Source: Macrostomum hystrix (Eukaryota > Animalia > Platyhelminthes). From it: DNA of 64,000 bases. Below, piece by piece: positions 1 to 64,000 of this stretch. The notes below the pieces were generated by a model. The model had not been told where the DNA came from and ran no database searches. It worked only from the letters and a program-made list of their open reading frames with translations. Position 1 is the first letter of the stretch; the number at the start of each line of letters is the position of its first letter. The DNA lies in assembly GCA_950097015.1 (NCBI GenBank), contig CATNEN010000039.1:5084001-5148000 (forward strand), given 5' to 3'. Both the position numbers and the translations under genes were made by a program.

Positions 1-2007
1 TAATTATATAATTAATCTAGAGATGTATAGAATTCCCAAATATTTCTATAAATAAATATCATAACAACTCGTTAATCGAATTGTATAACTATAGCATGAT
101 TTTTCTTTTAATTATAAACAAAATCTTACAAAAACAGAAGGGTTTATAAACATTCTAACAAAATCCTGTCTAATCCTGTCGAAATAAATGCTTCTTACTA
201 AACTTTATAATACAAACATTCAACATTCCAACATCCAATATTCCAAATTCACAAATTCAAGCAGGCATTCAAGTATGTCAGTTGCAAAGTTAAAAAGAAA
301 CACGTACACAAATAAGAAAAATAGACAAATAAGAAATTGCTGTGTCAATATTAGTGTTTCTACGTTTTATTAACAAATTCTAAACACAATGTAAGCTGAG
401 AAATCTTATTTAAACTCACAAATATATCAATTTCCCGTTCTTATGCTTTATGCATCAATATATAAATTCTATGCGATCTAAACTGACAATGGCATATAAA
501 AATTTTCGATGATCAAGAAAATATACAAAACATATGGTTGCCCTTTACTGAAATCAATGTATGAAAATTTTGTCCGAAATATAATTAAGCTTAATTATTT
601 TTTGGAATTTAGCGAATAAAATGGCTTAGAAATTATAGTCATAATTAGCATAATTTTATGCCCCTTCAGAAGTTAAATTAGCATAGCGACAAGCAAGCCG
701 ATGTACAGTTTTTGTTTTTAATTTATTGGTTTTTATTTTAGTTTTATAGTAAAATTTAACTATTTTAAGCTATCATGTACGGAACATATGTCTAAAAGGC
801 CTTAAATTGTTATAATATTTGTTAATCTACAAACGTTCCTTAAGCCGCAAGAAGATCGTCACTTACACATTAACGGAAGGCCAGTGCTGCATAGAAACAT
901 ATTGGTCCTGTAAACGATTCCAGTGCTTCTGTAACTCGTATGCTTAATATCGGTCATTCATAAGTTTTTTTTAAGATAATTTACTTGCAAGAAGTACGAA
1001 TGGTTGTTTACTCTAACAATTACAATTTCTTCTCAGTTCAAAACCACACTACCATTTCGCATAAACTATATACGTGCGTCTCTTTTTTTCAGTGGCAAAA
1101 TTATTATCCAACAAAAGCTGTACCTGATTAAGCAATCATATTTGTTTTATTAATGGGCGAAGAGAGATGTTTCGCACAGTCGCCAGTAGGAATTAATCTG
1201 TCATATTTTAATTTTATAACGCTTTTTATTAAACTACGAACACGTAGATTGAATTATAAATAAATTGCAGCAATTGCGCGTCGCTTTGAAAGAGTCTTTA
1301 TAACAAAAGGACACTAATTGTGTCTCCCCTTTGTTGAGATTCAAACTGATCCTGCCCTCTTAATCCAAAGTCCCTCGCTGAATAATCACTGTTGTCTTCA
1401 ATTAACTTCCCTTCATCAGCACGAAAAAATATAGTTGAAATGCATATACGCTCGTATATGCCAGCTCTTCTTTCTTTATTTAATCCCGCAAGTTGGTTAA
1501 GTCTAAACACCTTACAAGGCCTACTTTATCATCTCCAAAAAACGTGGTTGTCTGAGAAAGAGAAAGAAGCAGGTTGTCAGCTGTTCATCAGTTGAACAGC
1601 TTGCACTTAGTTGAAGGAATTCTTGTTTCCTGGAATAAACAATACATTTTTGCAAGTCACGGGCCACTAATTCTTGTTCTATAGGAAGGAAGCTAGCAAC
1701 CGGTGGGTTTAAAGCCAATCCCATCATGTAATCGACCAGCGCCAACCAATAGGAAAGTTTCTAGCATTAGATATTTTGTATCCTATAGAAGAACTTTATA
1801 TCTTGAAGTCAGTTACGCGTGTCTATGAAGTCTCGTCTAGATAATTCGACAAAAAATAGCTTTTTTGCCTGTTGCGCAGCACACGCCACACAAGTGCTCC
1901 CTATGAATTTGTTTCTAGCTTTTAATCTGCTTCTATATCTGGCTTCTATGCCTGAGAATGTGGCCTGTTTGTTAAATGGTGAGTTTAATTTTAGTGCCTT
2001 TTGTAAC

Positions 2008-2309
2008 CAGCGGCGTATAGCCAGGATTTTTTTCAGGACTGGACTGGTAGTAGCCAGTGGCGTCTGCAGGGGAGCGCCACTACCAGAGGGCGCCACTACC
2101 TATCACGGTGGCGCCACTACCTACCACGGTGGCGCCACTACCTACCACGGTGGCGCCACTACCTACCACGGTGGCGCCACTACCTACCACGGTGGCGCCA
2201 CTACCTATCACGGTGGCGCCACTACCTATCACGGTGGCGCCACTACCTATCACGGTGGCGCCACTACCTACCTACCACGGTCCCCCTTGCCCCCCTGGCT
2301 ACGCTCCTG
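2008..2309. mobile_element. Putative small non-autonomous DNA element (hAT-like ends) carrying a 21-bp minisatellite
   Basis: Left end CAGCGGCGTATAGCCAGG versus reverse complement of right end CAGGAGCGTAGCCAGG. Flanking 8-mers match only 5/8 (tttgtaac/gtagaaac), so the TSD is not clean. Confidence 0.4.
2074..2279. repeat. 21-bp minisatellite (GGCGCCACTACCTAYCACGGT) x~9
   Basis: Direct tandem periodicity; generates the spurious GGATTYH and VAPLPTT ORFs. Confidence 0.95.
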
Positions 2310-2461
2310 GTAGAAACTGGCTGCACATACTGTAACGGGGGCCCATGGCTGCGGAGACAAGGTTTGGGGGCTTGTCATGCAGTATATGCGAATGAACCTA
2401 CAAGACGCAGTACTCAAGAGTACGATCCCTGAGGACAATGAAGCATACTCAAGCCACGCAG

Positions 2462-3403
2462 TCACACATTGACAACAACAGGCTGCAGCAAGTTTGTTCC
2501 TCTCTATCGCGACCGTTGCAACACGAATAATCAAGCGACAAACGTCGCCGCTTTCGTCTGCATACGCCAGTGCTGGCAAAATCCGCTCTGTAGGCTGGTG
2601 AAGCTCACGAATGCCGGCGTCTGCCAGTTGGTGACGGACTCTGAAGCTCTGAGCTTCACGCTGACGCCTGGCGACTGTCCGATGCTCAGGATTGGTCAGT
2701 GTTCTTGAATTCTGGTGTTGAGTTGAATAAAAAAATTGACAGCTTCTAACCTTTTGGTCTGGAGTTCGAATTTCAGCAGCTAGGCTCTAGGCTAGTTGCA
2801 AAGTGTTATCCACACTGAAAGTAGTGGCAACATAGAATCTGCTACGAACTTATCTTAAGATGCCTTATTAACTCGTGATGGAAAAGGTTGGCAGAATTAG
2901 TTAAAGTTAGATTATACCGCAGCAGCATGCAGTGTAAACACAGCACGTGAGATTTTGAGATGCCGTTAATTTTTTTGAGAAGTCGAAAAATGGTCATTGA
3001 AATTAGCACGAAATTTTTTAGCAAAGAAGCCGTTGCTATGCAGCAGTTTGAAGGCTGAATTCCAAATGAGGAAAAACTGGTAGCTCAGGTGCCACAGGCC
3101 TCTGAGGCACGGCCATGCAGAATATCTGAAATCGGCACTTGCTAGAGAGGAGGCTAAATTATTGCAGCGAAGCTTGTGCACGGCTGTGCCTTCATTCCAT
3201 GGCAGACTCATCAAACTTTAATTGGTGTGGAACGAAAAGGGACAGTGGCCTTAATGGGTTTCATTTTGTCTGAGTATAATAAAACGTAGGCGTAGTTTTT
3301 TCAAAATTTAATATCGCGTGCATGGCTATAGGGTGGTTTGCAACCACGCTTGTTTGTTCTTGACACTAAAATAATAGGGAGACACTTATCAGTCCATCAA
3401 TCA

Positions 3404-3485
<82 letters not shown>

Positions 3486-3596
3486 ATCTATCTATCTATC
3501 TATCATCTATCTATCTATCTATCTATCTATCATCTATCTATCTATCTATCTATCTATCATCTATCTATCTATCTATCATCTATCTATCTATCTATC

Positions 3597-3651
<55 letters not shown>

Positions 3652-6600
3652 ATCTATCTATCTATGGTGGAGTATCGAAGACCTTTAAGGGAGAAAAGAA
3701 CTCAGTTTAACAATGGTCGATAGGGACTCTACGTATTACTTATTAACTTTGACCAGTTCATTAACAATGTGATAGCGTTTGTTCTGCTAAATTTGAAAAA
3801 AAAGTTTTTCGACCGTCACTTGTCACGTGACGTATTCAAGATCCTAGTTCAATTGGCATGCTATTTTTAGCACACAAGGTCAAATATCACGCGTTCCTTG
3901 CGTGATTACATTATTATCGTTTATTTAGCTTCTTGAGCACGGCTACTTTTTCGTGAAAAATTTGCACCTTGAGTGCAGAAGTTAGAATCTAAAAAATGTA
4001 ATGCTGGGCCAAATTCATATGAGAGAAATATATGAGACCTCGGAGACATAAGAAAAAGAGATATGAAAGAAGTAAGACATTAGACGGGGGAGATGAAACG
4101 AGGGAGAGTTGAGACTGGGGGAGATGAGACACATGAGAGATAAGACAGAGAGATGAGACAGGGGAGAGATGAGACAGCGGAGAGATGAGACAGGGGAGAA
4201 ATGAGACAGGGGAGAGATGAGACAGGTGAGAGATGAGACAGGGGAGAGATGAGACAGCTGTGAGAGATGAGACAGGGGAGAGATGAGAGGGGAGAGATGA
4301 GACAGGGGAGAAATGAGACAGGGGAGAGATGAGACAGGGGAGAGATGAGACAGGGGAGAGATGAGACACGCGAGAGATGAAACAAGAGAGATTGGACGGA
4401 GGAGATGAACAAGGAATAGATAGAGGATCTACTCGTATCTATTGCAGATTACAACAGGCTGGCAGTCCGAGGCGGTCGCAGGTTCTACGTATTTCAGCAG
4501 CGCAAGAGTGCCTCAATCGATTTCGTGCGGGGCTGGACAGACTATGTCAGCGGCTTCGGGGACGAGTCTAACTTTTGGACAGGTAAATTTCTCTGTTCAC
4601 GTGGGGAAAATACTAGCGAACAAAGCTAGAGATTTTTCTGTGCAGCTAGAGGGCTCCCATTTTCCCATTTTCCATCTCCAGTGCATCCACCATGTTTACC
4701 CTGATTTGGTTTAGGCTTTCACACGGCACACGAAAGCTTTCATGGCGATTCAATCAGTTGCCATAGCAACTGCTAAATTACTGAACTCCATTTCAGTGTC
4801 TAAGTAGGATACTATCACATCCCGTTCATTAATCAAGACTTAATAAATTAGTCTATAAATTAGATAAATTAGTCTATGGCCAAATCGTATTCCGTTTAAT
4901 GTGCGTTTCGCGTCGAAAGATTTAATAATATTTATTATTGAAAGCTGCGGGAAATAGCACAGTTTGGTGCAGCAAGCGAGTCTACCCATTTCGCTGACTC
5001 CTGGGACCGATTTCATGAGCAACTGGTAAATTAGCAGTTAGCAGCAGCTAAAATAACTGTGGATATTCAGCAGTCTGCTAAAAACTGGTTTCATAAAGCA
5101 ACTGGTAAATATCTGCTGGTAAATATCAGTACTGCTATTCCCCCTAGCATTGAATTCGTGCCATAGACATTCGCTTTGCAGCAGAAGAAGAAGCTGAGTT
5201 GGAGAAGGAGAAAGAGAAGGAGCGGGTAGTATATAAGGCTCTAGTCTCGCTAGCTTAGAAGTAAAAACTGAAAAGATTTTAACCATGTCCATGCCGGAGC
5301 AAAAGCTCATCTTTCTGTCTCTCATGAGAGACAAAAAGGCTGTTTTGTTCGGTAGTTTTGCGGATAACGCAGAAGCCAAATCGAAAAAGCGACACGCTTG
5401 GGAGGAAATCCGAACCACAATGGAGGCAAATGGGTTGTGCAAGCCAGTTGCATATCTGCGCGACAGAATGTGGAAAAACATTCGGATGGCAACAATTAAG
5501 AAGCGAGACACTAGTCGTCAGACGGGCGCCGGAGGAGGGACTCTTGCCAAGGAGACAGATGTGGATCGTATGGTTCTAGAACTCATTGGAAAGGAAAGTT
5601 CTTCGGTATGTGGGCTTGATGTCGAAGAAAGTGTGCCCTGCATTCGACCCGATGCCGCTTCCGATGCATCTGTCCATATAGACAACTTAAACCGTACTAT
5701 GCCTAGCAGCTCGGCGGAAAAGCCATCCATGGCCAGGCCTTCGATGTTGGCCCTGCTCAGCAACGAAGCAGGCGAAGCGCCATCGACACCACGTCGAAGG
5801 AAGCCGGAGAAGATGACGGAAAAAGAAGAGTTGGTTCTCGAGTTTCGCCTGAAAAGCTGCGCCTGGAAATCCGAAAACTTGAACTCGAGCAGCAAGATGA
5901 TATACCATGCTAAAGCTGTTATTTTTCATAGCTAAACCCCTATCTTTCCCACATGCATATCATTCTTCCAAACTAATATTTCCCCAACTTCAAACTTCCC
6001 CACATCTCATCTTTCCCATATTCCCCGCTGCCTAGCTTCCTTATGTCCCCTTCCTCCCCACATCACCTAGTCCCGAATTCCCTTCTGTATCTTCTCTTCC
6101 CCTCTTCCCTAAACATCGGTGCTAGATACAAGTCACAAGCGACAAACTTGCCTCGCAAAATGGGCGATAAAGTGTAATCGGAAGCGAAAAGCTTAGAGGA
6201 AAACAAGGGAAAATTGCGGCAGAATTTCACCAGGACTTTTGTTTGATATACACAGTAAGGCAGGTAAGCACAGTGTAAAAAATAGATCTAGCTCTGCCAA
6301 GTAATACGATATCATGAAAAATGTTAAAATCAGTGATGTGTCACTAATGCATAGCATTGCAAGAATGCACCGCTGCTTTAATCATTTCCGATGTTGTAAA
6401 CGAACAGAGAACTGTATAAAACATGCTTCATCTTCTCTATACTATACTAAAAATGAAAATCTTGCTTGGGGATCATGGTCAACTTGGGGATCATTGTCAG
6501 CTGGGGGATCATTGTAACTTAAAAAAAGCTGAAACTGCAGCTGCTAAAAAGTATCTACTGGACGAATTAAAAATATTTCTGCTCCCCGAATGGGGGCAAA

Positions 6601-9007
6601 ACTTGCTAGTACTATGCTAAAGCTGTTATTTAGATTGAATGAACACCGAAAAACGCATTGTGTTGTTTACATTTGTTGCATCATTTATTCACGCGTTTAT
6701 TAGTTTCAGTGTTTATCAATTAATTTAAAAGCTTTAACTTTACAACATACGACAGGATTAAAATTCAATAACGCTGTGTTCGCAAAAGTTGCATACATAA
6801 ACGTTGAACATTAACATTTGTTCTTTAACATGCTTTTCAATAGTTAGTTTCTGTTATCGATTCAAATCAGTCATTGGAATAATTCAATAAGTTGTTTCCG
6901 CCGGTTGTCGTTTACGTTCACTACTTCGCCCTCCATGGGTATATCGATGCCCACCACCGGATGCAAAAGCTCTGCTGCCAAATTGTCGTCAACTTGTCCT
7001 TCAAGTTGAATGCAAAGATAGTGCAGAACAACACACGCCTTGACTATCTCAGCAGAGTAAACCGGACCTTGAACGCGCAGACCATTGAGACAGGGGAAGC
7101 GCAATTTTAGCAGTCCGATACTGCGCTCTACGACTGATCGCGTCTTCTTTTGAGCCCTGTTAAATGCGGCGGTTGCTGGAGGCAGATTGTCGCCTAGAAC
7201 AGGTGGTATTAACCAATCCAAGCAAGGGAAAATACTGTCACCGAGTATGACGGCTCCTGGGATTGGACGCCATTGCTCCATCTGGAAAAGTGTATACAGA
7301 CTGCTGTTGCGCAACACCCTTGCGTCGCTTACACTTCCCGGCCATGATGCGTTGCAAAAATAAAATTGATGATCTGGTCCGCTCAAAAGTAGCACATTCA
7401 ACGAGTGTTGACCTTTACGGTCCACGAACTGGTTTTCGTGAAGTCCAGGTTTCTTAATGGGAATAAGGGTCCCATCGATGAGTCCACAGACAGAAGGCAT
7501 TCCTGTGATGTTAAAGAACTTCTGCACAACGTTGTTGATGTCCGGCCAAGCAACGGTATGGTGAAAAAGCTCAGAGTTGATGGCAGTCCTTACGCGGCGC
7601 ACAACTTTTGTGACAGACGACTCGGAAGGCCCGTGCGCGTCTCGAAGTACGTGATAGAAGCCGTTACAGGCGTAGAAACGCAATGCGGTCAACGCTTGCT
7701 CCCTGGCACTCAATTGACCACTTCGAACGCTACCATACTCCAAGGTTGGGCGAATTTCTTCGAGCAGATGCTCGAACGTAGGTGGCAACATTCTAAAGCG
7801 CTGTCTAAAATCCCAGTCGTCGACGAAGTTCAAGCGCTCTCGAAATTCCCTTGGACGCGGCCCGGGTTCCTCTTCGAGCAAATTAAGGGCGTCGTATATA
7901 GGCAGCTCCATTTCTTAGCCACCTAAGTAGGATGCTAAGTTTTAACCGTGGAAATGTGGTTATTTTAGCAGCGCTGGTATGCTCCTGAAACCAACCGTTA
8001 CCAGCCCCCGAGAACACCCTACTTTGAGCCATAGACATAGACGTTCTAAATCAATACAAGCAGCCTCAGTTTTACCAGCCAATTCGTGAAACCACAGCTT
8101 ACCAGACTGCTAATAGTTAGCAGCTGCTAAAGTTCGCCATGAAACCAAACTTCAAGTAGCTGCGGTTATTTACCAGTTACCAGTTGCTCATGAAATTGGT
8201 CCCTGATCACACGCGCACACAGAAATTGTACAAAGGCACACACGCACAGGTGTGCCGTTAGTTTCCCATCGTCAGGCAGTGTACACTCTGAGGGCCTTGG
8301 AGGTTGGCCCTCAAGGCGTAAATTGCAAGACAAGCCCCCAAAGTCTTCTCTCCGCGGCTGCGCCCCAAATGAATGTGGCCTCGCCGCGGAATCGAGCTCA
8401 GGGACCATGGTGCGAGAGGCAAACGCGTTAGACGCTCTGCCACTCACCTCACGGATATGAGATTGTGTTTCTCAATTTAATGTGTAAAAGAGGACATTTC
8501 AAAAAGTGGACTTGCAATTCAACAGCACAACTCCTCAAACATCATCTTCATCATCAGATATTCCTAAATCCTAAACCCCAACTCCACGAAGGCCTTCGCT
8601 GGATGCACGCCCTGACACAGCCGCAGGGCCGCACAATGCGCATGGAGGCTGTCAGATTTAACGGCATGAGCTACTACTGCGAGTATAGCGGCTTCCTAGT
8701 GCAGGGACCAGACACTGGCTACGCCCTGAGCTACGGCAGCCTACTGGTCGGCCAGTCGAATGTCAGCCAGGATTCGCTCGACATTCACCGGGGCATGAGG
8801 TTCCAGACAACGGACGCCAACTGCAACGGCAATTGTTGCGCCAGAATGCGCGGCGGCACCGGCTGGTGGTTCAACAACTGCGAGAAATGCAACCCCAACG
8901 GCATCTACAATATCGACGGCGAGGTCTTAGGCAACAGCTACGTCAACTGGGACGCCGTTGCGGTGGCGAAATCTTTGAAAGAGATTCGACTGATGATTGA
9001 GCTGTGA
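2462..9007 (+). CDS. Fibrinogen-related domain (FReD) protein with a Cys-rich (PAN/apple-like) N-terminal module; 5' end not located
   Basis: Exons ~2462-2694 (CIRQCWQNPLCRLV..CQL, donor GTCAGT), 4448-4582 (FYVFQQRKSASIDFVRGWTDYVSGFGDESNFWTG) and 8592-9007 (GLRWMHALT..DSLDIHRGMRFQTTD..GWWFNNCEKCNPNG..LKEIRLMIEL*). Both introns are phase 1 and join in frame. Motifs match the fibrinogen C-terminal domain consensus. Confidence 0.85.
3403..3665. repeat. (TATC)n / GATA microsatellite
   Basis: About 65 TATC units with occasional ATC interruptions. Confidence 0.98.
4083..4410. repeat. 16-bp purine-rich minisatellite (GAGATGAGACAGGGGA)
   Basis: Tandem periodicity, within a FReD intron. Confidence 0.9.
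5285..5935 (+). CDS. Harbinger Myb/SANT-like (trihelix) DNA-binding protein; probable frameshift near the C-terminus
   Basis: EQKLIFLSLMRDKKAVLFG..KKRHAWEEIR..RMWKNIR..KKRDTSRQTGAGGG is the typical Harbinger ORF2 Myb/SANT-like pattern. The coiled-coil tail EKLRLEIRKLELEQQ lies in another frame (5851-5913). Confidence 0.85.
   Translation: MSMPEQKLIFLSLMRDKKAVLFGSFADNAEAKSKKRHAWEEIRTTMEANGLCKPVAYLRDRMWKNIRMATIKKRDTSRQTGAGGGTLAKETDVDRMVLELIGKESSSVCGLDVEESVPCIRPDAASDASVHIDNLNRTMPSSSAEKPSMARPSMLALLSNEAGEAPSTPRRRKPEKMTEKEELVLEFRLKSCAWKSENLNSSSKMIYHAKAVIFHS
6871..7911 (-). CDS. Harbinger (HARBI1-like, DDE_Tnp_4) transposase
   Basis: Motifs FRQRFRM..FEHL, ALRFYA, GLIDGTLIPI, RKGQHSLNV, WPGSVSDARVL, LGDS, RSVVERSIGLLKLRFPCL; D-D-E triad present. 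Confidence 0.95.
   Translation of the reverse strand: MELPIYDALNLLEEEPGPRPREFRERLNFVDDWDFRQRFRMLPPTFEHLLEEIRPTLEYGSVRSGQLSAREQALTALRFYACNGFYHVLRDAHGPSESSVTKVVRRVRTAINSELFHHTVAWPDINNVVQKFFNITGMPSVCGLIDGTLIPIKKPGLHENQFVDRKGQHSLNVLLLSGPDHQFYFCNASWPGSVSDARVLRNSSLYTLFQMEQWRPIPGAVILGDSIFPCLDWLIPPVLGDNLPPATAAFNRAQKKTRSVVERSIGLLKLRFPCLNGLRVQGPVYSAEIVKACVVLHYLCIQLEGQVDDNLAAELLHPVVGIDIPMEGEVVNVNDNRRKQLIELFQ
8203..8446 (-). mobile_element. tRNA-derived SINE family A copy, split by the Harbinger (remainder at ~4975-5003)
   Basis: Shares the body CGTCAGGCAGTGTACACT..CCTTGGAGGTTGGCCCT with copies at 9356, 25560, 29150 and 62690. A/B-box head is on the minus strand. Confidence 0.85.
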
Positions 9008-9192
9008 AACAGTGGACGCATTGAGACAGCCAAAACTCGTCTGAAATGTGGGGAGATTTTTGGAAACTCGAAAAGGAAAAAATCCCATTTTTGAGTTAGT
9101 CAAAGCAGAAAAACTTTTTTCAGGATATTGTAATTTTCAGTTTGAGGATTTTTTTCAGCGTTTGGATACTTTTCGAAGGTTTTTTAGTTCCA

Positions 9193-9772
9193 GTGGCAGA
9201 CGGTCTATTGTGTTTGCCCCTAGCACCAAGGTCCCTGAGTATGATTCCGCGGCGAAGCCAGAATTATAGGACGCAGCCGCGGAGAGAAGGCTTGGGGGCG
9301 TGTGCCTTATATGTGCCGTATACACACCTGTGTGCGCGTGTGCCTTGGAACGGTATTATTATAATTGTTGGAGGGCAGTGGGCAATGGCACATCATTTGG
9401 GTGACACTAGACCCGCAGCCAGCGAGTAGGCAATTCTGCCCATTTACGTGATTCCTGAGCACACACGCACACAGATACTGTACGCAGGCACACACTCACA
9501 CAGGTGTGTACATCTGCCCTGACTTTCTCATCGTCAGGCAGTGTACACTTCACTGTGCCTTGGAGGTTGGCCCTTAAGGGCCTAAATTGCACGACAAGTC
9601 CCGAATGCCGTGTCTCCGCGGCTGCGCCCCAAATGAATGTGGCCTCGCCGTGGAATCGAACTTAAGGACCGTGGTGCAAGAGGCAACCGCGTTAACCGCT
9701 CTGCCACCCCCTTCGTACGGTATCTGTGTGCTTGTGTGCTCAGGAGTCAGCGAAATGGGCAGAAACGCCTCC
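9193..9772. mobile_element. Nested SINE-A pair: a full minus-strand copy (~9356-9710) inserted into a plus-strand copy
   Basis: Minus copy head GGGGTGGCAGAGCGGTTAACG..GTTCGATTCC (A and B boxes) with an AT-rich tail. Flanked by near-direct repeats cttggaacggta (9344-9355) and cttcgtacggta (9711-9722). The host copy resumes at 9720. Confidence 0.8.
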
Positions 9773-9916
9773 ACTATCTAAAAGAATTCTTTTCGATTAA
9801 CAATAGAAGGCCCAATGGTGTATTTCCAATAAATTCCCAATAAATCAACGATTTTCGTTGGAAAGTCTGGCGGCTAGCGAACCACAAATATAGGCATATT
9901 CGCGCTGAAGCAAACA

Positions 9917-11028
9917 TGTGATTCGAGCTGAATTAAACTGTGATTGGAGCTGAATTAACCTGTGATTCGAGCTAAATTAACTTGTGATTCGAGCTGAATT
10001 AACCTGTGATTCGAGCTGAATTAACCTGTGATTCGAGCTGAATTAACCTGTGATTCGAGCTGAGTTAACCTGTGATTCGAGCTGATGCAACCTGTGATTC
10101 GAGCTGATGCAACCTGTGATTCGAGCTGATGCAACCTGTGATTCGAGCTGATGCAACCTGTGATTCGAGCTGAATTAACCTGTGATTCGAGCTGAATTAA
10201 CCTGTGATTCGAGCTAAATTAACCTGAGATTTGAGCTGAATTAACCTGTGATTCGAGCTGAATTAACCTGTGATTCGAGCTGAATTAACCTGTGATTCGA
10301 GCTGAGTTAACCTGTGATTCGAGCTGATGCAACCTGTGATTCGAGCTGAATTAACCTGTGATTCGAGCTGAATTAACCTGTGATTCGAGCTGAGTTAACC
10401 TGTGATTCGAGCTGAATTAACCTGTGATTCGAGCTGAGTTAACCTGTGATTCGAGCTGATGCAACCTGTGATTCGAGCTGAATTAACCTGTGATTCGAGC
10501 TGAATTAACCTGTGATTCGAGCTGAGTTAACCTGTGATTCGAGCTGATGCAACCTGTGATTCGAGCTGAATTAACCTGTGATTCGAGCTGAATTAACCTG
10601 TGATTCGAGCTGAGTTAACCTGTGATTCGAGCTGATGCAACCTGTGATTCGAGCTGAGTTAACCTGTGATTCGAGCTGATGCAACCTGTGATTCGAGCTG
10701 ATGCAACCTGTGATTCGAGCTGAGTTAACCTGTGATTCGAGCTGATGCAACCTGTGATTCGAGCTGAGTTAACCTGTGATTCGAGCTGATGCAACCTGTG
10801 ATTCGAGCTGATGCAACCTGTGATTCGAGCTGATGCAACCTGTGATTCGAGCTGATTTAACCTGTGATTCGAGCTGATTTAACCTGTGATTCGAGCTGAA
10901 TTAACCTGTGATTCGAGCTGAATTAACCTGTGATTCGAGCTGAATTAACCTGTGATTCGAGCTGAATTAACCTGTGATTCGAGCTGAATTAACCTGTGAT
11001 TCGAGCTGATGCAACCTTTGATATGAGC
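9917..11028. repeat. 22-bp minisatellite (TGTGATTCGAGCTGAATTAACC and variants) x~50
   Basis: Continuous 22-bp period with variants AATT/ATGC/AGTT; no unique spacers. Confidence 0.97.
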
Positions 11029-11529
11029 TATAAAAAACGGAGAACAGAAAGTGAATATACTACTTGCAGTTTTTCTTCTGATGAGCCTGAACGATTAAAT
11101 ACCTAAAGCGGAAAATTTTACACATATTTCCTGCCCCGTTTGGGTGCGCATGAAGTTACTCAATTCGAAGCCAATGTACAGGAGAGACACGAAATTGAGA
11201 ATAAAAGGTGAACGCCTGTGAACTTTAAGAACATTAGCTGATTGGCTACCATAGACAACGCGGTTTTGTTCGAATTGTTTTTTACATGAACTGTTAGCAC
11301 AATGTAACAAACAACACAAATGACATTGATGTGATTGAGAAACTACTTTGATTGCATTTAAGTACATAAAAGAATTATGCAAATTATGCAAAAAACAGCA
11401 GCTAAAAGCGAGTAGCAAATTAACAAACTAGAGCTGTTGTTCATTGGTAGGCAAAATACATTGCCAAATTTCGACCCAACAAATAATTTAGGCATGGAAC
11501 ACTGTTTAATTTCTTAATTATTTTTAGGA

Positions 11530-13440
11530 GTATTTGGATATGGGGGAATCCCAGATTTTATATTGAGCATTTGGGAATAGGGTAATCCCAGATTCTAAAA
11601 TGTGTAATTGGGGATAGGGGAATCCTAGATTCTATAATGTGTATTTGGGGATAGGGGAATCCCAGATCCTATAATGTGTATTTGGAGATAGGGAATCCCA
11701 GATTTTATATTGAGCATTTGGGAATAGGGTAATCCCAGATTCTATAATGTGTATTTGGGGACAGGGTAATCCCAGATTCTATAATGTGTATTTGGGGATA
11801 GGGGAATCCTAGATTCTATAATGTGTATTTGGGGATAGGGTAATCCCAGATCCAATAATGTGTATTTGCAGATAGGGGAATCCCAGATTTTATATTGAGC
11901 ATTTGGGAATAGGGTAATCCCAGATTCTATAATGTGTATTTGGGGATAGGGTAATCCCAGATTCTATAATGTGTATTTGGGGATAGGGGAATCCCAGATT
12001 TTATATTGAGCATTTGGGAATAGGGTAATCTCAGATTCTATAATGTGTATTTGGGGATAGGGTAATCCCAGATTCTATAATGTGTATTTGGAGATAGGGG
12101 AATCCCAGATCCAATAATGTGTATTTGCAGATAGGGGAATCCCAGATTTTATATTGAGCATTTGGGAATAGGGTAATCCCAGATTCTATAATGTGTATTT
12201 GGGGATAGGGTAATCCCAGATTCTATAATGTGTATTTGGGGATAGGGGAATCCCAGATTCTATAATGTGTATTTGGGGATAGGGTAATCTCAGATTCTAT
12301 AATGTGTATTTGGGGATAGGGTAATCCCAGATTCTGTAATGTGTATTTGGGGATAGGGTAATCCCAGATTCTATAATGTGTATTTGGAGATAGGGTAATC
12401 CCAGATCCAATAATGTGTATTTGCAGATAGGGGAATCCCAGATTTTATATTGAGCATTTGGGAATAGGGTAATCCCAGATTCTATAATGTGTATTTGGGG
12501 ATAGGGTAATCCCAGATTCTATAATGTGTATTTGGGGATAGGGGAATCCCAGATTCTATAATGTGTATTTGGGGATAGGGTAATCTCAGATTCTATAATG
12601 TGTATTTGGGGATAGGGTAATCCCAGATTCTGTAATGTGTATTTGGGGATAGAGGAATCCTAGATTCTATAATGTGTATTTTGGGATAGGGGAATCCCAG
12701 ATCCAATAATGTGTATTTGCAGATAGGGGAATCCCAGATTTTATATTGAGCATTTGGGAATAGGGTAATCCCAGATTCTATAATGTGTATTTGGGGATAG
12801 GGTAATCCCAGATTCTATAATGTGTATTTGGGGATAGGGGAATCCCAGATTTTATATTGAGCATTTGGGAATAGGGTAATCTCAGATTCTATAATGTGTA
12901 TTTGGGGATAGGGTAATCCCAGATTCTATAATGTGTATTTGGAGATAGGGGAATCCCAGATTTTATATTGAGCATTTGGGAATAGGGTAATCTCAGATTC
13001 TATAATGTGTATTTGGGGATAGGGTAATCCCAGATTCTATAATGTGTATTTGGGGATAGGGAAATCCCAGATTCTATAATGTGTATTTGGGGATAGGGTA
13101 ATCCCAGATTCTATAATGTGTATTTGGGGACAGGGTAATCCCAGATTCTAAAATGTGTAATTGGGGATAGGGGAATCCTAGATTCTATAAGTGTATTTGG
13201 GGATAGGGGAATCCCAGATACTAAAATGTGTAATTGGGGATAGGGGAATCCTAGATTCTATAATGTGTATTTGGGGATAGGGGAATCCTAGATTCTATAA
13301 TGTGTATTTGGGGACAGGGTAATCCCAGATTCTAAAATGTGTAATTGGGGATAGGGGAATCCTAGATTCTATAATGAGCATCTGGGGATAGGGGAATCCC
13401 AGATTCTATAATGAGCATTCGGGGATAGCGGAATCCAGGA
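11530..13440. repeat. 37-bp minisatellite (GTGTATTTGGGGATAGGGDAATCCCAGATTCTATAAT) x~51
   Basis: Tandem periodicity with recurring variant units. Confidence 0.97.
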
Positions 13441-13563
13441 TTCAGGATTCCCATTTCTGTTAAAGATTTAAAGATAAGCGATTACACGACCGTCCGAGAT
13501 TCGGATTAAGAATCGAGGCAGGGGATAACGCAAAAATGGTAAACTCAGCTCGGCAGAGGGCAT

Positions 13564-16500
13564 TTAATCGTCCGAAGAAGAGTCGCTGATAACGCAAACC
13601 TCGTCCGGCTCAGCCGCGCCAATTTCGCCTCCGTCATGGTCACCGCCGTTGCCATCGGCGTCGCCTTCGTCGCGACGGCTTTCAGCGTTTGCCCCGCCCT
13701 GCTCCAGTTCGTAGAACTGCTGGCCGATGGCCTCGCAAGAGTAGCGCACGTGCTCATTCAGGGCCAGCAGTGATTCGAACAGCAGGCAGCACTCCGGGCA
13801 CTCGAAGGCCCGACCTGGCCAGCTGGCGGCCACCCCGGCACTGCCGGCCACAGCCTCGCAGCACAGCCGGTAGTGGCCGAGCATGCCTTCTCGATCGGCT
13901 ACGCGGAGTCGGCAACGGCAGAACTGGCACTCGAAGGTGTAGCCAAGTCCGCTGACAGCTTCGCTGTCAATCACCGAGTCGTCGTTGATGTCCTGATCGC
14001 CGTTAGTGACATTGAACAGCTCGGATTCGTCTTCTACAATATGGTTGAGGCGCAGGCTATTGCTACTGTTGCCTTGGTGATGATTGACAACCGGCGGAGT
14101 AAGGGTGACAATGCGAGTGCCGGATGCCGTCACTGTTGAAGCGTGGGCCAGAGAGGCAGATTGGCTGATCAAAGGCAGCGCCGGTCGAGAGGGCTGCAGT
14201 ACAGGCAGCGGCTGCGTTGATGGCTGAAGAACTGCCAGCAAAGGTGAAGTCAGCAGGGCGGACGGAGGCGGCGGAGGCGGCGGCTGCGGTCGGGAACGCT
14301 TTCGTTTGTTGGTCGACGCCGGGAAAGCTTAAAAATTCATTAAAAAGAAATTAAAAAACTTTATTCATTATTAGCTGAGCTGATATGGGATTATTAGTAG
14401 CTGAGCTGATATGGGATTATTATTAGCTGAGCTGATATGGGATTATTATTAGCTGAGCTGATATGGGATTATTAGTAGCTGAGCTGATATGGGATTATTA
14501 TTAGCTGAGCTGATATGGGATTATTAGTAGCTGAGCTGATATGGGATTATTAGTAGCTGAGCTGATATGGGATTATTAGTAGCTGAGCTGATATGGGATT
14601 ATTATATTAGCTGAGCTGATATGGGATTATTAGTAGCTGAGCTGATATGGGATTATTAGTAGCTGAGCTGATATGGGATTATTAGTAGCTGAGCTGATAT
14701 GGGATTATTATTAGCTGAGCTGATATGGGATTATTAGTAGCTGAGCTGATATGGGATTATTAGTAGCTGAGCTGATATGGGATTATTATTAGCTGAGCTG
14801 ATAGGGGATTATTATTAGCTGAGCTGATATGGGATTATTATTAGCTGAGCTGATATGGGATTATTAGTAGCTGAGCTGATATGGGATTATTAGTAGCTGA
14901 GCTGATATGGGATTATTAGTAGCTGAGCTGATATGGGATTATTATTAGCTGAGCTGATATGGGATTATTAGTAGCTGAGCTGATATGGGATTATTAGTAG
15001 CTGAGCTGATATGGGATTATTAGTAGCTGAGCTGATATGGGATTATTAGTAGCTGAGCTGATATGGGATTATTAGTAGCTGAGCTGATATGGGATTATTA
15101 GTAGCTGAGCTGATATGGGATTATTAGTAGCTGAGCTGATATGGGATTATTATATTAGCTGAGCTGATATGGGATTATTAGTAGCTGAGCTGATATGGGA
15201 TTATTAGTAGCTGAGCTGATATGGGATTATTAGTAGCTGAGCTGATATGGGATTATTATTAGCTGAGCTGATATGGGATTATTAGTAGCTGAGCTGATAT
15301 GGGATTATTAGTAGCTGAGCTGATAGGGGATTATTATTAGCTGAGCTGATATGGGATTGTTAGTAGCTGAGCTGATATGGGATTATTAGTAGCTGAGCTG
15401 ATATGGGATTATTAGTAGCTGAGCTGATATGGGATTATTAGTAGCTGAGCTGATATGGGATTATTAGTAGCTGAGCTGATATGGGATTATTAGTAGCTGA
15501 GCTGATATGGGATTATTATTAGCTGAGCTGATATGGGATTATTAGTAGCTGAGCTGATATGAGATTATTAGTAGCTGAGCTGATATGGGATTATTAGTAG
15601 CTGAGCTGATATGGGATTATTATTAGCTGAGCTGATATGGGATTATTAGTAGCTGAGCTGATATGGGATTATTATTAGCTAAGCTGATATGGGATTATTA
15701 GTAGCTGAGCTGATATGGGATTATTATTAGCTAAGCTGATATGGGATTATTAGTAGCTGAGCTGATATGGGATTATTATTAGCTGAGCTTATATGGGATT
15801 ATTAGTAGCTGAGCTGATATGGGATTATTATTAGCTAAGCTGATATGGGATTATTAGTAGCTGAGCTGATATGGGATTATTAGTAGCTGAGCTGATATGG
15901 GATTATTATTAGCTGAGCTGATATGGGATTATTAGTAGCTGAGCTGATATGGGATTATTAGTAGCTGAGCTGATAGGGGATTATTATTAGCTGAGCTGAT
16001 ATGGGATTATTATTAGCTGAGCTGATATGGGATTATTATTAGCTGAGCTGATATGGGATTATTATTAGCTGAGCTGATATGGGATTATTAGTAGCTGAGC
16101 TGATATGGGATTATTACTAGCTGAGCTGATATGGGATTATTAGTAGCTGAGCTGATATGGGATTATTAGTAGCTGAGCTGATATGGGATTATTATTAGCT
16201 GAGCTGATAGGGGATTATTATTAGCTGAGCTGATAGGGGATTATTAGTAGCTGAGCTGATATGGGATTATTAGTAGCTGAGCTGATATGGGATTATTAGT
16301 AGCTGAGCTGATATGGGATTATTATTAGCTGAGCTGAGATGGGATTATTAGTAGCTGAGCTGATATGGGATTATTATTAGCTGAGCTGAGATGGGATTAT
16401 TAGTAGCTGAGCTGATATGGGATTATTAGTAGCTGAGCTGATATGGGATTATTAGTAGCTGAGCTGATATGGGATTATTAGAGGAACAAAGAGGAATTTC

Positions 16501-18216
16501 GAAAGGCATTCCTATTTTTCTAGTCTGAAGCCAAAGAAAATGCTTACAAAATCGCGGCCGCAGACCGCTGGGAAATGCATTAACTGTCGCATCAGATGAT
16601 GAAGTAGACAATGCTGATGATACTGAAGCTGACGGTGCGAAGCTGCCATTGAATTGGACGGTTCGACAGGCGGCCGCAGCGGACAGCTGGGAGCCGCCGT
16701 TCAGAAGCAAGCAGCAGCCAGCAAAGTGCACTGCAGATCGGCGCCCGTCGGATCCGCGAGTCGCCTCGGAGGCGGCTGAATTGAATCGGCTGGCAGCCAG
16801 GTAGGTGCTGACGGTGTCAGAGAGGCGTCGGCGCAGCTCGTCGGTACTGTCGCCATCGAGGTCAACTGAGCGATGAAGGAGAGTGCATTGTAGAGTAATT
16901 AGAATTCGGGACAGATCAACAGCCATTGTCACAGCCGCAACACCCACTACCATACAAAAAACGGTTTTTTATGCGGCTGAGATTCGAACTCCCGACCTCC
17001 CGTTTAGAAGTCCGAAGCTCTTCTAACTACGGTAAGATGGGAAGATGAGGATTCTGGGTGAGTAATGGGAAGATAAGGATTCTGGGTGAGGAAGGGGAAG
17101 AAGAGGATTCTGGGTAAGGAAGGGAGAAAATGAGGATTCTGGATGAGGATTTTGGGTGAGAAATGGGAAGATGAGGATTCTGGGTGAGGAAGCGTAAGAT
17201 GAGGATTCTGGGTGAGAAATGGGAAGATGAAGATACTGGATGAGATGGGGGAGATGAGGAATTTAATTTGACGGGAAAACTAACTGGAAAGCACGCACGA
17301 GTTTCGTGTGAACCTGGAGCGCCGCACACAGCAGTGGCCGAATCAGTAGCGGCATTCGCAGGTCGCGATAGCGCCGCCTGCAGTTGGTCCAACGGCTGAC
17401 CGTGCAGCAGGCCGGCAAGGCGACGCGCCCGCTTGCCGCAGGCGTTCAGGCAGCTGACGCGGTCCTGCGCCGTGAGGGCGAAAACCGCATTCTCTGAGTC
17501 CGACGCGTTCGACTAAAAACAAGAATTTTTAATGAGTAAATATTGAACACGACGAAACGATGAGAACCTCATGTCTGTGGGGTGAGAGCCTCATGTCTGT
17601 GGGATGATAACCTCATGTCTGTGGGATGATAACCTCATGTTTGTGGGATGAGAGCCTCATGTCTGTGGGGTGATAACCTCATGTCTGTGGGATGATAACC
17701 TCATGTCTGTGGGATGAGAATCCCAAGTTTACGACATAAGAGCAATACAGCGGCCAGTTCTCACAGCAGCAATGAGACGGTCCGAGTCGCAGTCAGTGGC
17801 CATCATTGAGCACAGCAGCTCTAGGCGCCTCTGCCTGTCATAGTTGGAGTGTGTGGTTTCCAGGCGGTATTCAGTGTCGCAGGAGGCGTCCTGACAGCGG
17901 ATGATGGCCAGTTCCCAGCCGCAGATGGTCTTCACAATGGTTGCCTGTTAGTATAGGTTCATGTAGGCTGGTGTTAAAGATGGTTGCTAGGGAGACTACG
18001 CGGTCTCAAAGTCTCAATAAAGAGTTACATAAATCCACTTGCCACACTCTGCAGCACCCGAAGCGCCAAGGATTCAACATCTGCCGACAGGCTGCCAAGT
18101 CGACTGCCGTCAGAGAAATAGATGGCCTTTTGAATAAGGGCGGATGTGTCCTGGCTGAGATAGAACAACTCGTTGCTGTGCCACGGCGACCTCGGCTCTG
18201 ACTGCGGCTGGATCAT
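13564..18216 (-). CDS. Uncharacterised protein with two C-terminal C2H2/C2HC-like zinc fingers
   Basis: Exons 18216-18043 (GC donor), 17944-17765, 17512-17299, 16865-16548 and 14327-13564 join in frame (phases 0,0,1,1). Motifs FECQFCRC..GHYRLC and FECPECCLLFESLLALNEHVRYSC; NLS-like KRKRSR. The start codon is tentative; a further 5' exon near 21.2 kb is possible. Confidence 0.7.
14368..16480. repeat. 26-bp minisatellite (TAGCTGAGCTGATATGGGATTATTAK) x~81
   Basis: Highly homogeneous array filling almost a whole intron. Confidence 0.97.
17036..17260. repeat. ~27-bp degenerate minisatellite (GGGAAGATGAGGATTCTGGGTGAG..)
   Basis: Tandem repeats in an intron. Confidence 0.85.
17560..17720. repeat. 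22-bp minisatellite (CCTCATGTCTGTGGGATGATAA) x~7
   Basis: Tandem repeats in an intron. Confidence 0.9.
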
Positions 18217-18252
18217 GCGGGCTGAAGCGGAAAGATAAGGCCCGTGGGGTGT

Positions 18253-18445
18253 GTCTGTTGCAACTGCTGCTTTTATGGTAGGCTGGGTCTGTTGCAACTG
18301 CTGCTTCTATGGTAGGCTGGGTCTGTTGCAACTGCTGCTTCTATGGTAGGCTGGGTCTGTTGCAACTGCTGCTTCTATGGTAGGCTGGGTCTGTTGCAAC
18401 TGCTGCTTCTATGGTAGGCTGGGTCTGTTGCAACTGCTGCTTCAT
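18253..18445. repeat. 34-bp minisatellite x~5.7
   Basis: Unit GTCTGTTGCAACTGCTGCTTCTATGGTAGGCTGG. Confidence 0.92.
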
Positions 18446-18454
18446 ATGAGCATG

Positions 18455-21100
18455 GAGACAGGGGAGAGTTGAGGCAGGGGAGAGGTGAGGCAGGGGAGAG
18501 TTGAGGCAGGGGAGAGGTGAGGCAGGGGAGATTTGAGGCAGGGGAGAGTTGAGGCAGGGGAGAGGTGAGGCAGGGGAGAGGTGAGGCAGGGGAGAGTTGA
18601 GGCTGGGGAGAGGTGAGGCAGGGGAGATTTGAGGCAGGGGAGAGTTGAGGCTGGGGAGAGGTGAGGCAGGGGAGATTTGAGGCAGGGGAGAGTTGAGGCT
18701 GGGGAGATTTGAGGCAGGGGAGAGGTGAGGCAGGGGAGATTTGAGGCAGGGGAGAGGTGAGGCAGGGGAGATTTGAGGCAGGGGAGAGTTGAGGCTGGGG
18801 AGATTTGAGGCAGGGGAGAGGTGAGGCAGGGGAGATTTGAGGCAGGGGAGATTTGAGGCAGGGGAGAGGTGAGGCAGGGGAGAGGTGAGGCAGGGGAGAT
18901 TTGAGGCAGGGGAGAGTTGAGGCTGGGGAGAGGTGAGGCAGGGGAGATTTGAGGCAGGGGAGAGTTGAGGCTGAGGAGAGGTGAGGCAGGGGAGAGGTGA
19001 GGCAGGGGAGATTTGAGGCAGGGGAGATTTGAGGCAGGGGAGAGGTGAGGCAGGGGAGAGTTGAGGCTGGGGAGAGGTGAGGCAGGGGAGATTTGAGGCA
19101 GGGGAGAGTTGAGGCAGGGGAGAGGTGAGGCAGGGGAGATTTGAGGCAGGGGAGATTTGAGGCAGGGGAGAGTTGAGGCAGGGGAGATTTGAGGCTGGGG
19201 AGAGGTGAGGCAGGGGAGAGGTGAGGCAGGGGAGAGGTGAGGCAGGGGAGATTTGAGGCTGGGGAGAGGTGAGGCAGGGGAGAGGTGAGGCAGGGGAGAT
19301 TTGAGGCAGGGGAGAGATGAGGCAGGGGAGAGTTGAGGCAGGGGAGATTTGAGGCAGGGGAGATTTGAGGCAGGGGAGAGGTGAGGCAGGGGAGATTTGA
19401 GGCAGGGGAGAGGTGAGGCAGGGGAGATTTGAGGCAGGGGAGAGTTGAGGCAGGGGAGATTTGAGGCAGGGGAGATTTGAGGCAGGGGAGAGGTGAGGCA
19501 GGGGAGAGGTGAGGCAGGGGAGATTTGAGGCAGGGGAGAGGTGAGGCAGAGGAGAGATGAGGCAGGGGAGAGTTGAGGCAGGGGAGATTTGAGGCAGGGG
19601 AGAGGTGAGGCAGGGGAGATTTGAGGCAGGGGAGAGGTGAGGCAGGGGAGAGGTGAGGCAGGGGAGATTTGAGGCAGGGGAGAGGTGAGGCAGGGGAGAG
19701 GTGAGGCAGGGGAGAGGTGAGGCAGGGGAGAGGTGAGGCAGGGGAGAGTTGAGGCTGGGGAGAGGTGAGGCAGGGGAGATTTGAGGCAGGGGAGAGTTGA
19801 GGCTGGGGAGAGGTGAGGCAGGGGAGATTTGAGGCAGGGGAGAGTTGAGGCTGGGGAGATTTGAGGCAGGGGAGAGGTGAGGCAGGGGAGATTTGAGGCA
19901 GGGGAGAGGTGAGGCAGGGGAGATTTGAGGCAGGGGAGAGTTGAGGCTGGGGAGATTTGAGGCAGGGGAGAGGTGAGGCAGGGGAGATTTGAGGCAGGGG
20001 AGATTTGAGGCAGGGGAGAGGTGAGGCAGGGGAGAGGTGAGGCAGGGGAGATTTGAGGCAGGGGAGAGTTGAGGCTGGGGAGAGGTGAGGCAGGGGAGAT
20101 TTGAGGCAGGGGAGAGTTGAGGCTGAGGAGAGGTGAGGCAGGGGAGAGGTGAGGCAGGGGAGATTTGAGGCAGGGGAGATTTGAGGCAGGGGAGAGGTGA
20201 GGCAGGGGAGAGTTGAGGCTGGGGAGAGGTGAGGCAGGGGAGATTTGAGGCAGGGGAGAGTTGAGGCAGGGGAGAGGTGAGGCAGGGGAGATTTGAGGCA
20301 GGGGAGATTTGAGGCAGGGGAGAGTTGAGGCAGGGGAGATTTGAGGCTGGGGAGAGGTGAGGCAGGGGAGAGGTGAGGCAGGGGAGAGGTGAGGCAGGGG
20401 AGATTTGAGGCTGGGGAGAGGTGAGGCAGGGGAGAGGTGAGGCAGGGGAGATTTGAGGCAGGGGAGAGATGAGGCAGGGGAGAGTTGAGGCAGGGGAGAT
20501 TTGAGGCAGGGGAGATTTGAGGCAGGGGAGAGGTGAGGCAGGGGAGATTTGAGGCAGGGGAGAGGTGAGGCAGGGGAGATTTGAGGCAGGGGAGAGTTGA
20601 GGCAGGGGAGATTTGAGGCAGGGGAGATTTGAGGCAGGGGAGAGGTGAGGCAGGGGAGAGGTGAGGCAGGGGAGATTTGAGGCAGGGGAGAGGTGAGGCA
20701 GAGGAGAGATGAGGCAGGGGAGAGTTGAGGCAGGGGAGATTTGAGGCAGGGGAGAGGTGAGGCAGGGGAGATTTGAGGCAGGGGAGAGGTGAGGCAGGGG
20801 AGAGGTGAGGCAGGGGAGATTTGAGGCAGGGGAGAGGTGAGGCAGGGGAGAGGTGAGGCAGGGGAGAGGTGAGGCAGGGGAGAGATGAGGCAGGGGAGAG
20901 TTGAGGCAGGGGAGATTTGAGGCAGGGGAGAGGTGAGGCAGGGGAGAGTTGAGGCAGGGGAGAGGTGAGGCAGGGGAGAGGTGAGGCAGGGGAGAGTTGA
21001 GGCAGGGGAGAGGTGAGGCAGGGGAGAGGTGAGGCAGGGGAGAGGTGAGGCAGGGGAGAGGTGAGGCAGGGGAGAGTTGAGGCAGGGGAGAGACTAGGCA
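18455..21100. repeat. 16-bp G-rich satellite (GAGGCAGGGGAGAKKT) x~165 with a 1152-bp higher-order duplication
   Basis: Rare variants CTGAGG (18971/20123) and GCAGA (19546/20698) recur exactly 1152 bp apart. Confidence 0.97.
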
Positions 21101-21779
21101 GGGTCCAGCAGGCGTTGAAAGTCACAGGGGACCAGCATTTGGGACTTTAAAGTGCGGCACCTGGCCCGCGGGCCGCAGGTTGTCGATCAGTGAGTTGAGT
21201 GGACTCGGCGGCATCAGATGGTACAACTGGCATTAGATAAGGTTAGAAAAAGGACGAGTAAGCAAGAAAAAAAAAGTACAAATGCAAAAATTAGACTATA
21301 TTTATGAGTCCACACTCTAGCACTGGGCTAATAATAAAATAACATGACAATGTCAACTCGAGCCGCGCTATCAGAAGTCACAAAGTTGACAAAATAGCAT
21401 GAAATCGTGACGCCGGGCACGTAGACGAACATGTACACCTGATATCATGCTCATATGAAACATTCATGCTAGATGTGCAAGAATTTAATCCGAATACTAC
21501 TTTACTAGAAAAAAGTAGTGTGCCGAAATGCAGTTTTTTGTCTTTAGTTTAACATTTTCATTCAAATCCTGGCTAGCAGAGAAGCAGTTTATAACAGAAA
21601 TACCGCTATTTTTAAAGATGTATGTAAGATGTAAAGATGTAAAGATTAAAGATGTATTAAAGATGTAAAGATCAAAACTAATGTAGAATTGAAAGTTGCA
21701 AAATATTCTAAAGCACCTGCGGGCACTGCAACTGCATGTATAGCTCTAATATGAATGAATTATTCTAAGGGGATTATGG

Positions 21780-21982
21780 GATGTGTGGTTGCCATGGTGA
21801 TCGACTAGGGCATGGGTTGTTTACCATGTTGATCGATTAGGGGATGGGGTGGTTGCCAAGATGATAGATTAGGGGATGGGGTGGTTGCCATTGTGATAGA
21901 TTAGGGCATGGAGTGGTTGCCATGGTGATCGATAAGGGCATTGGGTGGTTGCCATGGTGATCGATTAGTGGATGGGTGGTTA
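21780..21982. repeat. ~31-bp degenerate minisatellite (GGGTGGTTGCCATGGTGATCGATTAGGG..)
   Basis: Tandem repeats just 3' of the DIS3L2-like B stop. Confidence 0.85.
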
Positions 21983-22027
21983 CTAAATTGTGAAGAAAGG
22001 ACTTAAGAAGTACGCCAAAGTGCAAAC

Positions 22028-25000
22028 TCAGTTTTTAATGTCAGTCTGCTGCGATGCCTTCGCGGCAGCGGAGGTCGCCGAAGATGCGGCTGCAGCGGCC
22101 GCCTTCTTAGCCTCCTTCGCCGCCTTCTTAGCCTCGCTCATGGCCCGCCTGGCCTCGATAGCTGCCTGCTTGGCCTGCTGTGCGGCATCCTTGATCTCCT
22201 TGACTGACTCAGCGGTGACCGTTGGCTGTTCGACGGTTCTTGATGCTGAAGTAGCGGTGGCAGCAGCAGCAGCAGGATCAGCGGAACTGAGCTCGCTGAA
22301 GTCACTCGCCTCTCTAATCAGCTCACGGCCCTTTTAAGTGAATGAAAAATGCCGATTTAGAAATTTCAACTAGGGACATCAAAAAGGGTGTTAGATACAG
22401 CCTGAGATGAACTGGGGGTGTTAGATACAGCCTGAGATGAACAGGGAGGGTGTTAGATACAGCCTGAGATGAACAGGGAGGGTGTTAGATACAGCCTGAG
22501 ATGAACAGGGAGGGTGTTAGATACAGCCTGAGATGAACAGGGAGGGTGTTAGATACAGCCTGAGATGAACAGGGAGGGTGTTAGATACAGCCTGAGATGA
22601 ACAGGGAGGGTGTTAGATACAGCCTGAGATGAACAGGGAGGGTGTTAGATACAGCCTGAGATGAACAGGGAGGGTGTTAGATACAGCCTGAGATGAACAG
22701 GGAGGGTGTTAGATACAGCCTGAGATGAACAGGGAGGGTGTTAGATACAGCCTGAGATGAACAGGGAGGGTGTTAGATACAGCCTGAGATGAACAGGGAG
22801 GGTGTTAGATACAGCCTGAGATGAACAGGGAGGGTGTTAGATACAGCCTGAGATGAACAGGGAGGGTGTTAGATACAGCCCAAGAGGGTGTTAAAATAAT
22901 GCCAACGAAGCTATAAAGTGGATCAGAAACTGACCTCGCAGTTGCTTTTGACAGCTTCAGTTTCAGCGCACTCATCATCGTCGTCGGATTCGGCAACTGT
23001 GGTTGAGGGCGCAGTACCGATGGTGTCACCGTGGCTGTTGCACTTCGGACAGTCTGGCCGGCGAAGCCGAAGGACGACCTGCAGCAGGTTGTCCTCGCTG
23101 GCCTCCAAGTACACGGGCAGAGCTGAGCGAAAATTCAGCGTGCTAACAATGCGATGCGGACAGCTGTCGGTGGCGGGGAAGTGCAGGCTGCACACGCCAT
23201 GCTTCGATTGCACTTTAAGGCCTGGGAAAGCTTGCTGGGCTCGCTGGAAGTCTAACCTGGTGGTCAGCAGAAGCTGCGGCACCATCAGCTGCGGGCAGGC
23301 GAATGTGTTTGCGGCAGAGTGAGACTGGGTGAGAGTAGATTGAGACTGGGTGAGTTAGTGGATTAATACTGGGTGAGTTAGCAGACTGAGACTGGGTGAG
23401 AGTAGAGTGAGACTGGGTGAGAGTAGACTGAGACTTGGTGAGAGTAGAGTGAGACCGGGTGAGAGTACAGTGAGACCGGGTGAGAGTACAGTGAGACCGG
23501 GTGAGAGTACAGTGATAGTGGGTGAGTGTACAGTGAGAGTGGGTGAGAGTACAGTGAGAGTGGATGAGAGTACAGTGAGAGTGGATGAGAGTGGGTGAGA
23601 GTACAGTGAGAGTACAGTGAGACCGGGTGAGAGTACAGTGAGACCGGGTGAGAGTACAGTGATAGTGGGTGAGTGTACAGTGAGAGTGCAGTGAGAGTGG
23701 GTGAGAGTACAGTGAGACTGGGTGAGAGTACAGTGAGAGTGGGTGAGAGTACAGTGAGAGTGGGTGAGAGTAAGTGAGAGTAGAGTGAGACCGGGTGAGA
23801 GTGCAGTGAGAGTGGGTGAGAGTACAGTGAGAGTGGGTGAGAAGCTAGGTGCAGAGGAGAGCAGCGGGCAGAGCATAGTTAGATATGGAGAGCGGAGCGG
23901 CACTAAAAATTACATCCATGCCCTGACGGCCCATGGACTTGACGTAGGCGGTGCCCTCGTTTGGCCCAGTGGAGCGCAGGAAGGCGGCGTAGAACATCTG
24001 GACGCTGCGTTCGGAGGCCCGCTTGGCACTGATTCGCCACCGATTGCACCACATGGCCTGCGCCTCGACCTGATCGGCCCGCTGCTGCTGCTGCTGCTGT
24101 GAAATCGCAGCCGCCAGCTGCCGATGTACCAACAGATCTGCGTACCTCCTGATTGGCGAAGTGAAGTGCGTGTAGACTGGGAACTGCAGGGCGAAGTGTC
24201 GCCAAGAATCCGGCTCCGGGTGGTAGCCGATGCAGATGTACTCGGCCAAAGACATCTGCATGACGGCCAGGGTGGCCGCGAAGCTGCGAAAATGCACGTC
24301 GTCGGACTGCTCAGCGAGGAAGTTGTTCAGCCGCAGCATCGTCTCGGTGGCGGATGCGGCCGGCTTCTTGGCTGAGCTGCCTGCGGCTGGACAGTCGGGA
24401 GGGAAGCTGGATGGGCTAGTCTGTCAGGTGCTGGATGGGCTAGTCTATCAGGTGCTGGATGGGATAGTTTGTCAGGTGCTGGATGGGATAGTTTGTCAGG
24501 TGCTGGATGGGATAGTTTGTCAGGTGCTGGATGGGCTAGTCTATCAGGTGCTGGATGGGATAGTTTGTCAGGTGCTGGATGGGCTAGTCTATCAGGTGCT
24601 GGATGGGATAGTTTGTCAGGTGCTGGATGGGCTAGTCTATCAGGTGCTGGATGGGATAGTTTGTCAGGTGCTGGATGGGATAGTCTGTCAGGTGCTGGAT
24701 GGGCTAGTCTGTCAGGTGCTGGATGGGATAGTCTGTCAGGTGCTGGATGGGCTAGTCTGTCAGGTGCTGGATGGGATAGTCTGTCAGGTGCTGGATGGGC
24801 TAGCCTGTCAGGTGCTGGATGGGATAGTCTGTCAGGTGCTGGATGGGATAGTCTGTCAGGTGCTGGATGGGATAGTCTGTCAGGTGCTGGATGGGCTAGC
24901 CTGTCAGGTGCTGGATGGGATAGTCTGTCAAGTGATGGATGGGAGACTGTCAGGTGTTGGAATTGGGACAGCACTCACACTGTACAATAAACTTTGACAC

Positions 25001-28000
25001 CCCGGTGTCGACGGCACCACCAGACTTCTCCAAGGCGTCCCGCGCCAGCGACGTCAGTGTGTCAGCCAGGGCCAGCGGATCCTTCGGCGGCGGATGCCGA
25101 CGCAGCAGGGCGACCTCCGGCGCGCTTTTGACCAGCGTCTCGGCTGCCGCTACGTTGGCCTTGAGCATCCACTCTTCGACTAGCTGGTGCGAGCTCTCGG
25201 CCTCCTCCTCCTTCATCAGCTGGGGCGCGCCCTCCGGCCCATCGGGACAGGTGAATTGCAGCTTCTTGGCGACGCTGAAGCCGAAAGCGCCGTTGGCCAG
25301 GCGTTGCTTGCGAAATTTCTTAGCCAAATTTTGTAGCTGACGCACCGCCGTGCGCACCTGGCGACCCGTGAACGGCTGCGACACCGACTGCGGCAGGAAT
25401 TCGTCTGACTCAAGCAGCTGCTCAGCCTCCTCGTACGATAGGCGACAGCAGGGCCTGATGATGGACTTGGCGAATCTGGGTAATAACCGTAAAATACAAA
25501 TATAATAATAATATAAGAAATATGAATTAATAATTGCAGAAGGGCTGCAGGTTTTGGCACATCATTCGGTGCCTCTTGACCCTCTGCCAGCGAGGAGGCT
25601 TTTCTGCCCATTTCAGTGACTCCTGAGCAGCTCACGCAGGTGTGTACAGCTGCCCTGACTTTCTCATCGTCAGGCAGTGAACACTTTCACTGTGCCTTGG
25701 AGGTTGGCCCTCAAGGGCGGAAAATGCGCCACAGATGAATGTGGCCTCGCCCCGGAATCGAGCTCAGGGACCTTGGTGCGAGAGGCAAACGCGTTAACCG
25801 CTCTGCCACCGACCCCATGGTAATAACGGGATTGCATGGTATAATAAGGGATTTTTTACTTTTAATCCTAGGATAACCCCAATTCACCGGTATGACGCAA
25901 CATCGCCCTTTGTATCGATCTGGAAGATGACAGAGAAGGTCAGCTTCTCCTCGCCTGGCAGCAGTGAGCAGTAGCCGTTGCTGAGAGTCTCTGGCAGCAT
26001 TGGGATCACGCGCTGAACCAGATAAACTGAGGTGGAGCGGCGACGGGCTTCGCGATCGAGGGCCGACTCGGGCGGCACAAAATGCGACACGTCAGCAATG
26101 TGCACACCGACCTAGGCAACGAGTTGGTATTGGCTTATGACTTCGTCTGGGGTTGCTGTCTAGCCAATCAAATCATCTGGGGTTGCTGTCTAGCCAATCA
26201 AATCATCTGGGGTTGCTGTCTAGCCATGAAATCATGAAATGAAATGAAATCATCTGGATTGTCGCCTACCTATCTGTTTTAAGAAACTCGAAAGCAAAAA
26301 ACACGAAGATCACCTCGAAGCAGCCGTTGCCAAGCGGTTTTACATGCAACGCATCGTCCAGATCCCTAGCCGTTGCAGGATCAATAGAGACAACGCATCT
26401 GTCTGTGAAATCCTCGCGATCTTTCCGATCACCGCGACTTATGTAGAATGTTTTCGGCACGTCGGCCAGAGCTGACAGTGGGAACGGCCGCTCGTCGATG
26501 CCAGTCTCAACTAGAATGGCCTGGGTGGCGCCCTCAATTGTAGCCAAATCTGTGTTCATTGGCAACACCTCGGCAACGGGGCGAGACAGATGACTCGGCC
26601 AGTCTACCATCTGAGGGAATTTAGGATTGCAGGGGAGAGCGAAGCTGGTCATTTAATGGGTTATTATACTTTCAGTTTCATGTTTGGTAGGTCATTGGCC
26701 TCTTTTTCAGTTGAATTTTGGTGTAGCCTAGTGGTTAGGACTCACGACTCGAAGGTCGGGGGTTCGATTGCCGACTCCACTGGATCAATTTGTGTCTTTT
26801 AGAAAGACACTTAACTCTGCATTGCGTCAGTTCACCCAGCTGTTATGATGGGTACCTATGGTAATGGGTACCAGCATCAGCTGGGGTAATTGAGGGTTGG
26901 TGTGACATTCTCACAGTCCAAGGACTGACAGCCGTGCACAGCCATTAGGGGCAGGTTTATTCAATAAATTATTAATTAATTATTATGTTAGGTGCGTCAT
27001 TAAAGTCAAACCTTCACAGCCACAGTGTAGGTCTCCCCAGCCAGACCCTTGGCCAGGTTCTGCGTCAGCTGGCGTTTAACCTCGAGTCCCATGAACAGCG
27101 GATGCACCGGCACCAGCATGAGGGGTGCCCGACGATCGCGCGGTTTGAACAGGGCCACCCGGCCGCTGCGATGAAGCGACAGGCTGCCGACGAAGCATTT
27201 GTTGTTGAAGGACGATACAATACGAACTACTTCGCCGGACATGACTAGGCCGGCCTGGCACAGCGAGTTGATCTGCTCGATGCTCATGAAGGAGGAGTCA
27301 ATGTCCACGGGTTCGGAAACCAGCTCCGAGAGCAGCTCCGACCGGTGTTTGAGCTCGGACTCTACTGTTGGCCCGTTGAGTCCAAAAGTCCAGTGGCGCA
27401 CTGGTAGCAGGTGCACCGCCACCTGATCTCGGTCAAGGGCTCGATTCATGGCCTCGCCTGATCGAATGGCAACCGGCATGCCCTGAGGGTTGCAGGTTAA
27501 ACCGGCCCTGATGACACGGCTATTTAGAGTGAGGTCGCTGTTTGAAGTGAGGTGGCTGTTTGGAGTGAGGTGGCTGTTTGGAGTGAGGTGGCTGTTTGAA
27601 GTGAGGTGGCTGTATGGAGAGAGGTGGCTGTATGGAGAGAGGTGGCTGTTTGGAATGAGGTGGCTTTATGAAGTGAGGTGGCTGTTTGGAGTGAGGTGGC
27701 AGTTTGAAGTGAGGTGGCTGTATGGAGTGAGGTGGCTGTATGGAGTGAGGTGGCTGTATGGAGAAAGGTGGCTGTTTGGAATGAGGTGGCTGTAAAGAGT
27801 GAGGTTGCTGTTTGGAGTGAGGTTGCAGTATGAAGTGAGGTGGCTGTTTGGAGTGAGGTTGCAGTATAAAGTGAGGTGGCTGTTTGGATTGAGGTTGTCA
27901 GTGATCTTTACAGAGAAAATAAACATTCGCGTATCAGACTAGATATTTTCAGATAAAACTTAAACTTTAAACTATTCGAGTAAAAATGTCCTACCTGCCA

Positions 28001-29905
28001 CTTGCAGATAGCCAGATTTCCAGGACTAATTACGCTGAAGTAGCAGAGCAGGACGTGATTAGCGCGCATGCCTTTGCCGAGCATCCTGGCGTCCCAGTGG
28101 TCCTTAAAATGCTGTTTGTTAAGATTTAAGTTCTAAGATTAAATTTAGCGATTATAAAAAACTGGAACTGCTTAAATCATTGACTTTTAGTGTAACAAAA
28201 GATAGTAAATAAGCAAACCAGAACAAATACAACCTTAAAAAATCGAAATCTAATTTTAAACAGCAAAGCTCAATGTCATAAAATCGCTGGTACCATTTGA
28301 ACTGCTTACACAAGACAAAACGAATTGTCGTCTCTTTTGTTGCAGCCTCTTACTCATGCGAGACTGAAAGTTACAATATCGTAACCGGACCAAATATACT
28401 CTCTTTGAATACTTAGGCTTGGTGGCTTTGTGGAGGGACGTCGCTGTAAGGGAGTAAGGTGGGAGTTGAGGAGTGAGGCTGCTGTTTGGAGAGAGGTGGT
28501 TGTGTGGAGTCAATGGCTATGTGGAGTGAGGTGGTTGTAGGGGAGTGAGGTGGTTGAAGGGGAGTGAGGTGGTTGAAGGGGAGTGAGGTGGTTTTAGGGG
28601 AGTGATGTAATTGTCTGGAAAGCGTTTGTAGGGATGGATAGCAAGTAATATCTGCTTTGCTAAGGAATATTTGTCTTCTTTTTCCTTAGATATAATTCAG
28701 GTCAGACTGCTTACAACGACCATTCCGGGCACGGTGAGGCCGGCGATGTGCGCCAGTTTCTGCTCTCGGAGCCGCATCTCAGCGGAGCTTGGTTCCGGTG
28801 CCAGTTCTATGAGTCGATGGTCGGCATCAATGGAACTGATCACCTCCTCGGCGTGACGCATGTCGGCCTCTTCGGCATCTTCTTCGGCAGCATCGGAGGC
28901 CGTGTTCAGCGATGACGATCCAATAGCGGATGGAGAGGTCAAAACTTCAGGTGATGCAGAAATTGCTTCTGAAGTCACCTGTTTGTATTTATTGGGGAAC
29001 AAATATTTTGGCCAATATTTTACTCAGGTAGATGCATTGAAAAGATGCATTGTCAATCCGAACAAAAATGATCTGTTTGACAAGTGCAGCAAAGACGTGA
29101 CAGAGCGGATATAATAAAAATAATAACTGCAAGAGGACTGTGACAACATATGGGCAATTCTGCACACAATTGAGCACACACGGACACATACGGAACACAG
29201 GCACACACACAGGTGTGCTCATCTACCCAGGACTTTCTTATCGTCAGGCAGTGTACACTCTCACTGTGCCTTGGAGGTTGGCCCTTAAGGGCGAAAAATT
29301 GTACGACAAGCCCCCAAGCCTTCTCTGCGGCTGCACCCCTAAATGATTGTGGCCTCACCGCGGAATCGGATGTGACAGCACTGGCAATGTTTTCACGCTA
29401 TGAAACAGCAATCGTGATGACAAAAACAGTTGACAGTGCTTCATTGCTTTATGGACACAAACATTCTCTCCTCTAACCAATGGACTAAAACTCCGTTGCA
29501 AAACAAGTAGATCCAACGCACCGCTGACGCAGTTTTAGACATAGCGTCGAATTTCGCTTCGGATAAAATTGAAGATCTTCCACGCCAGTCGAACACAAAT
29601 CGGCTAACCCTAGCCATCAGGTTTTTCACACCCCCTCTAACGGAACCGTCCGTAGCCATTAGCTTTCGCTGTTGCTGCTGACTCGGCTCCTGCTGGCACA
29701 GTCCCTGACGCACAGCTGCCAATCGAATATTTCGATTCAGCGCCGACGGCTGCGTTGACTTCGGTCGGCGACCGCCGCCGCCGCTGTGCCCTCCCGTGGC
29801 TGAGGTGACGAGACTGCGCCAGCCTAGCACAGTGAGGGCCCGACACTGCCGCTGCTGCTGCTGCTGCTGCTGATGACGGCATTGGCAAGCGACACGCAAT
29901 AGCAT
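22028..29905 (-). CDS. DIS3L2: DIS3L2-like RNase II/RNB family 3'-5' exoribonuclease, divergent paralogue B
   Basis: Exons 29905-29609, 28978-28715, 28111-27995, 27482-27012, 26610-26314, 26111-25888, 25475-~25010, ~24380-23914, 23288-22935, 22330-22028. Motifs NRALDRDQVAVHLLP (CSD1), [15 protein letters not shown] (catalytic), [47 protein letters not shown]. No PIN domain seen. Attachment of the first two exons is inferred from phase compatibility, and one junction (~25010/24380) is uncertain. Confidence 0.85.
22385..22892. repeat. 32-bp minisatellite (GGGTGTTAGATACAGCCTGAGATGAACAGGGA) x~15
   Basis: Near-perfect tandem array in an intron. Confidence 0.96.
23320..23842. repeat. 21-bp minisatellite (GTGAGACCGGGTGAGAGTACA)
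   Basis: Degenerate tandem array in an intron. Confidence 0.92.
24405..24955. repeat. 24-bp minisatellite (GCTGGATGGGMTAGTCTGTCAGGT) x~22
   Basis: Tandem array in an intron; source of the QVLDGIVC and HPAPDRLS ORFs. Confidence 0.96.
25520..25812 (-). mobile_element. tRNA-derived SINE family A copy
   Basis: Head GGTGGCAGAGCGGTTAACGCG..GCTCGATTCC; body matches the other A copies. Confidence 0.85.
26719..26985 (+). mobile_element. tRNA-derived SINE family B copy
   Basis: A box TAGCCTAGTGG, B box GGTTCGATTGCC; body GACACTTAACTCTGCATTGC..CACCCAGCTGTTA..ATGGGTACC shared with copies at 38.4, 51.7 and 57.8 kb; (ATT)n-type tail. Confidence 0.85.
27525..27897. repeat. 18-bp minisatellite (GAGTGAGGTGGCTGTWTG); related short array at ~28470-28605
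   Basis: Tandem periodicity. Confidence 0.93.
29150..29370 (-). mobile_element. SINE family A copy (truncated)
   Basis: CGTCAGGCAGTGTACACT..CCTTGGAGGTTGGCCCTTAAGGG body. Confidence 0.8.
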
Positions 29906-30069
29906 AGTTTGATTCTGCAAAAATTTGCAACGTTAATGATTTTATTAAATTAGTTTAGTTAGTAACACATTAGGAAGAGACTGGACAAGGGCTCGGCAAC
30001 CAAATTTATATCGAGGCCAAATATTTTTAACAACGACATCGGCATCATATCGATGGGAAGATATGGGAA

Positions 30070-30762
30070 AGATGAGACAGGAGATATAGATATGGGGAGG
30101 GGATGAGACATAAGAGATGAGACGGGAGAATTGAGACACTGGAGGTGAGACGGGAGAATTGAGACACCGGAGGTGAGACGGGAGATATGAAACACAGGAG
30201 GTGAGACGGGAGATATGAGACATAGGAGGTGGGACAGGAGATATGAGACATGGGAGGTGAGACGGGAGATATGAGACATAGGAGGTGGGACAGGAGATAT
30301 GAGACATGGGAGGTGAGACGGGAGATATGAGACATAGGAGGTGAGACGGGAGATATGAGACATAGGAGGTGAGACGGGAGATATGAGACATAGGAGGTGA
30401 GACGGGAGATATGAGACATAGGAGGTGAGACGGGAGATATGAGACACAGGAGGTGAGACGGGAGATATGAAACACAGGAGGTGAGACGGGAGATATGAGA
30501 CATAGGAGGTGAGACGGGAGATATGAGACACAGGAGGTGAGACGGGAGACATGAGACATGGGAGGTGAGACGGGAGATATGAGACATAGCAGGTGAGACG
30601 GGAGATATGAAACACAGGAGGTGAGCCGGGAGATATGAAACACAGGAGGTGAGACAGGAGATATGAGACATGGGAGGTGAGACGGGAGACATGAGACATG
30701 GGAGGTGAGACGGGAGTTTTGAGACACGGGAGGTGAGACGGGAGATATGAAACACAGGAGGT
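30070..30762. repeat. 28-bp purine-rich minisatellite (GAGATATGAGACATAGGAGGTGAGACGG)
   Basis: Tandem array between ATG7 and DIS3L2-like B. Confidence 0.95.
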
Positions 30763-31424
30763 TTCCGACCCCTTGCTAGACAATAGTGCACAACAATACA
30801 CCTGTGCTTCAATTGCAAGCTACTGCTACAGTTGAAATAAGCAAATTTACGCCAAGAAAGAGTATTTCAAATAAAAAACGTGCTTAGCAAATCAAGAGGC
30901 AAGTATCTATTTATCGTACCTGGAAATCACACAAGCGATTATTAAAAAACTTTACTGTTATCAACGCAAGATTCAATAACAATGGCAGCTTAGATAATAT
31001 TTTGTAGCTAATCAGAATCAAGAAATGGAATATAAAATTCTTACATGCGTTTGCCGTCACAAATTTGCTGATGTAATAACGATTGTTTCGGTGACAAACA
31101 ATGAAACGCAAAAATGGCACACTACTTTATGTTAGTAGAAAGCGCAGTTATAACATCGATATAATTATTTGTTATAATTTACAATGAACTAAATTTTTAT
31201 TTACAGCAAACAAAACTTATTATGCAATTATAAATTATTTGAGAAATAATATTAACAACGTTATAAATGGATCAAAGGGTATTCGTGAATTCTTGAATAA
31301 GAAATGTAAAAAATGTTAAATAATACTATATTTCTAAATAAAAAATCAATAGCTAGTCCACTAAAAAATTCAGGAACCACAAGTCACTCATTTGTTAGTT
31401 TAGGAAACACCCACTATACCATCA

Positions 31425-31762
31425 GTTAGTTCAGTTACCACCGTTATTGCCTCCGTTACTTCGGTAACCATTAATGTCTCTTCCGTTACTTTAGTAACCA
31501 CCAATGTCACTTCCGCTACTTCAGTAACCACCAATTTCATTTCCGCTACTTTAGTAACCACCAATGTCACTTCCGCTACTTCAGTAACCACCAATGTCAC
31601 TTCCGCTACTTCAGTAACCATTAATGTCTCTTCCGTTACTTCAGTAACCACCAATGTCTCTTCCGCTACTTCAGTAACCACAAATGTCTCTTCCGTTACT
31701 TCAGTAACCACCAATGTCACTTCCGCTACTTCAGTAACCACAAATGTCTCTTCCGTTACTTC
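31425..31762. repeat. 30-bp minisatellite (TTCCGYTACTTCAGTAACCACCAATGTCWC)
   Basis: Tandem array immediately 3' of the ATG7 stop. Confidence 0.93.
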
Positions 31763-31785
31763 AGGAAACCTCAAACAGTAGACAA

Positions 31786-34700
31786 TCAGAAGTCGTCGTC
31801 ATCAGCGTCCATCTCGATGACCTCGACAGACAATTCGGCATCGGCGCGCAACTGAGCCAAACCGGCCACGGCTTCCAGGTGGGCGGAGTCATTAAATGCC
31901 TTTAATAGGAAGCCGCGATAGCCGCCAGCTCGATAGGCGGACAGCACAGAGTCTGAACAAGCAGAGCAGCGATCGAACCTGTGACCAACAGGAGCCATCT
32001 GACTGGCGTCGGACAGGAAGCCGCGCAGCTGATGCGGCACTCGACCCATTGGCGGCCGGTCGCCGCTGCCACCACCGACAACGTCGGAAGCGTCGGCCTC
32101 GACGTCCGGACCGTCCGGATGCTGCAAGGCTGACACCATGAGTTCCACTAGGAGGCCGGCCGCTATCATGGCCAGGCCAGGCCGGGTGACCGTGCACTGC
32201 TGGTCCAAGGTTCGATCTTGGCTAGAATTGCCAGGCGCGGTGACGTCCGAACAGAAATAGCAGCCGTGCTGTGACTGCCGGCCAAGACCGTGCCGCATCA
32301 CCAGGTAGGAGTCGAACCCCAGGGCCGCATTCATAGCCAGCTTGCCGGCCGATGCCGCCAGGAGGGTTGGCAGCCATCGAGCCTCCCGACTATCCAGCAG
32401 GAGGAAGACAACGTCGTGCTCGGAGATTAACGATTCCAGTTCGGCAACGTCGCGACCGACTGCAGATTCTTGATCGCGAGGCACCGAGTGACCCGGCATA
32501 GGGATCTGTGCAGGGGGAGATGTACATTAATTTCCCATTGTGAACTTTCAACCTCCATCCGTGTACTTTTAACCTCCATCCGTGTACTTTTAACCTCCAT
32601 CCGTGTACTTTTAACCTTTAATTGTGTACTTTTACCTTCCTATTTTGTACTTCTGACTCCCGATTGTGTACTTTTACCTTCCTATTTTGTACTTCTGACT
32701 CCCGATTGTGTACTTTTACCTTCCTATTTTGTACTTCTGACTCCCGATTGTGTACTTTTACCTTCCTATTTTGTACTTCTGACTCCCGATTGTGTACTTT
32801 TACCTTCCTATTTTGTACTTCTGACTTTCGATTGTGTACTTTTACCTTCCTATTTTGTACTTCTGACTCCCGATTGTGTACTTTTACCTTCCTATTTTGT
32901 ACTTCTGACTCCCGATTGTGTACTGTTAACATTCTACAAGAAGTATGTACACTTGATTATGTATTCTAGTATATAAAAACGTTCAATTCGGCTTTTTAAC
33001 GCAAACTTTCAAAATGTGCTTCAGGCAATAACAAATTGTACTCGTAGATCTTTCAATGCTATTTTTTATCGTGGAATTGCATGGGTTCAGCCTAAATGCT
33101 ATTAGTAGTAATCGAAGCGCACCTGCAGGCATCTCCACTGCGCATTCACACCGGGGAAGATATCCGTCAAAGCTTTGGCGGCCGCTTCGGCTTTCAACCG
33201 GCCGCCCGGCTGCTGCTGAGAATCGGCGAATGTAAACAGAGACTGCCGGACCGGATTCGAGTAGGAGACCCGGCCGTTGTCAACCAGGGTGATGTTACGG
33301 ACGCCCCAGCCAAGGAGGAGGCGGGCCACGTTGCAGCCGAGGGTGCCGGCGCCAAGCAGAAGGCAGCGGGTGGCAGCCAGGCTGGCCAAGTCCAGCTGCG
33401 GCACAAGGCGCCAGCGCATGAGCTGCAGGTTGAGGTCCACGGCGCTCTCGGCCAGCCTGTCCGGGCTGAGGCTGGCCGACAGGTCCACAAAGCGAGGCTG
33501 TAGAGCCGGCCGGCCGCCTGACGCAGTTGGGGGAGATTTCTCCCAGCCCAAACAGCGGAAGGCCAGGCCAGAGGTGGCGTCCGGGACTCGAATTCGCATC
33601 AGGCGGCTGTGAGCGCAGGTGCGACGACCCTGTTGAAAGCGATCGCTGAGGAGGAAGGCAGGATGGCGATGGAGATGTAGAAAAATCCACTCAGAACTGA
33701 CATGCTGACACTCAGAACTGACATACTGATACTCAGAGCTGACAAACTGACACTCAGAACTGACATGCTGACACTCAGAACTGACATGCTGACACTCAGA
33801 ACTGACATGCTGACACTCAGAGCTGACAAACTGATACTCAGAGCTGACAAACTGACACAAAGAACTGACATGCTGACACTCGGAACTGACACTCAGAACT
33901 GACATGCTGACACTCGGAACTGACAAACTTACACTCAGAACTGGCATACCGACACACGGAACTGACACCGTGACACACAGAACTGACTTACTGACACTCA
34001 GAACTGACAAACTGACACTCAGAACTGGCATACTGACACTCAGAACTGACAAACTGACACTCAGAACTGGCATACTGACACTCAGAACTGACATGCTGAC
34101 ACTCAGAACTGACAAAATAACACTCAGAACTGACAAACTGACACTCAGAACTGGCATACTGACACTCAGAACTGACAAAATAACACACAGAACTGGCATA
34201 CTGACACTCGGAACTGGCATACTGACACTCAGAACTGGCATACCGACACACGGAACTGACACCGTGACACACAGAACTGACTTACTGACACTCAGAACTG
34301 ACAAACTGACACTCAGAACTGGCATACTGACACTCAGAACTGACAAACTGACACTCAGAACTGGCATACTGACACTCAGAACTGACATGCTGACACTCAG
34401 AACTGACAAAATAACACTCAGAACTGACAAACTGACACTCAGAACTGGCATACTGACACTCAGAACTGACAAAATAACACACAGAACTGACATACTGACA
34501 CTCGGAACTGGCATATAAATGACAGAACTGACATACTGACACTCATAACTGACAGACCGATTCGAACACAGACCGGAGGCCCTCACCGGTAGGCCAGCAC
34601 GGTGCAGTCCTGCCCAGGCCAGTGATGTGCCAGCACGGCCAGCAGATTCCGTAGCGGCCAGCCGGCGGCCCGACAGTCAGTGGAAGGATCGGCATAGCCG

Positions 34701-35559
34701 AAGACGCAATCCCGGGCTGGCAGCGACTGAGCCATGGCATCGGCCAGCGAAAGCAAACGAACAGAGCTTGCAGTCTGCAAATTGAAGATCGACAGTCTAT
34801 ACTCAATAGTGCTCAAATAAAAAATTTGCCAGGAGTCCCTACTCACATCCGCCGAATCAGCCAGTCCGCAGACAACAAAATACGGGCACCGGCCAGAGCT
34901 AACAAAGAACTGCAACACCTGTTCGGCTAGAACCTCCACGGCTGTTGTAGCCATAGCCTCAGCTAAACTGACGTTGCTTAGCAACACGGCCGATGCTTCA
35001 GGCGGAAATGCCAGCACCGGCATGCATAGCCAATAGTAGAAGTGATATTTCTTCAGGTCAACATAGGAAAGAATAGTGAAGTCTAGCAGGCTGGCGGGCT
35101 GATGAAGAGCTTCGCCTGACCGGATGCTGGAGAGCAACTGGGAGCCGAGCTGGTCAACGAAGGCCTGCTTGTCTAACGCCTGAAAGATACGGGATTTTGA
35201 TTTTGAGATTTATATACTAAATTGTGTACTCAAGTGTGCTCAAATGTGTACTCAGTTCGCACCTTAAAGGCGTCCAGGCTATTTAGATTCCACAGCCGAC
35301 CGGCTGGCGCGAACGATCTGGCCGACAATTCCGCAACGGCGGTCGCATCGAAGGCGTTGTACTCGAAGGCCAGACGGCACGGCAGCCTGTCCGCATCGCC
35401 GATGCTGTACAGGCCGCGTATCGGCACCGGCTCCTCGGACAGCTTCAACTCCTCCAGCTTCAGCTTGCAGAATCGATGCCAGAAGGCCACGCTGATGCTC
35501 GACTCGAAGGCTATAAACTGCAGCTGCTGCTGCTGCTGACCGATTGTCAGGTCAGACAT
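31786..35559 (-). CDS. ATG7: Ubiquitin-like modifier-activating enzyme ATG7
   Basis: Exons 35559-35263, 35179-34847, 34774-34587, 33645-33123, 32505-31786. Motifs [77 protein letters not shown], catalytic [28 protein letters not shown]. Confidence 0.97.
32550..32925. repeat. 21/42-bp minisatellite (TTGTGTACTTTTACCTTCCTATTTTGTACTTCTGACTCCCGA)
   Basis: Tandem array in an ATG7 intron. Confidence 0.93.
33690..34555. repeat. 21-bp minisatellite (ACTCAGAACTGRCAWRCTGAC) with a 294-bp higher-order duplication
   Basis: Variant GACACACGGA recurs at 33951 and 34245. Confidence 0.94.
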
Positions 35560-36426
35560 TGTGACTGAATATTGTGAAAATTCAAAGAAAGCATTGCATT
35601 TGTGAAGATAATACTTTAGACTTCTGACTTAAGAGGTCCAGAGTTATAATCTTATAGCCTACTGAATCTCGGCTTAACTGAGTTTGGTGTCATTTATAGT
35701 TTTCTTTTTATATTTAAAATGGCAACAAAAATGAGAAAAATATAATGCCTTTTTACTGGCATGATTTCTACGTGTTTCACCTAGAATGCAAATGTTTATT
35801 TCAATTTTGGACATTGATATAACGCAAGTATTATATTATTTCATACACTAGGTGCAGTTTAACGAACAAAATCACTTAGCATACGAATGACAGCGCGAGC
35901 AGAAGTAACAAACAGAACATTACAAGCTTTTTGCTACACAAATTTATTTATTTTCCTTTGGGATTCAGTGAATAAAGGCAATGTCTATGGTAAATATATT
36001 CAGCATAATTTATTTGCTAATTATAGTAACCCTATGACTGAGAGTGACCTAAACTGTCTATGAACTAAATTGTCTATGACCGAGACTTTATATTACCGAA
36101 ACTGTCTTTGATTTAATCAATTTATGGCTCAAACTGCTTAGAAGGAAAATTTTGACACTTATAAAACCACCGCAACAGAATAAATCAATACATAAACAAG
36201 TAGTATAGTCTGTATAGTCTTAGCAAGACAAACAAATAGAAAGAATTGAAATAATGGACTAGCAAGCATCATTAGTTTCAGTGGGTTTCAAAACTGTAGT
36301 ATAGCACAACAATGAATAAATAATTAATTAACAGAAGTTTGTAGAAAATGTTGTAACTGGATTGCATGAAGAAAGGTTCACTTTAAAATATAAATAATAA
36401 AGACAAAAATTAAAACTAGAATGTTA

Positions 36427-36608
36427 TGACGTCACGTGACGTCACACGACGTCATGCTTTATTCTATGGCCAAGCCTCATAACAGGCATCTTTATTTTTC
36501 TATCCTTTAAGCTTGATTATGTAGTCCTTGGTTAGGACAATAAGAACGCATGCTCAGTTCATAGTCTATGGCCTAGACTTAATGGATAAAAAATGGCAGT
36601 CACGTGAC
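36427..36608. promoter_or_regulatory. Candidate CLEAR (GTCACGTGAC) / CRE (TGACGTCA) cluster upstream of ATG7
   Basis: Perfect 18-bp palindrome TGACGTCACGTGACGTCA (36427-36444), partial CRE at 36447-36454, second GTCACGTGAC at 36599-36608. Confidence 0.5.
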
Positions 36609-36649
36609 CTCGCCATTAGAAGACAAGCAAATAAAAGCAGTACCTAGCC

Positions 36650-39600
36650 TTAGCTGGCTAGGATAGTCTTGGCCAGGTCCACGCACAGACTGCAGGACCA
36701 GTTGCCCTCTGGCGGCTCGGTTAGAGGCGGCTTCAAGCAGAACATATGGTAGCCGCGGTCGCAGTCGTCGCAGAACAACATCTGCTCGTCGTCCTCGGAG
36801 GTGCCGCACATCCAGCAGGTCTTGCACTCGATGCACTGCCAGCGATAGCGCGTACTCGCGTTAGCCATGGCCGGCGTGAACTGCAGGCAGGCGTGATGCG
36901 CCGAGCGGCCACAGTCGGCGCAGGTTGCCATAGCAACCGCTGGCGGAGCGTCAGCGGCAGGCTCGGCCTCTTTGCGCACAATGATATGCTCGTTGCCGCC
37001 GCACAGGTCGCACGGCTTGGCGCCGGGCGGAATGTTGACGGCGGCGGTCGGTGGAATCGCCGAAGACGTCGAAGACAGAGAGGCGGCATCGGCGGCGTCG
37101 ATCTGGGGCGGCCCGCCTGAAGTTCCGACGCCGCCGCCGCCGCCGCCGCCGCTGCTACCGCCGGCTCCGACGCCGGTGCCGCTACTGCCGGGACCAGCGC
37201 CGGCGACGGGGCCCGGCGTGGAGGCGGCCGAGGCGGAGGCGGACTCGGCTAGATTTGCTGACGACTGAGTCAGCTGGGCAAGGCGGGGAGGGGGGTAAGT
37301 GGCGGGTTCATTGGTAACGAAATGTACATTTCTATATAGCTCAGTGAGTGTATGTTGTACACTTTTTGGATGTCTGCAATAAACTAAAGTAAAACGATTA
37401 TTATAGAAACTTTTAACAGCAGATTGGTCCCAAACTACTTTCCAAAAATATGCAATTTACTTTCTCAATAATTATAAACTAGCGGTATACGTTTTATGTC
37501 CTGATAAAGAAGAGCGCCAGTACAGGCGGCATAGCTTTGATGTTCTGATTAGGATAGAGCCAGCACAGGCGGCATAGCTTTGATGTTCTGACTAAGAGAG
37601 AGAGAGCCAGTGCAGGCGACATAGCTTTGATGTTCTGATTAGGAGAGAGCCAGTACAGGCGGCATAGCTTTGATGTTCTGATTAGGAGAGAGCCAGTACA
37701 GGCGGCATAGCTTTGATGTTCTGATTAAGAGAGAGCCAGTACAGGCGGCATAGCTTTGATGTTCTGATTAGGAGAGAGAGCAAGCACAGGCGGCATAGCT
37801 TTGATGTTCTGATTAAGAGAGAGAGCAAGCACAGGCGGCATAGCTTTGATGTTCTGATTAAGAGAGAGAGTCAGTGCAGGCGACATAGCTTTGGTGTTCT
37901 GATTGAGAGACAGGTGACAAATCTTAGCTTGCCTGATGAATTATAAGTCGTCAAAAACGATAAGAAAATGTTTTGGTAAATAAATGACGTTTAAAAAGCT
38001 GAACAAAACGACAAAGAAGCTCAAGTCTATAGAAGCGGCAGAGAATTCACTGAATTACTTTCAGACTGACATTAAATTGTGCAAGCACAGCGCAACATTA
38101 GCAACCTGGATCAACGATGCTGTTTTGCTAATAAATATTTATATATCGACCAGGTTATCGGAAAGTTAATAGAAAGGGTTGACTGGCTGAATGGTACCTG
38201 AGCTCGAACTTGCAGCGAGAAGATGTAAACACCTGTGTGAGTGTGGACCTCGTAATATACAATCCAAACCAAGCTATAAGGAGGGCCACAGTGACAGAAA
38301 AGGCAGACAGACAAACGAAAAACTAAAGCCGCTGGTGTCACAGGAACACAGGTAAATACCTGCTGGAAACCAATTAATGTAGATTTGAGACATGTAATTA
38401 TGGACATAAGATAATTATACTAATTATAACTGATTGCACCTGCTCTAATCGGGCCAGACAGCCTGAGCTATTGCGCGGCGCATCTGAAGTCTGCGTACGG
38501 CTATTCAGTCCATGGACTGGGGGGACGCCACACCCACCCTAAATTACCTCAGCTAATGCTGTTACCCATTTAACAGCTGGGTGAACTAAAGCAATGCAGA
38601 GTCAAGTGTCTAGCTAATAGATACGAAGTATTCCAGTGGAGTCGGGAATCGAACCCCCGACCTTTAAGTCGCAAGTCCGAAGCTATAACCACTAGGCTAG
38701 GAGCCCTAAGACAAACCTGAACTAACTTGCTAAAAACATCAGGGAGAAATTGCACCCAAAGACACTCACAAACAGACACAAAGAGAAAGCACAATGAAAC
38801 TATTGGTTTTCAACTTCTATTTCAAACTAAGTAAACTTCTATTTCGCCTGGCGGCTCTCCGGCTGGCGTTAGTAACTTCAATTTCGTCCGCGAGACCGGC
38901 CTGCCCAAGTTAGAGCAAATCAATTTCACAAAAAGTAACTTCTATTTCGTCTTGCATTATTTTAATCCGCCTTCAAACATCAATATAGGCCATGATGGGC
39001 CTGTAATTTCAATATATATTTTGAAATTCTCAGTATTGTCGCTCCGATAAGATTGGAGCTTCAAGAGTGGCTGGATGTGAAAGTGTCGGCGCTATCAAAT
39101 TAGCTGAATTTTTATTGTGATTCTGTGCGATAGGGTCATACAATCACAGCGCCATAAATCTCTTGACACTCGACAGAATTATTATAATTCCGTTGCGGCG
39201 GAGTCGGTGGAGGCGTCGGCGAAGATCAAAGGCAAGGACAAAGTCGGGTACACACGAGCACCCCCCTCCCCGCGGGCGAAATAGAAGTTACTTAGTTTGA
39301 AATAGAATTTGAAAACCAATAAGGATAAGCCCACTATATTTAACAGTTACGGGTGGGACAACTTAATATTGAGATTCTAATTACCTGGCTGGAGACGCCG
39401 ATGGGAGTGACTGAAACGTAGATTATTGTAACACCGTTTAAGATTTATTTAACAGTAGGAAGACCAGCCATGCCACTTTCCCTGCATGGGAAAAGGCCAT
39501 GGCTGGTGTTTTAAATACCTACTGCATATTTCTCGATTGTTCCCCAAACCAAATGACCGATTTTCATAAAAGTCCATCATATGGATCAACATTTTCCGCC

Positions 39601-40227
39601 CTTTACGACCTTTACGATGAACTAACTTTCAAAGCCGTCCAAACATTAGAATCGTTAAGATATTCAGCGATGACTAACAATAATAGCCGACATGATATCT
39701 CGACGATGCTGAACTTTTGTGATTATTTTGTGGAATAATAAGGGAGATGCATATTTGCGATTCCCCGATGTCTTTCTACTGTAAGACAACCCGTCCAAAT
39801 AAGCCAAGAATCTGGATAATTATCGCCAGAACTGCAACTGCAACATGCAAGGGCTGTTTATCAACTCACAGGCAGCTCCGGTTGCAACGATGGCATCGAT
39901 AGCACCGATGAACTGCGCGAAGACGCAGTTTGCCGCTTAGACGAAGACGCTTTAGCGGCGCCTCCGCCGCGACGTCGCCCGCTGCCGGTGCCGGAGGCGC
40001 CAGCGCCGCTGGCGGAGACGGCAGAGGCCGCCACTGCCGCTGCCTTTCGGCCGTAACGTCGCTTGGTAACCGTGCCGGCTCCGCTGGGACCGGCGCTGCC
40101 ACCACCGCCGACTCCGCCACCGCCAGACGAATAGAAATTGTCTTCCCAATCGGAAGCGTCCGAGTTGTCGTCATCGCCCATGCCGCCTCCGCCGCCTGCG
40201 TTAGACGACGACATGAACTGCTGCTGA

Positions 40228-40259
<32 letters not shown>

Positions 40260-41183
40260 CTGATAATGATGCAGGTGATGAAAGTGATGAAAATGATGAT
40301 GCTGCTGCTGCTGCTGCTGCTGTTGCTGAGAATCGTCTAGCACAGCGGGACTGCTGGCCGAGTCGGCCGGATCATACACTCCTAGAGGCAGGCGGGCCAG
40401 CAGAGGATTGCCCGAGTGCTGCTGCAAAGTATTGTTCAATTGGGGATGGGGCCTTTTTGAAAGCGCAAATCTACGCCTGTATTGAACCTCTAGATTGCAA
40501 TTTCTCTACTTCCTTATCTCTACCGTCTCGTTTATCAACTGTCTCACCTCTCTTCTGCCTCACCTCTACCGCCTTATCTGAAACGTCTCGTCACTGAACT
40601 GTTTGATCTTTGCCGTATCTTAGATATCAACAGTCCTGGGTCTCTTGTGTCTCAGCTCTCTACTGTTTCATCGCTCTCGTGTTTTATCTCTCTCCCTGTA
40701 CTATCTATCAGCTGTGTCATATCTTTCGTGTCTCAGCACTTTGCAAATACAATTCTAGATCATGCGCAAACTGCACAAAAGCTTCATTTAATTGTGGCGC
40801 AAACCGCCAGCGAAAGCAGCTGCTGCAGTCCCTTCTAGCCTCACCCGCATCAGCTGTTGCATAGCCGCGGCCGAGTCGGCCGTACTGAGCTCGCCTTCGC
40901 CCAGGCGGCGCCGTTTTTTCAGCCACTTGTGCGCCGGATAGCGGCAGACCAGGTGCGGCTGGTCGGACACCTGGCGCTCCTTGACGCTGCGGTAGAGCCG
41001 GCACGGTTTCTGCGCTACACCGGAGGCCGAGTCAAGGAACGGCAGTTGAGCTCGGCGACTGTGCAGCCGGGTCGAATTGAATTTCGAAGCGCCGGTTATG
41101 AAGCGCTCGTACTCTGGCGTGCCGCGCTCCATGGCGTAGCCGCGCAGGCTGCCGTGGGCGGCTGCTGAGCTGGACAGCATCAT
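36650..41183 (-). CDS. DPF2: d4/DPF (Requiem) family double-PHD-finger protein, BAF complex subunit
   Basis: Exons 41183-40845 (Requiem N-domain [23 protein letters not shown]), ~40487-39870 (polyQ/H, Gly-rich) and 37264-36650 ([61 protein letters not shown]). The symbol denotes the family; orthology among DPF1/2/3 cannot be resolved. Confidence 0.9.
37515..37905. repeat. ~39-bp minisatellite (CCAGTACAGGCGGCATAGCTTTGATGTTCTGATTARGAGAGAG)
   Basis: Tandem array in a DPF intron. Confidence 0.92.
38410..38705 (-). mobile_element. SINE family B copy
   Basis: Matches the 51.7 and 57.8 kb copies; B box GGTTCGATTCCC on the minus strand. Confidence 0.85.
38803..39319. mobile_element. MITE with ~46-bp TIRs, TA flanks
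   Basis: TTGGTTTTCAACTTCTATTTCAAACTAAGTAAACTTCTATTTCGCC ... GGCGAAATAGAAGTTACTTAGTTTGAAATAGAATTTGAAAACCAA, flanked by TA on both sides. Confidence 0.8.
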
Positions 41184-41319
41184 GTACAGTGAGTGCGAAG
41201 ACAAGCTGCAATGAACATCCGGGGGGGGGGGTATTCGATATTAGAAATAGCTACGTTAACAGTCAACAGGCGGTGGTGATAAGATGAGGCAGGGAAGATA
41301 TGCAATTGGGGGAAATAAT

Positions 41320-42722
41320 ACTGGAGAGAGAATGGAAGGGAGTGATGAGACTGGAGAGAGGATGGAAGGGAGTGATGAGACGGGAGAGAGAATGGAAGGG
41401 AGTGATGAGACTGGAGAGAGGATGGAAGGGAGTGATGAGACGGGAGAGAGGATGGAAGGGAGTGATGAGACGGGAGAGAGGATGGAAGGTAGTGATGAGA
41501 CGGGAGAGAGGATGGAAGGGAGTGATGAGACTGGAGAGAGGATGGAAGGGAGTGATGAGACTGGAGAGAGGATGGAAGGGAGTGATGAGACGGGAGAGAG
41601 AATGGAAGGGAGTGATGAGACTGGAGAGAGGATGGAAGGGAGTGATGAGACGGGAGAGAGGATGGAAGGGAGTGATGAGACGGGAGAGAGGATGGAAGGG
41701 AGTGATGAGACGGGAGAGAGGATGGAAGGGAGTGATGAGACTGGAGAGAGGATGGAAGGGAGTGATGAGACTGGAGAGAGGATGGAAGGGAGCGATGAGA
41801 CGGGAGTGAGAATGCAAGGGAGTGATGAGACGGGAGAATGGAAGGTAGTGATGAGACGGGAGAATGGAAGGTAGTGATGAGACGGGAGAATGGAAGGGAG
41901 TGATGAGACGGGAGAGAGAATGGAAGGGAGCGATGAGACGGGAGTGAGAATGCAAGGGAGTGATGAGACGGGAGAATGGAAGGGAGTGATGAGACTTGAG
42001 AGAGGATGGAAGGGAGTGATGAGACTGGAGAGAGGATGGAAGGGAGTGATGAGACGGGAGAGAGAATGGAAGGGAGTGATGAGAAGGGAGCGAGAATGGA
42101 AGGGAGTGATGAGAAGGGAGAGAGAGTGGAAGGGAGTGATGAGACGGGAGCGAGAATGGAAGGGAGTGATGAGACGGAAGAGAGAGTGGAAGGGAGTGAT
42201 TAGACGGGAGCGAGAATGGGAGTGATGAGACGGGAGCGAGAATGGAAGGGAGTGATGAGACGGGAGAGAGGATGGAAGGGAGTGATGAGACGGGAGCGAG
42301 AATGGAAGGGAGTAATGAGACGGGAGAGAGGATGGAAGGGAGTGATGAGACTGGAGAGAGGATGGAAGGGAGTGATGAGACGGGAGAGAGAATGGAAGGG
42401 AGTGATGAGACGGGAGTGAGAATGCAAGGGAGTGATGAGAAGGGAGAGAGAGTGGAAGGGAGTGATGAGACTGGAGAGAGGATGGAAGGGAGTGATGAGA
42501 CTGGAGAGAGAATGCAAGGGAGTGATGAGACGGGAGAGAGAATGGAAGGGAGTGATGAGACGGGAGCGAGAATGGAAGGGAGTGATGAGACGGGAGAGAG
42601 AATGCAAGGGAGTGATTAGACGGGAGCGAGAATGGGAGTGATGAGACGGGAGAGAGAATGCAAGGGAGTGATGAGACGGGAGAGAGAGTGGAAGGGAGTG
42701 ATGAGACGGGAGAGAGAAGGGA
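41320..42722. repeat. 30-bp purine-rich minisatellite (GAGAGRATGGAAGGGAGTGATGAGACKGGA)
   Basis: Tandem array between DIS3L2-like A and DPF. Confidence 0.96.
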
Positions 42723-43964
42723 TAAAATTTTCAACTTACACTATCAGATTCCTAAAATCCAAAATCACAAAAATGCGACAGTTTAGAATTAAATCAAAAC
42801 CAAATGCCACCATCCGAGTGTTTTAATAATAGGAATCTTTTGACAAAATAATTAAATATTTCCCTTCTTACAACTATGAACAACAGAAAGCTTTCCGTAA
42901 AGAATCTCGAAAATACGGACGACTGGGGCAAAAAACGGAATAAAATCAGAAAAAAATAGGTCAAGCAAGTTCTCAATACAGATACTACATTGCAACAATG
43001 CAGTCTAGTATCTGTGATTATCATAAATAAATCAACTTTACCATGCAGCAAAACGTATAACAGAGATAAATTATTTGAGCAACAATAAGCAGCAACAATA
43101 AATTGGTAAACTTCTCACAGAGCTAATGTCTACAGGGACAATGGTTTAGTTCTTATATGAAAGCTAAACACATAATGTAATATTTATTTCACACCGGGCA
43201 AATGCCCTAGTTGGCATATTCAGACCCTTATTTGGGCCGTTGTTATCAAGTGTAGCAGCTGTACTACATTACTTTGCAAATTTAACAGTTTTATTAAAGT
43301 GTCTAAAACAGCATTTTTATTTATCAAAATAATTAGGAAATGTACTTAAAAAACAGCTTACCTACCACACAACTTATGGGATCACATGCTTATATAATGA
43401 CAGCAAAGAAAAATTGGCACACTAGTTACAGCCAATGTGCTCAAAACAGTAACATAAAAATAATATTTTAAGTAGTAGGCACTAAAAAACAATAATAAAC
43501 AATGAAATAGGTCTCAAGCTGTCTTGTTGGCAAGCATTGCAAGAAGCAAAGCTGCCAATGTTAAATTGACTAACGAAATCATTGTCTTTTCCTGGCGGAC
43601 CTTCTTTAGTTCGTTCTAGAAGACTGTACTTGCTTCTTTCGTTAATAAGGGAATGTGAAGTTTCTCACACTGAAACTGAATAAAATAGGCATTAAAAATA
43701 AAACATAAAAACCCGTAAACTACATTACTGACGATGCTTTATCCGACTAGTTTTCTAGGCATTGTATGAGTTGAATGAATTCAAGTAAACCTCATAAGGG
43801 CCGTTTTAACACGAATTTCAAGCATACTTACTAACAGTAGAGAGGTAACCAAATAAACTAGTAACAGAGAAAAGCCTATGAGCGGACTGTTCACAATGCC
43901 ATTATGACATTATACCATAGACTATAGTTAGCTTGCTGCGAGTCACTAGGCTATCGCAATGACG

Positions 43965-46900
43965 TCACTCTCTAGCTTCATTGCCGGAGGCTTCGTTGCA
44001 GAGCTCACAAGCTGGCGGCTTAATTAGCAGCGTCAGCTTAGTCGGGTCGTCTTTATCTAGACAGCTGGACACGATGACATCAATGCCGGACATTGGTGAC
44101 AGGGTCAGCAAGTGACTAGGCGAATTGCAGCCCTTGAAATGCAGAGTCAGCTGGCCGCAGGACTGTCAAATTGTCACACGTGAATTTAATGGGTAAACAG
44201 CGTGAGTAGCTATGAGTAGAATAAACTATATTAGATTCTTCGTCATCTAATTAGATCATTAGACCAATAATATCTGACCTGCACAGCGCCAGACTTAAAC
44301 TCGTGCGAGCGCCGCAGCAAATGAGACTGCTTATCCATGTAGAGCCTGCGCACCAGCCCGCAGTGAGTCAGCAGAATGTCAGCCGCCTTGTCTAACACGC
44401 CGATGACAACGGCGACATCTTCTAATGGACCGTTGGCAACTAGGAAGGCGGCGTAGTACAGATCGATGCTGCGCTCACCGGCCTCTTTGGCGTCCTTCTT
44501 CTTCTTGTTGCACACCTGCGCCTGGCTAGTCAGGCTTTCAACTGTCTCCTGCTGTAGGGTGCGAGGGTTGAGTGGGATCAGGTATGGTGTAGGGGGGATC
44601 AGGTATGGTGTAGGGTGTGGGATCAGGTATGGTGTTGAGTGTGGGATCAGGTATGGTGTTGAGTGTGGGATCAGGTATGGAGTTGGGTGTGGGATCAGGT
44701 ATAGTGTTAGATGTGGGATCAGGTATGGTTTTGGGTGTGGGATCAGGTATGGTGTTAGGTATGGGTCAGGTATGGTGTTAGGTGTGGGATCAGGTATGGT
44801 GTTAGGTATGGGTCAGGTATGGTGTTAGGTGTGGGATCAGGTATGGTGTTAGGTGTGGGATCAGGTATGGTGTTAGGTATGGGTCAGGTATGGTGTTATG
44901 TATGGGTCAGGTATGGTGTTAGGTATGGGTCAGGTATGGTGTTATGTATGGGTCAGGTATGGTGTTATGTATGGGTCAGGTATGGTGTTAGGTATGGGTC
45001 AGGTATGGTGTTATGTATGGGTCAGGTATGGTGTTAGGTGTGGGATCAGGTATGGTGTTAGGTATGGGTCAGGTATGGTGTTAGGTATGGGTCAGGTATG
45101 GTGTTATGTATGGGTCAGGTATGGTGTTAGGTATGGGTCAGGTATGGTGTTAGGTATGGAATCAGGTATGGTGTTAGGTATGGGTCAGGTATGGTGTTAG
45201 GTGTGGGATCAGGTATGGTGTTAGGTGTGGGATCAGGTATGGTGTTAGGTATGGGTCAGGTATGGTGTTATGTATGGGTCAGGTATGGTGTTAGGTGTGG
45301 GATCAGGTATGGCGCATTTTTCTCACCAAATCCGCAACGGACTCGTCCATCTCAACGCCTTCATCGGAGCACAGGGCGGCGCACAGCTGCCTGTGAACAA
45401 TGACATCAGCGTAGCGTCGAATCGGTGAAGTGAAATGAGTGTACAGAGGCACATTCAAAGCATAGTGACGCCACAGATCCGGGTGCTTGGCCGAGCCGAT
45501 GCAGAAGTACTTGGCCAGTTGCATCTGCTTAGCGCACAGACTCAGCAGGCAGAGATGCTGCTCGGGGTCTAGAGCTTTGGAGGCCTGTTATCGGGGAGGG
45601 TACGAATATATATGGTCATATCTATGGTTTAACGACTTCGCTTAATATGATTTAGCTAATTACACCATACGACTCCGAACGTCACTTAGGTCATCATGAA
45701 ACATCACTCAGAATATCACTCAGGTTATTATAGAACATCACTCAGGTGATCATGGGACATCACTCAGGTGATCATGGAACATCACTCAGGTGATGATAAA
45801 GAATCACTCAGAATTCACTCAGGTGATCACAATCCTATCTCCCTCACCTGTCCAAGACTAGCCTGCAGCTGGCCAGACGTGGTGACATCCAACTGGACGC
45901 CCAACGCAGCCGAAGTCTTCTTCAAGGCCTGCAAGGCCCGGTCCGACGGCGGCTGGTGTCGCCGAAGGAATGCCAGGTCCGGTGCGGAGTCGCGCAGTTT
46001 GTGCGCCACGGAACAGTTGGCCAAGAGCATGAGCTCCTCAATCATTCGATTGCTGTCGCGCAGCTCGTAGACTGAGAAGGCAATCGGCGATCGCGCCTCC
46101 TCGGTGCCGGAGCAATCATCGCCCAGGCGAAATGTCAGCCGGGGCTGATCGATGCGCAGGGCGCCGTCTTCGAAGCGACGCCGGCGAAGCATCACGGCCA
46201 GGCGGTGAAGAGACCGGACGCTGTCAGCTACGGACTGCACAGTGTGCGGAGCTTCAACGCGTGCGCCCGCCCGACGCAGGTCCGACATGCAGCTGGCGTC
46301 GGCGACGGCAGAGACTTTGTCAACAATCTGGAGTCAACATTGACCAATCTCGGTTATTTTGACTGCCAATCATCTACCTGCCAATAATCAACACGCCAAT
46401 CATCTACCTGTCAATCATCTAGATCTGTCAATCATCTAGATCTGTCAATCATCTAGATCTGTCAATTATCTGGATCTGTCAATCATCTAGATCTGTCAAT
46501 CATCTAGATCTGTCAATCATCTAGATATGTCAATCATCTAGATATGTCAATCATCTAGCAGTCAATCAATCCACCTTCCAAATACTTCAGCCTCACCTCG
46601 TCGTCGCCGCTGAGATCAGCCGTCGGGTCCTGCATATCGGAATGGCCCTCGATGAAGTGCTGCGCATGCTGATAGCTGAGCTGGCAGCAGGAGCGAATGA
46701 TAGACTTGCCGAACCAGGTTGAGCGCACCTCCCCTGACTCTGAATTAATGCGCCAGACAACACTGAATGCCAATTTGTCTTCGCGGGGATTCAACGAGCA
46801 CAGACTCTCGCATAGGCGCCTAGGCAGCATCGGGTAGGCTCGCTGCACCAGGTAGGTGGTGGTTGCTCGCAGACGGGCAGCGGCGTCGACGCGAGTGTCG

Positions 46901-49900
46901 GGACGTACATAGTGGGACACGTCCGCGATGTGAACACCGACCTGCGGTTTAAAGCAGAATCACAGATATATATGACAGGTATGAAGACAAATGAAAGGTA
47001 TGAGAATGACTGACAGGTATGAGAATGAATGACAGGTATGAGAATGAATTACAGGTATGAAGATGAATGACAGGTATGAAGATAATGACAGGTATGATGA
47101 TAATGACAGGTATGAAGATAATGACAGGTATAATGATAATGACAGGTATGAAGATAATGACAGGTATAAAGATAATGACAGGTATGAAGATAAATGACAG
47201 GTATGAAGATAAATGACAGGTATGAAGATAATGACAGGTATGAAGATAAATGACAGGTATGAAGATAATGACAGGTATGAAGATAAATGACAGGTATGAA
47301 GATGATGACAGGTATGAAGATAATGACAGGTGTGAAGATAATGACAGGTATGAATGACAGGTATGACAGGTATGATGATAAATGACAGGCAAAAAGATAA
47401 ATGACAGGCGCGGAAAAATTAAACTGAAAATCAAAGCTCTCAAGAATACCTCACAGTCGCCAGAGCCGTCCTTTAACTCCCTATAGTGAACAGCGTCGTC
47501 CAAATCTCTGGCAGTTTCCGGGTCCACGGTAAACACGCAGTACAGCGACGGGTCGCGAAAGTCCCGCCGTCTAGCCGCACCGGAACTGTCGCCATCAACG
47601 CCGGCGGTGGCGGCATCAACCTCAGCTAGAACATCGGGTTCGAAGTCTTCAGCGTCGATGCCGTGATGCTCCAGAATGACTTTGGTCTCCAATTCCAAAT
47701 CAATTTTGCCGGCAATGCGATTGCCCAAATGGCGACAGATTCTGGCCTGAGGCATTCGACATTCGGGTCGCCAATCCGCTGCCAATTCGGCTACGAATAG
47801 AGTGCGCTCAAAGTCGCCAGGTCGGTTGGCGAACATTGGTGGCAGATCGGTGCGCGGCACCAGACAGCGCGGCTGGCGCGAGTCGAGCGGAGAGAATAAC
47901 ACCATTGGCTGCGGGGTTTTGGGGGTGGGCGATGAGAATAGCACCATTGGCTGCTTGGGTTTTGGGGTGGGCGATGAGAATAGCACCATTGGCTGCTTGG
48001 GTTTTGGGGTGGGCGAAGAGAATAGCAACATTGGCTGCGAGGGTTTGGGTGGGCGATGAGAATAGCACCATTGGCTGCTTGGGTTTTGGGGTGGGCGATA
48101 AGAATAGCACCATTGGCTGCTTGGGTTTTGGGGTGGGCGAAGAGAATAGCAACATTGGCTGCTGGGTTTTTGGGTGGTTAAAGAGAATAGCACCATTGGC
48201 TGCGTGGTTATAAGGTGGGTGAAGAAAATAGCCCCATTAGCTGCGTGCTTAGGGGGTGGGTGAAGAGAATAGCCCTATTGGCTGTGTGGTTTTGGGGTTG
48301 GTCAAAGTATAGCCCTGTTGCTTGTGGGGCATTCTGGTGCTTAGTGGGAGAGAGAGGTGATTAAGCACCCTTGGCTGCGAGGTTCAAGGATGTCCCACCT
48401 GTCCACCACTGCTGCTGGGCTTCACGAAGCCAACGAACCGTCGGTTGGCCAATTGCCGCACAATGGCCACAACTTGACCAACACGCTGTACCCTGTCCAA
48501 CGGCAGCGGATTGCAGGGATCGGCGTTAGACTTCAACATGTCAGCAATGCCATCCACGTCAACGCCATCACGCTGCTGGCTGCTGATTTTTACGCCGGGA
48601 AACAATTCATGGAATGTGGCCTGGCCAGACGCCAGGACCGACTCGACAGTGGGCGGGACCTGCTGCTGCTTCTTCGATGGCGTTGATTCGCTGTCAAGCA
48701 AACCGCTGGAGACGCCACTAGGATCTAGTCCGACAACGCGCCAATTGGCTACCTAAGTTGACAATGTAGAAACGCACAATTGACATTAGAATTCCTGCTG
48801 CATCCCATTCCCATCAGACTGATCTCAAAATAATCCTCATTAAATTCACTCACAGGTTTAATTCTAACTGCCACCTCGTCGTCATTAAGTGCCCGATTGC
48901 GATCAACCAGGCTGGTAATGAACACATCGGAATCGCCGTTCGGATGGCTGACAAAGGCCTCTTCAAAGTTGCGCTGACTGATTCGCACCTGGCCGATGAT
49001 TAGCTGGCCAGCCGATACTCCGGCTGACACCGCCTGACATTTGCGATTGATTGCGGGCAGTGCTCTTCAAATATTTCCATTGCTTAGTTACTGTCAGTGT
49101 CTGCTAATACCCCAACAACCAGGCCTGTCAGTGGGTGTCTGCTGATGCCCTAACAACCAGGCCTGTCAGTGGGTGTCTGCTGATGCCCTAACAACCAGGC
49201 CGGTCACCTCTTGGTAATCCAGACTGTCTATTCAGTTACAGGATACAGATAAACGAAACCAAACACTAATTCGTCAAGCGCCTCACCTCCGGGGTCAGGT
49301 AGGCCACAAACTGAGGCGCTGCGGCCGAAGCAGAGATGTTGGCAGCGCCGGGAGCTCCGTTGAACTGCTGCCGAGATCCGGCATGACCAGCGCGATGACC
49401 GTATGATGGTCCGTATCCTCCACTCCCAAACTGCTGCTGCAGCTGCCGCTGCTGCTGCTGCTGCAGATGGCCATGCTGACCCCCTCCTCGACGGCCTCCA
49501 CGCTTCCCAACCCCACTGCCAGGATGATGATAATGTTGCTGCTGTTGCTGGCTGTGATGGTGATGACCCGGATGAAAATGCGACTGCTGGTGATGACCAC
49601 CGCTTGCTCGATGATGCTGCTGCTGATGGTGTTGCTGGTAGCCAGAGGCTCCAAGCGGTGTCAGGGGCGGGTAGCCAGCAGCAGTTGCCTGTCCCAGGTG
49701 ATTGCCCATCATCTGCTGCTGATGCGCCGGCGGCGGTTGCTGGGCAACGGACGATGCGACGCCCGACTGCAGCTGAGTCTGGGCGCCCGGCAGCGGCGGT
49801 CCCTGAAGCTGGGCGCCGGCGCCTTCAGGCGGACAGCCCTGACGGAACACCAATGGAACAGCGGCCGCGGACGAAGATGACGTTGACACATTGGAAGCAT

Positions 49901-49994
49901 TGTTGGAAGCTGAATTGCTGCCGCACGGCTGCTGCTGTGGAGATGCTGACTGTGTCTGGCTACTTACGTTAGTAGCATCTGATGTGTCTGACAT
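43965..49994 (-). CDS. DIS3L2: DIS3-like exonuclease 2, paralogue A (more canonical)
   Basis: Exons 49994-49287, 49033-48854, 48752-48399, 47908-47450, 46941-46597, 46327-45848, 45584-45327, 44551-44279, 44162-43965. Motifs [122 protein letters not shown]. No PIN domain. Confidence 0.93.
44570..45312. repeat. 22/24-bp minisatellite (TCAGGTATGGTGTTAGGTRTGGG)
   Basis: Tandem array filling an intron. Confidence 0.94.
46360..46570. repeat. 17-bp minisatellite (CTGTCAATCATCTAGAT)
   Basis: Tandem array in an intron. Confidence 0.9.
46972..47408. repeat. 18-19-bp minisatellite (ATGACAGGTATGAAGATA)
   Basis: Tandem array in an intron. Confidence 0.92.
47892..48330. repeat. 42-bp minisatellite derived from a splice acceptor / exon start
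   Basis: The minus-strand unit ATCGCCCACCCCAAAACCCAAGCAG|CCAATGGTGCTATTCTC overlaps the start of DIS3L2-A exon 4. Confidence 0.88.
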
Positions 49995-50695
49995 TTTGTC
50001 TTGTAGTTAGTTGATCGTTTTTAGATTTGCTGGAAGGTAAAAAATTGTATTAGTAACTTGTTTAAACCTTTACGTGACTGCTTTAGCTATGGCTCACGGC
50101 AAGGCTCAAATCGGGTCAAGCTTTGACATAGAATAATTTTCAGCTTTGCTATCATAGCTAAGAGGCATCAAATGGGCTACACACATAAAATTTGCGACCA
50201 CTTATCCATAGACTAAAAACTAGAAATTAGTCTGCAAATCAGAGAAGGCTTGCAAACTCTACTGCTAGTAGTATTAATTGAAAATAAACGCGCCAATTTA
50301 TTTCGAAAACAATATGACAGAGGTGAAACCAATCTCTATAATTTAATATATAAACATGCATTGGGCCTAAACTAATATTTTATTCTAGTTCTAAATCCAC
50401 TTAGTTGAATGCAAAACAATGCTAGAAGACAAGCAAAGCTAAGAAGCAGCACAAATATGTTTTTGCTAAACAGCTCAATAAATATAATGATAACACACAT
50501 GTATAACAACGCGAATATAGATGAAAATTGTCTTACCGGGAAACAATGGCAGAAACGACATAATCAACTAACTAGCATTTATGAAGTTTAAACTGGCTGC
50601 GATCAGCTAAGTAATAAAAGAATATGAAAATTGGTAGCTATACTATAAAAAGCTATACTTGTAGTTATTATAGCTTCTTGAATAATCCGAGCATA

Positions 50696-53600
50696 TTACA
50701 GCTTCAGCAGCATAGGCGCAACCAGACTGTCGGCCTTCTCTCGACCCTAAAATTCAGTTTTATTGTGAAAAGAAACAGCTAGTTTGGGTTAAATGCTAAA
50801 ACCGGCGCTTTCATAGTCACTTTTGAGTGGAATGTGAAAAGTGTTAAAGATGCGTTTAAATCGTTAGAAAGACATTTAAGTCGTTGAAGCGTTTGAGCCG
50901 TTGAAGAAGTGTTTGAGTCGCTGGAGAAGCGTCTGAGCCGTCTGAGACATGACATTGGGTGCTCAGAGATTATGTTTAGTCAATAATCCAGCGTTTACAC
51001 AAGTAGAAAAGTGTTTGAGCAACCAGACAGGCGTATGAGTGAATCTAGAACTAATGAATTTGTCAGAGATGCACTTAAGTCGTATCAGCGGCGTTTTAAG
51101 CACGTCAAGGCACCATTTTGATCTGTTATTTTAAATATTAGCGCACTGAAATAGCCTGTAAAACTCACCTGCAACAACTCAACAAGTTTAAGAGCGAACT
51201 CAAACGCGGTACCGGGACCGCGGCTAGTAACGAGTTTGCCCTGGGCAGCAACGCACACCCGCTCCTCCGAATAATTGTAGCTCTTTAATTGGTCGCGCAC
51301 ACTGGGATGCGAGGTGACAGTTGCGCCCGGCATAAAGCAGTGGCTCTCTAAGGCAATGCTGGCGGCACAGATTGCGGCAACAATGCCCCCAGCGGCCTGG
51401 TGCCGCTCTAGCACAGCCTTCACTGGTAGCGAGGCGGCGAAGGCTTTGGCGCCAGCCAATCCGCCAGGCAGCACCACACAGTCAAAGGTGCGATCTGATA
51501 GGCTAGCCAGGGAAGCGTGTGGCTGCAGTCGGACATTGCGACTGCAGGTGACCACTTCGGCTGACTCAAGGCCGGCGATGGTAACGTCCACCTGGGCAAT
51601 GAAAATACTACTTGTAGAATACTTCAAGTTAAAGCTTTGTTCAATAGGATGTATTATTATACAAATATGTATTTCACCTGCCCCAATTGGGCCAGATGTA
51701 CAGCCGACAGCACAGCCGCAGCTATTGCACGGCGCATCTGAAGGCTGCATACAGCTGTTCAGTCCATGGACTGGGGGGACGCCACTCCCACCTTCAATTA
51801 TCCCAGATAATGCTAGTACCCATTTAACAACTGGGTGAACTTCAGCAATGCAGAGTTAAGTGTCTTGCTAAAGGACACAAATTGTTCCAGTGGAGTCGGG
51901 AATCAAACCCCTGACCTGTAAGTCGTGAGTCCGATGCACTAACCACTAGGCCACAACCTCTTAAAGATGAACTTGAACTGAAAGATATGCACAAGCTTTA
52001 GTATGGCCCCATTATCTATTGGAATTGAAATTCTGACAATGAGGTTGGAAGTTCGAATCTTAGATTAATGAGGAAAATTGTATATTTCAGTTCTATTTAT
52101 TTAGACCAAGACACTATATTTTTATGTAAGTGTTCTTTTTTTGTTATAGAGTGCTTACAAAAAGCTAGTTTTTTTAAACACAGTTTTAATGACCTTTTTA
52201 TCATAAGTGCAGATTTGTAAATGTTTACAAATTAAATGTTTTGTACTTAATACCTTTTGATAGTATATCAATAGTATACTTGTATTGAAATTGGATTGTA
52301 ATTTCATTTAAAATTAGATTTTTGAACAATTTCATTTAAACAAAATTTCGAAAATCTCTGTCTATCGAGAATGATTCAAGCATTAAGCACAGTTTGTCCA
52401 CATCAATAAGCTCAGATTTAAGTTGCTAAAATCATGCACAAATATAGCAATTTCCCTCTTTTCAGCATCAATTTATAGTTTGTCAAAGACAAAAGTAAAA
52501 GTTAGGGGAGCACAATAGATATCATCTTAGTCAAATATTATATCTATATCTTTATCGGCACATATCTATATCGAAATTTACACTACAATGATGCCATTGT
52601 GAAAAAAAACATTTTGAAAAAAAAAAATTTTATTACAAACAAAAATTTTGATTTTGATTTTGATTTAAAAATATATTTCAGAACATTGCAATCATCATAA
52701 ATGTGCAACACCAAGCCAACCTAGCTGAATTGGCTGGGTGAAATGAGGGCCAAGCAAAATAAGTTGCAAAAATCTGCTGACCAAAGGTGAAAAACTCAAC
52801 TGGGGGACAAATGGGAAATGGGAAAAGAAGACAAAGCACAAAGAAGAGAGAAAACAGAGAAAGATAATAAAGAAGAGGAGAGAGAAAAAGAGAAGAAAAA
52901 CAGAGACAACAATGGTGAATAAATTGTACCAAAGAAATGTGTTTAAGATATTATTGGAGCAAATAAATAAACTTACTTGCATATCAGAGAAAAAACTGTT
53001 GCAGTTGAAGGAAAACTAAGTCACAGATGAGAAGAAAATAAATGGCAAATGAGAGATAACTAAGCTGTAGTTAGGGGAAAAATGTTAAAGATAAGGAGGT
53101 GAGAGACAATAAAGTTGCAGATGAGAGAAAACTTAGTTTCAAACATAAGAACCATCTATGCTCTTTGAAGGATAGAAAAACAATAATTGATTTTGTCTGT
53201 TTTATGAGTTTAATTATGACTTCAATTTTATGAAATTTATTTGGTCTAATTTTCTCATCTCATCTTCTTTTCTTGTCACCCTTTATATTTTTTCTCTTTC
53301 TTTAACTCTCTGGTTTTATTCTCTTTCTGTTCTCCTCTCTCTGCTTTTCTTTGCTTCTTCTCTCCGTATTTTCTTTTTCACTTCCACTATTTTTTTCTTT
53401 TTGTCTAGTCTCAGTTTTTTTCTCTTTTACTCTATAATTTTTCTATTCTACTCTACCAGTTTTTTTCATTTTCTCTATCTTTTTTCTTTATTCTTGTTTT
53501 CTGTCTTTCTCCTCTTGTTCTCTCTCTCTGCTTTTATTATATTTTGAGGGAAAACAAAGTCAAAGATAAGAGTAAGCTAAAAATAGTAAGATAAAAAATA

Positions 53601-55454
53601 ATAACCCACAATCTTTTTCAACTTCCAAAAAAGGTAAACTATTTTCCAGTCCCTTTTAGCAGACATTTAGGTGTCAATTTTCCCAAAGCTGGACTATTTT
53701 GTCAATATGCTAGGATTTTATCTCAATTATCAATCATATCTAAAAACTAATACATAGTCTCACAGCTTTGACATACTCGTAATTTTATAGTCATATTATT
53801 TCAATTATTTATTTGCACCTTTTCTAAACCTCAAAGCAGCCTTGTTATAATCTCCTAGCAGGAAGACCCTCATATTTTGATAATATGAATTCTTCTATAG
53901 TCCATCAATGCATTGGAATGTGCATCTGAATTGAATCAGTTCAAGTTGTTGATAAACTAATTACTAATCAGTCTATTATGATCATTAGGCTCATGACTAA
54001 TTAGATCAATGTAAAAGCACAATAGTATATTAAAATAAAATCTGGTTGATAAATGCACATTTAAGAGAAAAAAGCCTGGTCAGATTGTTCAAAAAGTAAT
54101 TAAAATTATGAAATCTCAAATGGTTAATGAGTAATAACAATGCAAGCTGAGCCTACATACATGTCTAGAAGTCTAAATCAATCATTATGAACATTTAAAG
54201 CATCATATAAAAAGTTCAATAGATTGCTAAGATTATTTCAAAGATATGTATCTAGTGTTTACATGGCTGGACAAAGACAAGGCAAGTAAATATAGGCTAG
54301 TCTATATAGTTATGTAATGATTTGTTTATACTAGGCCTATGGCATTATAGACTATATAAAAAACTACTAAATTATACACAAAAAATCAATAAGGAAAATA
54401 GTTTAGCAAACATAAACTGCAGCTTTTAGAGTTGGAGGTGCTTATTCCCACAGTCCCATGCCGATAATTTCAATTTTATCCACACGGATCTGTGCTGATA
54501 ATTTTCTGCTTATCCACACGGCAGCTTGTATGAATAGGTTTATTTTCAAGTCCTTACCTATTCTTCTCTGAGCATAAGGCTTTTGCTTCAGAGTATAGGC
54601 CTAGTGTATAGTGTACACTATTAATGCATAGTGTAAAAGAATAACAATGATGTATAATATGTGTGACGAGTTTGGTGCTGACTAGAATTCTGCTGGTTGA
54701 CTCGTATGATTTTCTTTCATAGACTTCTTACTTTTTAAGTCAATACAATTAGAATGAAAACACGTACCAATGACAAAAGATTTAGTAAGTTGTTAGGCCT
54801 ATTATAATAAATAAAAAGGATGACATTAATGTCAGATTTGTAGGTCAAAATGTAGTACACTGTTGTAACACACTGGCAACTTTGTAGATCTATCGGCTCA
54901 AGGGTTCAACAAAACGTTCAAACCTGAAAGACCCTCGTTTCAAAAAACAGAGCAGTGTGGATAAAATTGAAATTAATAGCATGGCATATTTATATAAAGA
55001 GTTTTCGACCTATTCATACAAGCTGCCGTGTGGATAAGCAGAAAATTATCGGCACGGCTCCATGTGGATAAAATTGAAATTAACCGCACGGCATATATAA
55101 AGAGTTGTAGACCTATTCATACAAGCTGCCGTGTGGATAAGCAGAAAATTATCGCACGGATCCGTGTGGATAAAATTGAAATTATCGGCACGGGACTGTG
55201 GGAATAAGCTCTGCCTTTAGAGTTGGCTAGGCCTCATTTAACTTAACCAGTGGGTAGAGGCTAGAGCAGAACCCAATTTCAAAATTACAAAGTAGGGCCT
55301 AGCTAAGCTAGATAGATAGGCCTATAGGTAATATTAATAATAATAAAAAAGTGAAACAACATACATCTCCTCGAACAAGGACGTCAGCAGTTGTCACAGC
55401 TTCAATTTCTTCAGTTCCATTGGCAACAATTACAAGAGCTGTTTTCTTAGACAT
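50696..55454 (-). CDS. PARK7: Protein DJ-1 / Parkinson disease protein 7 homologue
   Basis: Exons 55454-55365 (MSKKTALVIVANGTEEIEAVTTADVLVRGD), 51591-51169 (VTIAGL..VTCSRNV..FDCVVLPGGLAGAK..AAICAAS..VTSRGPGTAFEFALKLVELLQ) and 50746-50696 (GREKADSLVAPMLLKL*). Conserved Glu and catalytic Cys present. Confidence 0.96.
51650..51962 (-). mobile_element. SINE family B copy
   Basis: High similarity to 57790-58102; tRNA-like head at ~51885-51960. Confidence 0.88.
54434..55215. mobile_element. Non-autonomous Mutator-like element (MULE)
   Basis: ~105-bp TIRs beginning GG; exact 9-bp TSD TTTAGAGTT (54425-54433 and 55216-55224); right TIR partly tandem-duplicated. Lies in DJ-1 intron 1. Confidence 0.88.
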
Positions 55455-57115
55455 TATTTTGTAGTAGGAGTACTTGTAAGCTAAGCCTAAGGGAAAGGGC
55501 TAAGTTTTTTAACTTAATAATTTTACTGCACTTCAATAAAATGTCTAAACAGTGCCGAAAAATTCTCAAAAGAACAGCTTTTATACGCAATCGAAAAAAA
55601 TAATGACGAAACACAGTTGAAGAAGTAAGTAGGCCTAGTATATGTATGTATAGCATTGCGTTAATTTTTGCAAGCCTTTCTCGTAATTGTTTCTTTTAAA
55701 ATTTTATTGCATGCAAACAAAAAGCTGATGCTGTTCTGTGCTTAATTTTTTCAAAAAGTCATTATGGTCTAACGACGTTTACAAGTTTTTGTTAGACATG
55801 TTTTAAGTAAGATACAATCAAGACTTTGCTGAAGTTTTTAAGCTGCATTAATTTCTTTTTCTGCCGGCTTTATACATCTTGAATCATCAGGCAGGCAAGT
55901 CACCTGTTAAAGTTTGTGGGCAGCAATGAAACCGTGACAACGCTTAAGCTGTTGTGAACCTTATGATAACGTAACTCGCATAATCAAATAATCAGTTATG
56001 ACGAGTTATACTTGTCAGTAATGGTGGTACATTTTCACGTAATTTTTGGTAAGAGTAGCTATAATGATACTTATGAAATAATCACAATGACAAATTTAAA
56101 GTAAAAATTGTTAGGCCTATCGCTAGCCAGCTAGTACATGGAATTATTAAGTAATTACTATATATGATTGTGATTATTTATATACTTGGAGTGTTAATTT
56201 AGAAACAGTTTGACTAAAGACAAAGTCATAGAAGGCAACCTCCTAGTTTGTTGTGTTAGGCCAAACTTATTTTTCAACTTTCCTTTTTTCTGATTTTAGC
56301 CCAACTGGACTGGTGACTATAGTAGGCCCCTATGGTTGGACAACCAAGGGCACCAAAAGCAATAATTTGCAATGCCAATTTAAGGCAAACTGCTGAACTG
56401 TGTAACCTGGACTTTAACATGTGCATTACTAGGCCTATCCTTGTATCCTGGCATTTAACTGCTTCAGCAGTGTCCTTCTAGGGACGCACATTAAAACTGC
56501 AGGCTGGCAGGCCTTTAATGCATTGCAAAATCACATGTTTGTTAGGCCTAATCATTACCTAAACTTCATGGACCCCAACAATCCCTCCCTACACAAAAGC
56601 ACCATATTGAGGGACAATGGACAATGGGCCCATGTAAATGACAAGTTCTAGAGGATGCCTGGCACAAGTGATACACAATTTGAGATGTACATTAATGAGT
56701 AGGGCCTACCAATGGTCTTCCTCTTTCCAGAGAAGATGTATGGCAACTACCTGTATTGGGTTACCCATTATAACTGACTAGCCCTTATATTGGAATAAGT
56801 TGATAAATCGCACCCAACCATCTATAGCATTTTCAGACTATTTTGGTGTTGTGTCGCATTGCAGGGCATTGCCAAGGCATTGTGCCACAGACTGTATTTG
56901 CCTGTATATTAGTCTGCCTTTGGTGGCTTTATAACAAAATTGACAAAGTAAAGCTTTTATTTTTTATAAAGTGTTTACTTAGTTGGTTAGGTTAGGGCCT
57001 ATTATAGCATTTCGTGTACTGTCGCACTTTGGATTGGAGCCACATTTTTGACACCCGTGTCGCGTGTCTACAGGTTTTTGACATTTAATCCAATAGGGCT
57101 GACTAGTGATAATTA

Positions 57116-57764
57116 ATAGGGTAATGTATCATCAACCAAACAAGAATGTGTATTTTTTTAACTTCAAACCTAAGCTACAGATTTTCTATTTAAGATATGA
57201 TGATAAATGAAAAGCCAAGTTATAGAAAACAGTTACATCTTTCTAAAAAGTATCTGCTTTTGCTATTTTGTCAAATAGAAAAAAAGTTATTCCTGCTTTT
57301 TATCTAAAACCGAACAATGATTTTCTTGTATCTTCAAACCAAACAGAGAATTTGATGTTTGGTTGTACAATTTGAGTGAGTGGTTTAATCTTATTTTAAG
57401 GAGTGAACTGTCATGAATTATGTAATTTGAAAGCATTTTTCATGCTCTATAAATAACTACATTTATGGTCATTTAATTGGCAAGCAACAACATACAATCT
57501 TTGTTTAAAGTACATACTGAAAAAATGTTGTTAAAAAGTATGCTTTTGCAATAAAAATTTCTACTGAAACATCAATATCTTTCTTTTCTCTTAATGCTTC
57601 ATTGCACATCATGCCTCAGCTTGTAGATAATTTCTTCAACTTTCAAATTAGTTGTTCTGTGAAACACAATAACTTGTTTCTATCTTGCATAAGACCAAGG
57701 AAGGAGTCAAAATTCTTGTTCGGTTTTGAAGATACACTGTTCGGTTGATGATACATTACCCTAT
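57116..57764. mobile_element. MITE with 22-bp perfect TIRs
   Basis: ATAGGGTAATGTATCATCAACC ... GGTTGATGATACATTACCCTAT, TA flanks. Confidence 0.75.
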
Positions 57765-57787
57765 TACTTTTGTAAATACTTAAAGCA

Positions 57788-58102
57788 TAATAATAATAAT
57801 AATAATAATTGATTACACCTGCCCCAATTGGGTCAGATGTGCAGCTGACAGCACATCTGCAGCTATTGTGTGGCGCATCTGAAGACTGCGTACAGCTGTT
57901 CAGTCCATGGACTGGGGGGACGCCACACCCACCTTCAATTATCCCAGCTAATGCTGGTACCCATTTAACAGCTGGGTTAACTGAAGCAATGCAGAGTTAA
58001 GTGTCTTGCTAAAGGACGCAAATTGTTCCAGTGGAGTCGGGAATCAAACCCCCGACCTTTAAGTCGTGAGTTCGACGCCCTAACCACTAGGCTACAACCT
58101 CT
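57788..58102 (-). mobile_element. SINE family B copy, full length with (TTA)n tail
   Basis: tRNA-like head at ~58030-58100; (TAA)n at 57789-57809 on the + strand. Confidence 0.88.
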
Positions 58103-58895
58103 TAAAGCATGAAAATATTGATAAGTAGTTTTTAACTAGAAGATTGCCATTAAATGCAACAAACTATTAGTCTGCCTTAAAAATTTATGTATGTAACTGA
58201 TGCTTCTAGTGGGATTACAGACTCTACAGAGGTCACCCATGCAGAGTTTTAAGTTCAAAGGTCATTTTAGTGAAAAAAAATTCTTGGTTCCCGTCCTATC
58301 TTTTGGGTTCTCCCTGTGGCCCTACCCCTTAGTGGTTGTGCCACTAGGCCTAGTAGTGATATACAAATATGCCATTATTGTGACATATTCAACCCTCATA
58401 GGGCCTAATGCTTATGGGCCTAATTAAGTTTTCACATACTCCAACAAATGTGCCCTAGTTTATTAGTTAATCATTAGACTTTTTACTCAATAAAACAGGT
58501 TTGGCTAAAATTTTGTATTTAAATAGAAAGAAAGAAGAGGAAGAGAAAGAAAAGAAAGGAGGGAGTAAAGAAAAAAGGCAAGAAAAGTCATATACAAATT
58601 AAAAAATAGGTAGCAATTGAGAGGAACTAAGTTGCAATCAGGGGAAATAAGTTGCAATTGGGAGGAACTAAGTTGCAATCAGGGGAATTAAGTTGTCATT
58701 GGGAGGAACTAAGTTGCAATCTGGGGAAATAAGTTGCAATTGGGAGGAACTAAGTCGCAATTCTGGACAAAAAGTAAGTCGCACCAGATGGGTGAAATTT
58801 TGAAGTTGGGCATGTATGTTCCTTCATAAAAACCAGCAATTTCATGTATGCCTAATACAAACTAACAATGTGAAGAAGTATGAATGATCTTTGAT

Positions 58896-59165
58896 CATAC
58901 ATGCACAACACCCTGCCAAACTGGCTGGGTGAAACAAGGGCCAAGCAAGGTAAGTTGCAAAAACCAATCAACCAAGCGCAAAAAAATCAAAGGGGGACCA
59001 AGGGACAAAAAAGGAAGGCGTGAAGAAAAGGAAAAATGGGAGAGAAAAGAGAGCAAATGAGAGCAAACTAAGTCGTTAATAGAGCAATAAAACAAACTAA
59101 GTCACAAATGAGAGCAAAAACTAAGTCGCACTGCTGGCTAAGATTTGGGAGGTTGTGCATGTATG
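58896..59165. mobile_element. hAT-type MITE
   Basis: 14-bp TIR CATACATGCACAAC / GTTGTGCATGTATG; exact 8-bp TSD TCTTTGAT on both sides. Related degenerate copies at ~52695-53140 and ~58600-58818. Confidence 0.88.
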
Positions 59166-59890
59166 TCTTTGATTCATAGATATATGAAGAATGAATTGTC
59201 TGCAATGTTAATCACAGGGTACACTGTGGTGCAAATTGAAACAAAGTTTATATTTTATACCTCCCACAACAAAATCCTGGTTGTATGCCAGATACTAGCT
59301 AGCTAGGCATAGGGTGTAGCTTAAACATTGTCAACTAGGAAATATCATAGCTAATCAAATTTCTCTTAGCTACCCTAGATATTAACTTCAGACCCAATAT
59401 GTAAACAGTGAACAAGCACCAAACTGCCCTTATGTTGTAATTAGACAATCTAGATTAGGCCAAACTATTTTACAACCAGGTAGGCCTATAGGAAAACTAT
59501 ATCTAGCTAGCTAATATATCTGCAATGTTAGCTAACTCTTAGCCAAATCATATACCAGCTACAGGCTTGGATTATCTATGTAAATGTGTTTTAGAAGTAG
59601 GGCCTATATTGGTATTAATAGCTAGCCAGACTGAGCTAAACTTTTAAACAACTTTTTTATCAGAGGCCACTTATAAAATAAAGTTAAGGGCCTAACTACA
59701 AGTAAAATGTCAATTATTGTCTATATAATTTCTTGCACCTTCTATCTGTCTTTAATTGTCTTTTGATATAACTATATAGTATTCAAAAAAGAAGCCTTCA
59801 ATACTGGTCCTCAGTTCGGAGCCGACCAGACTCCATCATCGCAAAATTGGTGGCAGATACAAAATACAGCGATGTTGGCATTGGGGAAAA

Positions 59891-60205
59891 ATGAATAGTG
59901 AAGTAATGCGGAATTGTCAACAGACTAGAAAAACAAAGTCCATCAAAATGCACAGAGAGAACTTTGAGTCAGAGTTTCGAAGGCACTGGACTCAGAGGAT
60001 GGGAAAAGCAGCCAAGCTCAGCCACTTCTATTACACGTTTAAGAAAGAGTTCTCCCGAGAAAAGTACCTAACAATAATCTCTAACCCAGAACAAAGGTGC
60101 ATAATGTCCCGATTTCGTCTAGGAAACCACAAACTGGACTGTGAGACATTGCGCACTGTAAGACCGAAAATCGCCTATGAAAACAGAACATGCCCAAAAT
60201 GTTTA
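59891..60205 (+). pseudogene. Fragment of a non-LTR retrotransposon ORF2 C-terminal region
   Basis: KLSHFYYTFKKEFSREKYL..RCIMSRFRLGNHKLDCETLR..ENRTCPKC matches the post-RT C-terminal motif of LINE ORF2. No RT core in view. Confidence 0.7.
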
Positions 60206-60608
60206 AAAATATTTAAATTTGAAATCCTAAAAAGTCTCATTATAAAATCTCATTTTAAAAGTAAGAAGAGACTTAAATGTAAATTTTATTCTCAAATTTT
60301 TATTCCTAAATTTTGCTAATAATGCCATACTTATTTTCCTTTCTAAGTTACTTTGATTAACTTCTCATCTTGTATATCAAATGCCATCCTTTTTGTAAAA
60401 TGTCTAAAGTCTTCACTGTATAGAAAGTAAGAAGTATATGCAAATATTTTCTTGGCTTCAAATAATTAGGCTAAAATAGCTCATAGCTATTGGTTCTGCA
60501 TTTGAAAATAATTGCTGACTAATATTTTCAGTGTTCTTTATGCGCTATACTTGCTACTTATCGGCCAAGTAAGTAGTGTAAATTGAGCACCCATCTTGAG
60601 CTGGCCAG

Positions 60609-63600
60609 ATGGTGCAGGTTCGCAAGCGAAGTGCCCATCTAGCAGCCCAGAGTCGGCTCTCGGCCGCAGCAAGGCGCGATAGCCTTGAAGATAGTGAAGA
60701 ATTCGACAGTGATGACAGTGCCGATGACCGAGATGACGATTCCAACGAGGACGAAGATTACGATCCGCAGGCGGCGGTCGCTGGCCTAGGCGATGAGGAA
60801 AGCAGCAGCGAGAGCGACGCTGATGACAGCGGCGATGCTGAAGAAGGCAGTGACACTGCTGCCACTGCGGACAATCGAACTACTGACCTCGCCGACAATG
60901 ACTCCGTTATCTCTGACAGCTCGGACAGCTCCGAAATCCAGATTGAGAACAAAGACTTTGCCTCGAATCACCTGCTGGCCTACGTGAACTATTCCTACAG
61001 CCGCAGCGAGCTGCACCTGCAGGCGCGCCCGAATCTCTGGCATTGTCTGCGCTTCGCCTCGACAATTCGCTCCCTGCGCGTCGGCCAGACCAAGTCGGCG
61101 TCGACGCTGCAGAAATCCGCCTGGCGACGATTGTTCGACGAAGCTTTTGGCGAGAATCGACCACCGGCTCCGGTTCTGTCCTCCCAGGACCTGGCCGATT
61201 ATCTGCCTCGCGTTCATCGCGGCGTACTAGACAACGAAGATAATTCCACTGAGGATCACAGCATCGCCTACTCGATTTGCCGCTTCGGCGAGCCGGAGGG
61301 TGAGGTAAAACGGCTGCCGATTCTGGGCGCGGACGCAAACGCCGGTTTGGCTTTCGCCGGCGGTCGAATTCGCTGTCTGGCTTGGCTGCCACCAATGCCC
61401 TGCTTGGGCCGGGATCAGGCCCAACTGCTGCTGGTGTGCCCCGACTGGCCTGAGGCCCAGCTGTCCGATGCGGAGAAGGCGAGGCGAAGGCGGAACGGGA
61501 CTGTGCAGATTTGGCGGGTTGGCGCTGACGGGGCAGAGGTGAGAGGAGGTTCTAATAACCGAGTAACTTTAGTCTTTAACTTATAAAATGAACCCCTTTC
61601 CAAGAATAGTTGGCTTCAATTATGCCTATTATTTAACAGAGAATAGTTGAATTTAAAAAATTCCCGAATAACGATTATCACTTATAATCGCAGATAATAA
61701 TAATTATCTTAGAATTTATTTCCATTTAAAATCATCAAATTTTTTAACGTAGAATAATAACTTTTTATCATGAATATTCTACCGAGGATAATTTACTTTT
61801 AATCATGAATATTCCAGGATAATTTAAATCATACATATTTCCCTATTACAAAAGGACAATCTAAGTAGTGGCACTCATTATGCACAGATTAGCATCGCGG
61901 CCTGTCTCTGCCACGAATTCGGCCCGATTGTGGCCTGCGCCTGGCTGCCCTCCCCTCCTCCAGTCGATGCCAAATCGGCTGCCCAGCATCACTACATCGC
62001 CCTGGCCTGCTCTGGCGACGGTCTCATCAGAATCGCTCGCCTGCCCGCCGCTAGTCAACTAATACTCGTATCTCCAACAGATAATCCCATTGCCGAGCCA
62101 CTGGGACCCTGTCTGAACCTTGGCCTCGCCAGTGTTCTAGTCTCTTCCTCTGCAGAATCTGGAAATGACTGCAGCGGTGAGCAGCAGCAGCAGCAGCTGG
62201 CTAAATACGGTTGGCCCACTTGTCTGGAGGTGCGCTACGACTCGCCCCAGCCGGTGCTGGTGCTGGCCGGCTTTTCTAGCGGCCTGTGCGCCGCCTGGCA
62301 CCTGGACTGCGTGCAATTTCACCATCGATCTGTTGGCGATGTTCAAGGACTGCGGTAATAACCTGCTTTAAAATTATCTGCTATTTAGTTATTTACAGTA
62401 GCTAGTAACGAGTTTTATTATAGGGGGCGAGTGGGTCAGCGGCTAACGTCGCTGCCTCGCACTCCAAAGGACGCTAGTTCGATTCACCCTTTAAGTCACG
62501 ATTAATTTCGGGACTTGTTGGGGGGGTTTGGACAGTAGCGACAGGCGGGGGTGCACCATATTTCGTGCAATCAAAGCTTGAAATAATAGCTTCGCTCCTA
62601 CCTTCTGTGTGCCTGTTCTGCGTTGTGTGAGTTGTGTGCGTTGGCGCTGGGGCGTGAGACCTTGCGGGGGGTGTCTGGAGGGTGGGTGTACTTGGCCTCT
62701 CGCACCAAGGTCCCTGAGCTCGATTCCGCTGCTAGGCCGCATTCATTTGGGGTGCAGTCGCGGAGAGAAGGCTTGGGGGGCTTGTCGTGAAATTTAGGCC
62801 CTTAAGGGCCCACCTCCAAGACACAGTGAAAGTTTAAACTTCCTGACTATGAGAAAGCCAGGGCAGATGTACACACCTGTGTGAGCGTGTACCTGCGTAT
62901 AGTATCTGTGTGCGTGTGTGCTCAAAGTGTCATAGAAATGGACAGAATTGCCTCCTCGCTGGCTGCGGGTCTAGTGTCACCAAATGATGTGCCATTGCCC
63001 GCAGCTGTCTGGCAATTATTATTATTATTATACAGTGTTTTAAGTGTCTTGCTAAAGGGACACAAATTGTTCCAGTGGAGTCAGGGATCGAACCCCGACC
63101 TACTAGGCTACAGATTTTGGTTACGTTCCGCTTAAACTATTTTCATCGGACTCGACAGTCAGTTAGCCTTCTCACCCCAAATCGACAACCCCTCCCCCGC
63201 AGCTATTCGGCCAAGTCGGCCTACCTGAACGCCAGCCGGGTCTGGCTGGCCAATCCAATCCGAGCACCGGTGCTGGCCATGCGCCTGGAGCCGGAGTGTG
63301 GCGATACCCTGGCAGTGAGCTGCGCCGATCGCCGAGTCCGACTGTACTCTTTGTCCCAGCTGGCTGGGGCGCATCCGGCTCAGCTGCTGCGACTGCCGCT
63401 TCACAGCCTGGCCAGGTAGAACCCGCATCCTGCCTGTGCTAATCTGCATCTCAATCTATTGTCTGCACATGCCACACCCCCCACCAACACAGAGACCTGG
63501 CCTGGTGCAGCCATGGTGTGCTGCTCTGCGCCAGCGAACTCTGCGGAGCTCCCAGCGAAGCCTCGTCAGCCGGCGCCTCCGCTCTGACCGGCCACCCGGT

Positions 63601-64000
63601 GACCGCCGGACACTCAGCCAGCCTTGACGACTCTGTGCAGTCGGGCTGGCGACTGGCCCACAGTCCGCTGCGAGACGGCCTGGCCACTGCGCGCCTCAGC
63701 GGCCAAGTTCGAGTCTCCCAACTGCCAGTGTCGATGCTTTTTCAGTCGCGTCGCGGACTTCGCCATTCGCCGATGTTGTCGCTGCAGCAGGCCACACCCA
63801 GCCGGCCCTGGCTGGCGGCCAACCTGATTGGCTGCGAATCAGCGGTCGCTCTGGCCAGCTGTCCTGACTGTCCGACCTGCTGTCACAGCGCAGTCCGCTG
63901 TTACGCCTGCGTCCGAGCCACGCATCGCCTCCGGCTGACTCTGCCGCCTTCGACGTCCATGATGGCCGCCCTCGCCTCTGACGCCAAGAAGAAGCTGGCG
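60609..64000 (+). CDS. GTF3C2: General transcription factor IIIC subunit 2 (TFIIIC110)-like WD40 protein; runs off the window
   Basis: Exons 60609-61538, 61888-62354, 63203-63415 and 63493->64000 join in frame. Acidic N-terminus, then FAGGRIRCLAWLP, GTVQIWRVG, GPIVACAWLPS, IALACSGDGLIRIARLP, VLAGFSSGLCAAWHL, LAVSCADRRVRLYSL, in the order recalled for GTF3C2 WD repeats. Confidence 0.72.
62690..63030 (+). mobile_element. SINE family A copy (SINE-B fragment at ~63040-63110; another tRNA-like head at ~62423-62490)
   Basis: Body matches the other A copies; (ATT)n tail at ~63015-63030. Confidence 0.82.

What the first reader, a model, noticed from the sequence alone, without database searches (positions are those of the whole stretch)
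22028..29905. Divergent DIS3L2 paralogue with a mitochondrial-presequence-like N-terminus: a possible animal mitochondrial RNase II
Seen: the first exon encodes MLLRVACQCRHQ7RQCRALTVLGWRSLVTSAT..., with no Asp/Glu in the first 72 residues, 9 Arg, and an R-S-L-V-T-S segment resembling an R-2/R-3 processing site. It can be spliced in phase 0 through 28978-28715 and 28111-27995 into a CSD1-CSD2-RNB-S1 enzyme with an intact DPATARDLDD motif. Established: DIS3L2 is cytoplasmic; well-studied animal mitochondria degrade RNA with PNPase-SUV3, whereas yeast uses the RNase II enzyme Dss1. Inference: a local DIS3L2 duplicate may have been retargeted to mitochondria, convergently recreating a Dss1-like degradosome nuclease.
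Basis: partly seen in the sequence, partly recalled or inferred. Interest (0 to 1): 0.85.

Follow-up and report, generated by a model that had tools for sequence, protein, structure and literature searches.

The report
Divergent flatworm DIS3L2 copy, presequence-like leader
This Macrostomum flatworm has an extra, fast-evolving but catalytically intact copy of the RNA-degrading enzyme DIS3L2 with a leader that resembles a mitochondrial import signal, and its genome shows no trace of the usual animal mitochondrial RNA-degrading pair PNPase and SUV3, so this copy may have taken over that job, though import is not shown.

Summary
On the minus strand, 29905-22028, lies a 10-exon gene of about 1105 codons for a CSD1-CSD2-RNB-S1 exoribonuclease with an intact DPATARDLDD motif. 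A more conserved DIS3L2 gene (copy B, 49994-44243) lies 14 kb upstream on the same strand.

They are supported by three transcript-based Macrostomum lignano gene models of 1162 aa. These start MLWRAP... (here MLLRVA...). They carry the exon-2 peptide at 73% identity and run straight into the exon-3 peptide with the same spacing.

The leader has no Asp or Glu for 72 residues here and 81 in M. lignano. It has 10-11 Arg against 0-1 Lys, although its sequence has diverged. Its amphipathicity is ordinary, and no targeting predictor could be run.

New here: six-frame HMM searches of the 220-Mb assembly find no PNPase core and no SUV3, while the mitochondrial RNA polymerase scores E 9.5e-92 by the same method.

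The fold is DIS3L2-type, not Dss1-type. I put mitochondrial retargeting, as a helicase-independent stand-in for PNPase-SUV3, at about 0.45. A non-mitochondrial specialised paralogue is at about 0.40.

The parts
29522..29905 (-). Copy A exon 1 (128 codons): leader MLLRVACQCRH..., acid-free for 72 residues; donor GCG|GTGCGT at 29521
   Evidence: (global alignment to the M. lignano N-terminus scores 76, against 24 +/- 8 for shuffles)
29906..29926 (-). Acceptor-like tttttgcag followed by AAT CAA ACT, in frame and 12 nt upstream of the ATG: a possible spliced-leader acceptor (inferred)
   Evidence: Read. That Macrostomum trans-splices comes from PMC5730564 and from earlier scan notes. Not tested with reads.
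28979..29521 (-). Intron 1, holding a copy of a dispersed repeat (29255-29286) that is also in intron 6
28715..28978 (-). Copy A exon 2 (88 codons): acidic, with a highly conserved helical segment EEADMRHAEEVISSIDADHRLIELAPEPSSAEMRLREQKLAHIAGLTVPGM
   Evidence: 73% identity to P0003 residues 167-241, E 5e-35; unique in the genome; helices 183-234 in the orthologue model
27995..28111 (-). Copy A exon 3 (39 codons): start of CSD1
   Evidence: 85% identity to P0003 residues 244-282, directly after the exon-2 homologue
27012..27482 (-). Copy A exon 4: rest of CSD1 and most of CSD2
26314..26610 (-). Copy A exon 5: end of CSD2 and start of RNB with the catalytic motif DPATARDLDD
25888..26111 (-). 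Copy A exon 6: RNB core ([12 protein letters not shown]...), ending in phase 2
   Evidence: (RNB, E 2.6e-31)
25001..25475 (-). Copy A exon 7: RNB middle part. The donor is uncertain, and the following intron is a minisatellite.
23914..24342 (-). Copy A exon 8: end of RNB ([18 protein letters not shown]) and start of S1. The acceptor is uncertain.
   Evidence: (human DIS3L2, E 1.8e-27)
22935..23288 (-). Copy A exon 9: S1-type barrel and acidic tail; donor GAG|GTCAGT
22028..22330 (-). Copy A last exon: Ala/Lys-rich C-terminal helix and stop codon (22030-22028)
   Evidence: helix 1109-1161 in the orthologue
44243..49994 (-). Copy B: the more conserved DIS3L2 gene. It has an acidic, Gln/His-rich N-terminus ([10 protein letters not shown]...), a canonical CSD1 and the motif [10 protein letters not shown].

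Best explanation
Copy A is a real, single, catalytically competent 3'-5' exoribonuclease gene of the DIS3L2 family. It is known so far only from the genus Macrostomum and evolves fast. Its product carries a disordered N-terminal extension of about 190 residues. The first 70-80 residues most likely act as a mitochondrial matrix presequence. After import the enzyme would degrade mitochondrial RNA from the 3' end on its own, as DIS3L2 and RNase R enzymes do on structured RNA. It would thereby stand in for the PNPase-SUV3 degradosome, whose genes are not detectable in this genome. Shown here: the gene model, family, fold, intact active site, genus-level conservation of the leader's composition, and non-detection of PNPase and SUV3. 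Inferred: import, cleavage of the leader, and mitochondrial substrates.
For: Gene and family:
- RNB matches on four exons and DPATARDLDD read.
- All invariant family residues are kept in the orthologue.
- The best solved-structure matches are DIS3L2, and every named database hit is DIS3L2.
- The AlphaFold model of the orthologue matches mouse DIS3L2 4PMW at E 6e-56, TM 0.89.

One gene:
- Three RNA-seq-based M. lignano models of 1162 aa run leader, exon-2 peptide, exon-3 peptide and nuclease with the same spacing as here.
- Those models derive from transcripts (PMC5730564).
- Exon 1 is colinear with their N-terminus at z 6.5.

Presequence character:
- There are 0 Asp/Glu in the first 72 residues here and 81 in M. 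lignano, against a median first acidic position of 6 in 115 homologues.
- Arg:Lys is 10:1 here and 11:0 in M. lignano, net charge +11 in both.
- Composition switches sharply to acidic downstream.
- Copies B and C9 lack such a leader.

Need for a replacement:
- The PNPase models hit only S1 or KH domains of other genes.
- RNase_PH hits six loci, the number of exosome ring subunits.
- Four SUV3 Pfam models give nothing credible.
- POLRMT is found at E 9.5e-92 by the same method.
Against: - No targeting predictor, RNA reads or localisation data were available.
- The hydrophobic moment of the leader (0.44-0.53) is no higher than in ordinary DIS3L2 N-termini.
- The leader holds a poly-Gln run (poly-Asn in M. 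lignano) and Gly-Arg stretches that also fit a basic RNA-binding or nucleolar disordered region.
- The R-10-like site RSLVTSATGG is not conserved in M. lignano.
- Absence of PNPase and SUV3 rests on six-frame HMM searches of one assembly.
- Other nucleases could serve the mitochondria instead.
- Flatworms outside Macrostomum show no A-type copy in the databases searched, and their PNPase and SUV3 status was not tested. If they also lack the pair, another solution must exist.
Confidence: 0.45

Rival explanations
1. Copy A is a specialised cytoplasmic or nuclear/nucleolar DIS3L2 paralogue, for example tissue-, germline- or stem-cell-specific. Its basic, Gly/Arg/Ser-rich disordered N-terminus would be an RNA-binding or partner-binding region, not an import signal.
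For: - Long low-complexity N-terminal extensions are common in invertebrate DIS3L2 proteins; copy B has about 240 residues and mollusc proteins reach 1100-1250 aa.
- Amphipathicity is ordinary.
- Gly-Arg stretches and poly-Gln or poly-Asn runs are atypical of presequences.
- 3 of 115 homologues also have an acid-free start of 40 residues or more.
- The genome has expanded RNB genes generally: three DIS3L2-like genes and six HELZ2-type ones.
Against: - Complete exclusion of Asp/Glu over 72-81 residues, with Arg strongly favoured over Lys, is kept in two species despite low identity.
- The start is MLLR / MLWR.
- This reading leaves the apparent lack of PNPase and SUV3 unexplained.
Confidence: 0.4
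2. Copy A is a decaying or catalytically idle duplicate, a pseudonuclease or RNA-binding protein like fungal Ssd1, on a long branch.
For: Very long branch in both trees. CSD1 and the C-terminal domain fall below Pfam thresholds.
Against: - All ten exons are open with canonical splice sites.
- All invariant RNB residues are kept.
- Identity to M. lignano is 73-91% across the domains.
- Three transcribed copies exist in M. lignano.
- The predicted fold is confident.
Confidence: 0.07
3. Exons 1-2 (29905-28697) form a separate small gene, and the nuclease starts downstream at the Met at 28084.
For: The frame past the exon-2 donor stops after five codons. Exon 3 contains an in-frame ATG.
Against: - The M. 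lignano transcript-based models join the exon-2 and exon-3 peptides with identical spacing in three loci.
- No small homologous protein of 85-270 aa exists in the database.
- The exon-3 peptide upstream of that Met (HFKDHWDAR) is conserved.
Confidence: 0.03

Closest known systems
DIS3L2 (human/mouse; PDB 4PMW, 8E27-8E2A)
   Same: CSD1-CSD2-RNB-S1 architecture without a PIN domain. It gives the best sequence and fold matches. Catalytic and RNA-channel residues are kept.
   Different: About 30% identity and a very long branch. CSD1 and the C-terminal domain fall below Pfam thresholds. Copy A has a 190-residue leader with presequence-like composition, a conserved acidic two-helix segment, and an Ala/Lys-rich C-terminal helix. 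DIS3L2 is cytoplasmic (established knowledge).
Dss1 of the yeast mtEXO degradosome (PDB 6F3H, 6F4A) and kinetoplastid DSS1
   Same: An RNase II-family 3'-5' exoribonuclease proposed to act in mitochondria of an organism without PNPase (PMC9181182).
   Different: Dss1 replaces the cold-shock domains with beta-barrel, WH and HTH domains and needs SUV3 (PMC5758563). Here the CSDs are present, Dss1 is a poor fold match (TM 0.49), and SUV3 is not detected. Any similarity would be convergent in role, not in build.
Plant RNR1 (mitochondrial/chloroplast RNase R homologue)
   Same: A CSD1-CSD2-RNB-S1 enzyme sent to organelles by an N-terminal transit peptide (PMC9181182).
   Different: RNR1 is of bacterial RNase R descent and works beside PNPase. 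Copy A descends from eukaryotic DIS3L2 and sits in a genome without detectable PNPase.
PNPase-SUV3 mitochondrial degradosome of animals
   Same: The role proposed for copy A.
   Different: It is a phosphorolytic RNase PH-type ring plus a helicase. Neither gene was found in this genome.

Membership tests
RNase II / RNB superfamily | RNB domain scoring above the Pfam threshold | tested here: met
   PF00773 on four exons at 29.7-109.6 bits (cut-off 29.3)
RNase II / RNB superfamily | Four catalytic aspartates (DPxxARDLDD) and the [11 protein letters not shown] motif | tested here: met
   read both motifs in the window. One search shows the invariant columns kept in the orthologue.
DIS3L2 subfamily | CSD1-CSD2-RNB-S1 without a PIN domain | tested here: met
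   the orthologue model matches 4PMW at TM 0.89, rmsd 3.8. There is no PIN match.
DIS3L2 subfamily | Closest sequence relatives are DIS3L2 rather than DIS3, DIS3L or RNase R | tested here: met
   DIS3L2 at 1.8e-27, against DIS3 at 1e-14 to 1e-16 and DIS3L at 1e-11. In one search all named hits are DIS3L2.
DIS3L2 subfamily | Branches inside the metazoan DIS3L2 clade | tested here: inconclusive
   (PMSF model) places it inside a 98* metazoan clade. (LG+G4) places it outside as a long branch of 1.89.
DIS3L2 subfamily | Oligo-U preference and cytoplasmic location | not testable with these tools
   Needs biochemistry and imaging
Dss1 / mtEXO | Beta-barrel, WH and HTH domains in place of the cold-shock domains | tested here: not met
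   cold-shock barrels are present. Dss1 (6F3H) scores only E 1.9e-18, TM 0.49.
Dss1 / mtEXO | SUV3 helicase partner encoded in the genome | tested here: not met
   four SUV3 Pfam models give no credible match. The best hit is an Mtr4/Ski2-like helicase.
Mitochondrial matrix presequence | N-terminal stretch free of acidic residues, Arg-rich and net positive | tested here: met
   72 residues here and 81 in M. lignano without Asp/Glu, 10-11 Arg, net +11 in both species
Mitochondrial matrix presequence | Amphipathic helix | tested here: inconclusive
   maximum hydrophobic moment 0.44-0.53, equal to the family median. models the region as disordered.
Mitochondrial matrix presequence | MPP/MIP cleavage motif | tested here: inconclusive
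   an R-10-like RSLVTSATGG|H occurs here but has no counterpart at the aligned place in M. lignano. The motif carries little information.
Mitochondrial matrix presequence | Positive call by TargetP, MitoFates or DeepLoc; experimental import | not testable with these tools
   No predictor is installed and no localisation data are available.

The most novel reading that the evidence does not exclude
An animal lineage (Macrostomum, perhaps more flatworms) has lost the PNPase-SUV3 mitochondrial degradosome. It has replaced it with a retargeted, helicase-independent DIS3L2 paralogue. This would be the first RNase II-family mitochondrial RNA-decay enzyme in Metazoa, arising independently of fungal and kinetoplastid Dss1 and of plant RNR1.
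Probability: 0.35. Interest if true: 0.88.

Novelty: new variant of a known kind. Interest (0 to 1): 0.72.

Why it matters
Reviews state that metazoan mitochondria degrade RNA with PNPase-SUV3 and that RNase II-type enzymes do this job only in fungi, kinetoplastids and (beside PNPase) plants (PMC9181182, PMC5758563). A flatworm without detectable PNPT1 and SUPV3L1 is unexpected in itself. A DIS3L2 copy with an import-like leader gives a concrete, testable candidate for the replacement. M. lignano has working transgenesis and RNAi (PMC5730564), so localisation and function can be tested directly. If confirmed, it would show that the core of mitochondrial RNA decay can be swapped in animals. It would also be a natural case of a cytoplasmic RNA-surveillance nuclease being retargeted.

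Tried and rejected
- Exon 1 searched alone found no homologues of 85-270 aa.
- BLASTP of exon 1 against the orthologue found only PSALNRNI/PTALNRQI. A global alignment with shuffles was needed to show colinearity.
- The CSD-exon search of the representative library returned only two frameshifted M. lignano models.
- The Atlas search on the leader gave nothing.
- A paper search for Mlig034482 gave nothing. Paper searches for flatworm PNPT1 or SUPV3L1 also gave nothing relevant.
- The high-ranking unnamed proteins P0009-P0016, whose N-termini looked MTS-like, were considered as A-type orthologues. They were rejected because they group with tunicate DIS3L2.
- The weak Suv3_C_1 hit at C25 was inspected and dismissed as chance-like.
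- The DEXQc_Suv3 hit at C11 is an Mtr4/Ski2-type helicase.
- The RNB gene at C38:25.53 Mb was considered as an alternative mitochondrial candidate, but it is HELZ2-like.
- The duplication could not be dated, because copy A's place in the trees is unstable.
- The joined spliced protein of this window was never built or searched. Exons were searched one by one by reference, and the M. lignano orthologue P0003 served as the full-length stand-in.
Full report
**What is there**

The window comes from a 220-Mb, 42-contig flatworm assembly (C39:5084001-5148000). Earlier scan notes and the closest database proteins identify the animal as a Macrostomum species other than M. lignano.

The minus strand carries two RNB-domain genes. 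Copy A, the finding, runs from the ATG at 29905 to the stop at 22030-22028. Copy B runs from about 49994 to 44243. They are not strictly adjacent. An ATG7 gene (about 35137-31786) and one further gene (about 41204-39861) lie between them on the same strand.

**Gene model of copy A**

Pfam finds RNB on four exons and weak CSD1/CSD2 signals on the exon at 27482-27012. I placed the splice junctions using the M. lignano orthologue as a guide together with GT-AG sites. The ten exons are:

| Exon | Coordinates (minus strand) | Note |
|---|---|---|
| 1 | 29905-29522 | leader |
| 2 | 28978-28715 | conserved acidic segment |
| 3 | 28111-27995 | start of CSD1 |
| 4 | 27482-27012 | CSD1/CSD2 |
| 5 | 26610-26314 | DPATARDLDD |
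| 6 | 26111-25888 | RNB core, ends in phase 2 |
| 7 | 25475-about 25001 | donor uncertain |
| 8 | about 24342-23914 | acceptor uncertain |
| 9 | 23288-22935 | S1 barrel, acidic tail |
| 10 | 22330-22028 | C-terminal helix and stop |

The total is 3318 nt, or 1105 codons plus the stop. Only the 7/8 junction is uncertain. It flanks a minisatellite intron and falls in a loop that is disordered in the orthologue.

The active-site motifs [21 protein letters not shown] and [18 protein letters not shown] are intact. In a 47-sequence alignment the orthologue keeps every invariant family residue.

**Do exons 1 and 2 belong to the nuclease?**

The test therefore rests on comparison with M. lignano.

- A search with the CSD exon found two frameshifted M. 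lignano models.
- A search with the N-terminal 200 residues of one of them found PAA66103.1 (P0003, BOX15_Mlig034482g1, 1162 aa).
- Two further M. lignano loci give 1162-aa proteins with the same N-terminus. Older independent models also join the same parts.
- The BOX15 models derive from RNA-seq and transcript assemblies that were cut at spliced-leader and poly(A) sites (PMC5730564).
- P0003 maps colinearly onto exons 2 to 9 at 54-91% identity.
- Exon 2 matches residues 167-241 (73% identity, E 5e-35). Exon 3 matches residues 244-282 (85% identity, E 2e-26). The join reads GM-VV-HFKDHW here and GM-TA-NFKDHW in M. lignano, with identical spacing.
- Exon 1 is too diverged for BLASTP. Its global alignment to P0003 residues 1-166 scores 76, against 24 +/- 8 for 500 shuffles. 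Shared landmarks are MLLRV/MLWRA, a Gly run, PSALNRNI/PTALNRQI, GGxKxL...W, and SKTAS at the proposed exon end.
- Intron 1 holds a dispersed repeat that is also found in intron 6.
- No small protein homologous to exon 1 exists in the database.

I regard the reading of exons 1-2 as a separate two-exon gene as very unlikely.

**Family**

- Sequence matches to solved structures are best for DIS3L2: 1.8e-27, against 1e-14 to 1e-16 for DIS3 and 1e-11 for DIS3L. Dss1 does not appear.
- All named database relatives are DIS3L2, at about 31-35% identity. None outside Macrostomum is closer.
- The AlphaFold model of P0003 (pTM 0.72) shows residues 1-189 disordered and two helices at 183-234, which is the conserved part of exon 2. 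CSD1, CSD2, RNB and an S1 barrel follow, then a long C-terminal helix.
- Foldseek ranks mouse and human DIS3L2 first (E 6e-56, TM 0.89). Dss1 ranks far below (E 1.9e-18, TM 0.49).

Copy B scores higher than copy A against oyster, primate and tapeworm DIS3L2 and has a recognisable CSD1. One of its exons groups with parasitic-flatworm DIS3L2 (support 94). A third, B-like copy lies on C9.

Copy A and P0003 form a 100* clade on a very long branch. Its position is inside metazoan DIS3L2 with the site-heterogeneous model but outside with LG+G4. The age of the duplication is therefore open.

**The leader**

| Feature | This species | M. lignano |
|---|---|---|
| Residues before the first Asp/Glu | 72 | 81 |
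| Arg | 10 | 11 |
| Lys | 1 | 0 |
| Net charge | +11 | +11 |

After this stretch the sequence turns acidic. Among 115 DIS3L2 homologues the median position of the first acidic residue is 6, and only three reach 40. The composition is kept in both species although the sequence has drifted. That is how presequences usually evolve.

Against this, the maximum hydrophobic moment (0.44-0.53) is ordinary. The leader contains a poly-Gln run (poly-Asn in M. lignano) and Gly-Arg stretches. The R-10-like RSLVTSATGG|H site is not conserved in M. lignano. No targeting predictor was available.

An acceptor-like tttttgcag sits 12 nt upstream of the ATG and is in frame with it. Macrostomum trans-splices widely, and earlier scan notes report leader-donated AUGs in this genome. 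The mRNA may therefore start there, but this is inference.

**PNPase and SUV3**

I ran six-frame HMM searches of the whole assembly.

- The PNPase helical domain gave no match.
- The full PNPase model hit only S1 or KH domains of other genes, such as a DHX8-like gene, plus one weak RNase PH exon at C30. That exon is the best RNase_PH locus of the exosome type.
- RNase_PH itself hits six loci, the number of exosome ring subunits. None has the PNPase arrangement of two cores plus KH and S1.
- SUV3_C, Suv3_N and Suv3_C_1 give nothing credible.
- DEXQc_Suv3 finds only an Mtr4/Ski2-type helicase at 26 bits.
- The same method finds the mitochondrial RNA polymerase at E 9.5e-92 and RNB exons down to 29 bits.

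The pair is therefore absent or unrecognisably diverged in this assembly. No paper found in the library mentions this for flatworms. Reviews state that metazoa use mtPNPase and that DSS1 enzymes serve fungi and kinetoplastids, which lack it (PMC9181182; PMC5758563).

**Reading**

The firm part is that copy A is an intact, genus-conserved, divergent DIS3L2 paralogue with a long leader. Its orthologues in M. lignano are transcribed.

The mitochondrial part is an inference resting on two independent lines: the leader's conserved composition and the missing PNPase-SUV3 pair. DIS3L2-type enzymes have been solved bound to RNA hairpins (PDB 8E28-8E2A, listed). From my own knowledge, they unwind structured RNA without a helicase, so loss of both partners would be tolerable. 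The enzyme would then work like Dss1 in role but not in build or partnership.

I put this reading at about 0.45. The main rival, a non-mitochondrial specialised paralogue with a basic disordered N-terminus, is at about 0.40. An idle duplicate is at 0.07, and a separate upstream gene at 0.03.

**Limits**

- No reads were examined.
- The joined spliced protein of this window was not searched. Exons were searched one by one, and P0003 stood in for the full length.
- Absence of PNPase and SUV3 was tested in one assembly only.
- M. lignano and other flatworm genomes could not be searched for PNPT1 or SUPV3L1 with the tools at hand.

Noticed in passing
whole genome G000: No PNPase core and no SUV3 helicase are detectable by six-frame HMM search, while POLRMT is found at E 9.5e-92. 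RNase_PH hits exactly six loci, the exosome ring number. The apparent loss of the animal mitochondrial degradosome deserves its own check in M. lignano and other flatworms.
   Followed up: partly
window 44243-49994 (-): Copy B is the more conserved DIS3L2 gene. It has a Gln/His-rich, acidic-start N-terminus of about 240 residues ([10 protein letters not shown]...) and the motif [10 protein letters not shown].
   Followed up: partly
G000:C9:1614600-1617400 (L027 6620-9400, L009): A third DIS3L2-like gene, 71% identical to copy B over one exon. Its catalytic motif reads DKELAQDLDD, with Pro changed to Lys and Arg to Gln, so its activity may be altered.
   Followed up: no
G000:C2:930664, C2:936905, C2:961850, C39:396770, C38:29150605 (L001-L005); C38:25532189 (L011, L026): Five intronless ORFs of about 1250-1294 aa combine a HELZ2-type OB fold with an RNB domain. 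A sixth, intron-containing HELZ2-like RNB gene also exists. Three of these genes cluster within 32 kb on C2. This is an expansion of HELZ2-type nucleases.
   Followed up: partly
window 31786-35137 (-): An ATG7 (autophagy E1-like) gene lies between the two DIS3L2 copies. Another gene with Gln/His runs lies at 39861-41204 (-).
   Followed up: no
window 18375-21125; 22400-22900; 23355-23903; 24327-24974; 27490-27926; 29945-30818; 41256-42734: Long minisatellites fill introns and intergenic DNA and give spurious ORFs of up to 916 aa (SPASPLPCLTSPLPHL...). Strong GC skew runs across 14-24 kb.
   Followed up: no
window 29255-29286 and 25681-25712 (-); also L026 about 5800-6070: A dispersed repeat (…AAGGGCCAACCTCCAAGGCACAGTGAGAGTGT…) occurs in introns 1 and 6 of copy A and at another locus. 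A tRNA-like stretch lies in intron 4 (about 26700-26800), but ARAGORN calls no tRNA there.
   Followed up: partly
window 51085-51750 (-): An ORF resembles a DJ-1/PfpI-family protein (…VVLPGGLAGAKAF…AAICAASIALESH…).
   Followed up: no
window 28715-28870 (-), P0003 residues 190-241: The C-terminal 50 residues of exon 2 are about 95% identical between the two Macrostomum species, more conserved than the catalytic domain. They are predicted as two helices and have no counterpart elsewhere in the genome or in Pfam, which suggests a partner-binding element.
   Followed up: partly
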